DNA of 64,000 bases, from positions 4,192,001 through 4,256,000 of the forward strand of contig CM000152.2 in assembly GCA_000004695.1 (NCBI GenBank). The letters run 5' to 3'. Of this stretch, positions 1 to 64,000 are shown piece by piece. The notes beneath the pieces were generated by a model. The model had not been told where the DNA came from. It made no database searches and saw nothing but the letters and a program-made list of their open reading frames with translations. The position numbers and the translations under genes are program-made. Origin of the DNA: Dictyostelium discoideum. Lineage: Eukaryota. Every line of letters starts with the position of its first letter. Within the stretch, counting starts at the first letter, position 1.

Positions 1-891
1 TCATTAACCAACAATCAAGTTGAAACCATCATCTACAGCAAAGAATTCCAACAATTCATTTTACCAGCTGGTTGGAAAGCTACCTTCTCTCGTGGTATTT
101 TCACCATTGTCGATGAAAAAGGTAATGTTAACAAAATCGATTTCGATCAACACGAAACTGGTTCATTCCTCACTGAATTAGTCTCTGTTTTCAATATTGT
201 CAAAACCATTAAAACCAATGAACACTTCAAAGCCTTGGCTGCCGATTCAATCCCAGATTTCATTTCATTCGATTTTGCCTCCATCTCAAGAGTTCGTGAA
301 TCACAAGGTGCCAACTCTGATGCCTTCAAATTTGCTTTGGCTTTAGTTGAACAAACCATTCAATCAACCATCACTCAATTATCAGGTGTCTATGGTGACC
401 GTGTTGCTTGTGAAATCGTTGCTCTCGCTCCAAAACATGCTTTCACTGAAGAACAAATCGAAAAACTCGAATCCATCGTTGGTGAACATACTCATGATAT
501 CACTGAAACCCTCCCACACATTTACGTTTTACCAGAAAGCAGTGAAAAAGTTGATGACATTTGCCAACAAATTCAATCATCTATCCCATCTGAACTCTCT
601 GCCCAATGTTTCATTCATACTCTTCCAGTTTCATTCCTTCAAGATGCTTCAGGTTCAGCACCAGCTCCAACACAAACACCAGTCCCATCAGACAGTGATT
701 CATCTGCTTCAGGTGAAAATCCAATCATTGCAACTCAAAATACCAACAGAATTGCTGCTTTCCAAATTTTCCTCTTCTTCCCAATCGTTTTTGCATTATT
801 CATTGGTGGTGGTATTTTATACATTATGAAAATCAGTTTCACTGCTCAATCTGATACTTTATTATATCGTTCATCTCAACGTCAATATTAA
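1..891 (+). CDS. 3' part of a gene whose 5' end lies outside the window. Unknown abundant-type type-I membrane protein: Ser/Thr/Pro-rich stalk, single C-terminal TM helix, short basic tail.
   Basis: Frame 1 is open from base 1 to TAA at 889-891; the ORF-track entry 235..891 is only the part after the first in-frame ATG. Codon usage is strongly biased (ttc, acc, ggt, tct, caa) and GC-richer than the surrounding DNA, which is the pattern of highly expressed Dictyostelium genes. The hydrophobic segment IAAFQIFLFFPIVFALFIGGGILYIM is followed by KISFTAQSDTLLYRSSQRQY-stop. Confidence 0.6.
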   Translation, partial: SLTNNQVETIIYSKEFQQFILPAGWKATFSRGIFTIVDEKGNVNKIDFDQHETGSFLTELVSVFNIVKTIKTNEHFKALAADSIPDFISFDFASISRVRESQGANSDAFKFALALVEQTIQSTITQLSGVYGDRVACEIVALAPKHAFTEEQIEKLESIVGEHTHDITETLPHIYVLPESSEKVDDICQQIQSSIPSELSAQCFIHTLPVSFLQDASGSAPAPTQTPVPSDSDSSASGENPIIATQNTNRIAAFQIFLFFPIVFALFIGGGILYIMKISFTAQSDTLLYRSSQRQY

Positions 892-1115
892 ATTTCTTAA
901 ATAAAATAAAATTAAATTAAAATAAAATTTCAAAAACAAACATGTAAAAATAAAAAAAAAAAAGTATTCGTTTTTTCATTTTTAATTTTTATTTAATTTT
1001 TTTTATTTTTTATTTTTTTTTTTTCGTTTTTCTTTTTATTTTTAAACTTTTTATCAAAATTAATTTTTTTTTTTTTTTTGTTCTAAAAAAAAAAAATATA
1101 TATATATCTATAAAA

Positions 1116-2082
1116 ATGAGAAAAACAGTAAGAAAGAATAAACAAGTTAAAAGAGAATTAGCATTATTAGAAAAAGAAAAAGAAGAGATTGAATCATTTA
1201 CTAAAGTTTCAAAAACAGTAGAAAATAAACAATCAATTAATTCAAATTGGAATGTAACAAAAGAAAAGATTAAAAATAAAAATAATGCATATCAAAAGAA
1301 AAAAGAAGCAAAGTTAAAATTAAAATCAGCAACTCCTTATACAAGTACAAAAGTAATTGAAGAAAAAAAACCACATATTAAAGATTTTAATCAATTATGT
1401 CAAGAACATAATATAATTTCACCAATTGATGATAATTTAGTTTCACCAACTCAAAAAGAAATTGATAATTTGTATGTTTTTCATTTTTAAATTTAATTTA
1501 TTTATTATTAATATTAATATTATTATTATTATTTTAAAAAGAAATGAAAGTTCAAAATTTTTTTCAATTGATTGTAAAATTATAGAGATTGAAGGTAATA
1601 AAGGTACATTGGGTAAAGTTTGTATAGCAAATCAAAATGGTCAAATAATTTATGAGAAAATAGTTAAACCAATGGATAAAATTGTAGATTTTAGAACTAA
1701 ATTCACTGGTTTAACAAGAGATAAAGTTCAAAGAGAAGGTACAGATTTTTTACAAGTTCAAAAGGAGGTTGAAAAGATTTTAAGACATAAGATTTTGGTT
1801 GGTCATGATTTAGTACATGATTTAAAGAATTTAAAATTAGCACATAAAAAGAAATTATTAAGAGATGCAACTCAATTCACTAAATTTTTTAATCCAGATA
1901 CAAATTCTGAAGATTCTTTAAAATCAATTGCAAAACGTGAATTAAATTTCTCACCTGATAATTGGGATCCAAATGGAAAGAGAGATACTATCATCAACGT
2001 TATTTTATATAAACAAAACCAAAAAGAATGGGAAGCTTTTATTAATAATAAGTTTTATGGTCAACCAATTGATAAAAATTAA
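1116..2082 (+). CDS. Two-exon gene (exon 1 1116..1471, intron 1472..1541, exon 2 1542..2082) for a Rex4/ISG20/REXO4-family DEDDh 3'-5' RNA exonuclease homologue with a Lys/Glu-rich N-terminus.
   Basis: Exon 1 is an ATG-initiated ORF with a GTATGT donor at 1472. The 70-nt A/T intron ends in AAAAAG at 1541. The phase-2 junction restores the frame: ...EIDN-L-NESSKFFSIDCKIIEIEG... Exon 2 matches the exonuclease family fold (IDCKII...VCIANQNGQIIYEKIVKP..IVDFRTKFTGL...ILVGHDLVHDLKNLKL..LRDATQF), aligned from memory to human REXO4 and yeast Rex4. The ORF-track entries 1116..1490 and 1462..2082 are the unspliced read-through versions. Confidence 0.7.
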
Positions 2083-2527
2083 AATTATAAAAAAAAAAAT
2101 AAAAAATAAAAATAAAACTAATTATAATGGTTTAAATCTGAAATTAATTTATTTTTTATCTTTTATGGAATATTTCCACCTTGTTTCACACTTTAATTTA
2201 AATTATGAAAATTAAGGTAAAACAAGCTTTAACCTTATTATTTAAAAGATTTATAGGTTTTTTTTTTTTTTTTTTTTAAATTAGATAACGCAATGTTTAG
2301 TTGTTTCTCCTTGAGATTCTAGATCTTTTAATTTTTAGTTAATTTTATAAGGCCTCTTTAGGAAAAGGGTTAATACTTTTATGTGTTCTGAAGTCTCATC
2401 TTCCCCACACTGTTGGTATGGCATGTTGTATATTTTTGGTAGTGCTTTCAGTGTGCATCTCCATAATAGGTCTCTCCCTTAATAAATTTGAGCCGAGGGA
2501 GAAGTAAAAAACAAAAAATTTCATCAT

Positions 2528-2623
2528 GGGGATGTAGCTCATATGGTAGAGCGTATGGTTTGCATAAACAGCAACGATAATCAGAGTTCCATAAGGTAAA
2601 GGGATCGATACCCTTCTTCTCCA
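2528..2623 (+). tRNA. tRNA-Ala (anticodon UGC) with a ~23-nt intron after position 37. Mature length is 73 nt; no CCA is encoded.
   Basis: GGGGATG acceptor; D arm GCTC-ATATGGTA-GAGC; anticodon stem TATGG/CCATA (2554-2558/2589-2593); loop TTTGCA + T with anticodon TGC; intron approximately 2565..2587. The T arm is AAGGG-ATCGATA-CCCTT and the 3' acceptor CTTCTCC+A. The G3:U70 alanine identity pair is present. One U6-U67 mismatch exists in the acceptor stem, so a pseudogene cannot be excluded. Confidence 0.75.
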
Positions 2624-2652
2624 AATTTTGTCTCCATCATTTAAAGATCACA

Positions 2653-2663
2653 GGTTCGACTCT
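2653..2663 (+). promoter_or_regulatory. External B-box (ex-B), a duplicated Pol III B-box consensus 30 bp downstream of the tRNA-Ala gene.
   Basis: GGTTCGACTCT matches the B-box consensus GGTTCGANTCC. A second B-box 20-50 bp downstream of the tRNA coding region is a known peculiarity of Dictyostelium tRNA genes (established knowledge). Confidence 0.55.
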
Positions 2664-2900
2664 CTGAGTTTATATCAATCTTAATGACCCTGTCCTATTC
2701 AACTTTGAATTTTTTGGTTCATACACCCTCGCTGATAACCAAATATTTATTTATATACCGAAAAAGAACTTTGGGAAAAAAACCTTTTTATAAATTTTAT
2801 AATACAAAAAAAAAAAAATAAAAATAACTAAATAAACGACTAGTATTTCTTAAAACCAAGTCTCACAAATAATTCATCTTAAACATTTTTTTTGGAGTTT

Positions 2901-7620
<4,720 letters not shown>

Positions 7621-7689
7621 ATTAATAATATTTTCTTTTTTCTTTGTTATTTTTTTTTTTTTTTTTTTTATATATTTGCCAAAGCACAT

Positions 7690-7732
<43 letters not shown>

Positions 7733-7949
7733 AAAAAAAAAAAAACCTTTATTTGAAACAATTCCAATATCGTTTCAGTTTCTTGTGAAAACAATTTTTT
7801 TTGGATTTGAAATCAGATCCTGACAAGTTTGATGGATGAAAAAAAAAAAAGAAAAAAAAAAATATGAAAAAATGGGTAAAAAAAAAAGGTGAAAAAAAAT
7901 GGGTTTTTTTTTTCCGCTAAGGAAATGATTTTTTATAAATAAATTAATT

Positions 7950-10900
7950 TTAAGCTTCATTCATTGTTTTTAATTTTTGATTTACGTTCTTCATAAAAGT
8001 TTTTTGGTTTTTCTTTCTGAAATGATGATAAATAATTGAGACAACAATGACGGCAGCAAAACCTACAGCACCAATGATAATACCAGCCAATTGAGCGGAT
8101 GATAAACCACCACCAGATTTTGAATTACAAATATTATTATTACCACCATCAGATTTAGAATTATCCAATAAAACAGAGAAATCTGGATCAATAATTGAGG
8201 AAACAGAATAATGTGGTATATCAATACCAATGAATGATTGTGATTTTGTTGGTGTTTTAATTGCACTCATTTCATTATCTAAAATTGAATTTGAAATTGA
8301 AACTATTCTATTATCAATAATACCTCTTTTTAATAATCTACCATAAAGTGAATGTTGATCAATTTGAATTTTAATATAATTTGAATCATCACCTGTACTG
8401 GTATCACCAAATTCATTAGCTGAACAAATTGAATCATCATTTGAATTAGTTTCAAGTTGTGCTGACATCACTAATTGTAATTTATTTAATGCTGAATTAA
8501 ATTTATATTTTGAAAGTTCAATTGTGTATTTAACAGATGAAGGATTCATTTTAATTGTTTGTTGAGCAAAAGTAATATTAGATTCTTTATCAAACCATTG
8601 TAATGTTACATTAACAATAGTTTGATTATTAATATCATCACCAATTGTTGTAATATATTGTTGAGTTTTTTCATTAATTTCTGTTAAAGTCCATTTTTCA
8701 AATCTATGAATTTTATAAACTGAATCATCAAATGTAATTTCTCTAATTGCAACTAAATTAATAATTGATTTAAATGTTATTAATTCATTTGAACCATTAT
8801 TATTATTACCATTATTTGGTATATCAATTGAAATAGTTGGTTCAGTAGAGTTTGGTTTTGGTTGTGGTATAATAATAACAGTGGAACTACAATCAATACC
8901 AATATATGGAGTAAAACAAATACATCCATTTGGTGTACATATTCCTTTATTTGCTCCACCACAATTGTTTTTACATAGTTGTGGTGAATTTGTTGGTAAA
9001 TTTGTATTTTCAGTAGAGGATGATGATGATAAATATGGTGGCGTTGGATCATAAAGTGCTATCCATGGTTTAATAGTATAAATATTTGAAGTTATATTTG
9101 AAGGTGATAATTTTGAAACTTTAATTGTAAAACTATTATTTGTTGGTAAAATATTTGAAATTAAAATTGCACTTGAATAAACTTTTGAAATAATTGGATT
9201 ACCATTTCTTTGTGCTTGTAAATTTTGATTATGGTATGAAAGAGTAACTGAATTTACACCTTTGAAACCTCTACCAAAAATCCATAAATTACCACCATTA
9301 CTATTAATATCTTTATGAGAAGTAATGATTGGTTTATCAATTGAATAAGTACTGATATTAATTGATGATTGGAAACCTAATAAATCTAAATCAGAACTTC
9401 TAAAACCAGAGAAATAACCATTATTATTAACTATACCATATATTGAAAGCAATGCACCATGTGGATATCCAAATGCAATTGGTAATTCAATTTCACAATA
9501 ATATTTTGAATCTTTAAGTAATTGAGATTTACACTGTAATAATTTTAAATCTCCACCAAGTATATAAACTATTGGGTTTTGATCATATTTAATACCACTA
9601 ACTGAATCACGAGTTTCAAAATTAAATGATACTGTTCTATTTAAAGAACCAACATCAATAATACCACTTGAAACTGTAAATGCTATTAACTCTGGTGTAG
9701 TTGTATCATCCCCCTCTGGTATACCACATCCTTGGAAATTAATTGATGTAACTGTCATTTCATCTAAACTTTTTATAAATGGATTGAATGAATCGAATTG
9801 ATCAGGGATTTCATCTAAACTAAATCTTGAATAACGTCCCATTGTATCATTTAAAAATACATTTGTAATAACATAACTTTGTGATTTACATGGATTTGAT
9901 GAATTAATTCTAATAGAATATTGACCAATGAATTTATCACCTAAAATTAAATCATTTGAAGATCTAATTTCAAATTCATATAATGATGAATCTATTGAAC
10001 CTCTTACAATAATTAAACCATATTCAAATCCATTATATAAATCTTCTATAGTAAAATCCCAACCAAAACTATTTACTTCAAATTCTTGAGTAATCTTTTT
10101 AAAAATTGGTCCATAATAATCCATATCTTTTTATTTTAAAAAATAAAAAATAAAAAAAAAATATATATTAGGTTGTTGTTCAATCAATTATTAATTATTA
10201 TTATTATTATTATTATTATGAATGAAAAAATACATACTTTTTGAAATTACATTTAATTGAGTTGGTAATAAATTATGATCAATTTGATAATCACCAAATG
10301 CTATACCATAAACTAAATTACCATGATAAATATTTGCATCAACATAAAAATCTGATTGGAATAAATTTAATGTTGGATTCCAAACTATTGGGAAATATTT
10401 AATATCATTTTGTAATAATGATTTCTTTTGTGTAAAGAAATTAATTGGATAATTATTTGGAACTTCATCTTGATCAAAACTAAAGTAAACTCTATTTGCA
10501 ACTGAAATATTTGAAACATCAATTTCATTAATTACAAATGAAATATTTTTTAAATATTCAATCTTATTTTCTAAATTTTATTTTATTTTAAAAATTAAAA
10601 AATTAATAAATTAATAAATTGTAAAAAATAATATTAATAATTAATATTAATGAATATATAACTTACTTGGTTTAAATGATGAAATATCAAAAGGTGGTAA
10701 TGTATCTGAATAGAAATAAGGTGTTGAAATTTCAAATTTTCTATCAGTTTGATCAATAAAATTTAAATTTCCTAATTTGGTGAAAGTATTATCAACTAAA
10801 ATTTCATATGTACCATTATAAATAGTACCAAAAACTAAACATTCAACACCACCTAATAAAGTATTGATTTCCAACACATAATCTTGAGATATAACATATT

Positions 10901-11862
10901 TAAATCCATTTTTACTTGTAAATTTAATTCTTAAAATAAACAAAGAACCTTCCAATTGTTCTAATTCTATTAATTGAAAAATTGGATTATCTGTCCAGTC
11001 ATCTAAATAATAATAATAATAATAATAAAAAATAATAAATAATAATAATAATAGTTAATAAAATAAAACAAATATCAAAAATAATAAATAAATAATAAAT
11101 AATAATATTTACTTGGAGTTTCTGAAACAATTTGTATTGGATTGGCCTCATCAATTATTAAATTTGGTGAACCTAAACCACCTGATTCTGGAGTTAATAT
11201 TTCAATTGAATAATAATAATTACTATTTTGACCAGATTTAAAGCCAAATGGAGATTTGGTTTTTACTTGATAACTACCATATAATCCAATATTCATGGTT
11301 TTAAAAGTATAATTAGCGCTGACCATATTATATCCTACTAATACAGTGCCACCTAAATTTAAATAATCATTTGTATCCATATTTTTAATTCCATTCAATT
11401 CGATCTCTATTCAATAATAATAATAAAAAATAAAAAAATAATTAGTTTTTACTTTTCCAGGATATTTAAATATATAAATATAAATACTTACCAGATAAAT
11501 AATTAAAATCAAAGGCAATACCACCTTGATTTACTAATGATGGTCCATCTTGTGATAAAAATTGAAGAGAACTACTAAATTGATAGGAATAAAGATTTGC
11601 TGGTAAATGGTAAATGTATGTTGTTGAACTTGTATTTCCATAAATTGGGAACAAATATGACATTTTGATGTTTCCAAAATTAATAGAATTTATTATCGAA
11701 CCATATGCTGATTGAAGTGGTAATAAATTTGAAACAAATGTAACTGCACTACCTAAATTTAAACCACTTATTACAACATTATTAAAATCATTTGGCCATA
11801 ATAAATAATCTGTAATTTTATCATTATTCTCTAAATAGAATTTATTATTATTATTATTTATT

Positions 11863-11894
<32 letters not shown>

Positions 11895-12240
11895 CTTACG
11901 TGTTAATAAACTATTTGAAAGGGTAAACGAATGAGAAGTTGAAGAATTTCCAATTTGAAATAAAATAATAAATGGTTGTGTAACATCTGGGGTTAAAGTA
12001 GAAATATTAACTTTGAAATAATCTGATTTTGAATCTTCTTCATTTACTACAAGTTTACAATCATAATTTGGACAAGTGAGCCCATAAAAAAAGTATTGGG
12101 CCTTTCCAATTGTGCTATTTAATCCACTAATTTTAATTAATGCTTGATAATTACCAATAAATTCTGTAGGATATACCTTTCCAACTAATGTAATATTTAT
12201 ATCTTCAATTTTAGGTTCTATATATATATATTTATTTATT

Positions 12241-12290
<50 letters not shown>

Positions 12291-12779
12291 TTTTTTTTTT
12301 TTTTTTTTTTTTTTTAGATTTAATTATTGTAAAAAATAAAAAAAAGAATAAAATAAAAATTTAGTAAATTATTAATAATAAAAATTAATAATAAATAACA
12401 TACCTAAACAAGTATATGGAAATTCCAAAATGGTTTGATTTAAATTATTATCAATTACTTTTGCAGTATCTGATCCAAATGGGAAACCGGATCCATTAGG
12501 AATTAAGGAATAGATAATAGTTGTTGAGTTTAGGACTTCGTATGGGTTTGGATAAAGTTGATTGGCATATGAAAAGATATAATCCCCACTGATCGAATCA
12601 AAATTTAAATTAAAATCTGTTACCTTGAAATAAAATGTAAATGAGCAACCAAGAAGTGAACCATATCTAATATTACCTTGTGGTGAATAATTTAATTTTT
12701 CTATGATATAACCATTTGTTTTATTCAAAACTATAAATAAAAATAAAAATAAAAATAATAAAAAAATTTTAATATTCAT
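7950..12779 (-). CDS. Giant type-I membrane glycoprotein, paralogue 2 (multi-exon), arranged in tandem with paralogue 1. Exon 1 is 12779..12404 and exon 2 approximately 12217..11902. Middle exons lie within ORFs 11466..11663, 11075..11398 and 10647..10955. The penultimate exon ends at 10238 and the final exon is 10126..7950.
   Basis: Signal peptide MNIKIFLLFLFLFLFIVLNKTNG at 12779; a GTATGT donor follows ..CLG at 12403. Exon 2 ends ..LLTR|GTAAGT (donor 11901). The penultimate exon ends ..NVISKS + a|GTATGT (donor 10237), and the intron ends in AAAAAG at 10127. The junction reads in phase into ATGGATTATTAT (MDYYGPIFKK) of ORF 7950..10124. The identical phase-1 GTATGT/AAAAAG-at intron in both paralogues supports the merged models. 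The C-terminal part (EGF module, ..ITFKSIINLVAIREITFDDSVYK.., TM AQLAGIIIGAVGFAAVI) is nearly identical to paralogue 1. Confidence 0.6.
12241..12318. repeat. Poly(dT) tract ~75 nt, with an interruption, in an intron of paralogue 2. Similar tracts of 40-60 nt lie at 7690-7745 (A), 13741-13785 (T), 18421-18470 (T), 19697-19744 (A) and 25081-25160 (T).
   Basis: Directly visible homopolymer runs. Confidence 0.85.
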
Positions 12780-13744
12780 TTTTAAATATAAATTTATTTA
12801 TCATAAATAAATAAATAAATAAACAAATAAATAAATAAATAAATAAAATAAAATAAACTAAAATAAACAATAGAAAAAAAAAAAAAAAAAATAACTAATT
12901 TATACAAAACTATATAAAAAAAAATAAAACAAACTTTTTTAAAAAAAAAAAAAAAATGCAATGAACAGAATAAAGTATGGTATACACGAACCCCTCCCCC
13001 ATTAATATCGGATATTTAAGAATATCTTCAAAAAAAAAAAAAAAAAAAACAAAGCCATTTTAATGAAATTGATATGAGGTTTGGGTTTTTTTAATAAAAA
13101 AAAAAAAAATTGGCAATCCATTGCGTTTGTTTTTGTGATTATTTTGGAATTTAAAAATAATATCTGAAGATTAAAAAAAAAGATATTTTAAAAAAAATTT
13201 TATTGAAAAAAATGTCTAAAAATTTTGATTGACAGGACGAAAAAAAAAATAAAAAAGTTGGAAAATTAAAAAAATGTTTGTGAAGGTTTTTTTAAAATAT
13301 TTTTTTTTTTTTTTATAATTTTAAAACTAAAAATTAAAAAAAAAAAAAAAATATTTTAAAAAAAAAAAAAATTCCAATTCAGATAATCACAATGATAATA
13401 GGGAATATCGAATAGAAATTTTTAAAATAGTGTTTTTTTTTTTAATTTTAAAACTAAAAATAAAATTAAAATATAAAAAAAAAAAAAAAACAACTTTCTT
13501 TTAAAAAAAATAATAAAAAAGTTACAAACACACACATTAAATTCTTACATATATCTCTCTTACTATACTATGTATCTTAATAATTCTTTTTAAATAACAA
13601 CTATAATATAGCCCATTGTTTAGCACAAGTAATAAATTTGACTATTCAATATGTATAATAATAATATATTATATATTTAGAAATATAAATATCTACATAA
13701 CACACCCAACAAATTGAAATTTTTTTTTATTTTATTTTTATTTT

Positions 13745-13786
<42 letters not shown>

Positions 13787-15202
13787 GATTGAAAATAAAC
13801 ACTTACAAGAAAAAAATGAAAAAAAAATAAAAAAATAAAAAAATAAAAAAATAATAAAAAAATAATAAAAAAATAAATTAATTACCACACCAGGTTGGAA
13901 TTAACAATGGTTTAAAATAATTTGAAACAAAAGGTCTAAATTAATTTAATAATACAAATAAAAAGAACAAACAAATCCTAATTCGAAAAAAAAAGATTTT
14001 TTGAATTAAAGACAACAGAAATAAAAATTAAATTAAAAATAAAAAAAAATAAAAAAAATATATTTTTTAAAAAAAAAATTTAAAATAAAAAAAATAAAAA
14101 ATAAAAGATAATTTTTCTGCAAAGATATCATTTTTTTTTTCTTTTTAATAAAAAAAAAGAATTTTTTTTTTTTTTTTTTTTTTTTTTTAGTTACCTTTGT
14201 TTATAAAAAAAGAAAAATCAAAAGCAATAAATAATAAATAATAATAAAAATAATATCAATATAATAATATTAAATCAACAATACATTTTTGTACTAAAAA
14301 TAATAATAATCACCTGTTTTTTTTTTTTTTTAGTATCAATTTTAATTAAAAAATCTTGATCACACCTTTATCTCAAAATTTTTTTTTTTTTCTTTTTTTT
14401 TTTCCCTAATAAAATAATATTTATTTCGCAGCACACAAACACCAGTGCAATAAAAATTTTATTCAATTTCCCTTATTAAATAAGCACACACAAACCACAC
14501 ATCAAAAAAAAAAAAAAAAAAAAAAAACTTAATTCTTTTTTTTTTTTATTTTTTTATTTTTTTTTTTTTTTTTCTTCTTTATTTTTTTTTTTTTAATTTT
14601 ACACTTAAATTTACAAACATCCACATCCACATACTCTTATAACACTAAAATACATATTCATTGACCTTTTAAATAATTATTTTTTTTAAAAAAAAATAAA
14701 AAAAATAAAAAAAGCCAATTGGAAGAAGTATAATTAAATTTTTTTTTTTTTTATTTTATTTTTATTTTTATTACTTTAGTTTTTATATTTATTTATAGAT
14801 ATTTTTATTTTTTATTTTTAAATTTCTATTTTTAAATTTCTATTTTTATTTTTATTTTTATTATTTTTAAAAAAAAAAAAAATAAAAAAACCAAATATTT
14901 AAAAAAATAAATAAATAATAAAAATAAAACCCCCCATTCAACAGTATTTGTAAATACTATCACTTCTGTTACCCCCATTCACACAAAACACACAAAAAAA
15001 AAAAAACAAAAAATAAATATAAAAATAAAAATAATAAAAAGTTAAATTAAAAAATCAAATAAAAAAAAAAAAAAAAAAAAAATAGACCAAGACCAAAAAA
15101 AAAAAAATAAAAAAAAAATAAAAAAGAAATCAATTAAAATAATATTAGTATTGTATTTATATATACATTTAATTAAACTATATTAAAACTAATATAAAAG
15201 AA

Positions 15203-16804
<1,602 letters not shown>

Positions 16805-17151
16805 TATAAAATAAAAATAAAAATAAAATAAATAATATAATAATAATACTAACGTAAAAAAAAAAAAAAAAAAAACCAGTTTTCCCAAGTTTATCAAATA
16901 TTTGTATATTACAGTTATTAATTTCTTCCAAAAGTGAAAACGATAATGGGAAATCCATTGATTTATTAAAAAAATCACACACCCAAATAGCCGAGCAAGT
17001 TAACAGTATGAATCTAGTTCGTTTTTGGTGGCTTGACTAATTCAATTTAATTACTTGAAAAAAAAAAAAAGAAATATTCATTGTATTCTTTTTATATATA
17101 ATAATAATAAAAATAAAAAAAAAAAAATAAAAAAAAAAAAAAAAAAAAAAA

Positions 17152-17200
17152 AGGTCGATTGCAACGGTTTGAAAACCGTGGTACTCATATCTATGTACAT
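17152..17200. promoter_or_regulatory. Palindromic element ACGGTTT-ga-AAACCGT followed by CTATGT..ATTTAATT. A second diverged copy lies at 17792..17830.
   Basis: caacggtttgaaaaccgtggtactcatatctatgtacatttaatt vs cagttttgaaaaccgtctatgtggattcatttaatttt. Both sit in the 1.9-kb intergenic region between the kelch gene and the Bmp-7TM receptor gene. Confidence 0.35.
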
Positions 17201-17253
17201 TTAATTAAAAATTAAGAGACAATTTTTTTTTTTTTTCTAGAATATCTTTTAAG

Positions 17254-17287
<34 letters not shown>

Positions 17288-17838
17288 GTTTTAGGAGTTT
17301 TTTTAATTGGTGGAAATTTTCAGTTTGAAATATCTTGATAAAGTTTCTGTTTTCATAAAATATCACAAGTTTTTTTCATTAAAATCAATGAGATTAAAAT
17401 AATATATTCTTTGCATTAATTAGTTTTATAATAATTAGAGTAAAACTTTTATATTTTAAAATATCTTTTTTAATATTTTTTTTTATTTTTTTTATTCTTT
17501 ATAACAAACAAATTTCAATCATAATTTAATTGGATATTCCATTAAATTAGATTTGGTGATTGATCCAAATTTTTGAAAATGAAAAAAATTCAATGAATCC
17601 CCATTACCCTCACTTCTATTTGTTGATGAAGGTTGGCCAAAAATTAAAAATGAAATAAACAATAAAGAAAAAAAAAAAAAAAAAAAAAATAATAGCTTTT
17701 ATAAAAATAAAATTATAATAACAAAAAAAAAATGGTTTAAATGATATAAAAAAAGGGCATATAATTAATAATTAAAAATTAATAATTAAAACAGTTTTGA
17801 AAACCGTCTATGTGGATTCATTTAATTTTTTTTTTAAA

Positions 17839-17870
<32 letters not shown>

Positions 17871-18415
17871 CGTATGTTTGCTTGTTCTTAATTTTTTTTA
17901 ATTTTTTTTTTTTTTTTTTTAATTTCTTTTTTTAAATTCTAATTATTGATTTTAGATTTCGTCTTTTGAAAAAAAATTTTTTTATTGGACGATAAAAATA
18001 TTTTTAAAAATAGTTTTTTTTATTTTAATTTTTTTTTTTATTTTTTTTTTAAAAATTTTTTTTTTTTTTTTTTTAAAGCAAAACAACACAATAATTTCAA
18101 AAATTTCTAAAAAAAATTTTTTTTTTTTTTTTTTTTGAAAAATTTTTCATTGGTCAAAAATAAAATATCTTCTATTTTCATTGGTTTTCAAATAATTATG
18201 GCTTTTTTTAATCAACAAAACGAATGAAGCACTTTCTATCCAATCAGATCTTTTTATAATAATAATTTTGATTGATTTGAGACGATAAAAATTACCAAAA
18301 TTTGTGTAGGCACGAGTAGTTTAACTGCCTATAAAACTGTTTTTTTTTTTTTTTTTTTTCTATTTTTTTTTTATTTTCTATTTTTTTTTTTTTTTTTTAT
18401 TTTTATTTTCTTATC

Positions 18416-18470
<55 letters not shown>

Positions 18471-18773
18471 CTCTAAACATTTTTAAAATAGAAATAAAAC
18501 AAGATTTACTATCGAAACTTAATATATAATAATATTTAGTTTTGTTTGTGTATTGTTTATATATTGTATATTTACGAAAGAAACTTTTTTTTTTTTTTTT
18601 TTTATATTGTATAGTAGTATTAAAAAAAAAATTAAATAAAAAAAAAAAAAAAAAACGACCCATTGTATTATAATAACCACAAAAAAAAAAAAAAAAAAAA
18701 TCTTATCTCCACACAACAAAAAAAAAAAAAAAAAAAAAAAAAAACCAGATTTTTTTTTTTCTTGAAAAAAAAA

Positions 18774-19695
18774 ATGAAATTAATAATAAAAAATTTAATA
18801 CTTTTATTAGTATCATGTTTATACTTTTTAAGTAATGTAAGTTGTGATCAAGAAGTTCATATGGCTTTACTCTTGGAAGGACAAGTTGATGATTTAGGTA
18901 TCAATTATGAAGTTAATCAAGGTTTAGCAGAGACAGAAGCATTAATTCAAAGAGCGGCCAAAGTTATTAATGATGCCAACTCATATGATTCAACTTATGA
19001 TAATATTAAAAGTTTATTAGATCAAGATAATCCATACAATTTAATCATCACAAGTTCAGAAAGTCAAATGTCAGCAGCATTAGACATTGCCTCTGATTAT
19101 GAAGATACATATTTCTTAATTTTTGGTGACATGGGTGACAAAAAAGTGCCACATAGTAAAGTTGGTACCTACTATTTCAATTTGGTTTCACCACATTTCG
19201 TTTTGGGTTTCATTGCAGGTGGTATGGGTAAAAGCGTTGGTATGGTTGTACCAGGTCCACCAACTGAGAATTATTTCACTGCAAATGCTTTTTACGCCGG
19301 TATGAAATATTATACGTCACCAGCTGGTGCACCAAATCCATCTTTATCAGTTGTAGCCACTTCAAGTTATGATGATTATGATACTGCAACTGGTGCTGGT
19401 AGAATTTTATTAACCAAAGATATCGATATTTGTACTCAAAGTCAAACCGATATGACCGTTGCAAATATGTTTTTAAATGCTTCAAAATGGGCTTTTGGTA
19501 CAAATGGTTTCCCACAATCAAACATCTATGGTAATCGTATCATTCAATCTGTTGTTCATAATTTTCAAGTGCCATTCTATGAAGCTGCAACTATGGTAAT
19601 GAAAAATACTTGGAAAAATGGCTATAATTTCTTTGGTGATTTTAATAATAATTTCTTTTATTTAGATTATTATAGTTTTTTAGTAAGTTTAAATT

Positions 19696-19747
<52 letters not shown>

Positions 19748-21017
19748 ATAATAATAATAATTATTAATTTATTCATTTATTTATTTATTTTATTTTTAGG
19801 TTGATCCATTACTTAAAAATCAAACTGAAGATTTAATTTCAACAATTAAAGGTGGTGCTAAACCATATATTACAAATGGTTTAACTTATGAAAAAATATT
19901 AGAACAAACTAAACTTTCAACAGGAATTACTGATTTAGGTTATTATGCAGTACCAACTACTGAAGTTTATACAACTGGTAGTATTAATAAAACATTTATG
20001 GCAGTTTCAATCTTAGAGATGGCAATTTGTTTAATTATTGGTATAATTGTAATTTTCTTCTTTAGTAGAAATATTAATATCATCTATTCAACCATTCCAT
20101 ATTGTTTAACCATTTTATTGGGAGCATCTCTTATTGCAGTGGCTATTTTCCTTTGGAATCTTCGTGATTTAAATACTCAAATTTGTACATCAAAGATTTG
20201 GATGGCATCATTGGGTTACAATGTTTTAATTGGTTTCATTATTATCAAGAGTTCATTGATCTACTTTAAATTCAAAGAGATGGTTAAATCAAAGAATGAA
20301 AAGATTAGTCCAATTCCATTTGGTCGTATTGTTCTCTGGTTCGTTCCATTGTTAATTATCGATTGTGTTTTATTGATCATCTATAGTACTAGTGGTAATC
20401 CAGGTAAAATCGATTCACTCGGTTTGGATGGTATTGGCAGATATGAATACACTCAAAATTGTGTAAACAATTTAACCGGTGATATCATCCTTTACATTAT
20501 CTTGGTTTTCCATGGTTTACAATTACTCTATGGTTGTGTTATCGCTTGGAAGACTCGTGTCATCGATTTGGAAGAATTCATTGAAGCTCATGATTTCGCT
20601 ACCGCCATTTATTTAATCACTTTCTGTAGTTTCATTATCGTTATTCTCATGGTTGGTGTCACTTCAACTAGTAACAGAAATACAATTATCTCTGCTTGTG
20701 CTATCTTTTCTTCCTTCTCTTGTGTATTAATTATTTTTGGTGCTAAATTCTGGAAAATTTATAAACCAGTTGAAGATGATGGTCTTCCACAAATTAAACT
20801 AAAGCCACAAAAATCTTACAGTGGTTCTGGTGGTTCTGGTAACTCAAGTGGTTCAAAGTCAAAGAAAACCTCTGCTCACTCTAGCACAAGTGGTGTTAAA
20901 TCTGGTACTTCTGCTCCAACTCAAACTTCTCAAAGTGCTATGGCCAGTATTAATATTCAAAACTTTGTAAATCCAATTGAAGCAAGTTCAAGAGCTGCTG
21001 CACAAAATGATAATTAA
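18774..21017 (+). CDS. Receptor with a signal peptide, an N-terminal Bmp/PnrA-like periplasmic-binding-protein domain (~300 aa), seven TM helices and a Ser/Gly-rich cytoplasmic tail (family-C-GPCR-like architecture). Exon 1 18774..19682, intron 19683..19799, exon 2 19800..21017.
   Basis: ATG at 18774 begins MKLIIKNLILLLVSCLYFLSNVSC. The region HMALLLEGQVDDLGINYEVNQGLAE...LIFGDMGD.. resembles Bmp-family (PnrA/Med-type) sugar/nucleoside-binding lipoproteins. Exon 1 ends at TTA|GTAAGT (19683). The intron contains a 48-nt poly(A) tract and ends in TTTTTAG at 19799. The phase-0 junction continues ..YYSFL-VDPLLKNQTEDL.. into the ORF holding 7 hydrophobic helices (IGIIVIFFF; ILLGASLIAVAIFLW; LGYNVLIGFIII; WFVPLLIIDCVLLIIY; IILYIILVFHGLQLLYGCVIAW; AIYLITFCSFIIVILMVGV; ISACAIFSSFSCVLIIFGA). 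Confidence 0.65.
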
Positions 21018-21018
21018 A

Positions 21019-21056
<38 letters not shown>

Positions 21057-21146
21057 AATTAACGATAAATATATATATTAATAGTAAACAATTTAAAAAA
21101 ATTTGACAATGAATCATATATACATTAAATAATAATTATTGTCAAA

Positions 21147-21207
<61 letters not shown>

Positions 21208-21400
21208 AGAAAAAAAAAAATCGATAAATTCTATAGAATCCAATAATAAAAAAAAAAAAAAATAAGAAAATTATTGTTTATTAACAATAATTTTCAAAAA
21301 TCTATAATCTAACAAATAGTTTTTTTTAATTTTATTTCATTTTTATTTTTATTTTTTTTTTTTCTATAAATAACTTTTTTTTTTTTTTATTTTTTTTTTT

Positions 21401-22232
21401 TTAATTAATTTTTGATCTTTTCTTTAATAATTCATTTAATAAAATTTGATGATTAGATGGTGAATCAGGTTTACCTTTTATTTTTTGAGGTTGTTGTGGT
21501 AATTTTGTAATATTTATAAGTTTTGGTTTTGATTTTAGAATTGGTTGAGTGGCTTGTGGTTGTTTTGAAAGTTGATCAATTTTCTCTTCTAAAAATAGAG
21601 TCCATTCCATTTGTTTCTTTTGATCAGTTCTAAATTTAGGTAGGGAAGCTCTAATGGATCTTAATTCATCAATTGTTAAAGAACGAGAAAGTAGATAAGA
21701 TTGGAAATCATTTTGATGTTTTGATAGAATTGCTTTTGGATCCATACCAATTAATGAAAGTTCAGGATTTTCTTTAATTCTTTCTCTAATTTCCAAAGAT
21801 TGTTGATTTGGTGGTATTGAATAAATTGGTTTCATTTTTGATAAAGATTTCAAATTTAAAGGTTCATTTAAACGACGTTTTTCATCTTGAATCATTTGAA
21901 TTTCTCTTCTATACTCTTCAGTCATTGATAATTCTTGAAATAATTTTTCAAATTTAACATTAGCATCATTACGTTCTTTTTCACCAACCTTATCATTTAA
22001 TATAATCTTTTGAATTTCTTCCATTTCCGATTTCATATTTAAATGTGTTCTTTTAAATTGTTCATTATTATTATTATTATTATTTGTTGTAGATGAATTT
22101 AATAAATTAATTGATTGAAATTGTTTCATATCATCTAATTTTCTAATAAATTCTTCTAAACGATCTAATTTTTCTAATTTTGTAACTAATAAAGAAATTT
22201 GTTCATTTTGTTGTTGAATTATTAAATTTGAT

Positions 22233-22285
<53 letters not shown>

Positions 22286-25074
22286 TAAAGATGAGTTTGA
22301 TCTATTTAATGATGAAGTTGAAGAGTTTAATTCATTTAATGAAGATGATTTTATTAAAGATGATTGAAGTTCTAATTGAGTTTTAATTTTAGAATTATTT
22401 AATTCAACTAAATTTAATTCCATTTCTTTATTTTTTAAAGTAGCAGTTTGAATTTTTTCAGAGATATCTTTAATTTTTTTACCTAAGGGAGTATCAAATA
22501 ATTTATTATTTGCAATTGAAGCAGATGCAGCACTATCAGGTTTTTGTGAAATATTTACAAGTATACCAACCATTTCATTTAATTTCTCTTCAATTTGTTT
22601 TGGTGTTCCATTTGTTAAAGTATTTTTTAAATTTGAACCACTTGAAAGTTCTTTTTCCAATTGATCCTTTTCTTTTTGAATTTGGTCTCTTGATTGAACT
22701 GCTCTATTTCTTTCTCTTTCAATTGCTTCGTTTGTATTTGTAAGTGATTTAATTTGACTTTCTAATCGTTTAACTTCAGATTCTAAACGATCAATTAATT
22801 TTTGATCCCTTTCAGCCAACTTTAATTTCTCTTGTACTAAAATTCTAGACTTCTTTTCTAAATCAATTTCACTTTCTAATTGTTTAACTTTTAATTGTAG
22901 TTGTTCAATTGAATGAATTGATTTGACAGTATTTGGAACGATACCAGTTATGGTTGATAGTTGTTGCTGTTGTTGTTGTTTTAATTGTTTCAATTCTTGT
23001 TCCAATTTTGAATTTTCACGTTCTAATAATATCTTTTTCTCACGCATTACATCTGATAATTCTTTTTGAGTATCTAATTCCATTATTAAAAGTTTTTCTT
23101 TGGTTTGAGCTTGTTCCAATTCTTTAATTAATTTTTTAGATTCTTCACGTTCAAATTCTTTTTTCTCAGTTTCTTTTCTTTTTAATTGTTGTTCATATTC
23201 TAATTCTTTTTCTAATTTTTCAGATTCCTTTTCAAATAATTTATATTTTTCATTTAAAATCTCTTTTTCTTGAATTAATGATTGATTTTCAGCTTCTAAA
23301 ATTTTAAATCTATACCATAATTCATCATAGGATTTAACTTGAGTATTGGATTTTGTTGATGCTAATTCTCTTTTTAAATTTAAAACTTCCCTTTCAAGTA
23401 AATTTACATCTTCTAATGCACTCTCTTTTGATCTTCTTTCATTCTCTAATTCAACAATGAAAATTTTCATTTTTGATTCAACATCATGTGAACTACTCAT
23501 TATATTATTATTATTAAAAATTGATGCATGAATTAAATTCATTGAATTATTGTTATTATTATTATAAGATGAAGAAGAAGGTGATGATGATGATGATGAT
23601 GGTAAAAATGAAGAAGTTGGTGGTGATGTTGATGATGGTGATGTTGATTTAGTTAGAAGTTTTTCATTAGATTTATTATTTCCAACAGTTTTTGTCATTA
23701 AATTCTTTCCTTTTGATGGTACTTTTTGTAATGGAGTTGCAGTACTAACAACTACTGTTGACTTTTTAATAGTAGTTGGTTGTTGTGATTGAACAATTAT
23801 TAATCTTTCCATATCGTCAATATCTTCTTGCATTTTCTTTAATTTCACTTTCTCTGATATAACTGGTTTACCTTGCTTCTCTAATTGTTTAATTGTTTCA
23901 TTTAATTTTAAAATTAAATCCTTTTGAATTTGAATTTGTTTCTTTACAATACTTTCTTTATCTTTAATAGTTTCTTCAATGATTAAATCTTCTTCTTTTG
24001 TATATTCATTCAAGGAATTATTAGTGATATTTTTATTACTATTATTATTCAAAGACATAATACTACCATGATTTTCATTATCATCAATTGGTATTAATGG
24101 TACCATATATCTTGAATTAATTGATTCACCTCTTTGAGTTTCTAAAATATCAGATCCGCTATTATTTCCACCAACACTAATACTAACTGGATATCCATAA
24201 TTAATATTATGTTCAGGTGTGATTGAATTTGGTGATGATGAAGATGATGATGTTGTTGAACAACTTGTTGTACTACTAACTGTTAGGTAGTTATTACTAC
24301 TACTACTACTTGTATTGTTATTGATATTTTTGTTACTACCATTACTAATACCACTAATTGTTGATGGCTTCCATTGTTGAGTTGGTTGAGATTGTGATGT
24401 TGGTTGAGAATCATTTTGGGAGGTAAGTGGAGTTGGTGGTTCAAAAAATTCTCTTGGGATTGATGATCTTGATTTGGCTCTTATTAATCTATGAATAAAA
24501 GTAAATTGAATTTGAAGACTTCCAGTTACAATCTTTGGTTTTTGTCCTTCCTTTAATGGTCTATCAGTTAAATAATACCACTGTGGACCTTGTGGTAAAT
24601 TTAATGCTTTTATTGGAATTTGAATTTGACCAATAAATTTTGATCCACCAGTTTTTTGTTCTTTTACTGTTAATGTTACTTCATCATCTTGAAATGTCAT
24701 TAAATCTCTTTAAAAAAATAAAAATGTTAATTCTTTAGTATAGGATAAAAAAAAAGGAAAAAAAAAAAAAAGAAAAAAAAGAAAAAAACTTACAAAACAA
24801 ATTTTTCAAATATTTTTGGATCAGGTCCTTTAAATAAATGAGTTTTGAAAGTTTTGTTTGGTGGTAGATCAATAATTACAAATATATCACCAGATTTTAT
24901 TCCCTTTGTTTCAAATACTAAAAATATTTATTTTATTTAATTTATTTTTTGATTAGAGATATTTTTATTTTTATTTTATTATTATTATTTTTTTTTTAGT
25001 GGGAAAATATCATGATTTTTGGATTACTTACAGGTTATTTCAATATCTCCTTTTTTATTTTTTAGAGATGCCAT
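21401..25074 (-). CDS. N-terminal C2 domain + very long coiled-coil protein, 3 exons: exon 1 25074..25032 (43 nt), exon 2 24917..24794, exon 3 24707..21401.
   Basis: Minus-strand ATGGCATCTCTAAAAAATAAAAAAGGAGATATTGAAATAACC-T|GTAAGT at 25074 (MASLKNKKGDIEIT). The acceptor TTTTTAG at 24920-24918 opens exon 2, which ends tt|GTAAGT (donor 24793). A TACTAAAG motif precedes the acceptor TTTAAAG at 24708, and the junction reads in frame into MTFQDDEV of ORF 21401..24700. The joined N-terminus has a C2-like fold signature (GDIFVIIDLPPNKTFKTHLFKGPDPKIFEKFVLDL..LTVKEQKTGGSKFIGQIQIPIKALNLPQGPQWYYLTDRP). The rest consists of heptad-rich EKLK/LEQEL repeats with poly-Asn and poly-Ser linkers. Confidence 0.65.
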
Positions 25075-25105
25075 TCTTTTTTTTTTTTTTTTTTTTTTTT
25101 AATAA

Positions 25106-25156
<51 letters not shown>

Positions 25157-26383
25157 CAAATAAATAGATAGAGAGATAAACTATTAACAAAACAAGACTC
25201 TTTTTTTATTTTTTATTTTATACTTTTAAAAAAATTAACCCTAATAATAAAACAAAAAGACTCTTTTTTTTTTTTTCTTTTATTTTTTTTATAATAAAGA
25301 TGTATTTTTTTTTTTTTATAAAATTTTTTTTTTAAATCTCTTTTTTAAAAATCGATTATAATTTAATTTAATTGAATTTATTTTTTGATAGAATTTAAGA
25401 ATTTGAAAAAAAAAAAAAAAACAAAAGTTGGAAACAGATTAAATGATTTAAATAATTTTAAATTTTAAATTTTAAATTTTAAATAAAAAAAACAAAATAA
25501 AAACAAATAAAGATATAATGGTTATAATAAATTTATAAAAATTTATAGAAAATAAATAAAAATTTTTTTAAAAAAAAAAAATAAAATACACATTCAACAT
25601 ATATATATTTATAGATAGATTAAAAAAGAAAAAAAAAAAAAAAAAAAAAAAAAAAAGAAAGAAAATAAATCCAATTTATTTGTAAAGTTATACAATCATC
25701 GAAAAAAGGAAATAGTATTAATACCAAATAAAAACAGTTCATAATAATAATTGAATTATAAAATACTCAATATATATAAGTATAGAATTTAGTACAAGCA
25801 TGTGCTTAAATTATTTCTACACAATTAAATATCGGACTACATAAAATATACCACACACATAATTTTCTATTATAATAATAAAAATTAAAAACAATAATGT
25901 AAATCGAATTGTAATTATCACATTTAAATTTAAAATAAAAAAAAATAATTAAAAAAAAAAAAAAAAAATAATAAAAAAGTACCATCAATAAATAAATATC
26001 CAAAAAAAAAAAAAATAAAAATAATTGTTTAAAAAAAAAAAATGGGTTTGATTTCCTAATATAATTATAATTTATATTATTATATTTTATATTTTCATTT
26101 TAAATAAGTAGTAGTGTTGTTATTAATGATTGAAATAAATAAATTTAAAATAAAACAAAATTGAAAAAAATTAAAAAAAAAAATTAATTGTAATTAAGAA
26201 GAACATTTTATAATTTTAGTTATCAAATAAATACTACACATAAAAACCCCCTCCCCCTATAAAATTTGTTACAAAATAAATAGGAAAAAAAAAAAAAACC
26301 TTTTTGTTTTAAAAGAGTTTGAATATATCTTTACTTAATTTATTTATATATATTATATATATATATTTTTAAAATTTTTTTTC

Positions 26384-26429
<46 letters not shown>

Positions 26430-26465
26430 TAATATCCAAAAAAAGAACAAAGGAAAAAATATATT

Positions 26466-26497
<32 letters not shown>

Positions 26498-27334
26498 ATT
26501 GAAAAAAAAAAAAAAAAAGAAACAACCGGTTTTCAATTTTATGACTTTTTCTATTTTCCTTTTTTTATTACTTTTTTGTATGATTAAAATTTTAAATTAT
26601 AATATATTTTTATTATTTTTTTGTATGATTTGAAAACCTAATAATAATTATGAATTTGAATATTTTATTGTTCAATATTAAAATGTTGAATTAATTATTA
26701 ATTTTTTATTTTATTTATTTATTTTATCAAATGCGATGGGCATTTTTTATTTTTTAAAAAAAAAAAAACAAAAAAAAAAAATAAAAATAATCAAAAAAAA
26801 AAAATCTAAAAATATTTTTTTTTTACACAAAAAACAATATTTTCACTTTCTATTTTTATTTTTATTTTTTTTATTTTTTTTTATTTTTTTCTTTGGTAAT
26901 AAAGCTTTTTATTTTCTTTTTATATTTAATTCTTATTTCTTTTTTTATTTCTTTTATATTATTATATATAAATAGATAATAAAATATAGCAACGAATTTT
27001 AGTTTCTACTATTATCAGAAAAAAAAAAAAAAAAAAATTAGAGGTGTATATAATTGTTTTTTCTTTTTTTTTATTTTATTTTTGTACAAAAATAGTCAAT
27101 TTACAAAAAAAGTCTTTGGGTAACATTTTTTTTTTTTTTTTTTTTTTTTGGTGGTATCAGTTAAATAATTTTTTTTTATTTTTTTTTAATAATAAACACA
27201 GCATTGCCAATCGATTAAAATATGATTTATCACACTATCACACATTAGTGTTTTCCATATAATTATAATTCACATAATAAAACACACCATACTGGTTTTC
27301 AAAATAATGGGAAAAATTCATCAAAGATTTATTT

Positions 27335-27374
<40 letters not shown>

Positions 27375-27766
27375 GTAATATATTTATCCAACAACAAATT
27401 TTATTTTTTATTATTTATTTTTATTTTTATTTTTGTTCTGTTTTTTTTTTTTTTTTTTATATCTCTCTGTTGTGAGTGTGTGAGAGATAATTTGGTTAAA
27501 AAAAAAAAAAAAAAAAAAAACAATTATTTTTATTTTTTTTTTTATTTTTATTTTAATTTTTATTTATTATTTTTTTATTTATTATTTTTTTATTTATTAT
27601 TATTATTATTTTTAATCTTCCATAATAAGATATCACAAGAAATTGGTTTTTTTTTTTTTTTTTTTTTTAAAAAAATTTTATATAATTAATTGTAATATAA
27701 AATTATTATTAATAAAAAAAAAAAAAAAAACTAAAAAAAGGATCACAATAGATTGTTGTATATTTT

Positions 27767-27797
<31 letters not shown>

Positions 27798-28017
27798 TTA
27801 TTATTATTATTTTTTTTAAAAACTACATTTATGAATAATAAAAAAATTTCAATCAACGATACACTTTCTTCACCCAAAAAAAAAAAATTAATTATTTATT
27901 TTTTTTATTAATAATTTTGTGTACAATTTTTTTTTTTTTTTTTTTTTTTTATTTTTATCTTTCTTCTCCTCACACACACAACCTGCGTATGATTAAAATA
28001 ATATTATAAATAATTAA

Positions 28018-34569
<6,552 letters not shown>

Positions 34570-34799
34570 ATAAATCATGACCATTTTTTTTTAATATTGT
34601 AATTAATAATAGGAAAAAAAAAAAAAAAAAAAGACAAAAATGTTTAGATAAAATATTTTCTTTATTTTATTTGTTTATTTTTTAATTTAAAATTTAACTT
34701 TATTAAAATCCTATTTATTTGTTAAAACTGAATAATTTAATTGCAAAATGGATGGTCATAATTTAATAAATCATAATCTTTTTTTGAAATTGTAATTAA

Positions 34800-35259
34800 T
34801 AATAAGAAAAAAAAATGTTTAGATAAATAAATATATTTTCTTTATTTATTTATTTAAAATTGAACTTTATTAAAATCTAAATCATTTGTTAAAACTGAAT
34901 AATTTAATTGATTAATTAAATCTGTTGAACCAATTTTTTCAATTATTGATTTTTTATTGACAATAATATTTCCAATTTGTTTATTAATTTTTGGTAATAA
35001 AATAATATTATGCATTGTTACCAATGGTTTTGGAATCTCCATTTCAATTGGTAAATCTGGTAAAACGATTGAATCAATTTGTTTTTTTAATTCAGTTGAT
35101 TCGAAATCTTCTCTTAAATTTTTTGTAAATTCTAAAAATGATTGATTTATACTATCTTTTAATACATCATAAAATTTTTGGCTAAATGATAATTTAAAAA
35201 TTAAAAAATTATTATTTAATTATAGAAAAAAAAAAAAAACAAATAAAAAAACTTTGAAA

Positions 35260-35302
<43 letters not shown>

Positions 35303-35926
35303 TACCTTTCAAAAATATTCCTAATTTCATTATATAACATTTTTAAATTTTGATATTCAATATCATTATCATTTTCAGGTGTTTTTTGAGATTGAACTAA
35401 ATTATCGATTTCTTCTTCTGTTGGTATTAAATATTTTAATAATGAATTATCTGATGATATTGATGCTATAATCTCTTTTTTTTCAAAATTATTTCTAATA
35501 TTAATTAATAATTTTAAAAATCCTTCAAAACTACTTTGTTGATCAATTTTCCAACTTTTTTTTTTTTTTTTATTATTAATAATTTATAAAAACATTATAA
35601 ATTAGTAAAAATTAATTTTATGTAAAATAAAATAAAATAAAATAAAATAAATAAAACATACTCTTTTAATGAAATTTTAATTTGTTCTTGAATTAAATTA
35701 ATAAATTGTGAAAAATTAATATCTTTAAAGAAATAACAATTATTTCTTGAGTTTATAAAATTTGATTCAGTTTGTTGATTTATTAATCTCATTGAATGTT
35801 GTTCTTGATCTTTATATAAAACATAATCTAAATAACAATATTTTCCAATTAAATTTATCTGTAGTCTATTAAAAATTGTCACCATTGGTATTATATATAA
35901 AACTGAAAATAATTTTGTAATAACTA

Positions 35927-35958
<32 letters not shown>

Positions 35959-35992
35959 CAAAAAAAGCTTATTAGTATAATAATAATAATAA

Positions 35993-36083
<91 letters not shown>

Positions 36084-36465
36084 TACTTGAAACTTTTAAT
36101 TGATCTGTTAATTTTAATTTTTCTGAAGGATCTTTTTCTGATCTAATTGATGCTAAAGAAGGTGTTTGAATTTTATCCAATATTTTATTTTCATCAATAA
36201 ATTTTGTAATTATTGCATCTACCTCTCTTTCACTAAGTTTTTGTGTTGATTCAAAATATGTCATAACTCTTTCTTTTGCTAATTTGATTTGTTTTCTTTT
36301 ATGAGATTGTGTTATATTATGATAAAGATATGCAACACCACTACTAAATGATACTAAAAACACACCCATCTTATGATTATATAAAAATGATCCAAACTTT
36401 TTAAGGTCTTGGTAAACCTTACTAACTTTATTTGGACTTAAATCTTCGAATTGAAAGTTCTCCAT
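34800..36465 (-). CDS. Multi-exon gene of unknown function (first exon 36465..~36087; further exons within ~35885..35670, ~35575..35230 and ~35200..34850). The 3' end is not resolved.
   Basis: MENFQFEDLSPNKVSKVYQDLKKFGSFLYNHKMGVFLVSFSSGVAYLYHNITQSHKRKQIKLAKERVMTYFE...LKVSS followed by a|GTAATT and a (TAA)n-rich intron. The downstream exon (within ORF 35595..35885) ends at ga|GTATGT. Another donor ag|GTATTT lies near 35250. Overlapping minus-strand ORFs 34854..35042 and 35595..35885 are pieces of this gene. Confidence 0.4.
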
Positions 36466-36760
36466 TTTTTATTTTTTATTTATTTTTAATATTATTATTT
36501 ACAAAAATACTTTTATATATTGTGAAGTAAAACAAATTCAATTTGAAAAAAAAAAAAAATAAAAAAAAAAAATAAAAATAAAAAAAAATAAAAAAAGTGA
36601 AAATAAAAATAAAAATGAAATTTTGTAAAAGTGTGTGTGGGATTGTACAAATAAAAAATATATTTATATTTTTTTTCTTTTTTTATTTTTTTATTTTTAT
36701 CTTTTTCTTGATTTGATGTTTTGATTTTGTATTTTTAAAATTTTCTTTTTTTTTTTTTTT

Positions 36761-38881
36761 TTAATAATCATCTTCTTCATAGTTATTAAAATTACGACTT
36801 AATAAACTACCAGATTGAATTGGTTGAATTGGTTCATAATCATCATCATCATCGTCTTCTTTATTTGTTTCTTTTGGATTGATAGAGGTATTTTTAGAGG
36901 TGCCATCAGTAGATAACATTGCACCTACGGCAGCTTGATTATTTGATGCACCAGCCCCACCAAATAAACCCATAGTAACGAAATTTGGTTTGAAGAGACC
37001 TAATTTCTCAACGAGTTTTGCATTTCTAGTTCTCTTTTTTAATTCTTCTTCAGCGGCAGCTTGTGCATTTTCAGCAGATTTCTTACTTACAGGTGCTTTT
37101 CTCTTTCTTGGTGGTCTACCAGCTTTAATATCCTCCTCAATCTCTCTTTGTCTTTCTTCATTCTTTTCAATCCATTCTTTATTTAATTCCACCCAAATCT
37201 CTTCTTTCTTTTTTACAGTATCTTTATCATGTTCCAAGTAAAAATCTAATTCTTCATCACTTAAATTTTCCAATTCATCATTTGGTGCAAAAACTGATTG
37301 ATCAATTGTTGATGTTATAGTTGGGTATGATACAACAGAATCCATTGTTTTATTAATTGGTGTTGGTAAATCTATTGGTGCTGAACTCTCATTATTTTGA
37401 CTTGTAGTTGTAGTTGTTGTTGTTTGTGTGGTTGTTGTTGATGATGGTGGTGGTGTTGTATCTGGTTCTTGACTTTGACTTTCTTTAATTTTTTCATCCA
37501 TTTCATTTTTTACTTTTTGAGCTAAAGTTTTAATATCGGATTGAATTTTTTCAAACTTTTCAATATTCTCCAAAAGTGTTGTTGGAATTGAATCTACATT
37601 TGTAATATCCTTAATAGATTGAACATTTTGTGAACCTTTGACTATATCATTTGATTCTTTTTCAATATCATCATCATCTTTTAATAATTCTCTCTTTCTT
37701 TTTTTATTCTTCTTATTATCACCTTTAGTTTCTTCATTTAAATTATCTTCTTCCTCCTCTTCATCATCGTCATCATCATCTTCCTCTTCTTCTTCTTCCT
37801 CTTCACCTTCACCTCCTTTAATTTTATCTTTTTTATCTTTTTTTAAGTCTTGTTTTTTTTCCAATTTTTTCTCTATTTCTTCTTTATTTTCTTTTATAAT
37901 TATTTCTTTATTATCTTTATTATTTTCAAGTTCAAGTAATTTTTTTTTCTCTTTTTTTAATCTTTTTCTTTCTTTTTTTTCTTCTAAAAGTTTTAATTTT
38001 TCTTCTTCTTTCTTTTCTTTTAATCTTGCTCTTGTGAAAGAGGGTGGATCACATTGATCCTCTAAATCCATACCATTGAATTCATCGAATCTAAGGGTAG
38101 CAGTTGGTGTTTTTCTAAATTCATCTAAACGATTGATTAAAGTTTGTTCACCAATTTTAACGACATGAACGATTTCTTTCATTGATCTTTTGAAACCATG
38201 AATTTTTGAAGCGATATATAATGAAGCACCACAAATACCTGATGGCTTTCTACCAATTGACATCCAATCTCTCTTCATTCTAGCGACTAATTTATTAGCG
38301 GTCGCAATTACATCTTTAGTTTGATCACCAAACTCTAAGGCTGATGCAAATCTTTGAATGAAGAAACTTGGATCTACAATTGGTAATTGAATATTTAATA
38401 ATTTGATCAATTGAAGGAATGTACCAGCAACTATGAATACATTGACTTGAAGATTCTCTGAAAAGTCAATTAGTAGATGAGGTGTTCTCTCTCTACGACA
38501 AACTATATATAAACATGCTGCTGCAACCAATCTTGTTTGTCTACCTTTGGTGAAATTATTCTCCATTGCCAATTCAAAGGTTCTTTGTGCACTATCGATT
38601 AAATGACTTCTAATTCTTAATGAGTTACCAATTTGATCCAATTTTTTACGTGCATTCTCTACTGACATTGCCCTTGAATCTCTTCCTCCTAATGATCTAT
38701 AGGATGATGGTTTCCTAGTTGCACTAACAAATGTACCAACAATTGATGAATCTCCTCCAAATTGTACTTCTGATACAATGTTTGCTGATTCTTTAACTGT
38801 ACCACATGCTGTACATACAACACTACCTTCATTTGATGACGCAAATGAATCATTTCCACAATTTCCACAATTTTTTGACAT
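36761..38881 (-). CDS. TFIIB-related factor Brf1-like (RNA polymerase III TFIIIB 70-kDa subunit): N-terminal Zn-ribbon, two cyclin-like repeats and a long charged C-terminal extension.
   Basis: MSKNCGNCGNDSF..VVCTACGTV is a C-x2-C...C-x2-C zinc ribbon typical of TFIIB/Brf. Cyclin-fold-like repeat regions follow (..QTRLVAAACLYIVCRRE..; ..ICGASLYIASKIHG..). At 706 aa with acidic and basic low-complexity tails it is too long for TFIIB itself, which fits Brf1. Single uninterrupted ORF. Confidence 0.6.
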   Translation of the reverse strand: MSKNCGNCGNDSFASSNEGSVVCTACGTVKESANIVSEVQFGGDSSIVGTFVSATRKPSSYRSLGGRDSRAMSVENARKKLDQIGNSLRIRSHLIDSAQRTFELAMENNFTKGRQTRLVAAACLYIVCRRERTPHLLIDFSENLQVNVFIVAGTFLQLIKLLNIQLPIVDPSFFIQRFASALEFGDQTKDVIATANKLVARMKRDWMSIGRKPSGICGASLYIASKIHGFKRSMKEIVHVVKIGEQTLINRLDEFRKTPTATLRFDEFNGMDLEDQCDPPSFTRARLKEKKEEEKLKLLEEKKERKRLKKEKKKLLELENNKDNKEIIIKENKEEIEKKLEKKQDLKKDKKDKIKGGEGEEEEEEEEDDDDDDEEEEEDNLNEETKGDNKKNKKRKRELLKDDDDIEKESNDIVKGSQNVQSIKDITNVDSIPTTLLENIEKFEKIQSDIKTLAQKVKNEMDEKIKESQSQEPDTTPPPSSTTTTQTTTTTTTSQNNESSAPIDLPTPINKTMDSVVSYPTITSTIDQSVFAPNDELENLSDEELDFYLEHDKDTVKKKEEIWVELNKEWIEKNEERQREIEEDIKAGRPPRKRKAPVSKKSAENAQAAAEEELKKRTRNAKLVEKLGLFKPNFVTMGLFGGAGASNNQAAVGAMLSTDGTSKNTSINPKETNKEDDDDDDYEPIQPIQSGSLLSRNFNNYEEDDY

Positions 38882-38905
38882 TTTTTTTTTTTTAAAAATA
38901 AAAAT

Positions 38906-38945
<40 letters not shown>

Positions 38946-39268
38946 ATATATTTAAATTAACTTTTTTTTGAAAATTATGTATTTATTTCCTCAATTTTTT
39001 TTAAATTATTTATTTTGAATTGATATATTTTAAAAAAATAAAAAAAAAAAGATAAAATGTCGTGTTTGTTGAAAAAATTTTAAAAAAAAAAAAAAAAAAT
39101 TAAAAATATAAAAAATAAAAAAAAAAAAAATTGAAAAATTGGAGGTAAATAATGATTTAATTGTTTTTTTTTTATATATTAAATTAAAAAAAAAAATATC
39201 CAAATGAAATGATTATTTAAAATATGAAATTTTTATTTAAATAATATAGTGATATTTTATAATATTTT

Positions 39269-39313
<45 letters not shown>

Positions 39314-39395
39314 CTATTTTCATTTCATTTTTCATTTTTTTTTTTTTTTTTTTTTTTTTATTTTTTTTAATTAAATGTTTTAAAAATTAATTTAG

Positions 39396-39556
39396 TTGCC
39401 AAATATCATGACAATACCATCACTTGAAAAAGAAAATAATAGTAGTGAGAGTAGTGAAAATAAAAAAAGAGAACTTGAAATCACTGAAAAAGATAATGAT
39501 GTTGATAATAAAGACGATGATGATCAAGCAATTTTGAAAAAAAGAGTTAAAATTGG

Positions 39557-39653
<97 letters not shown>

Positions 39654-39920
39654 ACAGATGAAGATGGAGATTTTTTAAATAAAATTCAAGTTGATTATAA
39701 TAAAACTATTTATAGTGAAGTTTTACAAGAAAAGGATCAACACATTTTCAATTTAAAAAATAAAAATTATGAACAACAAAAACTAATAGAGAATCAACAA
39801 GATTTAATTAGAGATTTAAATAGAAAAATAAATTCATTGAAAATTAATTTTGGTGATTCAATAGAACCATTATTTTCATTAAATTTAAATTATGTTGATG
39901 AGTATGTATATTTATGGAAA

Positions 39921-39979
<59 letters not shown>

Positions 39980-41157
39980 AATAAATACTAATAATTTTTT
40001 TTAAAAAAAAAAAAAAAACAGTAATAAATTATCAGAATTAGAAAATTTTTTATTTGGATATTTTTATAATTTTAGTAAGAAAAATCAAAATAATTCAGAA
40101 CCTGGTGAAGTTGAAAAAGAGTATATACTTGGTAATATTTCTCATTATTATGAAGGTGGATTTGTATTAAATAGGTTTGGAAATAAAGAATTTGCAGATA
40201 TGGCTACAACAATACCTTATAATTATTCAAGAATTCCAATGTATAGAATTGATAAAAGTGATTTACACAATGATAATAATAATAATAGCGATGAAAATGA
40301 CCCAAATACTGAAGCTGAAAAGAAATCATTTAGTGGAATTTGTTTCAACTGTTCACAAAAGGGTCATTCTGTAAATGATTGTCCTTATACATATTCATAT
40401 AAAAGAGTTCAACAAAATAGAAAAGCATTCTTAGAAAGTAAACCAACAAAGCAAGTATTAGTAATAAAAATAAAAATAAAAATAAAAATAAGAATAAAAT
40501 AATAATAAAAATTTATTAATAATAAAATAAATAATTAGCGAAAGATATTTCTTAACAATTGAAAAAAATGAAAAGAAATTAAATGAATCACTGCAACAAC
40601 AACAACAACAACAACAACAACAGCCACACGATCTACCACCTCCTCCCCCTCCACCATCATCTCCTCCCCCTCCACCCCCACCATCACCTCCCAGAGTGCC
40701 ATTTCTACCTCCTCCCCCTCCTCCTCCTCCTCTTTCCCCCCCTCATTCTTCTTCAAGTTCAACTTCTACTACTATCACACCAACCGAATCAACATCAACA
40801 TCTTCATCCGCATCCACATCCACATCGACCTCAACATCAACATCAACATCAACATCGAAAAATAATAATAATAATAATATAGAAACTAAAAATACAACAT
40901 CATTATCAGAATCAATAATTAGTGGTGATGATATTGTTGTTGAATTTGATCCATCAAAGAATAAAAATCTTTTTATACAAAATACAAAAAGTACACAAAA
41001 AGAAGAAACTACAGAATCAAATAAATTTCAAGAAAATGAAGATTATATTGAATTTCCAAGAGACCTTTTTGAACAAGCAGAAAATAAAGAAACTGAAGAA
41101 TCATACTATAAAACAAATTATGATCCATCATTCTTTACAAATTTTATAAATTCAAAA

Positions 41158-41211
<54 letters not shown>

Positions 41212-41727
41212 TTTAATAACTATAATAATAATTTCAATAATTATAATAATGGTAACTATGTTGGTTATAACCAACAGTATGGTAACCAAAACTTTAATAG
41301 CAATATGTATGGATTTTATAATGGAAATAATAACATTAATAATTATCCATATGGAAATAATTATAATAATTATGATCATCATAGAAATAATATGTACAAT
41401 AGTAATTATAACAATAGTTATAATAATAATAATAATTTTAATAATTTTAATAAAAATTTTAATGGTTGTGGTGGTTTTGATGATAGAATGAGAAACAATG
41501 ATAGATATAGAGATTTAGAACCTAATAATAATAATAATAATTTTCAACAAACATTACCAACAACAAATTTAAATAAAAATATAATATCACCACCAAAACC
41601 ACCAAAATCGTCAACTATTTCAAATGTAACTACGTCAGTGGTAGTATTAAATCAACCAACTCCTATATCACCACCGCCATCACAAAATGAAGCTGTTGAT
41701 ATGGATACTGAAGATGGGGAATTGTAA
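39396..41727 (+). CDS. CCHC zinc-knuckle protein with a coiled-coil N-terminus, Pro-rich and Ser/Thr-rich segments and a long Asn/Tyr-rich prion-like region. Probably 3 exons: 39396..39908, 40022..40454, 40576..41727.
   Basis: Exon 1 ends ga|GTATGT (39909); its intron holds an (AAATAAAT)n tract and ends in (A)nCAG at 40021. Exon 2 is open in frame from 40023 and contains the knuckle CFNCSQKGHSVNDCP (C-x2-C-x4-H-x4-C). A candidate donor CAA|GTATTA at 40455 and acceptor GAAAAG at 40575 are phase-compatible with the ORF that runs from 40531 into ORF 40696..41727 (QQQQQQQQQPHDLPPPPPPSSPPPP...STSTSTSTS...NNYNNGNYVGYNQQYGNQNF...DMDTEDGEL-stop). The third junction is the least certain. Confidence 0.45.
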
Positions 41728-41859
41728 ATAAAATTTAAAATTTAAAATTTAAAATAATTTAGTTTCTTTTTATTGTTTTTATTGTTTTTAAATCTTTTTT
41801 AATTTTAAAATTTTGTGTTATTGTTTTATTGTTTTATTGTTTATGTTTTAAATCTTGAA

Positions 41860-41960
41860 AACCAGTATCAAAACAATGTAAATAAGAGAATTACCAGCAA
41901 GTATCCAAACTATTACTTGCTTTAATACGTTTATAACCAATGACCCAGGGTGAAGATATT
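41860..41960 (-). pseudogene. Decayed duplicate of the 3' end of the Nudix gene (the true copy is at 42818..42920).
   Basis: 41860-41960 (aaaccagtatcaaaacaatgtaaataagagaattaccagcaagta...ctttaatacgtttataaccaatgacc) aligns by eye, with many substitutions, to 42818-42920 (aaatcagtatcagaaccatgataaacaaaagaattaccagcacgta...tttcatacctttataaccattgaaac). It has no open frame. Confidence 0.55.
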
Positions 41961-42569
41961 TTTCACAAACTGTAATTCGTGAAGTTTGGGAAGAGCAGAT
42001 ACTCATACTGAGTTTGTTAGCATTCATTAGAAAATGTGGTGTCCATTTACAAGTTGAATCTGTTAAAGTTTCCAAATTATTAGATGATGAATTTCTCAAC
42101 CTCAAAAACATTGACCAAAATGAAATATTATATTACATATATATCAAATATAATTGTAATGGTTGTTCAGGAAATATCACAATATCTATTTTCGACCTCC
42201 TTTATTATCAAAGCTAAATGTCCAAAATGTGCAAGAAAAAGAGGAGAACATCAAATGATTTAAACAAATACCACTTGAAGAACATAAGTCCAATAGATCT
42301 TCAAGAACATCAAATATCATGGAGCACCATTAAAAGCAATAATATCATGAAAACGGATGATGGCCAACAACTTTTAAATTTTGTAATGGCAATCAAAGTG
42401 TATATTAAGAGATACATTGGATTCTATTGAAAACAAATATGCCATTTATAATAAAACAAACAAATGAATTGGCAACCTTTTTATTTGATAATCCATTGGG
42501 AAGAATAAGCCATATCTTATTAAATGACCATTTTATTTTTCAATTAAATGACGTTGAAAGAGTTACTAC

Positions 42570-42800
42570 TAAATAATTTAATTCAAATTTAAATAAAAAT
42601 ATAATACCACCAAAAACCACAAACTATTTCAAATGTAACTAACTACAACTAAATCCTATATCACCATCATCATCATCATCATAATCACAAAATGAAGCTG
42701 TACAGAAGATGGAAAATTGTAAATAAAATTTAAATTTTAAAATCTAAAATCTAAAATAATTTATTTTTGTTTTATTGTTTTTATTGTTTTTATTGTTTTT
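42570..42800 (+). pseudogene. Decayed duplicate of the last coding segment and 3' UTR of the zinc-knuckle gene (the true copy is at 41551..41860).
   Basis: aatttaaataaaaatataataccaccaaaaaccacaaactatttcaaatgtaacta...tcaccatcatcatca..cacaaaatgaagctgt..gaagatgg..aattgtaaataaaatttaaa repeats 41575-41760 with indels and loses the reading frame. The same ttattgtttttattgtttt tail follows both copies. Confidence 0.55.
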
Positions 42801-43929
42801 ATTGTTTTAAATCTTCAAAATCAGTATCAGAACCATGATAAACAAAAGAATTACCAGCACGTAAACTATTGGCGACAGCACTTGCTTTCATACCTTTATA
42901 ACCATTGAAACAATAATCATAAGCTAATCTTGAAACTGATTTTTGAAGTGGGAATGGTGTTTCGATCTCTGTGAATTCTTTTACAGGTGCCCATTTACAT
43001 TGAGCGATTTCAGATGGATCACTATTGATTTCACTTGACAACGGCTTAAGAGCACAGATAAAATATATGTCACCTCTGTTAAAGGCATAGTTGTGCAACT
43101 GACGAAGGCCAAGAATGCTCACAAACTCAGTACGAATACCTGTCTCTTCCCAAACTTCACGAACTGCAGTCTCGCAAATATCTTCACCTGGGTCGTTGGC
43201 TCCACCTGGTATCTTCCATTTATCAGGTCTTTGCTTCTCAGTGATCAATAGAATTTCATTACGGTCATTAATTACAACACCACCACAACCAATGAAATGA
43301 GAGGTATAGTGTGGTAATTTATTTGGTTCCCCGATTGGTAGCCATTTAGTCAACATTATGTAATTGGATTGGCAATGATGAAATGAGAATCCATTCTCTA
43401 CCAATGTTGGAATTAATATTGAATTAGTTTCTGGTATCTCTATCCAAATGCCTCTACGTTTATTCTCTGTCCAAAATTGTAAACTATTTTTAATGATTTC
43501 TTTAAATTTACTAACACTATCTTCCCCACTACCCTTTGGGTATTGTGTTGTATCTTTAACAATAATACCATCGAAAATATCTGGAATACCAGCTAATATA
43601 CCCTTTTCTATTAATTTAGGATCATTATATTTTTCATTTAATTCTATTTTCTTATTATCTAATAATTTACTACTTTCACTCATATTTTTTGTAATTTTTA
43701 ATAAATTTGTTTTTGTTGTTGTTGTTGTTGTTGTTATTGGTTTTGAACAAAAATATCGAATATTATTATTATTACAATTTAATTTAAATTTACTATTATT
43801 ATTTTTATTATTATTATTATTTTTATTATTTTTATTAATAGTATTTATGTTATTACAATTTATTTTTTTATTTATATTGTATTTATTTATAATATTTCTA
43901 AAAATTAAAAATGAAAATTGCGATTTCAT
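42799..43929 (-). CDS. Nudix hydrolase (NUDT6/GFG-like) with an Asn/Lys-rich N-terminal extension.
   Basis: Nudix box GGVVINDRNEILLITEKQRPDKWKIPGGANDPGEDICETAVREVWEETGIRTEF (G-x5-E-x7-REVxEExGI). Continuous 376-aa ORF; the actual start may be the internal Met MSESSKLLDNKK. Confidence 0.7.
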   Translation of the reverse strand: MKSQFSFLIFRNIINKYNINKKINCNNINTINKNNKNNNNNKNNNSKFKLNCNNNNIRYFCSKPITTTTTTTKTNLLKITKNMSESSKLLDNKKIELNEKYNDPKLIEKGILAGIPDIFDGIIVKDTTQYPKGSGEDSVSKFKEIIKNSLQFWTENKRRGIWIEIPETNSILIPTLVENGFSFHHCQSNYIMLTKWLPIGEPNKLPHYTSHFIGCGGVVINDRNEILLITEKQRPDKWKIPGGANDPGEDICETAVREVWEETGIRTEFVSILGLRQLHNYAFNRGDIYFICALKPLSSEINSDPSEIAQCKWAPVKEFTEIETPFPLQKSVSRLAYDYCFNGYKGMKASAVANSLRAGNSFVYHGSDTDFEDLKQ

Positions 43930-44245
43930 GAAGATTTATATAATTTTGAAAAAAATAAAAAAAAAAAAAAAGAAAAAAAAAATAAAAATTAAAAATAAAA
44001 AAAAATTAAAAAAAAATTAAATTCATAGAAAAATGGGATTTAAATTGATTCTGTTTATTTTTTTTTTATAATTATTTTTTTTAAAATTCTAAATATAAGT
44101 TATTATTGGTATTAATATTATTATTTTTAATTTTTTATTTTTTATATTTTTTTTATTTTTTATTTTTTTTCTAGAGTCACTAAATTCCCACCATCTAACT
44201 TTCTAGAATCATTAAGAATAAATTATTAAATATTAAAATTCATAC

Positions 44246-44277
<32 letters not shown>

Positions 44278-44632
44278 AATTTGATTATAAGGATTGGTTA
44301 AATTCCCTTTAATTAATAAATTATTGGAATTTAAAAATAATTAACCACCATTTGAAATAAATTTTTAATTTTATGTTTTTTTTTTTCATTTTTTTTTTTT
44401 ATTTTTTTTAAATTTTTTTAATTAATTGGTAAGATTTAATTTTATAATCACGAAAACTATCTAATTATTTAGTAATTACTATTGTGTGGGTATGTTTAAA
44501 TTTTTAATTATGATAATTGGATTAAAAAAAAAATAAAAAAATAAAAAAATAAAAAAAAATAAAAGGAAAAAAAAAAAAAAATAAAATAAAATAAAAAAAA
44601 AAAAAAATAAGGTTGTTTGATCAAAAAATGAA

Positions 44633-44664
<32 letters not shown>

Positions 44665-45186
44665 TTTATTAATTTTTAAAAATTTACAACCACATTTAAC
44701 TTTTTATCATTTTTTTTTTTTTTCTTTTTAAAAAACTATATCTCTGTAAATAAAATTTTCACACACACACTCACTCTAACCGTATACCCTTAAAAAGAAA
44801 AAATTAAAAAAAACAATAAAAAAAAATCATATGGTACAATAAAATATCACTCAATTAAAAGAAAACTAATAACTATATATAAACTATAGCTAAAATAAAA
44901 TAAAATAAAATAAATAAAAAAATAATAAATAGTTAAAATAATAAGGAAAATGATTATGAATCAATTGTAAGACTTTTCAACTTTTTTTTTTTTCCTTTAT
45001 CTTCATTATTTTTATTATTATTATCATTATCATTATTATACTAATTTAAATAAACCTATTTATTGTATAATATAATAATAATAATAATTTTATAGTAATT
45101 ATACATGTAATGTTATAAATCAATTTAAAAAGACAGTTTTAAAGACAGAACAAGATTTTATTGGAGCACCAAATGGAATTATCAAT

Positions 45187-45984
45187 GTGAATGAAAATAA
45201 TTTAGATTCTCCAACATTACCAAAGAATTATCATTTACAATCACCAACTAAATTACCTTATAGTGCATATATTGCTAATCATAATAATAATAATTCAAAT
45301 AATAATTCAAATAATACTAATAATTCAAATAATAATAATAATAATAGTTCAAATAATTTTAATATTAATGGAGTATCATCACTTTCACCAATACTATCAC
45401 CAACATCTATAAATAATACAAATTCACCACTATTAACTAGTGTTAATGGAGGAAATACCGGTAGTGGATTATCAGTTAAACTTAATTTATCAAATAATAA
45501 AAAATCAACCATTTATATATTAGTAAACATTGCAATATGCACTATAAGTAATTGTCATGATTCTATCATTATATTAGGACCATGTATTGATTTCATAGAG
45601 TTATCAGATTGTTCAAAATTAACAATCATTTCAATTACAAAATCAATAAGGATAAAGTATGTTTTTAAATGTATATATATATACACACACACACACACAC
45701 TAAAAATAAATTTACTAATTTTATATATTTATTTTTTAGATCATCAAATAATATTTCATTATATATTTGTTGTAATCAAAAACCTATAATAGCTTCAGAT
45801 TGTATTGCTATTAAACTTGCACCATATAATACACATTATCCAAATTTAGAGCAACAATTAATTACATCAAAACTATCAACAACTTTATCAAATAATTGTT
45901 GGAATACACCTATAATTTTAAATTCATTTTCACCTTTAAATTCTCCAAATATTACCAATACCGATACCAACACGAATAATAATA

Positions 45985-46021
<37 letters not shown>

Positions 46022-46077
46022 TAATGGTATTTATTTAACTATACCACCAAAACTACCTTTAGAACCTTTAGATAGTA

Positions 46078-46120
<43 letters not shown>

Positions 46121-46575
46121 TAATGAAGATAATATTGAAAATTGTGATAATGATAATGATAATGAAAATGAAAATGAAATTAAAGATGAAAAAATAATAT
46201 CAAATATTTATTCAATATTAGATGCAGAAGAGTTCTTTCCATTCACTGTACCATTTTTAATTAAAGGTAAAACAAAAAATAATCCTTGCGAATTACCTTT
46301 AAATTATGTAAAATGTTTAGCTTCAAAAACAAATTCTGTTCATTCATTACATAAATTAATTCAACAAACTACAAATGATCCAAAAACAAAAGCAACTTTA
46401 TTACATTTAATTGAATCTAAATTTCAGGTATGTATTTAAAATAAAATAAATAAATAATTGAAATTTTATTAATATTTCTTTTTTTAATTTTTAATTTTTA
46501 TTATTATTATAGGAATGGTTGGTTGAAACTGATAATATAAGGCAAATAAATGATTTAATTAATATGAAAAGATAA
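45187..46575 (+). CDS. TBCC/C-CAP domain protein (tubulin-folding cofactor C / RP2-like beta-helix), 3 exons: 45187..45656, 45740..46427, 46513..46575.
   Basis: Exon 1 ends aa|GTATGT (45657); its intron contains (CA)8 and ends in TTTTTTAG (45739). Exon 2 ends CAG|GTATGT (46428), and the next acceptor is TATTATAG at 46512. Exon 3 encodes EWLVETDNIRQINDLINMKR-stop. The domain signature spans the first splice: ..TIYILVNIAICTISNCHDSIIILGPCIDFIELSDCSKLTIISITKSIRIK-SSNNISLYICCNQKPIIASDCIAIKLAPYN. Overlapping ORFs 45187..45789 and 45669..46439 are the unspliced versions. Confidence 0.6.
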
Positions 46576-46956
46576 AGTTTAAAAAATAGACTATGAATGT
46601 ATATATAAATAGATTTTATTTAATTATATTAAATTATTAAATCAAAAAAAAAATAAAAATAAAAATAAAAAAAAATAAAATAAATGGAAAAACTTTAATA
46701 TTTAAAAAAAAAATCACTCATTCTTTTTATATTAAAAAAAAAAAAAACAATAGTTGGATTATTATTTTAGGATATTCCCAAAATAACTCATTTTTTCACT
46801 TTTTATTTTTTTTTTTTTTTTTATTTTTTTTTTTTTTAATATCAATTCAACTGACGTAGTGTTTTTTTTTTTTTTTTTTTCTTTTTCTTAAGTTTTAAAA
46901 CTACAATGATATTAAAATAATAATAATTTTAAAGTTAATATAGAAATTGAAATACT

Positions 46957-46991
<35 letters not shown>

Positions 46992-47017
46992 TTTTCATAT
47001 AATTTAAAAAAAGAACA

Positions 47018-48493
47018 ATGATTAGAGATAAATCATCAATCTATTTTCAATGTAGAGAAGAAGCAAAAATTATTAAAAAAGAAACAGATAAAAAAGAATT
47101 TTTAACATTTATGTCAGAAAGGTCATATAATAATAATCAACCTTCACAAATTCCATCTTCATCACCATCATCCTTATCATTTCCAAATATTTTCTTTAAT
47201 AAATCCTCTAATAATAATAATAATAATAATAATTATAATTTTAAAACATCGACATCAACATCACCATCAACATCATCATTTATACCATCACAACAACCAC
47301 GTGAAAAATTAGTAAATAAACCATACTGTTTTAATTGTGGTAAAGAGTTTGGAATATTTACATCAAAGATATCATGTGATTTATGTAATATTAATTTTTG
47401 TGTACCATGTATTAAAAAGATATCAAGTAAAGATATAACAGGTGTACTAAGAGAAGGACAAGTTAAAAACTATTGTCCTAAATGTGTATTTATAGTAACT
47501 CGTGAAGAAACATCTAGAAAATTTTCATTTTATTGTGAAAAAGCTTTACAAGATCCAATTTATTTAATTTTTAATGAAATCACTTTAGTTAGAAAATCAA
47601 TTTCTGGTTGTTTACCAAAGTATGTTAAAATATATTATTATTATTATTTAATAATAATAATAATAATAACACACAAACATTAATTAATTTTTTATTTTTT
47701 TATTTATTTTTGTCCAATAGTTTTGAATATTTAGCAGAATCAATTACAAATTTTAATAATGCATCAGCAAAAAATAGAGAAACATTTTTACAAGTTTATA
47801 ATGAAGTAATAACTTTACAAAATGATTTATCAGTTTTATTTAAAGATTTTGATAAAAATTTAAAACTTATTTCATCTTGTGGTGGTCCTTCAATAACTAA
47901 AAACCAAGATAAAGTTAAATTAAATATGAAATCAACATATATTTCATTTTTACAACAAAATTTACCAAAATTTAAAACTATTCAAAATGTATGTATTTAT
48001 TAATAATAATTATTATTTTTAATTTAATTTTTATTTTATTAATTTTTTTTTTCTCCTTGATTATAAGCAATTATTACATTTAGAAATGAATACTTGTACA
48101 AATACATATATTTTTTTAAGTAGAATATCATTAGATAATAGATTGAATAGAGAATTTTGGCAAAAATATGGTAATGCATTTCAAAATACAATTAGTATAG
48201 TTAAACAAGATTTATTTAATGCTACTATAAAATGTGGTGAAAATTGGGATAAACAGAAATCTATAATTGATGATCTAATAGTTTCAGAGGAGAAATCTGA
48301 TTTAAATCTATTTGTACCTCCAAATAAAGAGATTGAAAGCACTCTATTAAGAAAGAATATAGAATTTTTATCAAAAATTTTGGATCAAATTAATGTTAGG
48401 GTTAAACCTGATGAATTAATAAATTCAAAGGATTCAATCAAACAATTACGTGATAATTTATCAATTGTTCATAAACAAGGTTTAGTCTTTTAA
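47018..48493 (+). CDS. FYVE-like/8-Cys cross-brace zinc-finger protein with a C-terminal coiled-coil-like region, 3 exons: 47018..47619, 47721..47988, 48068..48493.
   Basis: The cysteine pattern is CFNCGKEF-x-CDLCNINFCVPC-x-CPKC, i.e. C-x2-C-x12-C-x2-C-x4-C-x2-C-x21-C-x2-C. Donors aa|GTATGT (47620) and AAT|GTATGT (47989) and acceptors CAATAG (47720) and TATAAG (48067) are all phase-compatible. They link ORFs 47018.., 47710.. and 48086.. into one frame. Confidence 0.55.
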
Positions 48494-48787
48494 TAATAAA
48501 AAAATAAAAAATTTATAATTTTATAAAAAACTACCTATTCGTGGTATATATATATATAACAAATATACTTGTATGTGGTATATTTGAATCATTTAAAGTT
48601 TTTTTTCAATTGGTCAAAAATTAGTTAAACTAATTTAATTATCCATTTTAATTAAAAGGTGGGATCAAGCTCTTTAGTATTTTCTTGGTTTCTACACCAT
48701 AACAATAAAATTTGTTAGAATTTTTTAAATCACCAAAAAAAATTTATCAACTTATTCGGGCAATTACCACAAAATCTCACCAACAAA

Positions 48788-48858
48788 GCGTATGTGGTCT
48801 AGTGGTATGATAGCTGCCTTCCAAGCAGTTGAACCGGGTTCGATTCCCGGCATACGCA
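48788..48858 (+). tRNA. tRNA-Gly (anticodon UCC), 71 nt, no intron.
   Basis: GCGTATGTGGTCTAGTGGTATGATAGCTGCCTTCCAAGCAGTTGAACCGGGTTCGATTCCCGGCATACGCA. It is near-identical to eukaryotic tRNA-Gly-UCC (established sequence family) and has the A and B boxes and the T-loop GGTTCGATTCC. Confidence 0.9.
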
Positions 48859-48905
48859 AATATTTTACAAAAATCAACATTTCCCGAACTTCAGGAATAG
48901 AACAT

Positions 48906-48920
48906 AAGTTCGACTCTTGG
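48906..48920 (+). promoter_or_regulatory. External B-box 48 bp downstream of tRNA-Gly.
   Basis: AAGTTCGACTCTTGG resembles the B-box consensus. The same element is found downstream of the inverted copy (55097..55110 on the minus strand). Confidence 0.5.
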
Positions 48921-48959
48921 GGAATTTCATTATAACTAGGTTCATTTGTGCTTTTTATA

Positions 48960-49982
48960 TGTTCAGTTAAAATTTTAATAAAAGTCTTTAACTACATCTG
49001 AACGAGATATCATCTGAAAGATTGAAATTGTGATTTAAATCTATTCGTAGTTTTTTAAAAGGAGAGGTGGAAAGTAGAGACAGATAAAATAATAATAAAA
49101 ATTCATTCATTTTCTTAAACATAAAATATATCATATTAATTTTATTATTTTATTATTTATCAAGGATTTTACCAATCTCTATCGAGTATGGATTTAAGTT
49201 TGTTTAGTTTGGAAGATGTTGAAAATTAGTATTCAAATTGGGCTAACAGTGCTCTTTGTAGTTGCTAGGGTTAAAGAATTATCCTCAAAGGAATGCAATT
49301 TTTCTCTTAGATTGGTTTATTGGCTGCACACACATCGTTAATATACTCACAATCCCAATAACTCCACAATCCTACAAAGACAAAACCCCTATATACATGA
49401 TCCAGCCGATTTACCATTATATACTCCGGCCCCCAAAACAACCTATAACCGATTACTAATCCTAAATTTACTGGTTATACTTTCATAAATCTATTCAAAA
49501 ACATTCTCAAAATGTAGTAAAACTCATTTCATTCTAGATGCCTACCTATTAACCAACATGACCAACTTTGCCATCTCTACAATGAAGACATGCCCGATCT
49601 ATCTGGTCCCCTCTTCTTAGAGTGACACACGAATATTACAATTCATAAACTTTAAGGAGATTAAAACAGTAATCATTGATCTCACAGACTCATTATTTAT
49701 ACCTTGTATTATAATTATTATGAAACAACCACCTAAAACCATCACAAAAGATAAATTGAAATCAGATTTCATTGTCCATACCCAACCCTTCTATTAAATA
49801 GTGCAAACTACACTAGAATATAAAATAAAAAAATTGAAATTTTCTCTTTCAAAAGATCCAAGTAATTTTAGATATTTTTACCTAAAAAAAAAGATCAAGA
49901 AAATGTCATACCATCTTCAATAACCTATTTAATGATTTAATCAAAAAACAATATTAAAACTGGTAAGAATTGAGTTAATAGT

Positions 49983-50016
<34 letters not shown>

Positions 50017-50041
50017 TTGGTAAAAAAAAAAAAAAAAAAAA
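48960..50041. mobile_element. Candidate 5'-truncated non-LTR retroelement remnant (TRE3-like position), non-coding and GC-richer, ending in a 24-nt poly(A).
   Basis: About 1 kb of ~35-40% GC DNA without any long ORF begins ~100 bp downstream of tRNA-Gly, the characteristic TRE3 insertion distance in Dictyostelium (established knowledge). It ends in (A)24 at 50018-50041. The 14-mer AATATTGGTAAAAA occurs just before and 14 nt after the poly(A). I cannot confirm the element family from memory. Confidence 0.3.
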
Positions 50042-50187
50042 AAAAGTAGTTTAATATTGGTAAAAATGAATAACCAAATGACAATAATAAAGTTACCAAA
50101 TGGTTTTTTTTTTTTTTTTTTTATTTATTTTAGATTTAAAACAAAGGAAAAAAAAAAAAATAATAAAAATAGAAACAAGAATTCTTT

Positions 50188-50220
<33 letters not shown>

Positions 50221-50260
50221 TTAATTTTGGGAAAAAAAAAAATAAAAATAAATCTATGAT

Positions 50261-51201
50261 TTAAATTTCATTATCATAATCATTTTCATCATAATAATCG
50301 TCATCGATTTCATATTCATCATGATCATATTCATCACCGCTTTTTGATTTTCTATTACTTCTATTGAAACCATGATAATCATCGAAATCGTCATAACCTT
50401 CATCATCATCTTCGCTTGATGGATATTCCCTATACCAATTTTCTGAATCTACACTAAAGTCATCTGATAAACCACCATCTAAAATGTCATAAAAATCATC
50501 TTCAGGTGGCAAGGTTACAGTTTCAATTAAATCTGAATGCTCTTCATTTAATCTTAACAATTGTGATTGTTGATCAATTGATGGATTAAAATAATAATAA
50601 TCATAAACATATTTGGTTTCCATTGGTTTACTACTACTATCGTTAGGACCACCCAAATGTTCGTCCAATAATGTTCTATAATTTGAAATTAATTCCTCCT
50701 CTTCCTTTGATAGTGTTGAACCTAATAAATTATTTGGATCCAATATAGTTCTTTCCAATTCAATAACATCATGATCTTGAAATAATTTTCTTTCTTCTTT
50801 ACTAAATAAATTTCTATTTGTATTAATTTGTTTATATCTTGATTCTTTTCTTTTTTTCTATTTAAATAAAATTAAATAAAAAATTAATAAAAAAAAAAAA
50901 AAAAAAAAAAAAAGTATGTTGAATAATAATAAAAATCAAAAAAAAAATACAAACAATTGCTTTTTCTCTTTTGGATTCTAATTGTTTTGGTGAAGATATA
51001 ACACCTTTTTGATTAAACTCTTCAATTCTTTGTTGAAGTTTAGTTAATAATACATTAGTGCCATTTGATGGTACATCGAGTGTTGTAATCAATGTAAATA
51101 ATTTTCTATCCTTTTCTGGTAAATTTGATTTGTTTGGTGTTGTTATTTTATCATTATTATTACTATTATCATTATTATTATTGTTGTTGTTGTTGTTATT
51201 C

Positions 51202-51251
<50 letters not shown>

Positions 51252-51538
51252 ATTGTTATTTTCTTTTGAAGTTTCTATATCATTTGGTAATTTATGATTA
51301 TCATTATCATCATCATTATTTTGAATTCCAAAATCTTTAAATGAATCTAAAAATGCTTTTTTTCTTGGTCTTTCAATAAATATTGATGGTAGTGCATCAT
51401 CATCTATCTTTCTTTTAATCTTTAAAATTACTGGTTTATTTGCTTTATTTATATTTTGTTGTTGTTGCTGTTGTTGAAGTTGTTGTATTTCTTTTTGAAT
51501 TTTTTGTTGTCTTTCTTCATCTTCTTTATCTTTACGAC

Positions 51539-51599
<61 letters not shown>

Positions 51600-51821
51600 G
51601 TTACCATTTATATTATCATTATCATTTCTTGAAGAAATTTCAAATTTTGTTGGATTTAAAACCATTTCTGTTAATAAATCATTATTAATATTATTCTTTG
51701 TTCTTTGTTTTGGTATATTTGGTGTAAATATCTTTTTAGCCGACGATGACTTTTTTTGAGGTGTTATTATTTGATTATCATTTTCTTGTTTATTATTTGC
51801 ATTTATTGTTGAAGATTTCAT
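50261..51821 (-). CDS. Low-complexity Asn/Lys/Gln-rich protein with a very acidic C-terminus (nucleolar-like). Probably 2 exons: 51821..50955 and 50857..50261.
   Basis: ORF 50862..51821 (MKSSTINANNKQENDNQ...) is followed by a candidate unusual donor ATT|GTTTGT (50954) and an A/T intron ending AAATAG (50858). The downstream frame is open from 50857 with no ATG before ...LERTILDPNNLLG..., which argues for a single spliced gene. The C-terminus reads DDDEGYDDFDDYHGF...DEYDHDEYEIDDDYYDENDYDNEI. The GTTTGT donor is atypical, so the junction is uncertain. Confidence 0.45.
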
Positions 51822-52318
51822 AATATAATTTTAATTATTTATTTATTTGAATTTTTATTTACACGTTCGTATGTTCAACAAAATGAAAATAAAAATTAAA
51901 AAATTAAAAAAAAAAATAAAAATAAAAATAAAAATAAAAATAAAAAAATAAAAAAAAAAATTAAAAATTAAAAAAATAAAAAAAAAAATTAATTAAAAAA
52001 TAAAAAAAATTAGATCTATTGTTGTTGTTATTATTATTATAATTAAAATTTCTCAAACGAAGAAAAAAATTAAAAAAAAAAAAAAGACGAGAGGGAGGGA
52101 TATTTAATATAAAAATTAATTAAAAAAAAAATATGAAAAAAAAGAAAAATATAAAAAAAAAATAAAAAAAAAAGTTTTTTTGTTTTAATTTTTTATTTTT
52201 TTATTTTTTTTTTATATCGCACATATAAATATAAAATATAAATTTGTTTATTTCTTCTTCTATTCACTATTTAAAAATAAAAAATAATAATAATAAAAAA
52301 AAAAAAAAAAAAAAGGAA

Positions 52319-52703
52319 ATGGATGACAGTAGTGTATTATTATTAGATGAGGAGTTAAAAAAGATAAATGAAAAGTTTCAAGCAGGTGAAATGAAAGCGT
52401 TTGGTTTAAATCAACAAAAGATTTTAAAAGATTTTCAAGAAATTAGAAAACAACAAGCTCAATTATCGATGAAACAAGTATCAATTGGTTCAGAAAGAAT
52501 AAAAGTACATGATATTGAAAATATTGGTAAAGAAGATGCTGATACTAATATTTATGATTCAATCAAAGAAAAAGAAGAAGATTTAACAAAATTAACTCAA
52601 ACTTTAAATTCAATTTGTAAAAATATGTATGTTATTAATAATATATCATTTTGTTGTTGTTTTTGTTGATGCATTTATTTTATTTTATTTATTTAATAAC
52701 TAA

Positions 52704-52738
<35 letters not shown>

Positions 52739-52805
52739 AAGTGAAATAACAAACCAATTAGCAAGCCAAAGTGGAAATAAAAATAAAAATCATAATAATA
52801 TTTAA
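52319..52805 (+). CDS. Small coiled-coil protein (~124 aa), 2 exons: 52319..52626 and 52742..52805.
   Basis: ATG at 52319 (MDDSSVLLLDEELKKINEKFQAGEMKAFGLNQQKILKDFQEIRKQQAQL...). The donor at|GTATGT (52627), the TAACTAAC motif and the acceptor (T)n(A)9G at 52741 give ..SICKN-I-EITNQLASQSGNKNKNHNNI-stop. The hydrophobic CCCFC tail of the unspliced ORF is intronic. Confidence 0.5.
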
Positions 52806-53221
52806 ATTTGGTAGAAAAAAAAAAAAATAGTTTACAGAAAACAAGGTTTAATAAGAAAAAAAATTAATCTCAAGGATTCAAGAAATATTTTTTTTTGGTC
52901 GCAGTTATAACGATTCTTTTTTTTTTTTAGCGCCTCAAAAAAAAAGATTGCCCCAAAGTTCTAAGAAAAAAAAAAATTATTCAAAATAAAATATTATTTT
53001 TTTTTTTCAATTTTTTTTTTTTTTTTTTTGATTTGGCTGTCATTTTTTTTATAAATAAAATTGGTTTCCTTTTTTTCTTTTACTTTTGTCAATACAATTA
53101 TTATTCTAAACAAATTTTTATATATCTTTTGAAAAAAAAAAAAAATAAAAAAAAGAAAAGAAAAAAAAGAAAAATAAAAAAAAGAAAAAAAAAAACATTT
53201 TTTACATATATATATTTAAAA

Positions 53222-54856
53222 ATGGCTACAGATTATTCAAATATGTCATATTCTCAACTTCAAGGTTTAGCAAAGTCAAATGGTATAAAAGCAAATGGTA
53301 AAAAAGATGAACTCATTGAAAGATTAGAGAAATATGATTCAGAAAGTAAAACAACAACAACTACTACCACCACCACCACTACAAGTTCAACAACATCAAA
53401 GAGAAAGAAAAGAGATGAATCAGAGCCAGAAGAAGATAGTGAAGATGAAGAGATTGAAAAGCCAGTAGCACCAGTTAAAAGAGCACCATCCAAGAAATCA
53501 GCAGCAATTAATAATAAAAAGCGTAGAGCTGAAGAAGAAGAAGAAAAAGAAGAAGAAGGAGAAGAAAAAGAAGATGATGATAATGATGATCATATTATTT
53601 TACCACAAGCCACAGTCACTACTACTACTACAAGTTCAACATCAAATGGAGCACAAATTAAAAAAGTTGGACCATTTGATAAATGTGAAGATGATATTGG
53701 TAAATGGATTAGAGATGAATCTGTTTCTTATTACCTTGGCGAAGTTTTATCAAGATCAAAGATTGCATCATTTGATATGGATAGTACAATGATTAAGAAT
53801 AAATCTGGTAAAGTTCATGCAATAAATAAGGACGATTGGTTATGGTGGGATGAATGTGTTCCAAAGAATCTTAAACAACTTTACAATGATGGTTATCAAG
53901 TTGTTATCTTTACAAATCAAGGTGGTATTGGTCATGGCTCTAAATTTTGTAGAACAAAATTCAATGATATCACAAAGAAGATTGAAATCCTCGAGAAAGA
54001 ATTAGGTTTCCCATTGATTGCATTCATTGCTTGTGCCGATGATGCCAATAGAAAACCAAATAGAAAGATGTGGGACATGATGTACGAGTGTACCGATGGC
54101 AAAGTTGTAATCAACGAAAGTGAATCATTCTATTGTGGTGATGCTGCAGGTCGTCCAGATGGTTGGAAAGCTGGTGTTAAAAAAGATTTCAGTAATAGTG
54201 ATTTAGGTTTCGCCATGACAGTTGGTATTCGTTTTGAAACTCCTGAAACTCATTTCCTTGGTGAAAGTCATTTTGTTTTAGCAGGTGGTGATGATATTGT
54301 CAACTCATTAATTCCAAGTGCTCCAACAAGTGGTAAAAGTTTTGAAAGCGATTCAATCGTCACAAAAGATTTTGAAATGGTTATTTCCGTTGGTTATCCA
54401 GCCGCTGGTAAATCAACTTTTGCTAGAAAATATTTTGGTCCAGCTGGTTATGCAATCATTAATCAAGACACTTTGAAAGATAAAGCCCAATGTTTAAAAG
54501 CTGCCAACGCTGCCCTCGCTCAAGGTAAATCTGTTATCATTGATAATACGAATCCCACTAAAGATGTTCGTGCTGAATACCTTGCTTTAGCTAAAAAATA
54601 CAATGCCAAAGCTCGTTGTTTAAACTTTACAACCTCATTCGATTTAGCTATGCATCTCAACTATTACCGTGAAAGAAAAGATGGTGTCAAACATATCCCA
54701 AGTATAGGTTACTTTACATTTAGAAAGAAATATCAAGAACCAAATACAAGTGAAGGTTTTGTTTCTGTTCATCAAATTAATTTTATACTTGACTTAGATG
54801 ATAAAAATAAATCAATGTACTTTATTCCAAATCCAAAAGCTAAAGCTAAAAAATAA
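53222..54856 (+). CDS. Bifunctional polynucleotide kinase/3'-phosphatase (PNKP-like): N-terminal SAP motif, acidic linker, HAD-type 3'-phosphatase domain and a C-terminal P-loop 5'-kinase.
   Basis: ATG at 53222. The SAP-like motif is SYSQLQGLAKSNGIKANGKKDELIERL. The HAD motifs are FDMDSTMI (DxDxT), VVIFTNQGG and CGDAAGR. The Walker A is VISVGYPAAGKSTF, followed by ..VIIDNTNP... Domain order and motifs match the PNKP family (established knowledge). Single exon. Confidence 0.75.
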   Translation: MATDYSNMSYSQLQGLAKSNGIKANGKKDELIERLEKYDSESKTTTTTTTTTTTSSTTSKRKKRDESEPEEDSEDEEIEKPVAPVKRAPSKKSAAINNKKRRAEEEEEKEEEGEEKEDDDNDDHIILPQATVTTTTTSSTSNGAQIKKVGPFDKCEDDIGKWIRDESVSYYLGEVLSRSKIASFDMDSTMIKNKSGKVHAINKDDWLWWDECVPKNLKQLYNDGYQVVIFTNQGGIGHGSKFCRTKFNDITKKIEILEKELGFPLIAFIACADDANRKPNRKMWDMMYECTDGKVVINESESFYCGDAAGRPDGWKAGVKKDFSNSDLGFAMTVGIRFETPETHFLGESHFVLAGGDDIVNSLIPSAPTSGKSFESDSIVTKDFEMVISVGYPAAGKSTFARKYFGPAGYAIINQDTLKDKAQCLKAANAALAQGKSVIIDNTNPTKDVRAEYLALAKKYNAKARCLNFTTSFDLAMHLNYYRERKDGVKHIPSIGYFTFRKKYQEPNTSEGFVSVHQINFILDLDDKNKSMYFIPNPKAKAKK

Positions 54857-55159
54857 AATAAAATAAAATAAAATAATAAAAAAAAAATTTGTAATTTAGA
54901 ATTCAATTTTCCTTTAAATTTGTTTTAATCATAATTAATTTTAAAATATAGTGCAGTAATTGTTATAATTTTTTTTTTTTTAAAAAATCAAATAATAAGA
55001 TTGTAATTGATTAGATGAATTGGTAAAAGGAGATAAGATTAGAAAGCACTGATTCTAGAACACAGTACTTTGCAAGTTATATTTATGTTAACTGGACAAG
55101 AGTCGAACTTATGTTCTTTTTCCGGAAGTTCCGAGAATATTGGTTTGTAGAAAAATATA

Positions 55160-55230
55160 TGCGTATGCCGGGAATCGAACCCGGTTCAACTGCTTGGAAG
55201 GCAGCTATCATACCACTAGACCACATACGC
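55160..55230 (-). tRNA. tRNA-Gly (anticodon UCC), second copy in inverted orientation.
   Basis: Exact reverse complement of the 48788..48858 tRNA (TGCGTATGCCGGGAATCGAACCCGGTTCAACTGCTTGGAAGGCAGCTATCATACCACTAGACCACATACGC). Confidence 0.9.
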
Positions 55231-55787
55231 TATGTTGATGAGATTTTGGGGTAAATGCCCGAATAAGTTTTAAAAAAATTATTGATGATTTTGATTGATT
55301 AAATTTTTTTTGGTGATGTAGAAAAATTTTATATTAAAAATTTAGGGGAAATAATAATTTGTTTGATTATGTATTTTTTATCTTACAAATACCAAATTAT
55401 AAAACTCAAACTCCCTTTAAACCAATTTCAATAAAGTACTCAACAAAACTCAATTTGGGTTTTACTTTTTTGACATTTAACCAAAATGAAAATATTTTTT
55501 TTTTTTTCAACTTAAAAAGTCACAACTTTCAATCACGATTTAAATAAATTTAAAAATCCATTTTAATGGTTTGGTTTTTATTTTATTTTTAAAAAAAAAA
55601 AAAAATAAAAAAATAAAAAAAAAAAAAAAAATGGCCAAGAATAATAAATTGGTTTTTTTTTTTGGTTTTTAGATAAACCTTTCAAATAAAATTTAATTAA
55701 ATTTTTTTTTAAAATATTATTGGTCCTGAGGAAACTAATGGAAAAAAAAAAAAAAAAAAAAAATTATCAGTATAATTTATATAAAAC

Positions 55788-58700
55788 ATGATAGAGAAAA
55801 GATCATTTTATTTCTTTTTATTTTTATTTATTTCATTTTTAATTTTTAACACTAATGCATTAGTTTTGTCTCAAAGTGAAAAAAATTGTTTATTATCACT
55901 TAATGGAAAAATTGGGAACACAAATCCAAATAATAATGATGGAGATCTTTGTTCTGAAATTCCTAATATAAAATGTATTGGCGAAAATGTTGTTGAATTA
56001 TCCTTTACTCAAATTAATACAGAAGTTATAAATGCATTAGATTTTAATTGTTTTTCAAGTTTATCAAAAGTGTAGGTTTTTTTTTTAAAAAGAAAAAATA
56101 TTGATTTAAAAAAATGGTATTAATAGTTTTTATTTTTTTTTTTCATATTTTTTTTTGTTTTTTTGTTTTTTTTTTTTTTGTTTTGTTTTTTTTAATTAAA
56201 AAAAAAAAAAAGAACATTAAATAACTTTTTCCTTGCAGAGGATTTCTTAACAAATAATCCCTTTCAAATCAATAATGTATCACTAAGTTTAATTGGTTCG
56301 ACTAGTGGTTTTAAAATTGATAAAATAATTTCATCAAAAATTAGTTATTTAGATATAAACCTAATAACAGAGGACTCAATTTTATTGAGTTATTTTATCA
56401 ATGTCAAAATATTGTAAGTTTTAATATTCAAAAAAAAATAAAAAATAAAAAAAATAAAAAAAAAATTAATTTAAATTATTTTAGAAATATTAAGGGTGCA
56501 ACTGGTCAAATAAATTTTGGAACAGAAACTTCAGATAATGAAGAAATTTATTTAGTTGGTAATAGTATTGCTATTTCATCACCATCAAGAATTGGTCTTT
56601 CAAATTATTCAAAATTAAAAATATTAAATATTGAAACATCAACAGATTTTAAAATTAATGATGGAAATTTTCAATTTATTAATGCACCTAGTTCACTTTA
56701 TAATTTTAAATTAAAAGGGTCAACATTTACAAATTTGGTTTCAGCATTTTCAGTTTTAAATAAAGTTAGTTCGATTGGAATTTCAAATAATTTAATTTCA
56801 ACTACTTTACCAACAACTCATCAATTAACAATTTCTCCATCATTAAATGTTGATTTATCAAATAATCAATTAACTGGTACAATTTCTCAAGATTATTGTT
56901 CAATTTCAAAAATTAATTTTTCATCAAATAAATTAACAGGGTAATTATTTAAAATTAATAATAATAATATAATAAATAATTCTAATTCTAATATATTAAT
57001 TTTTAATTTTATTTTAGAAATATTCCAAATTGTTTTACATGTTTTATGGATAGTGCAATGATTTTAAATTTTAATGGTAATAGTTTTACAGGTTTAAAAG
57101 AAGTAACAACCTATTGTAATGAAATTATACCAAAATTAAGATATGTAAAAGAGAGTAATAAAATTTATTTAGAAGGAACAAATTTAGGATTTAATGAAAA
57201 TATAGTTTCTAATCCAGTATTAACTTGGAAGATGCAAACCCCATCAAGTGTATTTGTTGCAGATACTATTAATAGCTACACAGATTCACAATTATTTACA
57301 GTGAATTTTCCAATTGCAAAAGCTTCATTTACAATTAGATTAGTAGAAGCAACACCAGTCGTTACAAGTATTATTGTATCTGCAAGTAAAGTATTAACAA
57401 TCCAAGGTAGTGATTTTTCAAATCATTTAAGTTTAACAAATGTAAAATTAAAAAAAAAAGGTGCAACCACTGATATAACATGTACAATCAATTCTTCAAG
57501 TTTTAATAAAATTGAATGTACTTGTAGTTCATTAGTATTTAGTTCAACCGATATTTATACATTGACTATAATAACATCTAATCAACTCTCAAAGGAAATT
57601 ACAACAAAATTTTCAGGTGCAACAACTATTTCAAGTTTACCATGTACAAATAATTGTTTCTCAAGAGGTACATGTTTATTTGATGGAACATGTGATTGTA
57701 ATGCTAATTCCACCACAAATAGTGATTGTAGTGAATGTATTTTTAATCATTATGGACCAACTTGTAGTTTAACATGTCCAATTGGTACCAATGGTAAAAT
57801 ATGTAGTGGTTATACATGTTTTACAAACAATGTAACATGTTCATGTATTGAAGATCAAGCCAATGGTAATGCATGTCAAAATAAAGTTTGTCCTAGTGGT
57901 TGTAGTGGTCATGGTACTTGTGATTCTTTAACAGGTGTTTGTTCTTGTTCAAATGGTTTTTATGGTACCGATTGCTCTAAAAAATCTTGTCCTATTGCTC
58001 CTAATGGATATGGATGCAGTGGTAATGTCAATGGAAAATGTAATGATGATGGTACATGTACTTGTAATTCACCATACTTTGGAAAAGATTGTTCATCTAT
58101 TCCATGTCCAGTATCAAATCAAAAGGAATGCGGTGGTAATGGTGCTTGTACATACTCAAATGGTACATGTAAATGTAACCCTGATTTCTATGAAGCTGAT
58201 TGTTCAAAAAAACATTGTCCTGTTGGTCCAAATAAATATGAATGTAGTGGTTATTTAAATGGAATATGTAAAGATAATGGTGCATGTACTTGTATCTCAC
58301 CCTACTATGGAACCAATTGTAGTCTTTCCCCATGTCCAAATTCATGTAGTGGAAATGGTAATTGTAATGGTGAAACTGGTAAATGTACTTGTGCTCATAA
58401 TTTCTATGAAGCAGATTGCTCAAAGAAACATTGCCCTACTGGTACCAATGAATTAGAATGTAGTGGTAATGTAAATGGAATATGTAATAACAATGGTACA
58501 TGTACTTGTAAACCACCCTATTTCGGAAATAATTGTGGCTCTATACCATGTCCAACTTCAAACACTCTATCATGTAGTGGTAATGGTAATTGTAATAATG
58601 TAACTGGTGTATGTAGTTGTAACAAAGATTTCTATCAATCCGATTGCTCAAAGAAACATTGCCCCGTTGGTGCCAATGGATTTGAATGTAGTGGTTATTT

Positions 58701-60597
58701 AAATGGAATATGTAATGACAATGGTGAATGTTCTTGTATTCCACCCTATTATGAAAAAGATTGTGGATATATACTTTGTCCAATTTCCAACTCTCTATCA
58801 TGTGGTGGTAATGGTAATTGTAATAATTTAACTGGTGTATGTAGTTGTAACACTGATTACTACGAATCAGATTGTTCAAAAAAACGTTGTCCCACTGGTT
58901 CAAATGGATTTGAATGTAGTGGTAATACCAATGGAAGATGTGATTCTGAAAGTGGTGAATGTGAATGTAATTCTGATCGTCAAGGTATCGATTGTGGTAC
59001 TGGTTTTCGTCAATGCCCAATCTATCAAGATCAATTATGTAATGGTAAATCATGTAATAATCAAACGGGTATATGTTCATGTGATCCAGGTGTGACGTTA
59101 CCAGATTGTAGTGGTGTTGCTTGTCCATCAACTTGTTCCAATGGTGCATATTGTGATATTTCAATTGGTCATTGTAAATGTGGACCCAGTTGGACTGGTA
59201 GTGATTGTAATGTACCACTTCATTATATTACCTCAATTGAACCATGTTCTACCAAAGGCGGTAAAGTTACATTCTATGGTTGGTTTGGTGATATTCACAA
59301 TTTAATTTCAATTAGTATTGGTGGTACAAGATGTACTAATATTGTAGAAACCAATCAAACGATTACATGTGAAATTGGAGCTGGTACAGGTTTAAAAGAT
59401 GTTCTTTTACTTCAAAATGGTGTTAGTGTTTTATCAAAGAATTCATTTAGATATTTAAATACTGAAGAATCAATATCATGTTTAAATGATTGTTCTGATA
59501 ATGGTGAATGCTCAACAACTTATGGTATTTGTAAATGTAAAATTGAAAAAATTGGATTTGATTGTTCAGCTAGAAAACCTCAAGATTTAATAACTCCATC
59601 ACCAACTCCATCAATATCTTCTTCTTCATCATCCTCTGATAATTCAACTTTAGAAATTGTACCAATTTCAATAACAAATATTGATTTCAAAAATGGAGAA
59701 ATTTTAATATCAAATGAAGATACTTCATTTACAATTTTATTAGATTCATTGGTTGAATTAGATTATAATGGTGATGTAGTTAAAACTACAATACTTAGAA
59801 ATAAATGGATTGGTTCTCAAGATCCTAATACTGAAAAATATAGTTTCTCACAATCAGTTTCTACTTTTAATGGAATATCAGGTAAAATTCAATTCGATGT
59901 AGAAGTTGTAAAAGATGATATTAAACAATATCAATTTGCAGGTTTAAATTTACCACTCGATAAAGATGGTATTGAAATCGTTGTAAATATTACAAATTAT
60001 CAATTCCTAAGTGGATTAAATACTTTACAATTGCGTTTCAATTCATTTGCCAATGAAATTGTTATTAAAGATAGTGATGACGATGATGAAGATTCCGATA
60101 GTTCAACAATAAATTATGATAATGGATGTAATGAAAGAGAAGCTGAAATTGATACAAAAAATATTGACCCTTCAAAAACTTTAAACTATATTTCAATTAA
60201 AAAGAATTCAAAGGTACTCTTTGGTAGATTCATTAATATTGCCATCTCTGATTCAAGACAAACTTTTATTACAAGTGAAATTATTGAAGAAAATACAAAT
60301 TCTTCAGCTATTACAATTGGTATTAATTTACCTCATTGTGTTGATTCATGTTTTATAGATCCTCAATTCACACTCTCACCAGATTATTCAACTTATAAAT
60401 TCTCATGTGTCGTTATAATTGTACCTCCTTCCAGAGTTTGGATAATTGTAATTGTTGTGGTTATACCTACCATTATTGCTTCGGTTGCTCTTTATTTTGG
60501 TATTAGATATTATAAAAAAAATAGATATTCAATTAGACTATATACTATGAAAAAATCAAGTGCTATTAAAAAGAAAATTACATTAAAAAAAAGTTAA
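55788..60597 (+). CDS. Giant (~1496 aa) type-I membrane protein: signal peptide, leucine-rich repeats, ~14 EGF/tenascin-like Cys-rich modules, TM helix and a short Lys-rich tail. 4 exons: 55788..56069, 56241..56413, 56485..56940, 57018..60597.
   Basis: ATG at 55788 (MIEKRSFYFFLFLFISFLIFNTNA). The only frame-compatible first donor is the unusual AAA|GTGTAG at 56070, paired with the acceptor GCAGAG at 56240. The remaining junctions are tt|GTAAGT (56414)/TTTTAG (56484) and gg|GTAATT (56941)/TTTTAG (57017); all keep one frame into ORF 57046..60597. LRR motifs include LSNNQLTGTISQDYCSISKINFSSNKLTG-NIPNCF. The repeated module is C..G.NG.C....G.C.C...Y.G.DCS. The TM helix is VWIIVIVVVIPTIIASVALYFGI. 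Confidence 0.6.
57900..58990 (+). repeat. Coding tandem repeat: ~240-bp units, each encoding two EGF-like modules, about 4-5 imperfect copies.
   Basis: Phrases recur at ~240-bp spacing, e.g. gattgctcaaagaaacattgcc...gaatgtagtggttatttaaatggaatatgta and ..ccatgtccaa..tcatgtagtggtaatggtaattgtaat.. near 58200, 58440, 58680 and 58900. The alternative-frame ORFs 57935.., 58097.., 58259.., 58541.. and 58835.. are by-products. Confidence 0.7.
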
Positions 60598-60917
60598 TAA
60601 ATAAAAATAATAATAATAATAATAAATTTAAAAATAATAATAATAAAAGAATTGTATAATATTTGTTCAACCCCATTTTAAAAAAGGAAAAATTTAAATT
60701 ATTAATAGATTTAAATTTTAATTTATATCTATTTAAAAAAAAAAAAAAAAAAAAAAAACATTTTTTTATTTTTTTATTATTCTTTTTATTTTTTTTGTGA
60801 TTAATAATTCATTCTTTTCCTTTTTATTTCAATTTTACTCTTTTTCTAACAAATGATTATTATTATTTCAATTTTAATTAATTTAAAAAAAAAAAAAAAT
60901 TAATTAATTAATGAAAA

Positions 60918-60962
<45 letters not shown>

Positions 60963-61053
60963 TAAAAGATAAATTAAAAATATTAATTAATCATTTTATA
61001 AATTAAAAAAAAAAGTATTAATTTAAAAACAACAAAAAACAACATTTTAAAAA

Positions 61054-61503
61054 ATGAAATTTTTAGTTTTAGTTTTATTAGCTTTATTGTCAATCAGCTT
61101 CGCTTCTGCAAGTCATCCAAATTACCAATGTGGTATATATCAATGTGCACCAGGACATTCATGTGTATGTGATGCAGGTGTTTATAGATGTGTTTATCAT
61201 TGTAATGAATTAACAATTATCCAAACTATAACAAACAGTTGGTCCGATAATAATGGCAAAGAATTTAAGACACAAGTTTCTGTTGACATCATTAACAACA
61301 CTAAAAGAACTGTTAAAGATGTAATTATTGCAACTGATGCTGATTTAGCTTTTAACCAAATTTGGGGAGTAAATAAAAACGGTTACCTTTTGGATTTACC
61401 AAATTATGCAACAATTGCTCCAGGTGCTAAATACACTTTTGGTTACATTAACAATGGTAAAACTGTTGCCCATCTTTATGTTGGTAACGTTTACCTCATC
61501 TAA
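61054..61503 (+). CDS. Small secreted Cys-rich protein (149 aa) with a predicted beta-sandwich, carbohydrate-binding-like C-terminal domain. Codon usage is of the highly expressed type.
   Basis: Signal peptide MKFLVLVLLALLSISFASA. Eight Cys in ~40 residues (CGIYQCAPGHSCVCDAGVYRCVYHC). The C-terminal region is rich in aromatic/Gly/Asn residues (SWSDNNGKEF..QIWGVNKNGYLLDLPNYATIAPGAKYTFGYINNGKTVAHLYVGNVYLI). Codon choice is GC-richer than the neighbouring DNA. The functional call is tentative. Confidence 0.6.
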   Translation: MKFLVLVLLALLSISFASASHPNYQCGIYQCAPGHSCVCDAGVYRCVYHCNELTIIQTITNSWSDNNGKEFKTQVSVDIINNTKRTVKDVIIATDADLAFNQIWGVNKNGYLLDLPNYATIAPGAKYTFGYINNGKTVAHLYVGNVYLI

Positions 61504-61815
61504 ATTTCAAATTTTTAGATCTCAATATCCATTTTTTTTAAAAATAATAAAAAAATAATCTCAACGTTTTTAAATTTTTAAATCTTATAAATTTTGTTTT
61601 TTTTTTTTTAATAATTAAAAATTTTCCCAATATTTGGATTTAAAAAAAAAAAAATAAGATTTACCAAAAATTAATTTTTAAAATCCTTTTTTTTTTTTTT
61701 TTTTTTTATTACTTATTTCTTTTTAAATTTTACATATACACATAAATAAAAAAATTCTTTTTATTTGTTAATTTAAATTATTATTTTTTTTTTTTTTTTT
61801 TTTTTTGTTTTAATT

Positions 61816-62042
61816 TTAAACTCTATTATAATCATCAATAATTAATTTATCCATTCCATCAAAACCTTCTTCATCATCACTATTTTCATAATCTACCAAT
61901 AAACTTGTTTTATCAGATTCAATTTCTTTTAATTCCCTACTCTTTCTACATCTACATCTAAAAATGTATTTTTCAAAAAATTCAACATAATGATTAATAA
62001 ATCCTTCATTAATTCCATAAACTACACAATTTAAAAATCCTT

Positions 62043-62087
<45 letters not shown>

Positions 62088-62440
62088 AAAAGTATTAATA
62101 ATTAATAATTAATAATAATTAGTTTAATTTATATTAATTTACCTTGAAGCGGTTGTAATAATAATTGAAATGCAAATAATGAGAATTGAGGATTATCAGG
62201 ATCAGAAAAATTTTGAATACTATTAATAATAGTTGGTAATTGAGATAATGAGAAAGCAATTAAATAAAATGATACAATTATATTAACTCTTGATACCAAA
62301 GAATTTGAATGCTGTGATATTTTCCATCTAATCGCAATAAATACTACTAAATTTATAAAAAATACTACAATTAATGGTAAATAATATAATAATCTAAAAA
62401 TACTAGTTGGGTCTGATATAAAACACCTAATAAAAAAATT

Positions 62441-62472
<32 letters not shown>

Positions 62473-63131
62473 AAATATTAATATAAAATTTATATATTTT
62501 TTTTTTTAAAATTTATATTAAGTACTTACCAAGAACCAGTTTTACCATATGCATGGAAAATTAAAGATATTATAGCAGTGAATAAAGGTATACCCCAACA
62601 AATGAAATGAAAATATTTGAACCAATGATTTAATTCGAATATAGTTGTAAAGAAAACCATGAATAAACTAATTGAGATACACATTGTCCAAAGGTAAGAA
62701 GATGATAAAAAGAATACTAAACCCATACCTTGAAGATTACACATTATATCACTATCACGATAATATGGTAAATAGAATATCGCTGCAAATAAATCTGATA
62801 AACTTAGAAAGAATATCATTTTCGTTGCAAATGTTCTAGCTGCTTTAAATAAAAAAAATGATACAATTATAAATAATGCTCCTACTATACCCATAGTTGA
62901 TGAAAAATATACAATCTTATCCAATGATTCAATTTGTTCCTTTGAAAAATCATAATCATTTGGTGATTCTGTTTCTTTTATTATTATTGTATCATTTGTT
63001 GTTATTGTTGTTAAAAAATTATTTATCATTTTATTATTATTAAAATTATCATTTTCTCCACTCCTTATATCATTACTTGAAACAATAATAATTATAAAAC
63101 TAATAAATGTTGATAATAATATTTGTATCAT
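61816..63131 (-). CDS. cAMP-receptor-like 7TM GPCR (cAR/Crl family), 3 exons: 63131..62530, 62426..62143, 62039..61816.
   Basis: The protein aligns by eye to Dictyostelium cAR1 landmarks: WTMCISISLFM vs WTLCLAISIYM, YFHFICWGIPLFTAII vs YYYLLCWGLPLISTIV, GSWCFI vs GNWCWI, and GFLNCVVYG vs GFWASVTF in TM7. Donors tg|GTAAGT (62529) and g|GTAAAT (62142) and acceptors TTATTAG (62427) and CCAAG (62040) keep the frame through to a stop at 61816-61818. The tail is ..FRCRCRKSRELKEIESDKTSLLVDYENSDDEEGFDGMDKLIIDDYNRV. Confidence 0.65.
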
Positions 63132-63794
63132 AAAATATTTTATATATTATATTGTATGTATGTATGTGTTTATATATGTATGAATAAAACTATTTATTAT
63201 TTATTATTATTTTTTATTTTTTATTTTTTTTTTTTTATTTTTTTTTTATTTTTTTTTTTTATTTTTTTTTTTTATTTTTTTTTTTTTTATTATTATTTTT
63301 AATTATTTATAAATAAATAGTATTGTTGAGGTTTCGTATTTTTATAATAAATGTTGTTATTTGATAAAATGAGATGTTTGTTGTTGATAAATGTGGATAG
63401 AGGGGAAATAAAAAATAAAAAATAAAAAATAAAAAAATAAAAAATAAAAAAAAAAAAAAAAATAAAAAAAAAATAAAAAATAAAAATTAAAAAATAAAAA
63501 AAACAATACCAAAAAAGAAAAAAAAAAACTAAAAAAAAAAACAGTTTATGATTCATGGTGCAAATTGTTTTGATGAAATTAACAAAAATATGATCAATTA
63601 ATTTTATTATAATTTTTGAAAAATCTAAATAATATAAAAAAAAAAAATTATATTAAATTTTAACAATTACTACCTATTTGTTCTTCAATGAACTAAATAG
63701 TTTTATATGTATTTGTACAAATTATTTTATACCTTTTTTTTATATTTTTATTTCCTTTTTTTTTTTTTTTTTTTTCACCTATAAATGAATAAAC

Positions 63795-63821
63795 TTAGTT
63801 AAACCAGAATTGATTATTATT

Positions 63822-63858
<37 letters not shown>

Positions 63859-64000
63859 GGTGGTGAAAAGAGGTTGTTATTATTATTATTTCCAAAATTG
63901 TTATTATCATTATTATTATTATTTCCAAAACTATTATTGTTGCTATTGTTGCTCTTATTTCCAAAATCGCTAAAGTCACCAAAACCATCAAAGCTGTTAT
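63795..64000 (-). CDS. 3' end of a gene that continues beyond the window. Low-complexity FG/poly-Gln tail, nucleoporin-like or prion-like.
   Basis: The minus-strand frame ...NSFDGFGDFSDFGNKSNNSNNNSFGNNNNNDNNNFGNNNNNNLFSPPQQQQQQQQQNNNQFWFN-stop is open to the window edge, with a TAA at 63797-63795. It is absent from the ORF track because it has no Met inside the window. Supported only by the open frame and the FG periodicity. Confidence 0.3.

Follow-up and report, generated by a model that had tools for sequence, protein, structure and literature searches.

The two-exon gene at positions 18774..21017 (+ strand) of a 64,000-nucleotide stretch of Dictyostelium discoideum DNA (the window) is almost certainly grlL (far1), which codes for a class C (family 3, GABA-B-like) folate GPCR with a Bmp/PnrA-type ectodomain. 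An exact-sequence look-up found its 708-residue spliced product 100% identical to XP_640887.1 / EAL66902.1 / UniProt Q54U89 of D. discoideum AX4; with all 708 residues the same, this is the same gene. The database name of Q54U89 is "Metabotropic glutamate receptor-like protein L," i.e., GrlL. Table 1 of Prabhu et al. 2007 places GrlL on chromosome 3, with 708 residues, 78.0 kDa, a BMP domain, and a signal peptide (PMC1885808), and the length, signal peptide, and BMP domain of the window protein agree with that row. Gene order is conserved in Dictyostelium firmibasis (sequence L001), in which a + strand upstream gene and the grlL orthologue are followed by a large - strand gene. No observation speaks against this identification. 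The gene is already known, as are its Bmp-type flytrap and its ligand; all three have been published and are in databases.

Gene model and domain architecture of grlL

The window is very AT-rich, with a G+C content of 22.7%; its intergenic DNA contains poly(A)/poly(T), and its open reading frames are rich in Asn. Exon 1 (18774..19682, +) reads in frame from the ATG at 18774 through 303 codons (residues 1-303) up to a GTAAGT donor at 19683, and encodes the signal peptide and most of the Bmp-type ectodomain. The intron (19683..19799, +) is a canonical GT-AG intron of 117 nt, poly(A)-rich and A/T-rich, running from GTAAGT to TTTTAG. Exon 2 (19800..21017, +) continues in the same frame for 405 codons and a TAA stop (21015..21017), and supplies residues 304-708, namely, the end of the ectodomain, the seven-helix (7TM) domain, and the C-terminal tail. 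Both peptides cited in a preliminary description of this DNA, ALLLEGQVDDLGINYEVNQGL and LIFGDMGDKKV, were found in the translation.

That description had treated the two exons as one transcript. This was borne out, since the spliced product is the RefSeq/UniProt protein, the junction (...YSFLV|DP...) is gap-free in an alignment of seven dictyostelid orthologues (44-90% identity), and an intron interrupts the D. firmibasis orthologue at this very position (305 nt, L001 6904..7208). Despite their shared position, the sequences of the two introns do not align with each other. In addition, RT-PCR has yielded the full-length grlL cDNA, with which the knock-out is rescued (PMC5476428). It is extremely improbable that the gene model is an artefact in which a secreted Bmp-like binding protein (exon 1) and a 7TM protein (exon 2) come from separate transcripts without any fusion. 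The Bmp Pfam match does lie wholly within exon 1 and the 7tm_3 match wholly within exon 2, and automated annotation errs at this locus, as two newer assemblies join the upstream Kelch gene to grlL. Nevertheless, exon 2 starts inside the ectodomain, with residues 304-366 preceding TM1, and it has no start codon with its own signal peptide. The gap-free junction in the seven orthologues, the intron position kept in D. firmibasis, and the presence of Bmp together with 7tm_3 in 26 of the 60 Pfam-scanned sequences of the ectodomain search set (see below) also argue against separate transcripts, which we consider effectively refuted.

The newer D. discoideum assemblies carry annotated Kelch-GrlL fusions with lengths of 1162 and 1205 residues. 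We judged them to be artefacts, because the end of the Kelch gene is joined to a point midway through the signal peptide (...LFILEP|LSCLYF...), which deletes the start codon.

The cleavable signal peptide proposed previously, MKLIIKNLILLLVSCLYFLSNVSC (18774..18845, +; residues 1-24), is supported by an N-terminal hydrophobic segment at residues 1-23 and by the positive entry for signal peptide in Table 1 of PMC1885808. It is followed by a Bmp/PnrA-like domain (18858..19625, +; residues 29-284), which corresponds to the N-lobe and most of the C-lobe of a Venus-flytrap ligand-binding module. We ran the HMM check of the preliminary description, and this segment matched the Pfam family Bmp (PF02608, "ABC transporter substrate-binding protein PnrA-like") with 53.3 bits, above the cut-off of 24.1, and E=2.8e-14. 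At E<=1 the Pfam scan of the 708 residues returned only Bmp and 7tm_3, without ANF_receptor (PF01094) or NCD3G. The linker (residues 285-366) is not Cys-rich.

Searches of the PDB were performed with a profile built from the seven orthologues. The ectodomain matched AtzT (1.8e-17), Med (6.5e-17), the Brucella basic membrane lipoprotein BMP (2.1e-16), and Lbp (1.7e-13), and it matched no mGluR or GABA-B flytrap in this profile search. The same search with the single ectodomain sequence gave far weaker matches (Med, 1e-4; AtzT, 3e-3) and no alignment to PnrA or BmpD; hence, only a loop of the N-lobe was mapped onto those proteins (see below). The PDB relatives are bacterial Bmp proteins and ANF_receptor gave no match, confirming that the ectodomain is of the Bmp type rather than the ANF/LIVBP type.

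Structure prediction of the ectodomain led to the same family. An AlphaFold2 model was built from a 7-sequence alignment; its overall pLDDT is 62.8, but the ectodomain is usable, with two alpha/beta lobes at pLDDT 65-92. The top 13 Foldseek matches against the PDB were all Bmp-family, in the order AtzT, Brucella BMP (3s99), Lbp with guanosine, 4p98, RfuA with riboflavin, and PnrA, with TM-scores per target of 0.68-0.82. Lower in the list came Med (0.85) and BmpD (0.74), and then full-length GABA-B and mGlu receptors. Identity between the ectodomain and the solved bacterial Bmp proteins in these matches is only about 15-20%. The preliminary description had named the lack of any significant Bmp or periplasmic-binding-protein HMM hit as the outcome that would speak against it; the ectodomain does have such a hit, so this is not what was found.

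The ectodomain thus shares Pfam family and fold with the bacterial Bmp/PnrA lipoproteins (Treponema pallidum PnrA and RfuA, Borrelia burgdorferi BmpD, Brucella BMP 3s99, Med, AtzT, and Lbp). Those proteins are soluble or lipid-anchored partners of ABC transporters, except for Med, which is a regulator, whereas the GrlL domain is covalently fused to a GPCR. As part of one polypeptide with a 7TM receptor, in a eukaryote, it is not a lipoprotein partner of an ABC transporter.

The 7tm_3 domain (PF00003; 19989..20747, +; residues 367-619) covers profile positions 9-251 of 251, with 107.2 bits against a cut-off of 33.5 and E=1.5e-30. We checked the topology of the seven helices that had been described. 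Seven hydrophobic segments lie between residues 367 and 621, and AlphaFold, although it modelled the 7TM poorly, placed seven long helices at 363-391, 402-423, 431-467, 477-500, 528-562, 567-589, and 593-624. PDB-profile matches of this region were GABA-B2 (6.7e-15) and GABA-B1 (about 3e-8).

GrlL has two hallmarks of class C GPCRs, a 7tm_3 domain above the gathering score and a Venus-flytrap ectodomain of the type I periplasmic-binding-protein fold, and lacks two others, the ANF_receptor/LIVBP flytrap subtype and the NCD3G spacer. The NCD3G spacer is found in mGluR, CaSR, and T1R and is absent from GABA-B. Class C receptors also typically form constitutive dimers. Metazoan GABA-B receptors (GB1/GB2) resemble GrlL in their homologous 7TM domain, for which GB2 is the match at E=6.7e-15, and in the direct joining of flytrap and 7TM without NCD3G. 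They differ in their flytrap, which is ANF_receptor/LIVBP-type in GABA-B and Bmp-type, without an ANF match, in GrlL. The obligate GB1/GB2 heterodimer and its coiled-coil tail are not evident in GrlL.

The cytoplasmic tail (20748..21014, +; residues 620-708) comprises KIYKPVEDDGLPQIKLK, a low-complexity stretch, and a SINIQNFVNPIE motif; both KIYKPVEDDGLPQIKLK and SINIQNFVNPIE are conserved among the orthologues. The Ser/Gly-rich composition noted before was found again, with Thr as a further abundant residue, from about residue 640 to 708. AlphaFold modelled the tail as disordered (pLDDT <50).

Distribution of the Bmp-7TM architecture

The preliminary description regarded the fusion of a Bmp module to a 7TM domain as unusual. 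This implied novelty does not hold, as the architecture has already been described in 13 of the 17 Grl receptors of D. discoideum (PMC1885808, PMC3251606, PMC3971589, and PMC10445921) and in other eukaryotes, and the gene itself is the characterised fAR1. Krishnan et al. 2012 reported BMP (PF02608) in 13 D. discoideum members of the Glutamate family and in two Allomyces macrogynus receptors (PMC3251606). According to de Mendoza et al. 2014, distant eukaryotes have in common the configurations in which 7tm_3 is combined with ANF_receptor, OpuAC, or Bmp (PMC3971589). BMP ectodomains occur in clades 2-7 of the family-3 receptors and ANF only in GrlE (PMC10445921).

We performed an exhaustive search with the exon-1 ectodomain, which yielded 61 cluster representatives at E<=1e-3. 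In the Pfam scan of 60 sequences (the window protein and 59 search matches), Bmp was present in 58, and 26 had both Bmp and 7tm_3. The matches bearing names are dictyostelids, and proteins of bacterial length appeared only at about 23-27% identity. A profile search with the orthologue alignment in a word-indexed protein database added nothing to the 8 orthologues of the single-sequence search and reached neither paralogues nor bacterial relatives. The distribution was thus taken from the exhaustive representative search and from the literature.

Other dictyostelid Bmp-type Grl receptors (GrlG/fAR2, GrlH, GrlD, GrlJ, GrlA, and others) share the signal peptide, Bmp, and 7tm_3 (PMC1885808, PMC10445921). 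They are paralogues with about 25-33% ectodomain identity to GrlL, and their ligands are different or unassigned. Unlike most of them, GrlL has a single orthologue in every dictyostelid group; only two other Grl receptors are likewise represented by single orthologues across Dictyostelia (PMC10445921). The A. macrogynus proteins AMAG_08984 and AMAG_12053 have the same Bmp-7tm_3 combination in a different lineage (PMC3251606, PMC3971589).

Bmp/PnrA is mainly a family of bacterial lipoproteins, and the solved relatives of the ectodomain are all prokaryotic, as would be expected if the domain stemmed from a recent horizontal transfer or from bacterial contamination rather than being a long-resident eukaryotic domain. 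We give this origin almost no credence. The exon composition is typical of Dictyostelium and a spliceosomal intron is present; the most closely related proteins are likewise eukaryotic Bmp-7TM receptors, with bacterial-length proteins at only the low identities given above; and the fusion is found throughout Dictyostelia and reported in Allomyces too.

The upstream region of grlL

The 5' region of grlL spans 1.97 kb and is bounded by the stop codon, at 16804, of the preceding Kelch-repeat gene and by the ATG at 18774. It had been described as containing a duplicated palindromic element, and the two copies are real. Copy 1 (17164..17222, +) consists of the palindrome ACGGTTTGAAAACCGT (17164..17179) followed at a distance by TCTATGTACATTTAAT, and copy 2 (17791..17830, +) of the palindrome ACAGTTTTGAAAACCGT (17791..17807) and then CTATGTGGATTCATTTAAT; (T)CTATGT...ATTTAAT comes after each palindrome. 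Allowing up to 1 mismatch, the 13-nt core GTTTGAAAACCGT occurs only at these two sites in the 64 kb, against a chance expectation of 0.18; one of 100 shuffles reached two sites.

Each copy also has a counterpart in D. firmibasis, the species used for the upstream comparison; the Dictyostelium dimigraforme orthologue lies at a contig end, without upstream DNA. The counterpart of copy 1 (L001 4273..4330) is 78% identical over 58 nt, in the distal half of the upstream region, which does not otherwise align (about 50% identity). Copy 2 aligns collinearly (L001 about 5076..5095, AACGGTTTGAAAATCGTCTA), as does the proximal 1.08 kb upstream of grlL. A second D. discoideum strain (L002) keeps both palindromes.

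The best-conserved block of the putative grlL promoter (18137..18306, +) is 91% identical to L001 5385..5556, as compared with 87-90% for the coding exons and an unalignable intron. It holds ATTGG twice, CCAAT once, and GACGATAAAAAT; the latter is found again at 17988..17999, within a further conserved stretch (36 nt, 94% identical). grlL is transcriptionally regulated and mostly repressed upon exposure to bacteria or folate (PMC7078664). This regulation and the conservation of the upstream blocks make the latter plausible grlL promoter elements. For the 5' region with its palindromes as the putative regulatory region of grlL, as suggested in the preliminary description, the sequence comparison offers modest support.

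The upstream blocks were also considered as non-coding RNA, and this was rejected, as 16700..18900 had no Rfam match at E<=1. At the gathering score, Rfam returned nothing except tRNAs in the whole window, and ARAGORN detected no tRNA in the grlL upstream region. The conserved upstream region does not contain CCTTACAGCAA, the class I RNA motif.

Folate, LPS, and the putative ligand pocket

As the chemoattractant receptor for folate, GrlL is known as fAR1 (Pan et al. 2016, as cited in PMC5476428, PMC5969738, and PMC10445921). grlL-null cells lose chemotaxis to folate and keep that to cAMP, and the full-length cDNA restores the response (PMC5476428). Folate chemotaxis via fAR1 needs G-alpha-4 and G-beta (PMC5476428, PMC5969738). 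The ectodomain, of roughly 350 residues, has been modelled as a Venus flytrap, with bacterial binding proteins making up all of the top-20 HHpred matches, and folate was docked into its cleft (PMC5969738). Deletion of residues 30-355 abolished ERK2 activation by folate and by LPS, with the protein still at the membrane (PMC5969738).

The role of fAR1 in phagocytosis and LPS recognition is disputed. That fAR1 is a chemoreceptor only, and not a pattern-recognition or phagocytic LPS receptor, is a substantial possibility, if not quite an even one. E. coli, B. subtilis, and folate-coated beads are phagocytosed equally by grlL-null and rescued cells, and the folate-coated beads give no stimulation (PMC5476428). 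The opposing evidence is that far1-null cells bind less FITC-LPS and are defective in Klebsiella uptake, that excess folate competes with LPS and lowers its binding, and that LPS-triggered Ras, PI3K, actin, and ERK2 responses depend on fAR1 and its flytrap (PMC5969738).

The mechanism is as follows. The signal peptide puts the N-terminus outside the cell, where about 340 extracellular residues form a two-lobed Venus flytrap that belongs to the Bmp/PnrA branch of the periplasmic binding proteins and is connected straight to the seven-helix domain without a cysteine-rich spacer. According to published work, this ectodomain senses folate secreted by bacteria, and the receptor signals via G-alpha-4/G-beta to Ras, PI3K, ERK2, and actin, resulting in chemotaxis towards the bacteria. 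In the data of one laboratory, the ectodomain also binds LPS core sugars and promotes the engulfment of Klebsiella. The ligand would lie in the cleft between the lobes, where bacterial Bmp proteins hold a purine, flavin, or nucleoside, and lobe closure may be transmitted to the 7TM domain as in GABA-B receptors.

In BmpD, Asp19-Gly20 and Asn28, equivalent to Asp27-Ser28 and Asn37 of PnrA, contact the purine base, which stacks between two Phe residues (PMC7093131). A GrlL motif, E35-G36-x6-I43-N44, has the same spacing as this base loop and was mapped onto it by that spacing. E35, G36, and N44 are invariant in the seven orthologues, and the position of the stacking Phe, Ile43 in GrlL, varies among Ile, His, and Ser. 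Judging from the sequence motif, E35-G36 and N44 would correspond to the base-contacting residues of BmpD and PnrA. Relative to bacterial Bmp/PnrA, GrlL would thus have kept the acidic residue-Gly and Asn positions and replaced one stacking Phe. The ligands of the bacterial Bmp relatives are planar N-heterocycles (purines, riboflavin), and the pterin ring of folate is likewise one; therefore, a pterin ligand fits the chemistry of the family.

The true or additional ligands of GrlL might instead be nucleosides or purines, as in Bmp/PnrA, with folate being one of several heterocycles. The closest solved relatives bind guanosine, adenosine/inosine, or riboflavin, and the acidic residue-Gly and Asn positions of the base loop are invariant. 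The ligands of AtzT are guanine and hydroxyatrazine. The genetics favour folate, however, as nulls lose folate but keep cAMP chemotaxis. The fAR1 literature examined reports no nucleoside response, and one stacking Phe is replaced by Ile43. We hold nucleoside ligands to be improbable.

Two separate ideas, on pocket and promoter, can be put forward tentatively, as possible but on the unlikely side: the dual specificity for folate and LPS would reuse both subsites of the ancestral Bmp/PnrA nucleoside pocket, and the conserved upstream blocks and palindromes would form a module repressing far1. Neither idea is explicit in the literature consulted. In the pocket, the guanine-like pterin may occupy the base subsite (E35-G36, N44) and the LPS core sugars the ribose subsite. 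In the promoter, far1 may be repressed upon exposure to folate or bacteria by the palindrome pair together with 18137..18306 and the CCAAT/ATTGG boxes in it.

The two-subsite pocket would explain why folate competes with LPS. For the receptor family, the Bmp-type flytrap of GrlL shows that periplasmic binding proteins from more than one branch were recruited into class C GPCRs, and that a scaffold for binding purines and flavins gave rise to a folate chemoreceptor in a eukaryote.

Conserved and rearranged sequence upstream of grlL

Two non-coding blocks lie 5′ of the folate receptor gene grlL (far1). The longer, at 18137..18306, is 91% identical to its D. firmibasis counterpart and conserved no less than the grlL coding exons, which share 87-90% identity. 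It contains two ATTGG motifs, one CCAAT motif and GACGATAAAAAT, a further copy of which is found at 17988..17999, inside the other conserved stretch, 17978..18013. The blocks, for which Rfam has no matching family, are likely to be promoter elements of grlL.

Just downstream of the longer block, a 33-nt segment, GCACGAGTAGTTTAACTGCCTATAAAACTGTTT (18310..18342), matches the D. firmibasis locus L001 at 5609..5577 with 85% identity but in reverse orientation. The window copy lies within a TAGGCA...TGCCTA inverted repeat, so that a hairpin seems to have mediated a small inversion that distinguishes the two species. Farther upstream, the first ~240 nt past the stop codon of the neighboring Kelch-repeat gene (16805..17046) have no counterpart at the corresponding D. 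firmibasis site (L001 4162). A 30-nt island in this region, AATGGGAAATCCATTGATTTATTAAAAAAA (16945..16974), was located at L001 4902..4931, ~740 nt farther downstream in D. firmibasis. The distal intergenic region has undergone rearrangement between D. discoideum and D. firmibasis.

Annotated Kelch-GrlL fusions

In two recent D. discoideum assemblies, the upstream Kelch-repeat gene and grlL are annotated as encoding a single protein (P0001, 1162 aa, and P0012, 1205 aa); the region concerned is 4001..9821 of the locus in a second strain (L002) and about 15200..21017 of the window. As the predicted splice leads from ...LFILEP to a point partway through the GrlL signal peptide (LSCLYF...), with loss of the GrlL start codon, the fusion is almost certainly a gene-prediction artefact, and we rejected it.

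Downstream gene and tRNA genes

Beyond the 3′ end of grlL, and convergent with it, lies a coiled-coil, low-complexity open reading frame of 1099 aa (21401..24700, minus strand). Its location is conserved both in D. firmibasis (L001 8761..12504) and in a further D. discoideum strain; the copy in that strain has a weak C2 annotation.

Two tRNA-Gly(UCC) genes, at 48788..48858 and 55160..55230, lie in inverted 160-nt arms (48727..48886, plus strand, and 55132..55291, minus strand) separated by 6.2 kb and showing 86% complementarity. The tRNA gene has thus been duplicated in inverted orientation together with its flanking sequence. Another tRNA, at 2528..2623 (plus strand), was detected by Rfam (49 bits, span of 96 nt) and not called by ARAGORN; it presumably contains an intron.

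Bmp domains in other proteins

Some distant relatives of the GrlL ectodomain (P0032, P0048, P0059, P0060, P0063 and P0073) combine Bmp with modules unlike the GrlL-type 7TM. One named match is an 865-aa protein of the holozoan Pigoraptor chileana. The partners identified by Pfam, in one protein each, are a protein kinase, FGE-sulfatase, PNP_UDP_1 and Ephrin_rec_like/NCD3G. Several eukaryotic receptor types appear to have recruited Bmp domains.

Follow-up and report, generated by a model that had tools for sequence, protein, structure and literature searches.

The intergenic gap between a zinc-knuckle gene (plus strand) and a Nudix hydrolase gene (minus strand) of Dictyostelium discoideum contains a tandem segmental duplication with a junction insertion and not a plain tandem duplication. 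This structure is probably a neutral relic of a single complex event in the D. discoideum stem lineage that combined duplication with insertion. It lies in a window of 64,000 nucleotides, the whole stretch of DNA analysed here, which was compared with the orthologous loci of two D. discoideum-like isolates (L001 and L002), D. citrinum (L003), and D. purpureum (L004). For annotation, none of the three dead fragments of genes in the ~1.07-kb gap, nor the orphan insert, should be called an exon or a gene. The locus would not surprise specialists and its value is chiefly that of an annotation and an example: a clean, datable case in which a compact, AT-rich genome gains DNA by duplication plus filler while both genes remain unharmed.

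Two live gene ends and their decayed copies

Both genes that converge on the gap are intact. The zinc-knuckle gene (ORF 40696..41727, with its TAA stop codon at 41725-41727) has a zf-CCHC domain in an upstream exon (Pfam, 4.5e-5), and its live tail is 97-98% identical to the L001 and L002 orthologues. The Nudix gene encodes PF18290 (2.3e-24) and PF00293 (1.6e-21) domains and carries the Nudix box (GX5EX7REUXEEXGU, with the sequence ...GGANDPGEDICETAVREVWEETGI) as a member of the family with an intact fold; it likely starts at the Met at 43682 or, as annotated orthologues have it, at 43929. Its protein shares 98% amino-acid identity with the D. discoideum isolate proteins P0001 and P0002, and its live tail is 100% identical to those of L001 and L002. 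Neither this protein, as encoded in the window, nor three ORFs of the spacer between the gene ends had an exact match in a collection of 15 billion proteins. The features of the region are listed in Table 1.

Table 1. Features between and around the two convergent gene ends (positions in the window)
Feature	Position	Strand	Basis
Copy A, block 1: live zinc-knuckle 3' end	41533..41727	+	ORF, orthologues, BLAST to copy B
Copy A, block 2: AT-rich gap, presumed zinc-knuckle 3' UTR	41728..41840		Sequence composition
Copy A, block 3: dead Nudix tail, last ~35 codons	41841..41943	-	BLAST, alignment
Junction J1: CCAATGA	41937..41943		Direct and inverted BLAST matches overlap exactly here
Inverted dead Nudix-box copy	41937..42036	+	BLAST, alignments
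Orphan filler, 535 bp	42037..42571	+	No homolog or local template
Copy B, block 1: dead zinc-knuckle tail	42572..42722	+	BLAST, deletion shared with L001 and L002
Copy B, block 2: AT-rich gap, presumed Nudix 3' UTR	42723..42798		Sequence composition
Live Nudix hydrolase gene (42799-42908 = copy B, block 3)	42799..43929	-	ORF, PF18290 and PF00293

When positions 41400-43800 were compared with the window by self-BLAST, the best non-self match was a direct repeat of 41564-41943 and 42584-42908 (68.6% identity over 392 columns, 171 bits, E 4.7e-44); the runners-up were matches in low-complexity AAT sequence and scored no more than 84 bits. BLAST with low-complexity masking resolved this repeat into two blocks of the zinc-knuckle tail (41564-41632 against 42584-42641, 81% identity, E 3e-14; 41679-41727 against 42684-42722, E 2e-4) and one of the Nudix tail (41850-41943 against 42809-42908, 77% identity over 104 columns, E 9e-18), whereas the next-best match to these blocks in the rest of the window had an E value of at least 0.002. 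In both copies (41533-41943 and 42572-42908) the zinc-knuckle tail, an AT-rich gap, and the Nudix tail follow one another in the same order and orientation, which bears out the proposal of the initial annotation that a stretch covering both convergent gene ends had been duplicated in tandem. Copy A joins the live zinc-knuckle end to a dead Nudix end and copy B a dead zinc-knuckle end to the live Nudix end. Firm homology between them begins at 41564 in copy A and at 42584 in copy B, although comparison with D. citrinum suggests that the copies probably start at ~41533 and ~42572, respectively; from start to start, the unit measures about 1020 bp. The order of pieces that had been claimed for the region is real, and the coordinates given for them were right to about 10-30 bp.

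An extremely AT-rich genome with short repeats yields hundreds of weak self-matches, and the similarity might in principle have been confined to A/T runs or attgtttt repeats, or have come from an assembly artefact. Chance and artefact together have, however, a probability next to nil and are refuted by the masked block matches and by a shared diagnostic deletion. Because the matches lie in unique sequence (masked blocks with E 3e-14 to 9e-18), similarity of low-complexity sequence alone does not account for them, and across all unique blocks of the locus E values range from 3e-14 to 7e-20 against a background of at least 0.002. Two independent assemblies hold orthologous remnants that share the diagnostic deletion, and a collapsed or duplicated assembly is dismissed because the copies differ by 20-25%.

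Decay has affected whichever half of each copy has no gene body attached to it; its signs are frameshifts, a deletion of 10 bp, an expanded CAT repeat, and a lowered GC content. The dead Nudix tail begins at the equivalent of the stop codon (~41841), matches 42799-42908 of the live gene, and has its frame broken by indels. The dead zinc-knuckle tail, which ends in a stop-equivalent TAA at 42720-42722, carries the 10-bp deletion, the CAT expansion, and several further deletions, and is 74% identical to the live tail. The identity of 74-77% between dead and live tails agrees with the earlier claim that the redundant halves had decayed, and the dead copies, at 27-28% GC, fall below the live zinc-knuckle tail (33.5%). 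The AT-rich gap of copy A is 9% GC, with TAAATAAAATTTAAAATTT and ATTGTTTT repeats, and that of copy B 7.7% GC. Inspection of the sequence revealed a poly(A) tract at neither end of either copy. A processed pseudogene was rejected as an origin: the copies lack poly(A), adjoin their parents, and take in the gap together with the end of the gene next door, in antisense.

The joint and its filler

Copies A and B do not meet directly head to tail, as ~628 bp of filler (41944-42571) intervenes. Since it is single-copy and absent from the arrangement found in D. citrinum (a gap of 61 bp) and D. purpureum (90 bp), this filler is a junction insert placed between the copies, outside the duplicated unit, and not a part of that unit as initially annotated. 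Its description as unique sequence holds for 42037-42571, for which no homolog was found, but not for 41937-42036. The latter is the reverse complement of 43199-43100 (83.3% identity over 90 nt, BLAST E 7e-20), a template located inside the live Nudix gene ~1.2 kb away, so that this part of the junction insert was copied, in inverted orientation, from neighbouring DNA. The piece (...DPGEDI..REVWEE..TEFVSI...) contains four small indels and an in-frame stop. Both Nudix fragments, 41841-41943 with 35 codons and 41937-42036 with ~33, are broken by frameshifts and a stop and lack an intact fold; they are relics and not members of the family.

At junction J1, the Nudix tail in antisense gives way to the Nudix-box fragment in sense orientation; the two other junctions of the filler, J2 and J3, lie at about 42036/42037 and 42571/42572. 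CCAATGA at this point compares with CCATTGA in the live tail and CCAACGA in the Nudix box, five of the seven bases being common to all and only CCA contiguous; as far as can be judged from the letters, such an imperfect microhomology could, after this much decay, be a coincidence. The inverted piece retains 80-83% identity with its source and the dead tails 74-77% with theirs, and this comparable divergence suggests similar ages. These observations bear on a two-step history, in which a plain tandem duplication, produced by unequal exchange or by slippage of replication at short AT-rich repeats, was followed later by one or more unrelated insertions at the joint. Such a history would give an anatomy identical to the one observed; ATTGTTTT and TAAAAT repeats flank the region and might have mediated misalignment, and the filler comprises at least two pieces that differ in origin. 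Against it, the filler occupies precisely the interval that separates the two copies, with no stray sequence of either copy on its wrong side, the inverted piece shares 41937-41943 with copy A and is thereby joined to its last base, as if made during joining, and its divergence resembles that of the dead tails as expected for like ages. We consider two separate steps rather unlikely.

The remaining 535 bp of the filler have an exon-like GC content of 26.7%, against 8-9% in the adjoining gaps. One plus-strand frame is open over 42014-42430 and a second over 42427-42576. The frame that holds REVWEE extends over 158 codons interrupted by one stop (P 0.0004-0.002 against shuffles) and its orphan part, likewise with one stop, over 130 codons (P ~0.004-0.018), values that depend on a one-stop-allowed criterion picked post hoc with the data already seen. 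In-frame stops occur at 42215-42217 and ahead of REVWEE, ATG is absent from the first 90 codons of the frame, and the codon-usage signal is flat (score ~0, compared with +0.3 to +0.5 in the neighbouring genes). Stop-codon statistics are suggestive of coding potential, whereas codon usage is not.

Protein searches did not provide a relative. A frame-corrected 186-aa translation of the spacer had no match at E <= 10 in a word-indexed protein search, and the concatenated remaining pieces of six-frame ORFs (at least 22 aa) matched no protein. With phmmer, a 138-aa frame retrieved a single match (P0039, E 2.9e-4) among 1.84 billion representatives, which we treated as spurious because it consists of eight repeat copies aligning to one 29-aa stretch with 28% identity. 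No Pfam match was found in any frame; origin from another protein-coding gene is unsupported by the protein searches and Pfam. Rfam searches returned sub-threshold noise only, with no rRNA or tRNA family match, so that a structured RNA or an rRNA (nuclear rDNA or mitochondrial) was rejected as well. The empty six-frame protein searches and the absence of an rRNA or tRNA match also speak, indirectly, against a nuclear copy of mitochondrial DNA (numt) as filler. The suggestion that the spacer may be a pseudogene fragment accordingly stays unconfirmed: exon-like GC content and an open frame speak for it, and flat codon usage and the empty protein, Pfam, and Rfam searches against it. Nothing supports the interrupted ORFs at 42014, 42084, and 42218 or the ORF 41848..42111 on the antisense strand.

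Nor did DNA comparisons reveal a source. No template for 42037-42571 was found anywhere in the 64 kb of the window or among the four orthologous loci (11-13 kb each), and the window has no second copy of it. A mosaic of short local templates was rejected, as the spacer shares 64 12-mers with the rest of the window, against 48 in shuffles (maximum 100), and the Nudix-box piece alone stands out. We also rejected the rest of a decayed Nudix gene, brought in by a larger unit or an in-place inversion, since past 42036 the alignment is noise in both orientations, and tblastx gave no signal; a 13-nt match of GGTGTCCATTTAC (42037) to 42986 is, by a rough estimate, within chance expectation. It is highly improbable that the 535-bp segment is captured DNA whose source was lost from the nuclear genome or was never in it.

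Two readings give the spacer an identity of its own. A mobile element, or else a piece of organellar or foreign DNA that was captured, with the flanking repeats as its target-site duplication, would explain a single-copy insert between direct host repeats and a GC content well above that of the adjoining gaps. Nevertheless, the flanking repeat measures 340-410 bp instead of the 2-15 bp usual for transposon insertions, and we know of no transposon target duplication near that size. Terminal inverted, terminal direct, and internal repeats were all sought in the filler and none was found; it has no element ends, no match to a transposase, a reverse transcriptase, or another protein in six frames, no RNA family match, and no further copy in 64 kb, which makes this origin extremely unlikely. 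An equally small probability is given to a present or recent lineage-specific chimeric orphan gene, in which the 70-codon ORF with an ATG at 42218-42430 may be expressed. The open plus-strand frame and the exon-like GC content favour it; the two stops, the ATG-free first 90 codons, the codon-usage score, the empty homolog searches, the post hoc criterion, and the deletion of 80-90% of the sequence in both sister isolates argue against it. It is likewise highly improbable, on a closely related formulation, that the joint fused the REVWEE-containing Nudix-box fragment in frame to >130 codons, for which no relative was found among 1.8 billion representative proteins, to make a lineage-specific gene that was once expressed or whose ORF 42218-42430 still is. 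If the orphan-gene reading were true, three genomes would document here, with a date, how an orphan gene arose and died.

Relatives and the age of the event

In D. citrinum and D. purpureum the segment is single-copy, and the order of the surrounding genes is conserved (Nudix, zinc-knuckle, BRF1, Pex3). The absence of the duplication from D. citrinum alone dates nothing, because a duplication that is lost when its repeats recombine leaves exactly the single-copy locus behind. Both isolates retain the distal dead zinc-knuckle tail, with the identical 10-bp deletion and CAT expansion, and because these two changes are shared the dead stumps of the window, L001, and L002 are orthologous. Remnants of the filler also persist, in the same order and orientation: 134 bp in L001 (7389-7261) and 65 bp in L002 (7323-7262), which were placed by BLAST and direct reading after a three-way MAFFT alignment of the gaps had misplaced them. 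The gap of copy A is conserved in both isolates up to ~41833, and the gap of copy B is nearly identical there. The dead Nudix tail (41841-41943) is absent from all four compared loci. With orthologous remnants in both isolates, the event must be older than the split between the window and L001/L002, and together with the single-copy outgroups these stumps place it on the D. discoideum stem; the dating by related species that had been suggested for this region thus leads to a defined branch.

The inverted fragment refines this placement. It has the discoideum-derived TGG Trp codon (TTC or TTT Phe in D. citrinum and D. purpureum), ACTGAG, and GACCCA, and also keeps the ancestral AGA (CGT in the live discoideum gene) and GTTA. 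The dating depends on this mixture of derived and ancestral bases, with about three derived sites within a 100-bp fragment, and puts the event part-way along the discoideum stem. For comparison, the Nudix CDS of the window is 97% identical to those of L001 and L002 and 89% to that of D. citrinum, and those of L001 and L002 are 99.4% identical to each other.

The window holds the fullest surviving version of the scar, and the isolates have lost most of it through nested deletions. Both have deleted 80-90% of the filler and, despite their near-identical Nudix CDS, they already differ in the parts that are gone. The gained DNA is therefore being lost fast at this locus: the gap of 1071 bp in the window is reduced to 352 bp in L001 and 283 bp in L002, and measures 61-90 bp in the unduplicated outgroups.

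A probable repair scar and its counterparts

The preferred reading, one event of duplication plus insertion, starts from the arrangement found in the outgroups, with the zinc-knuckle (+) and Nudix (-) genes tail to tail about 60-90 bp apart. A staggered double-strand break or a collapsed replication fork would have spanned ~340-410 bp, namely the gap with the ~65 terminal codons of the zinc-knuckle gene on one side and the ~35 terminal codons of the Nudix gene on the other, and fill-in of both overhangs would thereby have duplicated this segment. The ends would then have been joined via filler, of which the first piece may be the 100-bp inverted Nudix-box copy from 1.2 kb away, entered by a template switch through the microhomology CCAWYGA, and the second the ~535 bp with no template in the window or the four orthologous loci. 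The event was presumably tolerated because each gene kept its body, tail, and native 3' flank, so that nothing was lost. Afterwards, the unattached tail copies and the filler decayed. The anatomy, the single-copy outgroups, the orthology of the stumps, and the date read from shared derived bases are shown by the data, whereas we infer both the single event and the repair pathway; since 535 of the ~635 filler bases lack a source, a single templated event is not demonstrable for most of the insert. No present-day function is implied, and constraint is likely limited to the short AT-rich 3' flanks of the live genes. The locus is a real yet ordinary scar, probably of DNA repair, that is being deleted in sister strains.

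Single-crossover integration is another known way of producing a direct duplication of a homologous segment around a single-copy insert. In a Campbell-type history, a ~1-kb circle carrying the gene-end segment and the filler would have integrated by one homologous crossover, giving the segment-insert-segment layout seen in the window; the unit of about 1020 bp falls in the size range of small circular DNAs. The chimeric joint of tail, inverted box, and orphan DNA must then have pre-existed in the circle, for which the locus provides no independent evidence, and sequence cannot tell this route from break repair. We consider it very unlikely.

Several known systems resemble the single event that we favour. 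Templated insertions from nearby sequence at deletion junctions are a hallmark of polymerase theta end-joining, and C. elegans brc-1 and brd-1 mutants gather tandem duplications, some with junction insertions; duplications in the BRCA1 mutants range from 1 kb to 1 Mb, and an insertion needed a length of only 5 nt or more to be traced to a template (PMC7368036). As in polymerase theta end-joining and FoSTeS/MMBIR, the locus has a host segment repeated head to tail and, precisely where the copies join, additional DNA that is partly an inverted copy of nearby sequence; the short microhomology at the switch point is imperfect here and may be coincidental. FoSTeS/MMBIR, a microhomology-mediated template switching, is comparable to this locus. 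Unlike in C. elegans, the duplicated segment is only about 0.4 kb, the filler (~635 bp) exceeds it and is mostly devoid of a detectable template, and the pathway is deduced from an old, decayed scar.

Tandem duplications are also said to arise from staggered or adjacent single-strand breaks, as reportedly described by Vaughn and Bennetzen in 2014 and by Schiml et al. Fill-in of long overhangs between offset nicks duplicates the intervening sequence and may trap filler. The segment-filler-segment layout predicted for such 'patch-mediated' duplications in plants matches the locus; those are mostly tens of bases long, whereas the segment here measures 340-410 bp and crosses two gene ends. As in partial-gene duplicates, two non-processed fragments adjoin their parents and decay by indels and AT-biased substitution. 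The usual case differs from this one, in which the fragments are two and complementary, the parents are intact, and a third, inverted fragment lies at the joint; a single event could leave two complementary fragments and intact parents because its breakpoints fell inside two convergent genes. The inverted templated piece hints at template-switching repair in natural Dictyostelium.

Direct repeat across the convergent gene ends

The zinc-knuckle gene and the Nudix hydrolase gene form a convergent pair (see table) in a window that is strongly AT-rich (13-35% GC per kb) and whose coding tracts are rich in AAT. The Nudix protein of the window is 98% identical to those of two D. discoideum-labelled assemblies, 92% to that of D. 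citrinum and 66% to that of D. purpureum; the exact protein was absent from the protein collection upon exact look-up. Self-BLAST of 41400-43800 against the window retrieved as top non-self match a direct repeat, 41564-41943 with 42584-42908 (copies A and B; 68.6% over 392 columns, 171 bits, E 4.7e-44), together with many AAT and AT low-complexity self-matches of at most 84 bits. A segment of ~340-410 bp across both gene ends occurs twice in direct orientation, each copy containing one live tail, attached to its gene body, and one dead tail, a detached and decayed duplicate. Hundreds of weak self-matches arise in this region, the majority of them from the long poly-Asn (AAT) tracts within the zinc-knuckle gene, which can swamp dot-plots.

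In the gapped alignment, the identity between A and B is located in the unique strings CAAATTTAAATAAAAATATAATAYCACCA, AACTATTTCAAATGTAACTA, ATCACAAAATGAAGCTG, GAAGATGGRRAATTGTAAATAAAATTTAAA, AGAATTACCAGCA and ACTTGCTTTMATACSTTTATAACCAWTGA, and not only in the low-complexity A/T and attgtttt repeats that the initial annotation had named as the possible trivial source of similarity. When each block was searched by itself against the window with low-complexity masking, the zinc-knuckle tail matched its partner with E 3e-14 (plus 2e-4 for its final 49 nt) and the Nudix tail matched its own with E 9e-18, the runner-up matches having E values of at least 0.002. Since the identity lies in unique strings and the blocks pair individually, the proposal of two decayed partial gene-end copies left by a local duplication is borne out.

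Features of the convergent gene ends and other elements of the window
Feature	Position	Strand	Remarks
Probable intron-containing tRNA gene	2528-2623	+	Rfam tRNA match, 96 nt, 49 bits
Poly-Asn (AAT) tracts	41155-41215, 41400-41560
Zinc-knuckle gene	ends 41727	+	CCHC zinc knuckle in upstream exon
Copy A	41533/41564-41943		live zinc-knuckle tail, AT-rich gap, dead Nudix tail
Antisense ORF	41848-42111	-	87 codons
Inverted Nudix-box fragment	41937-42036
Orphan segment	42037-42571		535 bp, 26.7% GC
Copy B	42572/42584-42908		dead zinc-knuckle tail, AT-rich gap, live Nudix tail
Nudix hydrolase ORF	42799..43929	-	PF18290 2.3e-24, PF00293 1.6e-21
Nudix box variable position	~43150-43158	-	REV-W-EE
tRNA-Gly(UCC)	48788-48858	+
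tRNA-Gly(UCC)	55160-55230	-

Junction filler and possible mechanism

A single-copy filler of ~630 bp sits exactly at the joint between A and B. The filler opens with 100 bp that repeat, in inverted orientation, a sequence 1.2 kb distant: self-BLAST aligns 41937-42025 with the complementary strand of 43199-43113 (83.3% over 90 nt; E 7e-20 when searched alone), and the similarity extends to ~42036 once D. citrinum and D. purpureum are aligned too. The live gene's Nudix-box region (…DPGEDI…REVWEE…TEFVSI…) is the source, and the fragment differs from it by four small indels and one stop. The spacer is therefore not wholly unique, as had been supposed. While the core idea of a duplication stands, the spacer does not belong to the duplicated unit but fills its junction. 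The feature is real, and its anatomy gains a third gene fragment, in inverted orientation. An antisense ORF that spans the inverted fragment and the dead copy of the Nudix tail matches Pfam only below threshold (GCSF, E 0.053), is absent from the protein collection and is most likely due to chance.

The direct (copy A) and inverted matches overlap at 41937-41943 (CCAATGA), where the live Nudix tail has CCATTGA and the Nudix-box region CCAACGA, which suggests a switch within an imperfect 7-nt microhomology. Staggered nicks are reportedly a route to tandem duplications. Here, a single repair episode, at a collapsed fork or a staggered break, probably duplicated the segment by overhang fill-in, the ends then being joined following at least one template switch. 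In C. elegans, polymerase-theta end joining is associated with insertions at tandem-duplication junctions and templated insertions at deletion junctions (PMC7368036). The feature is a fresh example of a well-known type of mutational scar. For the same joint, a two-step history is less likely than a single event, and single-crossover integration of a small circle very improbable.

The rest of the filler, the orphan segment, resembles nothing elsewhere in the window by BLASTN or tblastx, and shares no excess of 12-mers with it (64 versus 48 in shuffles). We found in it neither terminal nor internal repeats and no Rfam or Pfam family. The insertion of a mobile element is unlikely, as element features are absent and the flanking repeat is much longer than such an insertion would leave. 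Translated in six frames, the segment had no protein homologue in two word-indexed searches or in an exhaustive phmmer search against 1.84 billion representatives; a lone phmmer match was dismissed as a repeat artefact. One plus-strand frame runs for 130 codons interrupted by a single stop (compared with shuffles, P 0.004-0.018), or 158 codons including the Nudix-box piece (P 0.0004-0.002). The GC content of the segment is exon-like for this genome (zinc-knuckle tail 33.5%, Nudix CDS 34.2%, adjoining gaps 8-9%), and its codon-usage score is ~0, compared with +0.3 to +0.5 in the neighbouring genes; taken together, these signs of coding potential are ambiguous. Expression evidence is needed before any ORF in 41728-42798 is annotated as a gene.

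Age and erosion of the duplication

We compared the orthologous loci of two D. discoideum-labelled isolates (L001 and L002; GCA_054859355.1, GCA_054859385.1), D. citrinum (L003; GCA_054859145.1) and D. purpureum (L004), all four with the same gene order as the window (Nudix, zinc-knuckle gene, BRF1, Pex3). The stop-to-stop distance of the convergent pair is 1071 bp in the window, 352 bp in L001, 283 bp in L002, 61 bp in D. citrinum and 90 bp in D. purpureum. In the last two species each tail is single copy and there is no spacer, which is the ancestral state, and a single D. citrinum segment (7034-7381) aligns with copy A up to 41943 and equally with copy B starting at 42572.

Nudix CDS identity to the window is 97% for L001/L002, 89% for D. 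citrinum and 71% for D. purpureum. The REVWEE of the inverted fragment has the discoideum-derived TGG (Trp) in place of the TTC/TTT (Phe) of D. citrinum and D. purpureum; the fragment also has the derived ACTGAG and GACCCA, and it retains ancestral bases since replaced in the live discoideum gene (AGA versus CGT; GTTA). Such a mixture places the event part-way along the discoideum stem, a date consistent with dead copies being 74-80% identical to live ones; it postdates the separation from D. citrinum and precedes by a wide margin the divergence of the window and L001/L002. The W for F at this variable position of the Nudix catalytic motif, also found in L001 and L002, is a lineage-specific change.

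L001 and L002 are intermediate: their live zinc-knuckle tail is followed by ~100 bp of AT-rich flank, a short filler piece (L001 7389-7261, 73% identical to window 42071-42188; L002 7323-7262, 85% to 42053-42114), the distal dead zinc-knuckle tail and the Nudix flank. The dead zinc-knuckle tails of window, L001 and L002 have in common a 10-bp deletion (TTGATATGGA) and a CAT-repeat expansion found in no live tail, which indicates that they are orthologous and stem from one event. Because the window additionally keeps the proximal portion of its dead zinc-knuckle tail as well as a dead Nudix tail, both where a duplication predicts them, its form is older and fuller, L001 and L002 having lost DNA by nested deletions. 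Although the Nudix CDS of these isolates is 99.4% identical, their spacer remnants differ in length and deletion joints, so erosion is recent and continuing. Indel turnover in the gap is very fast, as seen in the remnants L001 7261-7389 and L002 7262-7323. In L001 the live zinc-knuckle tail (~7550-7560) has an in-frame gap of 21 bp (7 codons) relative to the window and L002.

Both genes kept their own tail and AT-rich 3' flank and so escaped damage, and the detached tails have lost constraint. Nothing points to a function for these relics, given that their frames are broken and most of the structure is gone from the sister clade.

tRNA genes

The probable intron-containing tRNA gene scored above the Rfam threshold and was not reported by ARAGORN. 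The two tRNA-Gly(UCC) genes lie 6.3 kb apart in opposite orientation, and their similarity reaches ~60 bp into both flanks (195 bp, 87.7%).

Follow-up and report, generated by a model that had tools for sequence, protein, structure and literature searches.

A 6.2-kb inversion bounded by identical, inverted tRNA-Gly(UCC) genes in Dictyostelium discoideum

In Dictyostelium discoideum sensu stricto (s.s.), a block of 6.2 kb lying between two inverted copies of a tRNA-Gly(UCC) unit is reversed relative to five assemblies from sister lineages and species, and the two arms that bound it are reciprocal chimeras of the arms found in the closest uninverted relative. We consider it very probable that one reciprocal homologous crossover between the inverted tRNA units inverted the block on the D. 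discoideum s.s. stem. The first-pass annotation of this DNA had proposed that the pair could cause the enclosed segment to invert, and both the orientation of the block and the structure of its junctions bear this out. The features that mark an inversion between inverted repeats were all found at the locus, namely a reversed interior, repeats at both breakpoints, chimeric copies and exchange between the arms, the exception being one assembly (D. dimigraforme) without the tRNAs. The locus is a clear-cut instance of a type of genome rearrangement that is already known.

The window, that is, the whole stretch of 64,000 nucleotides analysed here (Table 1), is of D. discoideum AX4 type and is called AX4 in the trees and arm comparisons. 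Block orientation was compared across nine related assemblies. The inverted set consists of the window, L001, L002 and L008, all D. discoideum s.s., where the gene order is geneB(+) / acidic(-) CCDC28(+) PNKP(+) / ComC(+). In the uninverted set, made up of L007 (D. cf. discoideum), L003 and L009 (D. citrinum), L004 (D. dimigraforme) and L005 (D. firmibasis), the gene tables place the block in reverse relative to geneB and ComC. The same arrangement is seen at the DNA level: alignment of the window to L007 runs in the minus orientation over 39316-48569, plus over 50198-54908 and minus again over 55097-60157, and the alignments to L003, L004 and L005 follow this pattern of flanks and interior. 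Convergent tRNA-Gly(UCC) genes occupy both block boundaries in every one of these assemblies except L004, and all boundary copies score 65-68 bits. D. dimigraforme has the ancestral orientation with a tRNA at neither boundary; hence the tRNA pair is not indispensable. The comparison with other strains and species that had been suggested initially revealed a difference in orientation between species but no polymorphism within D. discoideum s.s., where 4/4 assemblies are alike, although this is a small sample. The single orientation within D. discoideum s.s. therefore reflects a fixed historical event rather than a demonstrated ongoing switch.

Table 1. Features of the inverted block and its surroundings (window coordinates)
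Feature	Position	Strand	Basis or remark
geneB, 431 aa, left outer fixed reference	47018-48493	+	ORF; gene call; no Pfam domain
Left (geneB-side) repeat arm: 5' flank, tRNA, 3' flank	48716-48919	+	blastn, shuffle tests
tRNA-Gly(UCC), left copy	48788-48858	+	ARAGORN; Rfam RF00005
T4 run 3' of left tRNA, likely Pol III terminator	48863-48866	+	read from sequence; putative function
ex-B box GTTCGACTC, left copy	48908-48916	+	matches consensus GTTCRAnYC
Inverted segment	48920-55096		interior aligns opposite to both flanks
Candidate degenerate TRE3-like non-LTR remnant, GC-richer, no ORF	49143-50045 (boundaries approximate)	+	tblastn
Acidic / Asn-rich low-complexity gene, 2 exons, about 487 aa	50261-51821	-	ORFs; gene call in L001
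CCDC28-domain gene (PF13270), 123 aa, one intron	52319-52806 (end approximate)	+	ORF; domain match
PNKP gene (SAP + PNK3P + AAA_33), 544 aa	53222-54856	+	domain matches; protein identity to AX4
Right (ComC-side) repeat arm	55097-55331	-	blastn, shuffle tests
ex-B box GTTCGACTC, right copy	55100-55108	-	matches consensus GTTCRAnYC
T5 run 3' of right tRNA, likely Pol III terminator	55151-55155	-	read from sequence; putative function
tRNA-Gly(UCC), right copy	55160-55230	-	ARAGORN; Rfam RF00005
ComC-like EGF/TEN repeat gene, 1506 aa, right outer fixed reference	55788-60597	+	ORF; gene call

Gene calls agree with the first-pass annotation in placing an acidic low-complexity gene, a small coiled-coil gene (the CCDC28-domain gene) and a PNKP gene inside the pair. 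The product of the acidic / Asn-rich gene is without a Pfam domain, and that of the PNKP gene is identical to AX4 XP_640898.1.

ARAGORN called Gly(tcc) at both tRNA loci, with the same coordinates as Rfam RF00005, against which left and right copies alike score 68 bits, well above the gathering score of 29; each has a complete cloverleaf and its anticodon. The two bodies are identical at 71/71 nt and spaced 6301 bp apart, as had been noted initially. The pair does not, however, face away as was then described, because each copy has its 3' end and ex-B box directed towards the enclosed block: with the left copy on the plus strand and the right copy on the minus strand, the genes are convergent. 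The gene contains an internal B box (GGTTCGATTCC) and, as read from the sequence, an A-box-like element (TGGTCTAGTGG); in each copy a T4 or T5 run follows within 10 nt of the tRNA 3' end, and the ex-B box lies at +50..+58 from the tRNA end on the same strand as the gene. The published ex-B consensus is GTTCRAnYC, and 66% of D. discoideum tRNA genes have one on their 3' side at a distance of ~41 bp (PMC3159450). Judged by these signals, both copies are predicted to be functional genes and ordinary Pol III units, which would be expressed and whose ex-B boxes TFIIIC would be expected to bind.

The duplicated unit is larger than the tRNA itself, as the blastn alignment and shuffle tests on the flanks confirm. 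Gapped blastn aligned 48689-48919 with 55324-55097 at 84% over 233 columns, with a strong core (48749-48919 / 55269-55097) at 90.8% identity, and the repeat unit measures about 205-235 bp. Its parts are 38 nt of 5' flank, a displaced block of 32 nt farther upstream, the tRNA gene of 71 nt and a 3' flank of 61 nt that closes with the ex-B box. Across the discoideum clade the homology between the two units amounts to about 170-230 bp. Similarity between the arms thus reaches past the tRNA body within the region 48600-49000 / 55050-55400, in the proximal 5' flank (-1..-38, about 89%), the 3' flank (+1..+61, about 76-82%) and the distal 5' block (48716-48746 vs 55300-55331), for each of which 0/500 dinucleotide shuffles reached the observed score. 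The distal block is shifted between the arms by an indel of about 30 nt. A shared 5' flank of ~110 bp, as originally claimed, was not recovered; just the 38 nt are well conserved, together with the one displaced block. The claim of a common 3' flank with an external B box stood as regards the ex-B box, found at +50 in both copies, but the flanks around it are similar rather than identical. Past +62 no similarity between the arms was found (200/500 dinucleotide shuffles reached the observed score).

The junctions were analysed against L007, the closest uninverted relative, with geneB-side arms labelled _G and ComC-side arms _C. Starting at -438 and reaching into the tRNA, the ComC-side arm of D. 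discoideum is colinear with the ComC-side arm of L007; over +186..+354 it is instead 95-97% identical to the geneB-side arm of L007. The geneB-side arm has the opposite composition. At -288..-219 it matches the geneB-side arm of L007 at 81%, this 70-nt match being the only one in a distal 5' flank that is otherwise poorly alignable between AX4 and L007 (z about 0), and at about -280..-255 the geneB-side arms of L002 and L008 match it at 96%; at +226..+318 identity is to the ComC-side arm of L007 (87-95%). In both arms, interior-type sequence begins at about +58, right past the ex-B box. Immediately past this box, TTGGCTAACTT is common to L002_G, L008_G and L007_C, and TTGTCC(A)GTTAAC is common to AX4_C and L007_G. 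Furthermore, window positions 48859-50260 are colinear with the ComC-side interior of L007 and have no match in its geneB-side interior. Both D. discoideum arms are, then, reciprocal chimeras of the two L007 arms, which places the crossover inside the repeat, at about -42 to +57 of the tRNA. Since concerted evolution has homogenised the repeat core, the crossover can be resolved to about 100 bp at best, and at this resolution it is not assignable to the 71-nt tRNA body over its immediate flanks.

The arms of the tRNA pair evolve in concert within the discoideum clade. In the proximal 5' flanks, the distance between paralogues within a genome is 0.08-0.10 in AX4, L008 and L007; the distance between AX4 and L007 orthologues is 0.23. 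The two arms of D. citrinum are unrelated in the proximal 5' flank (0.44-0.62). A T-to-A change at -13 (AAAATCTC to AAAAACTC) is confined to L002 and L008, where both arms carry it, a distribution that points to gene conversion between the arms after AX4 and L002/L008 had split. Such conversion would keep arm homology high in the discoideum clade.

Neighbour-joining (NJ) trees, built from 3807 gap-free columns of the interior and from 3203 columns of the left flank, both gave the topology ((((AX4,L001),(L002,L008)),L007),(Dcit x2)),Ddim,Dfir, with 100% bootstrap at each discoideum-clade node. [quoted passage not shown] On this topology the block was inverted once, along the D. discoideum s.s. 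stem. The tRNA pair very probably occupied both syntenic positions already when D. firmibasis branched off. One reciprocal crossover between the inverted units then very probably flipped the 6.2 kb between them, later than the separation from the cryptic sister lineage D. cf. discoideum but earlier than the diversification of the sampled D. discoideum strains, and the inversion is now fixed in the four D. discoideum s.s. assemblies. Homologous recombination, as opposed to another repair route, would have made this crossover.

The interior also contains a candidate retroelement remnant. A tblastn search with the TRE3-like ORF2 of D. firmibasis as query matched aa 1002-1033 at 50% identity, in the zinc-knuckle region only, and the C-terminal ORF2 motif FHSRCLPIN lies at 49527-49616; the E-value of the match is 0.003 when searched locally and 0.18 when the whole window is searched. 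For the orthologous remnants in L002 and L008 it is 5e-5 and 1e-4, respectively, and the motif keeps one orientation across the three genomes. The D. discoideum remnant includes no reverse transcriptase (RT) or endonuclease part. It lies downstream of the left tRNA in the same orientation, its D. discoideum-specific core beginning about 360 nt past the tRNA, and an A24 run at 50022-50045 is a possible tail, though not diagnostic in A/T-rich DNA. The remnant core (49222-49815) is absent in L007. The initial suggestion of a retroelement here thus found a short ORF2 C-terminal match in its favour but weak support at the protein level, and for so highly degenerate a remnant this short motif hints, weakly, at the TRE3 family. 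In D. firmibasis the ComC-side tRNA is followed, 62 nt downstream, by a full-length TRE3-like element that has a target-site duplication, and a TRE3-like remnant lies downstream of the other tRNA; D. citrinum also carries TRE3-like remnants. Similarity between the remnants of D. discoideum and D. citrinum (49%) is lower than that between the D. discoideum remnant and the D. firmibasis element (59%), so the two remnants are independent insertions.

Other origins for the arrangement can be envisaged. Both breakpoints lie at tRNA genes, and tDNAs are hotspots of double-strand breaks and rearrangement in yeast (PMC7990762); fork pausing at Pol III complexes could have made the two sites fragile, with two double-strand breaks end-joined in inverted order and homology irrelevant. 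Yet end joining would seldom keep both units in register, and what is observed are exact reciprocal chimeras in register and without indels, with both tRNA genes and their flanks intact and seamless after the event. Concerted evolution is, moreover, an independent sign that the arms recombine with each other, and we regard breakage and end joining as very unlikely. Less probable again is a segment that is actively flipping, as a polymorphic or programmed switch, in present-day D. discoideum populations. The arms are still identical over their 71-nt core and about 90% identical across 170 bp, and the shared change at -13 suggests that they exchanged sequence after strains had split; however, the four D. 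discoideum s.s. assemblies share one orientation, the tree needs no more than one event to account for the five uninverted assemblies, and the block has no recombinase gene, its sole genes being the acidic gene, CCDC28 and PNKP. Given one event and no orientation polymorphism in the four s.s. assemblies, recurrent flipping is not supported.

It could also be argued that the tRNAs are bystanders which attracted TRE3, an element that integrates ~100 bp downstream of tRNA genes (PMC5006619), and that the crossover took place between two inverted TRE3 copies downstream of them. TRE3-like sequences do lie downstream of these tRNAs in several species, and an inverted pair would offer a homology substrate on the kilobase scale. 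Against this, the switch from flank to interior falls right past the ex-B box in both arms and not further inside, neither of the two L007 intervals contains an ORF2-like remnant, the PNKP side is free of remnants in D. discoideum, and the D. discoideum remnant and that of D. citrinum were inserted independently. We hold a TRE3-mediated crossover to be more improbable than either end joining or active flipping. As for an assembly artefact, inverted repeats can mislead assemblers into a collapse or mis-join, but this repeat of just about 200 bp is far shorter than long reads, four independent D. discoideum assemblies concur, as do five independent assemblies of other lineages, and structural validation of the assemblies is described in their source paper (PMC12745789). 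The likelihood that the inversion is merely apparent is close to nil.

Reciprocal crossover between the tRNA units, the reading that we favor, would involve the same mechanism as non-allelic homologous recombination between inverted low-copy repeats and the flip-flop of the plastid inverted repeat (IR). When inverted homologous copies cross over, the DNA between them is flipped and the repeats stay where they were. Compared with these systems, the substrate here is very short, with its 71-nt perfect core and about 170-230 bp in all, and the outcome is a single fixed event and not an equilibrium of isomers. A closer parallel is found in Saccharomyces sensu stricto, where, as Kellis 2003 is cited in PMC7990762, all inversions are flanked by tDNAs in opposite orientation; these small inversions were likewise found by comparison of close species. 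In the Dictyostelium case the pair shares isoacceptor and sequence. This case differs in its supergroup, Amoebozoa, in junctions resolvable as reciprocal chimeras of the two tRNA units, and in a repeat with Dictyostelium-specific ex-B boxes and arms in concerted evolution but no LTR or Ty elements.

Pairs and triplets of tRNA genes with the same anticodon are a feature of the D. discoideum genome according to the genome paper as cited in PMC8163159, in line with what the first-pass annotation had stated. The present pair fits this pattern, its two genes lying 6.3 kb apart and being identical in anticodon and in sequence. In the literature we found no published rearrangement mediated by a same-anticodon tRNA pair, the accounts consulted describing the distribution pattern only. 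The Dictyostelium tRNA unit with its external B box also forms the target landscape of TRE5, TRE3, DGLT-A and Skipper-2 (PMC3159450, PMC5006619), and this locus matches that landscape in GTTCRAnYC and in TRE3-like insertions or remnants in several species; its ex-B boxes lie at +50, compared with an average of about +41. The third tRNA of the window also has an ex-B box (2654).

The two tRNA-Gly(UCC) genes that bound the block are carried by larger repeat units in inverted orientation. Both genes were called by ARAGORN and by the Rfam tRNA model (gathering score 29), confirming the identity and positions proposed in the first-pass annotation, and their 71-nt bodies are identical. That annotation had the genes facing away from each other; they are in fact convergent, with 5' flanks directed outward and 3' flanks toward the enclosed segment. 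Gapped alignment of 48689-48919 with 55324-55097 gave 84% identity over 233 columns, rising to 90.8% in a robust core (48749-48919 against 55269-55097), and similarity thus reaches beyond the tRNA body into both flanks. In dinucleotide-shuffle tests (500 shuffles per part), the observed score was reached in 0/500 shuffles for the proximal 5' flank (-1 to -38, counted from the tRNA), for the 3' flank (+1 to +61) and for a 32-nt distal 5' block (48716-48746 and 55300-55331) that is offset between the arms by an indel of ~30 nt. No similarity was detected past +62 (200/500). Together with the tRNA, the significant parts define a repeat unit of ~205-235 bp which, as had been proposed, exceeds the tRNA itself. 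Sharing of the 5' flank was likewise upheld, but not over the suggested ~110 bp, since it is limited to the proximal 38 nt and the displaced block. The predicted external B (ex-B) box was found at +50 to +58 in each 3' flank as GTTCGACTC, which fits the consensus GTTCRAnYC; in D. discoideum, 66% of tRNA genes have this element ~41 bp downstream (PMC3159450). A further motif, CCGAACTTC/CGGAACTTC, lies at about +25 to +33 (48883-48891 and 55127-55135). It recurs at this position in all 12 arms of L002, L003, L007, L008 and L009. Both arms conserve it across the discoideum and citrinum clades, including D. citrinum, whose ex-B box has decayed, and the D. discoideum version is an inverted complement of AAGTTCG, with which the ex-B box opens.

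The genes of the enclosed 6.3 kb and its neighbours were taken from calls on public contig L001, which is 99.76% identical to the window, together with window ORFs. The PNKP protein is identical to that of D. discoideum AX4 (XP_640898.1).

Coordinates of genes in and around the tRNA-flanked block, and of a third tRNA gene
Feature	Position	Strand	Remarks
geneB	47018-48493	+	outer neighbour, left
tRNA-Gly(UCC), left copy	48788-48858	+	ARAGORN; Rfam 68 bits
Acidic/Asn-rich gene	50261-51821	-	inside block
CCDC28-domain gene	about 52319-52806	+	inside block
PNKP	53222-54856	+	inside block
tRNA-Gly(UCC), right copy	55160-55230	-	ARAGORN; Rfam 68 bits
ComC-like EGF/TEN gene	55788-60597	+	outer neighbour, right
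Third tRNA gene	2528-2623	+	96 nt; Rfam 49 bits; missed by ARAGORN

A search with PNKP identified orthologues in D. citrinum, D. dimigraforme, D. firmibasis and D. purpureum and, together with its cluster members, three more discoideum-clade PNKP variants; the contigs of all of these were compared with the window. The first-pass annotation had suggested that the inverted repeats could invert the enclosed segment, and the comparison bears this out. The window and the three other D. discoideum assemblies (L001, L002, L008) share the order geneB(+), acidic gene(-), CCDC28(+), PNKP(+), ComC(+). The same three-gene block is reversed relative to geneB and ComC in "D. cf. discoideum" (L007), both D. 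citrinum assemblies (L003, L009), D. dimigraforme (L004) and D. firmibasis (L005). At the DNA level, the window aligns to L007 on the minus strand at 39316-48569, on the plus strand at 50198-54908 and again on the minus strand at 55097-60157; the same switch between flanks and interior occurs against L003, L004 and L005. A convergent tRNA-Gly(UCC) pair marks the block boundaries in every assembly save that of D. dimigraforme, all copies scoring 65-68 bits. D. purpureum retains the three-gene block within other flanks and has no tRNA there; it could not be used to polarise the inversion.

The boundaries carry additional lineage-specific features. In D. dimigraforme, where the block has the ancestral orientation, ARAGORN, Rfam and blastn found no tRNA gene at either boundary. 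Each boundary interval holds a solo B-box motif, GTTCGAATC (3746-3754, plus; 11797-11805, minus), on the strand expected of an ex-B box, which suggests that both tRNA bodies were deleted and the ex-B boxes left behind. In D. citrinum (L003 5076-7001; L009 5099-7018) and D. dimigraforme (4280-6169), the block also contains an FNIP-repeat gene beside the ComC-side tRNA (Pfam FNIP, E=1e-119 to 1e-132). Neither the gene nor a detectable remnant was found in D. discoideum or D. firmibasis, and no gene was called at this position in L007. L007 has a third tRNA-unit copy, which is truncated (12290-12353, plus) and comprises 27 nt of 5' flank and the first 37 nt of tRNA-Gly at 92% identity. This copy, missing from the window, stands head-to-head with the geneB-side tRNA, ~160 bp upstream of it, and may be the footprint of an aborted or partial recombination. 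D. firmibasis has tRNA-like sequences with B-box motifs (for example GGGGGCTTAGTGTAGTGGTT...GGGATCGAGTCTTGGTCA) at ~6270-6345 and 12880-13200, including a ~197-bp tandem duplication upstream of the geneB-side tRNA; neither ARAGORN nor Rfam calls a tRNA in them, and they may be tRNA-derived repeats.

Neighbour-joining trees from 3807 gap-free interior columns and from 3203 left-flank columns gave the topology ((((AX4,L001),(L002,L008)),L007),(D. citrinum x2)),D. dimigraforme,D. firmibasis, with 100% bootstrap at the discoideum-clade nodes. The PNKP protein tree agrees, and the species tree from the source paper of these assemblies is consistent with it (PMC12745789). Since the five assemblies outside D. 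discoideum sensu stricto are alike in orientation, one inversion, placed on the stem of D. discoideum s.s., accounts for all arrangements. It is bracketed by ~3.6-4.3% divergence (to L007) and ~2.3-3.0% (within D. discoideum s.s.). L002 and L008 differ from the AX4-type window by ~2.3-3% gap-free and by ~10% with indels counted, and L007 by ~4%; these values fit the suggestion that some "discoideum" isolates are possible cryptic species (PMC12745789). The inversion provides a simple, discrete diagnostic marker separating D. discoideum s.s. from the cryptic sister lineage represented by L007.

L007 is close enough for the junctions to be read; against D. citrinum, breakpoint mapping by short intergenic flanks returned A/T-rich noise and no clear orthology. 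The ComC-side arm of D. discoideum is colinear with the ComC-side arm of L007 from -438 into the tRNA, and over +186 to +354 it agrees at 95-97% with the geneB-side arm of L007. Reciprocally, the geneB-side arm matches the L007 geneB-side arm at -288 to -219 (81%; 96% at about -280 to -255 in L002 and L008) and the L007 ComC-side arm at +226 to +318 (87-95%). Directly 3' of the ex-B box, TTGGCTAACTT is common to the geneB-side arms of L002 and L008 and the ComC-side arm of L007, and TTGTCC(A)GTTAAC to the ComC-side arm of AX4 and the geneB-side arm of L007. Window 48859-50260 is colinear with the ComC-side interior of L007, whereas the geneB-side interior of L007 gave no match to it. Hence, both D. 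discoideum arms are reciprocal chimeras, and the switch between them falls within the repeat, somewhere from about -42 to +57. Such chimeras are the products expected when inverted tRNA units undergo a reciprocal homologous crossover.

The arms also evolve in concert through gene conversion. Within a genome (AX4, L008 or L007), the distance between the two arms over the proximal 38 nt of 5' flank is 0.08-0.10, against 0.23 between orthologous arms of AX4 and L007, a comparison that became clear only with L007 and L008 in addition to AX4 and L002. The D. citrinum arms are unrelated to each other over this flank (0.44-0.62). Furthermore, both arms of L002 and L008 carry AAAAACTC where AAAATCTC is found elsewhere, a lineage-specific substitution common to both arms. 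Homology between arms spans 233-257 columns in the discoideum clade, 122 in D. citrinum and 146 in D. firmibasis, the greater length in the discoideum clade being due to gene conversion.

Insertion of TRE3 downstream of tRNA genes is established (PMC3159450, PMC5006619). In D. firmibasis, the ComC-side tRNA-Gly is followed, 62 nt downstream, by an apparently intact, full-length TRE3-like non-LTR retrotransposon (~917-6256) with an ORF1 of 413 aa, an ORF2 of 1225 aa (RVT_1), a poly(A) tract of ~34 nt and a 10-bp target-site duplication, GATTATCTTT. Nearby are an antisense RT fragment and a further ORF2 remnant, implying at least three insertions at this locus. In the window, 48920-50260 has no ORF and is richer in G+C. 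The retroelement remnant proposed for this stretch is plausible but weakly supported: in a local search, the D. firmibasis ORF2 matched the C-terminal zinc-knuckle motif FHSRCLPIN (49527-49616, on the strand of the tRNA; E=0.003), with the same motif in the orthologous remnants of L002 and L008 (E=5e-5 and 1e-4), and the rest of ORF2 went unmatched. A tblastx comparison with the loci of other species returned nothing but the orthologous copy in L002. We also considered whether the remnant is a decayed FNIP-repeat gene, given the same location in D. citrinum and D. dimigraforme, and rejected this because tblastn gave no match.

These remnants bear on the possibility that recombination between TRE3 copies inverted the block. 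Had the geneB-side remnants of D. discoideum and D. citrinum been orthologous, the breakpoint would fall inside the block. They share 49% identity with each other against 59% with the D. firmibasis element, their 5' truncation points differ and L007 lacks both, so orthology was rejected. With non-orthologous remnants, no ORF2-like remnant in either L007 interval and a sequence switch at the repeat edge, a TRE3-TRE3 origin is disfavoured relative to crossover between the tRNA units. End joining at fragile tRNA sites is a poor fit to products that are seamless, in register and reciprocal, and to arms that evolve in concert. An assembly artefact is excluded by the concordance of four plus five independent assemblies. 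Nor is an actively flipping switch in D. discoideum supported: the check for orientation polymorphism found a single orientation among the four D. discoideum s.s. assemblies, a small sample.

Pairs of same-anticodon tRNA genes, which the first-pass annotation had named as a Dictyostelium feature, are already known in D. discoideum (PMC8163159). In Saccharomyces sensu stricto, inversions are likewise flanked by tRNA genes in opposite orientation (Kellis 2003, as relayed in PMC7990762), and the present locus extends that finding to Amoebozoa. Our literature searches found no description of a tRNA-flanked inversion in Dictyostelium. The inversion is an unusually well resolved case of a known kind and involves no new mechanism: it is datable between two very close lineages, its junctions are legible at near-nucleotide level, and the locus also displays concerted evolution of tRNA flanks. 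A ~200-bp repeat with a 71-nt perfect core sufficed to invert three protein-coding genes. This makes paired identical tRNA genes, hitherto a descriptive curiosity in D. discoideum, a demonstrated agent of structural change. A sizeable share of Dictyostelium tRNA genes belongs to same-anticodon inverted pairs. It is tempting to speculate, although we consider it rather doubtful, that such pairs form a general recurrent recombination module in which ongoing gene conversion and occasional crossovers have produced many dictyostelid micro-inversions; in that case, the present locus would be the first of them to be resolved and not an isolated event. Pol III/TFIIIC occupancy of the tRNA and ex-B box might promote such exchanges.

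The window as a whole has ~22% G+C, with intergenic poly-A/T and ORFs containing Asn/Gln repeats. The third tRNA gene probably contains an intron that accounts for the ARAGORN miss; by eye it appears to have a UGC anticodon (Ala) and a G3:U70 pair, and an ex-B core, GTTCGACTC, lies ~31 nt downstream (2654-2662). An orphan B-box-like motif, GTTCAACTC, occurs on the minus strand at 33521-33529, in a region where neither ARAGORN nor Rfam calls a tRNA. A 40-nt stretch about 100 nt downstream of this motif (33391-33430) shows 85% similarity to 48943-48978, which lies just inside the left arm, a likeness that could reflect chance or a common element fragment. Within the ComC-like gene, internal tandem repeats at 57901-58969 (period ~228 bp, EGF/TEN modules, units ~75% identical) give rise to staggered self-alignments. 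Cross-matches between L001 and the window also reveal a pair of inverted repeats of ~100 bp at ~63202-63304 and 63407-63508, with ~90% identity.
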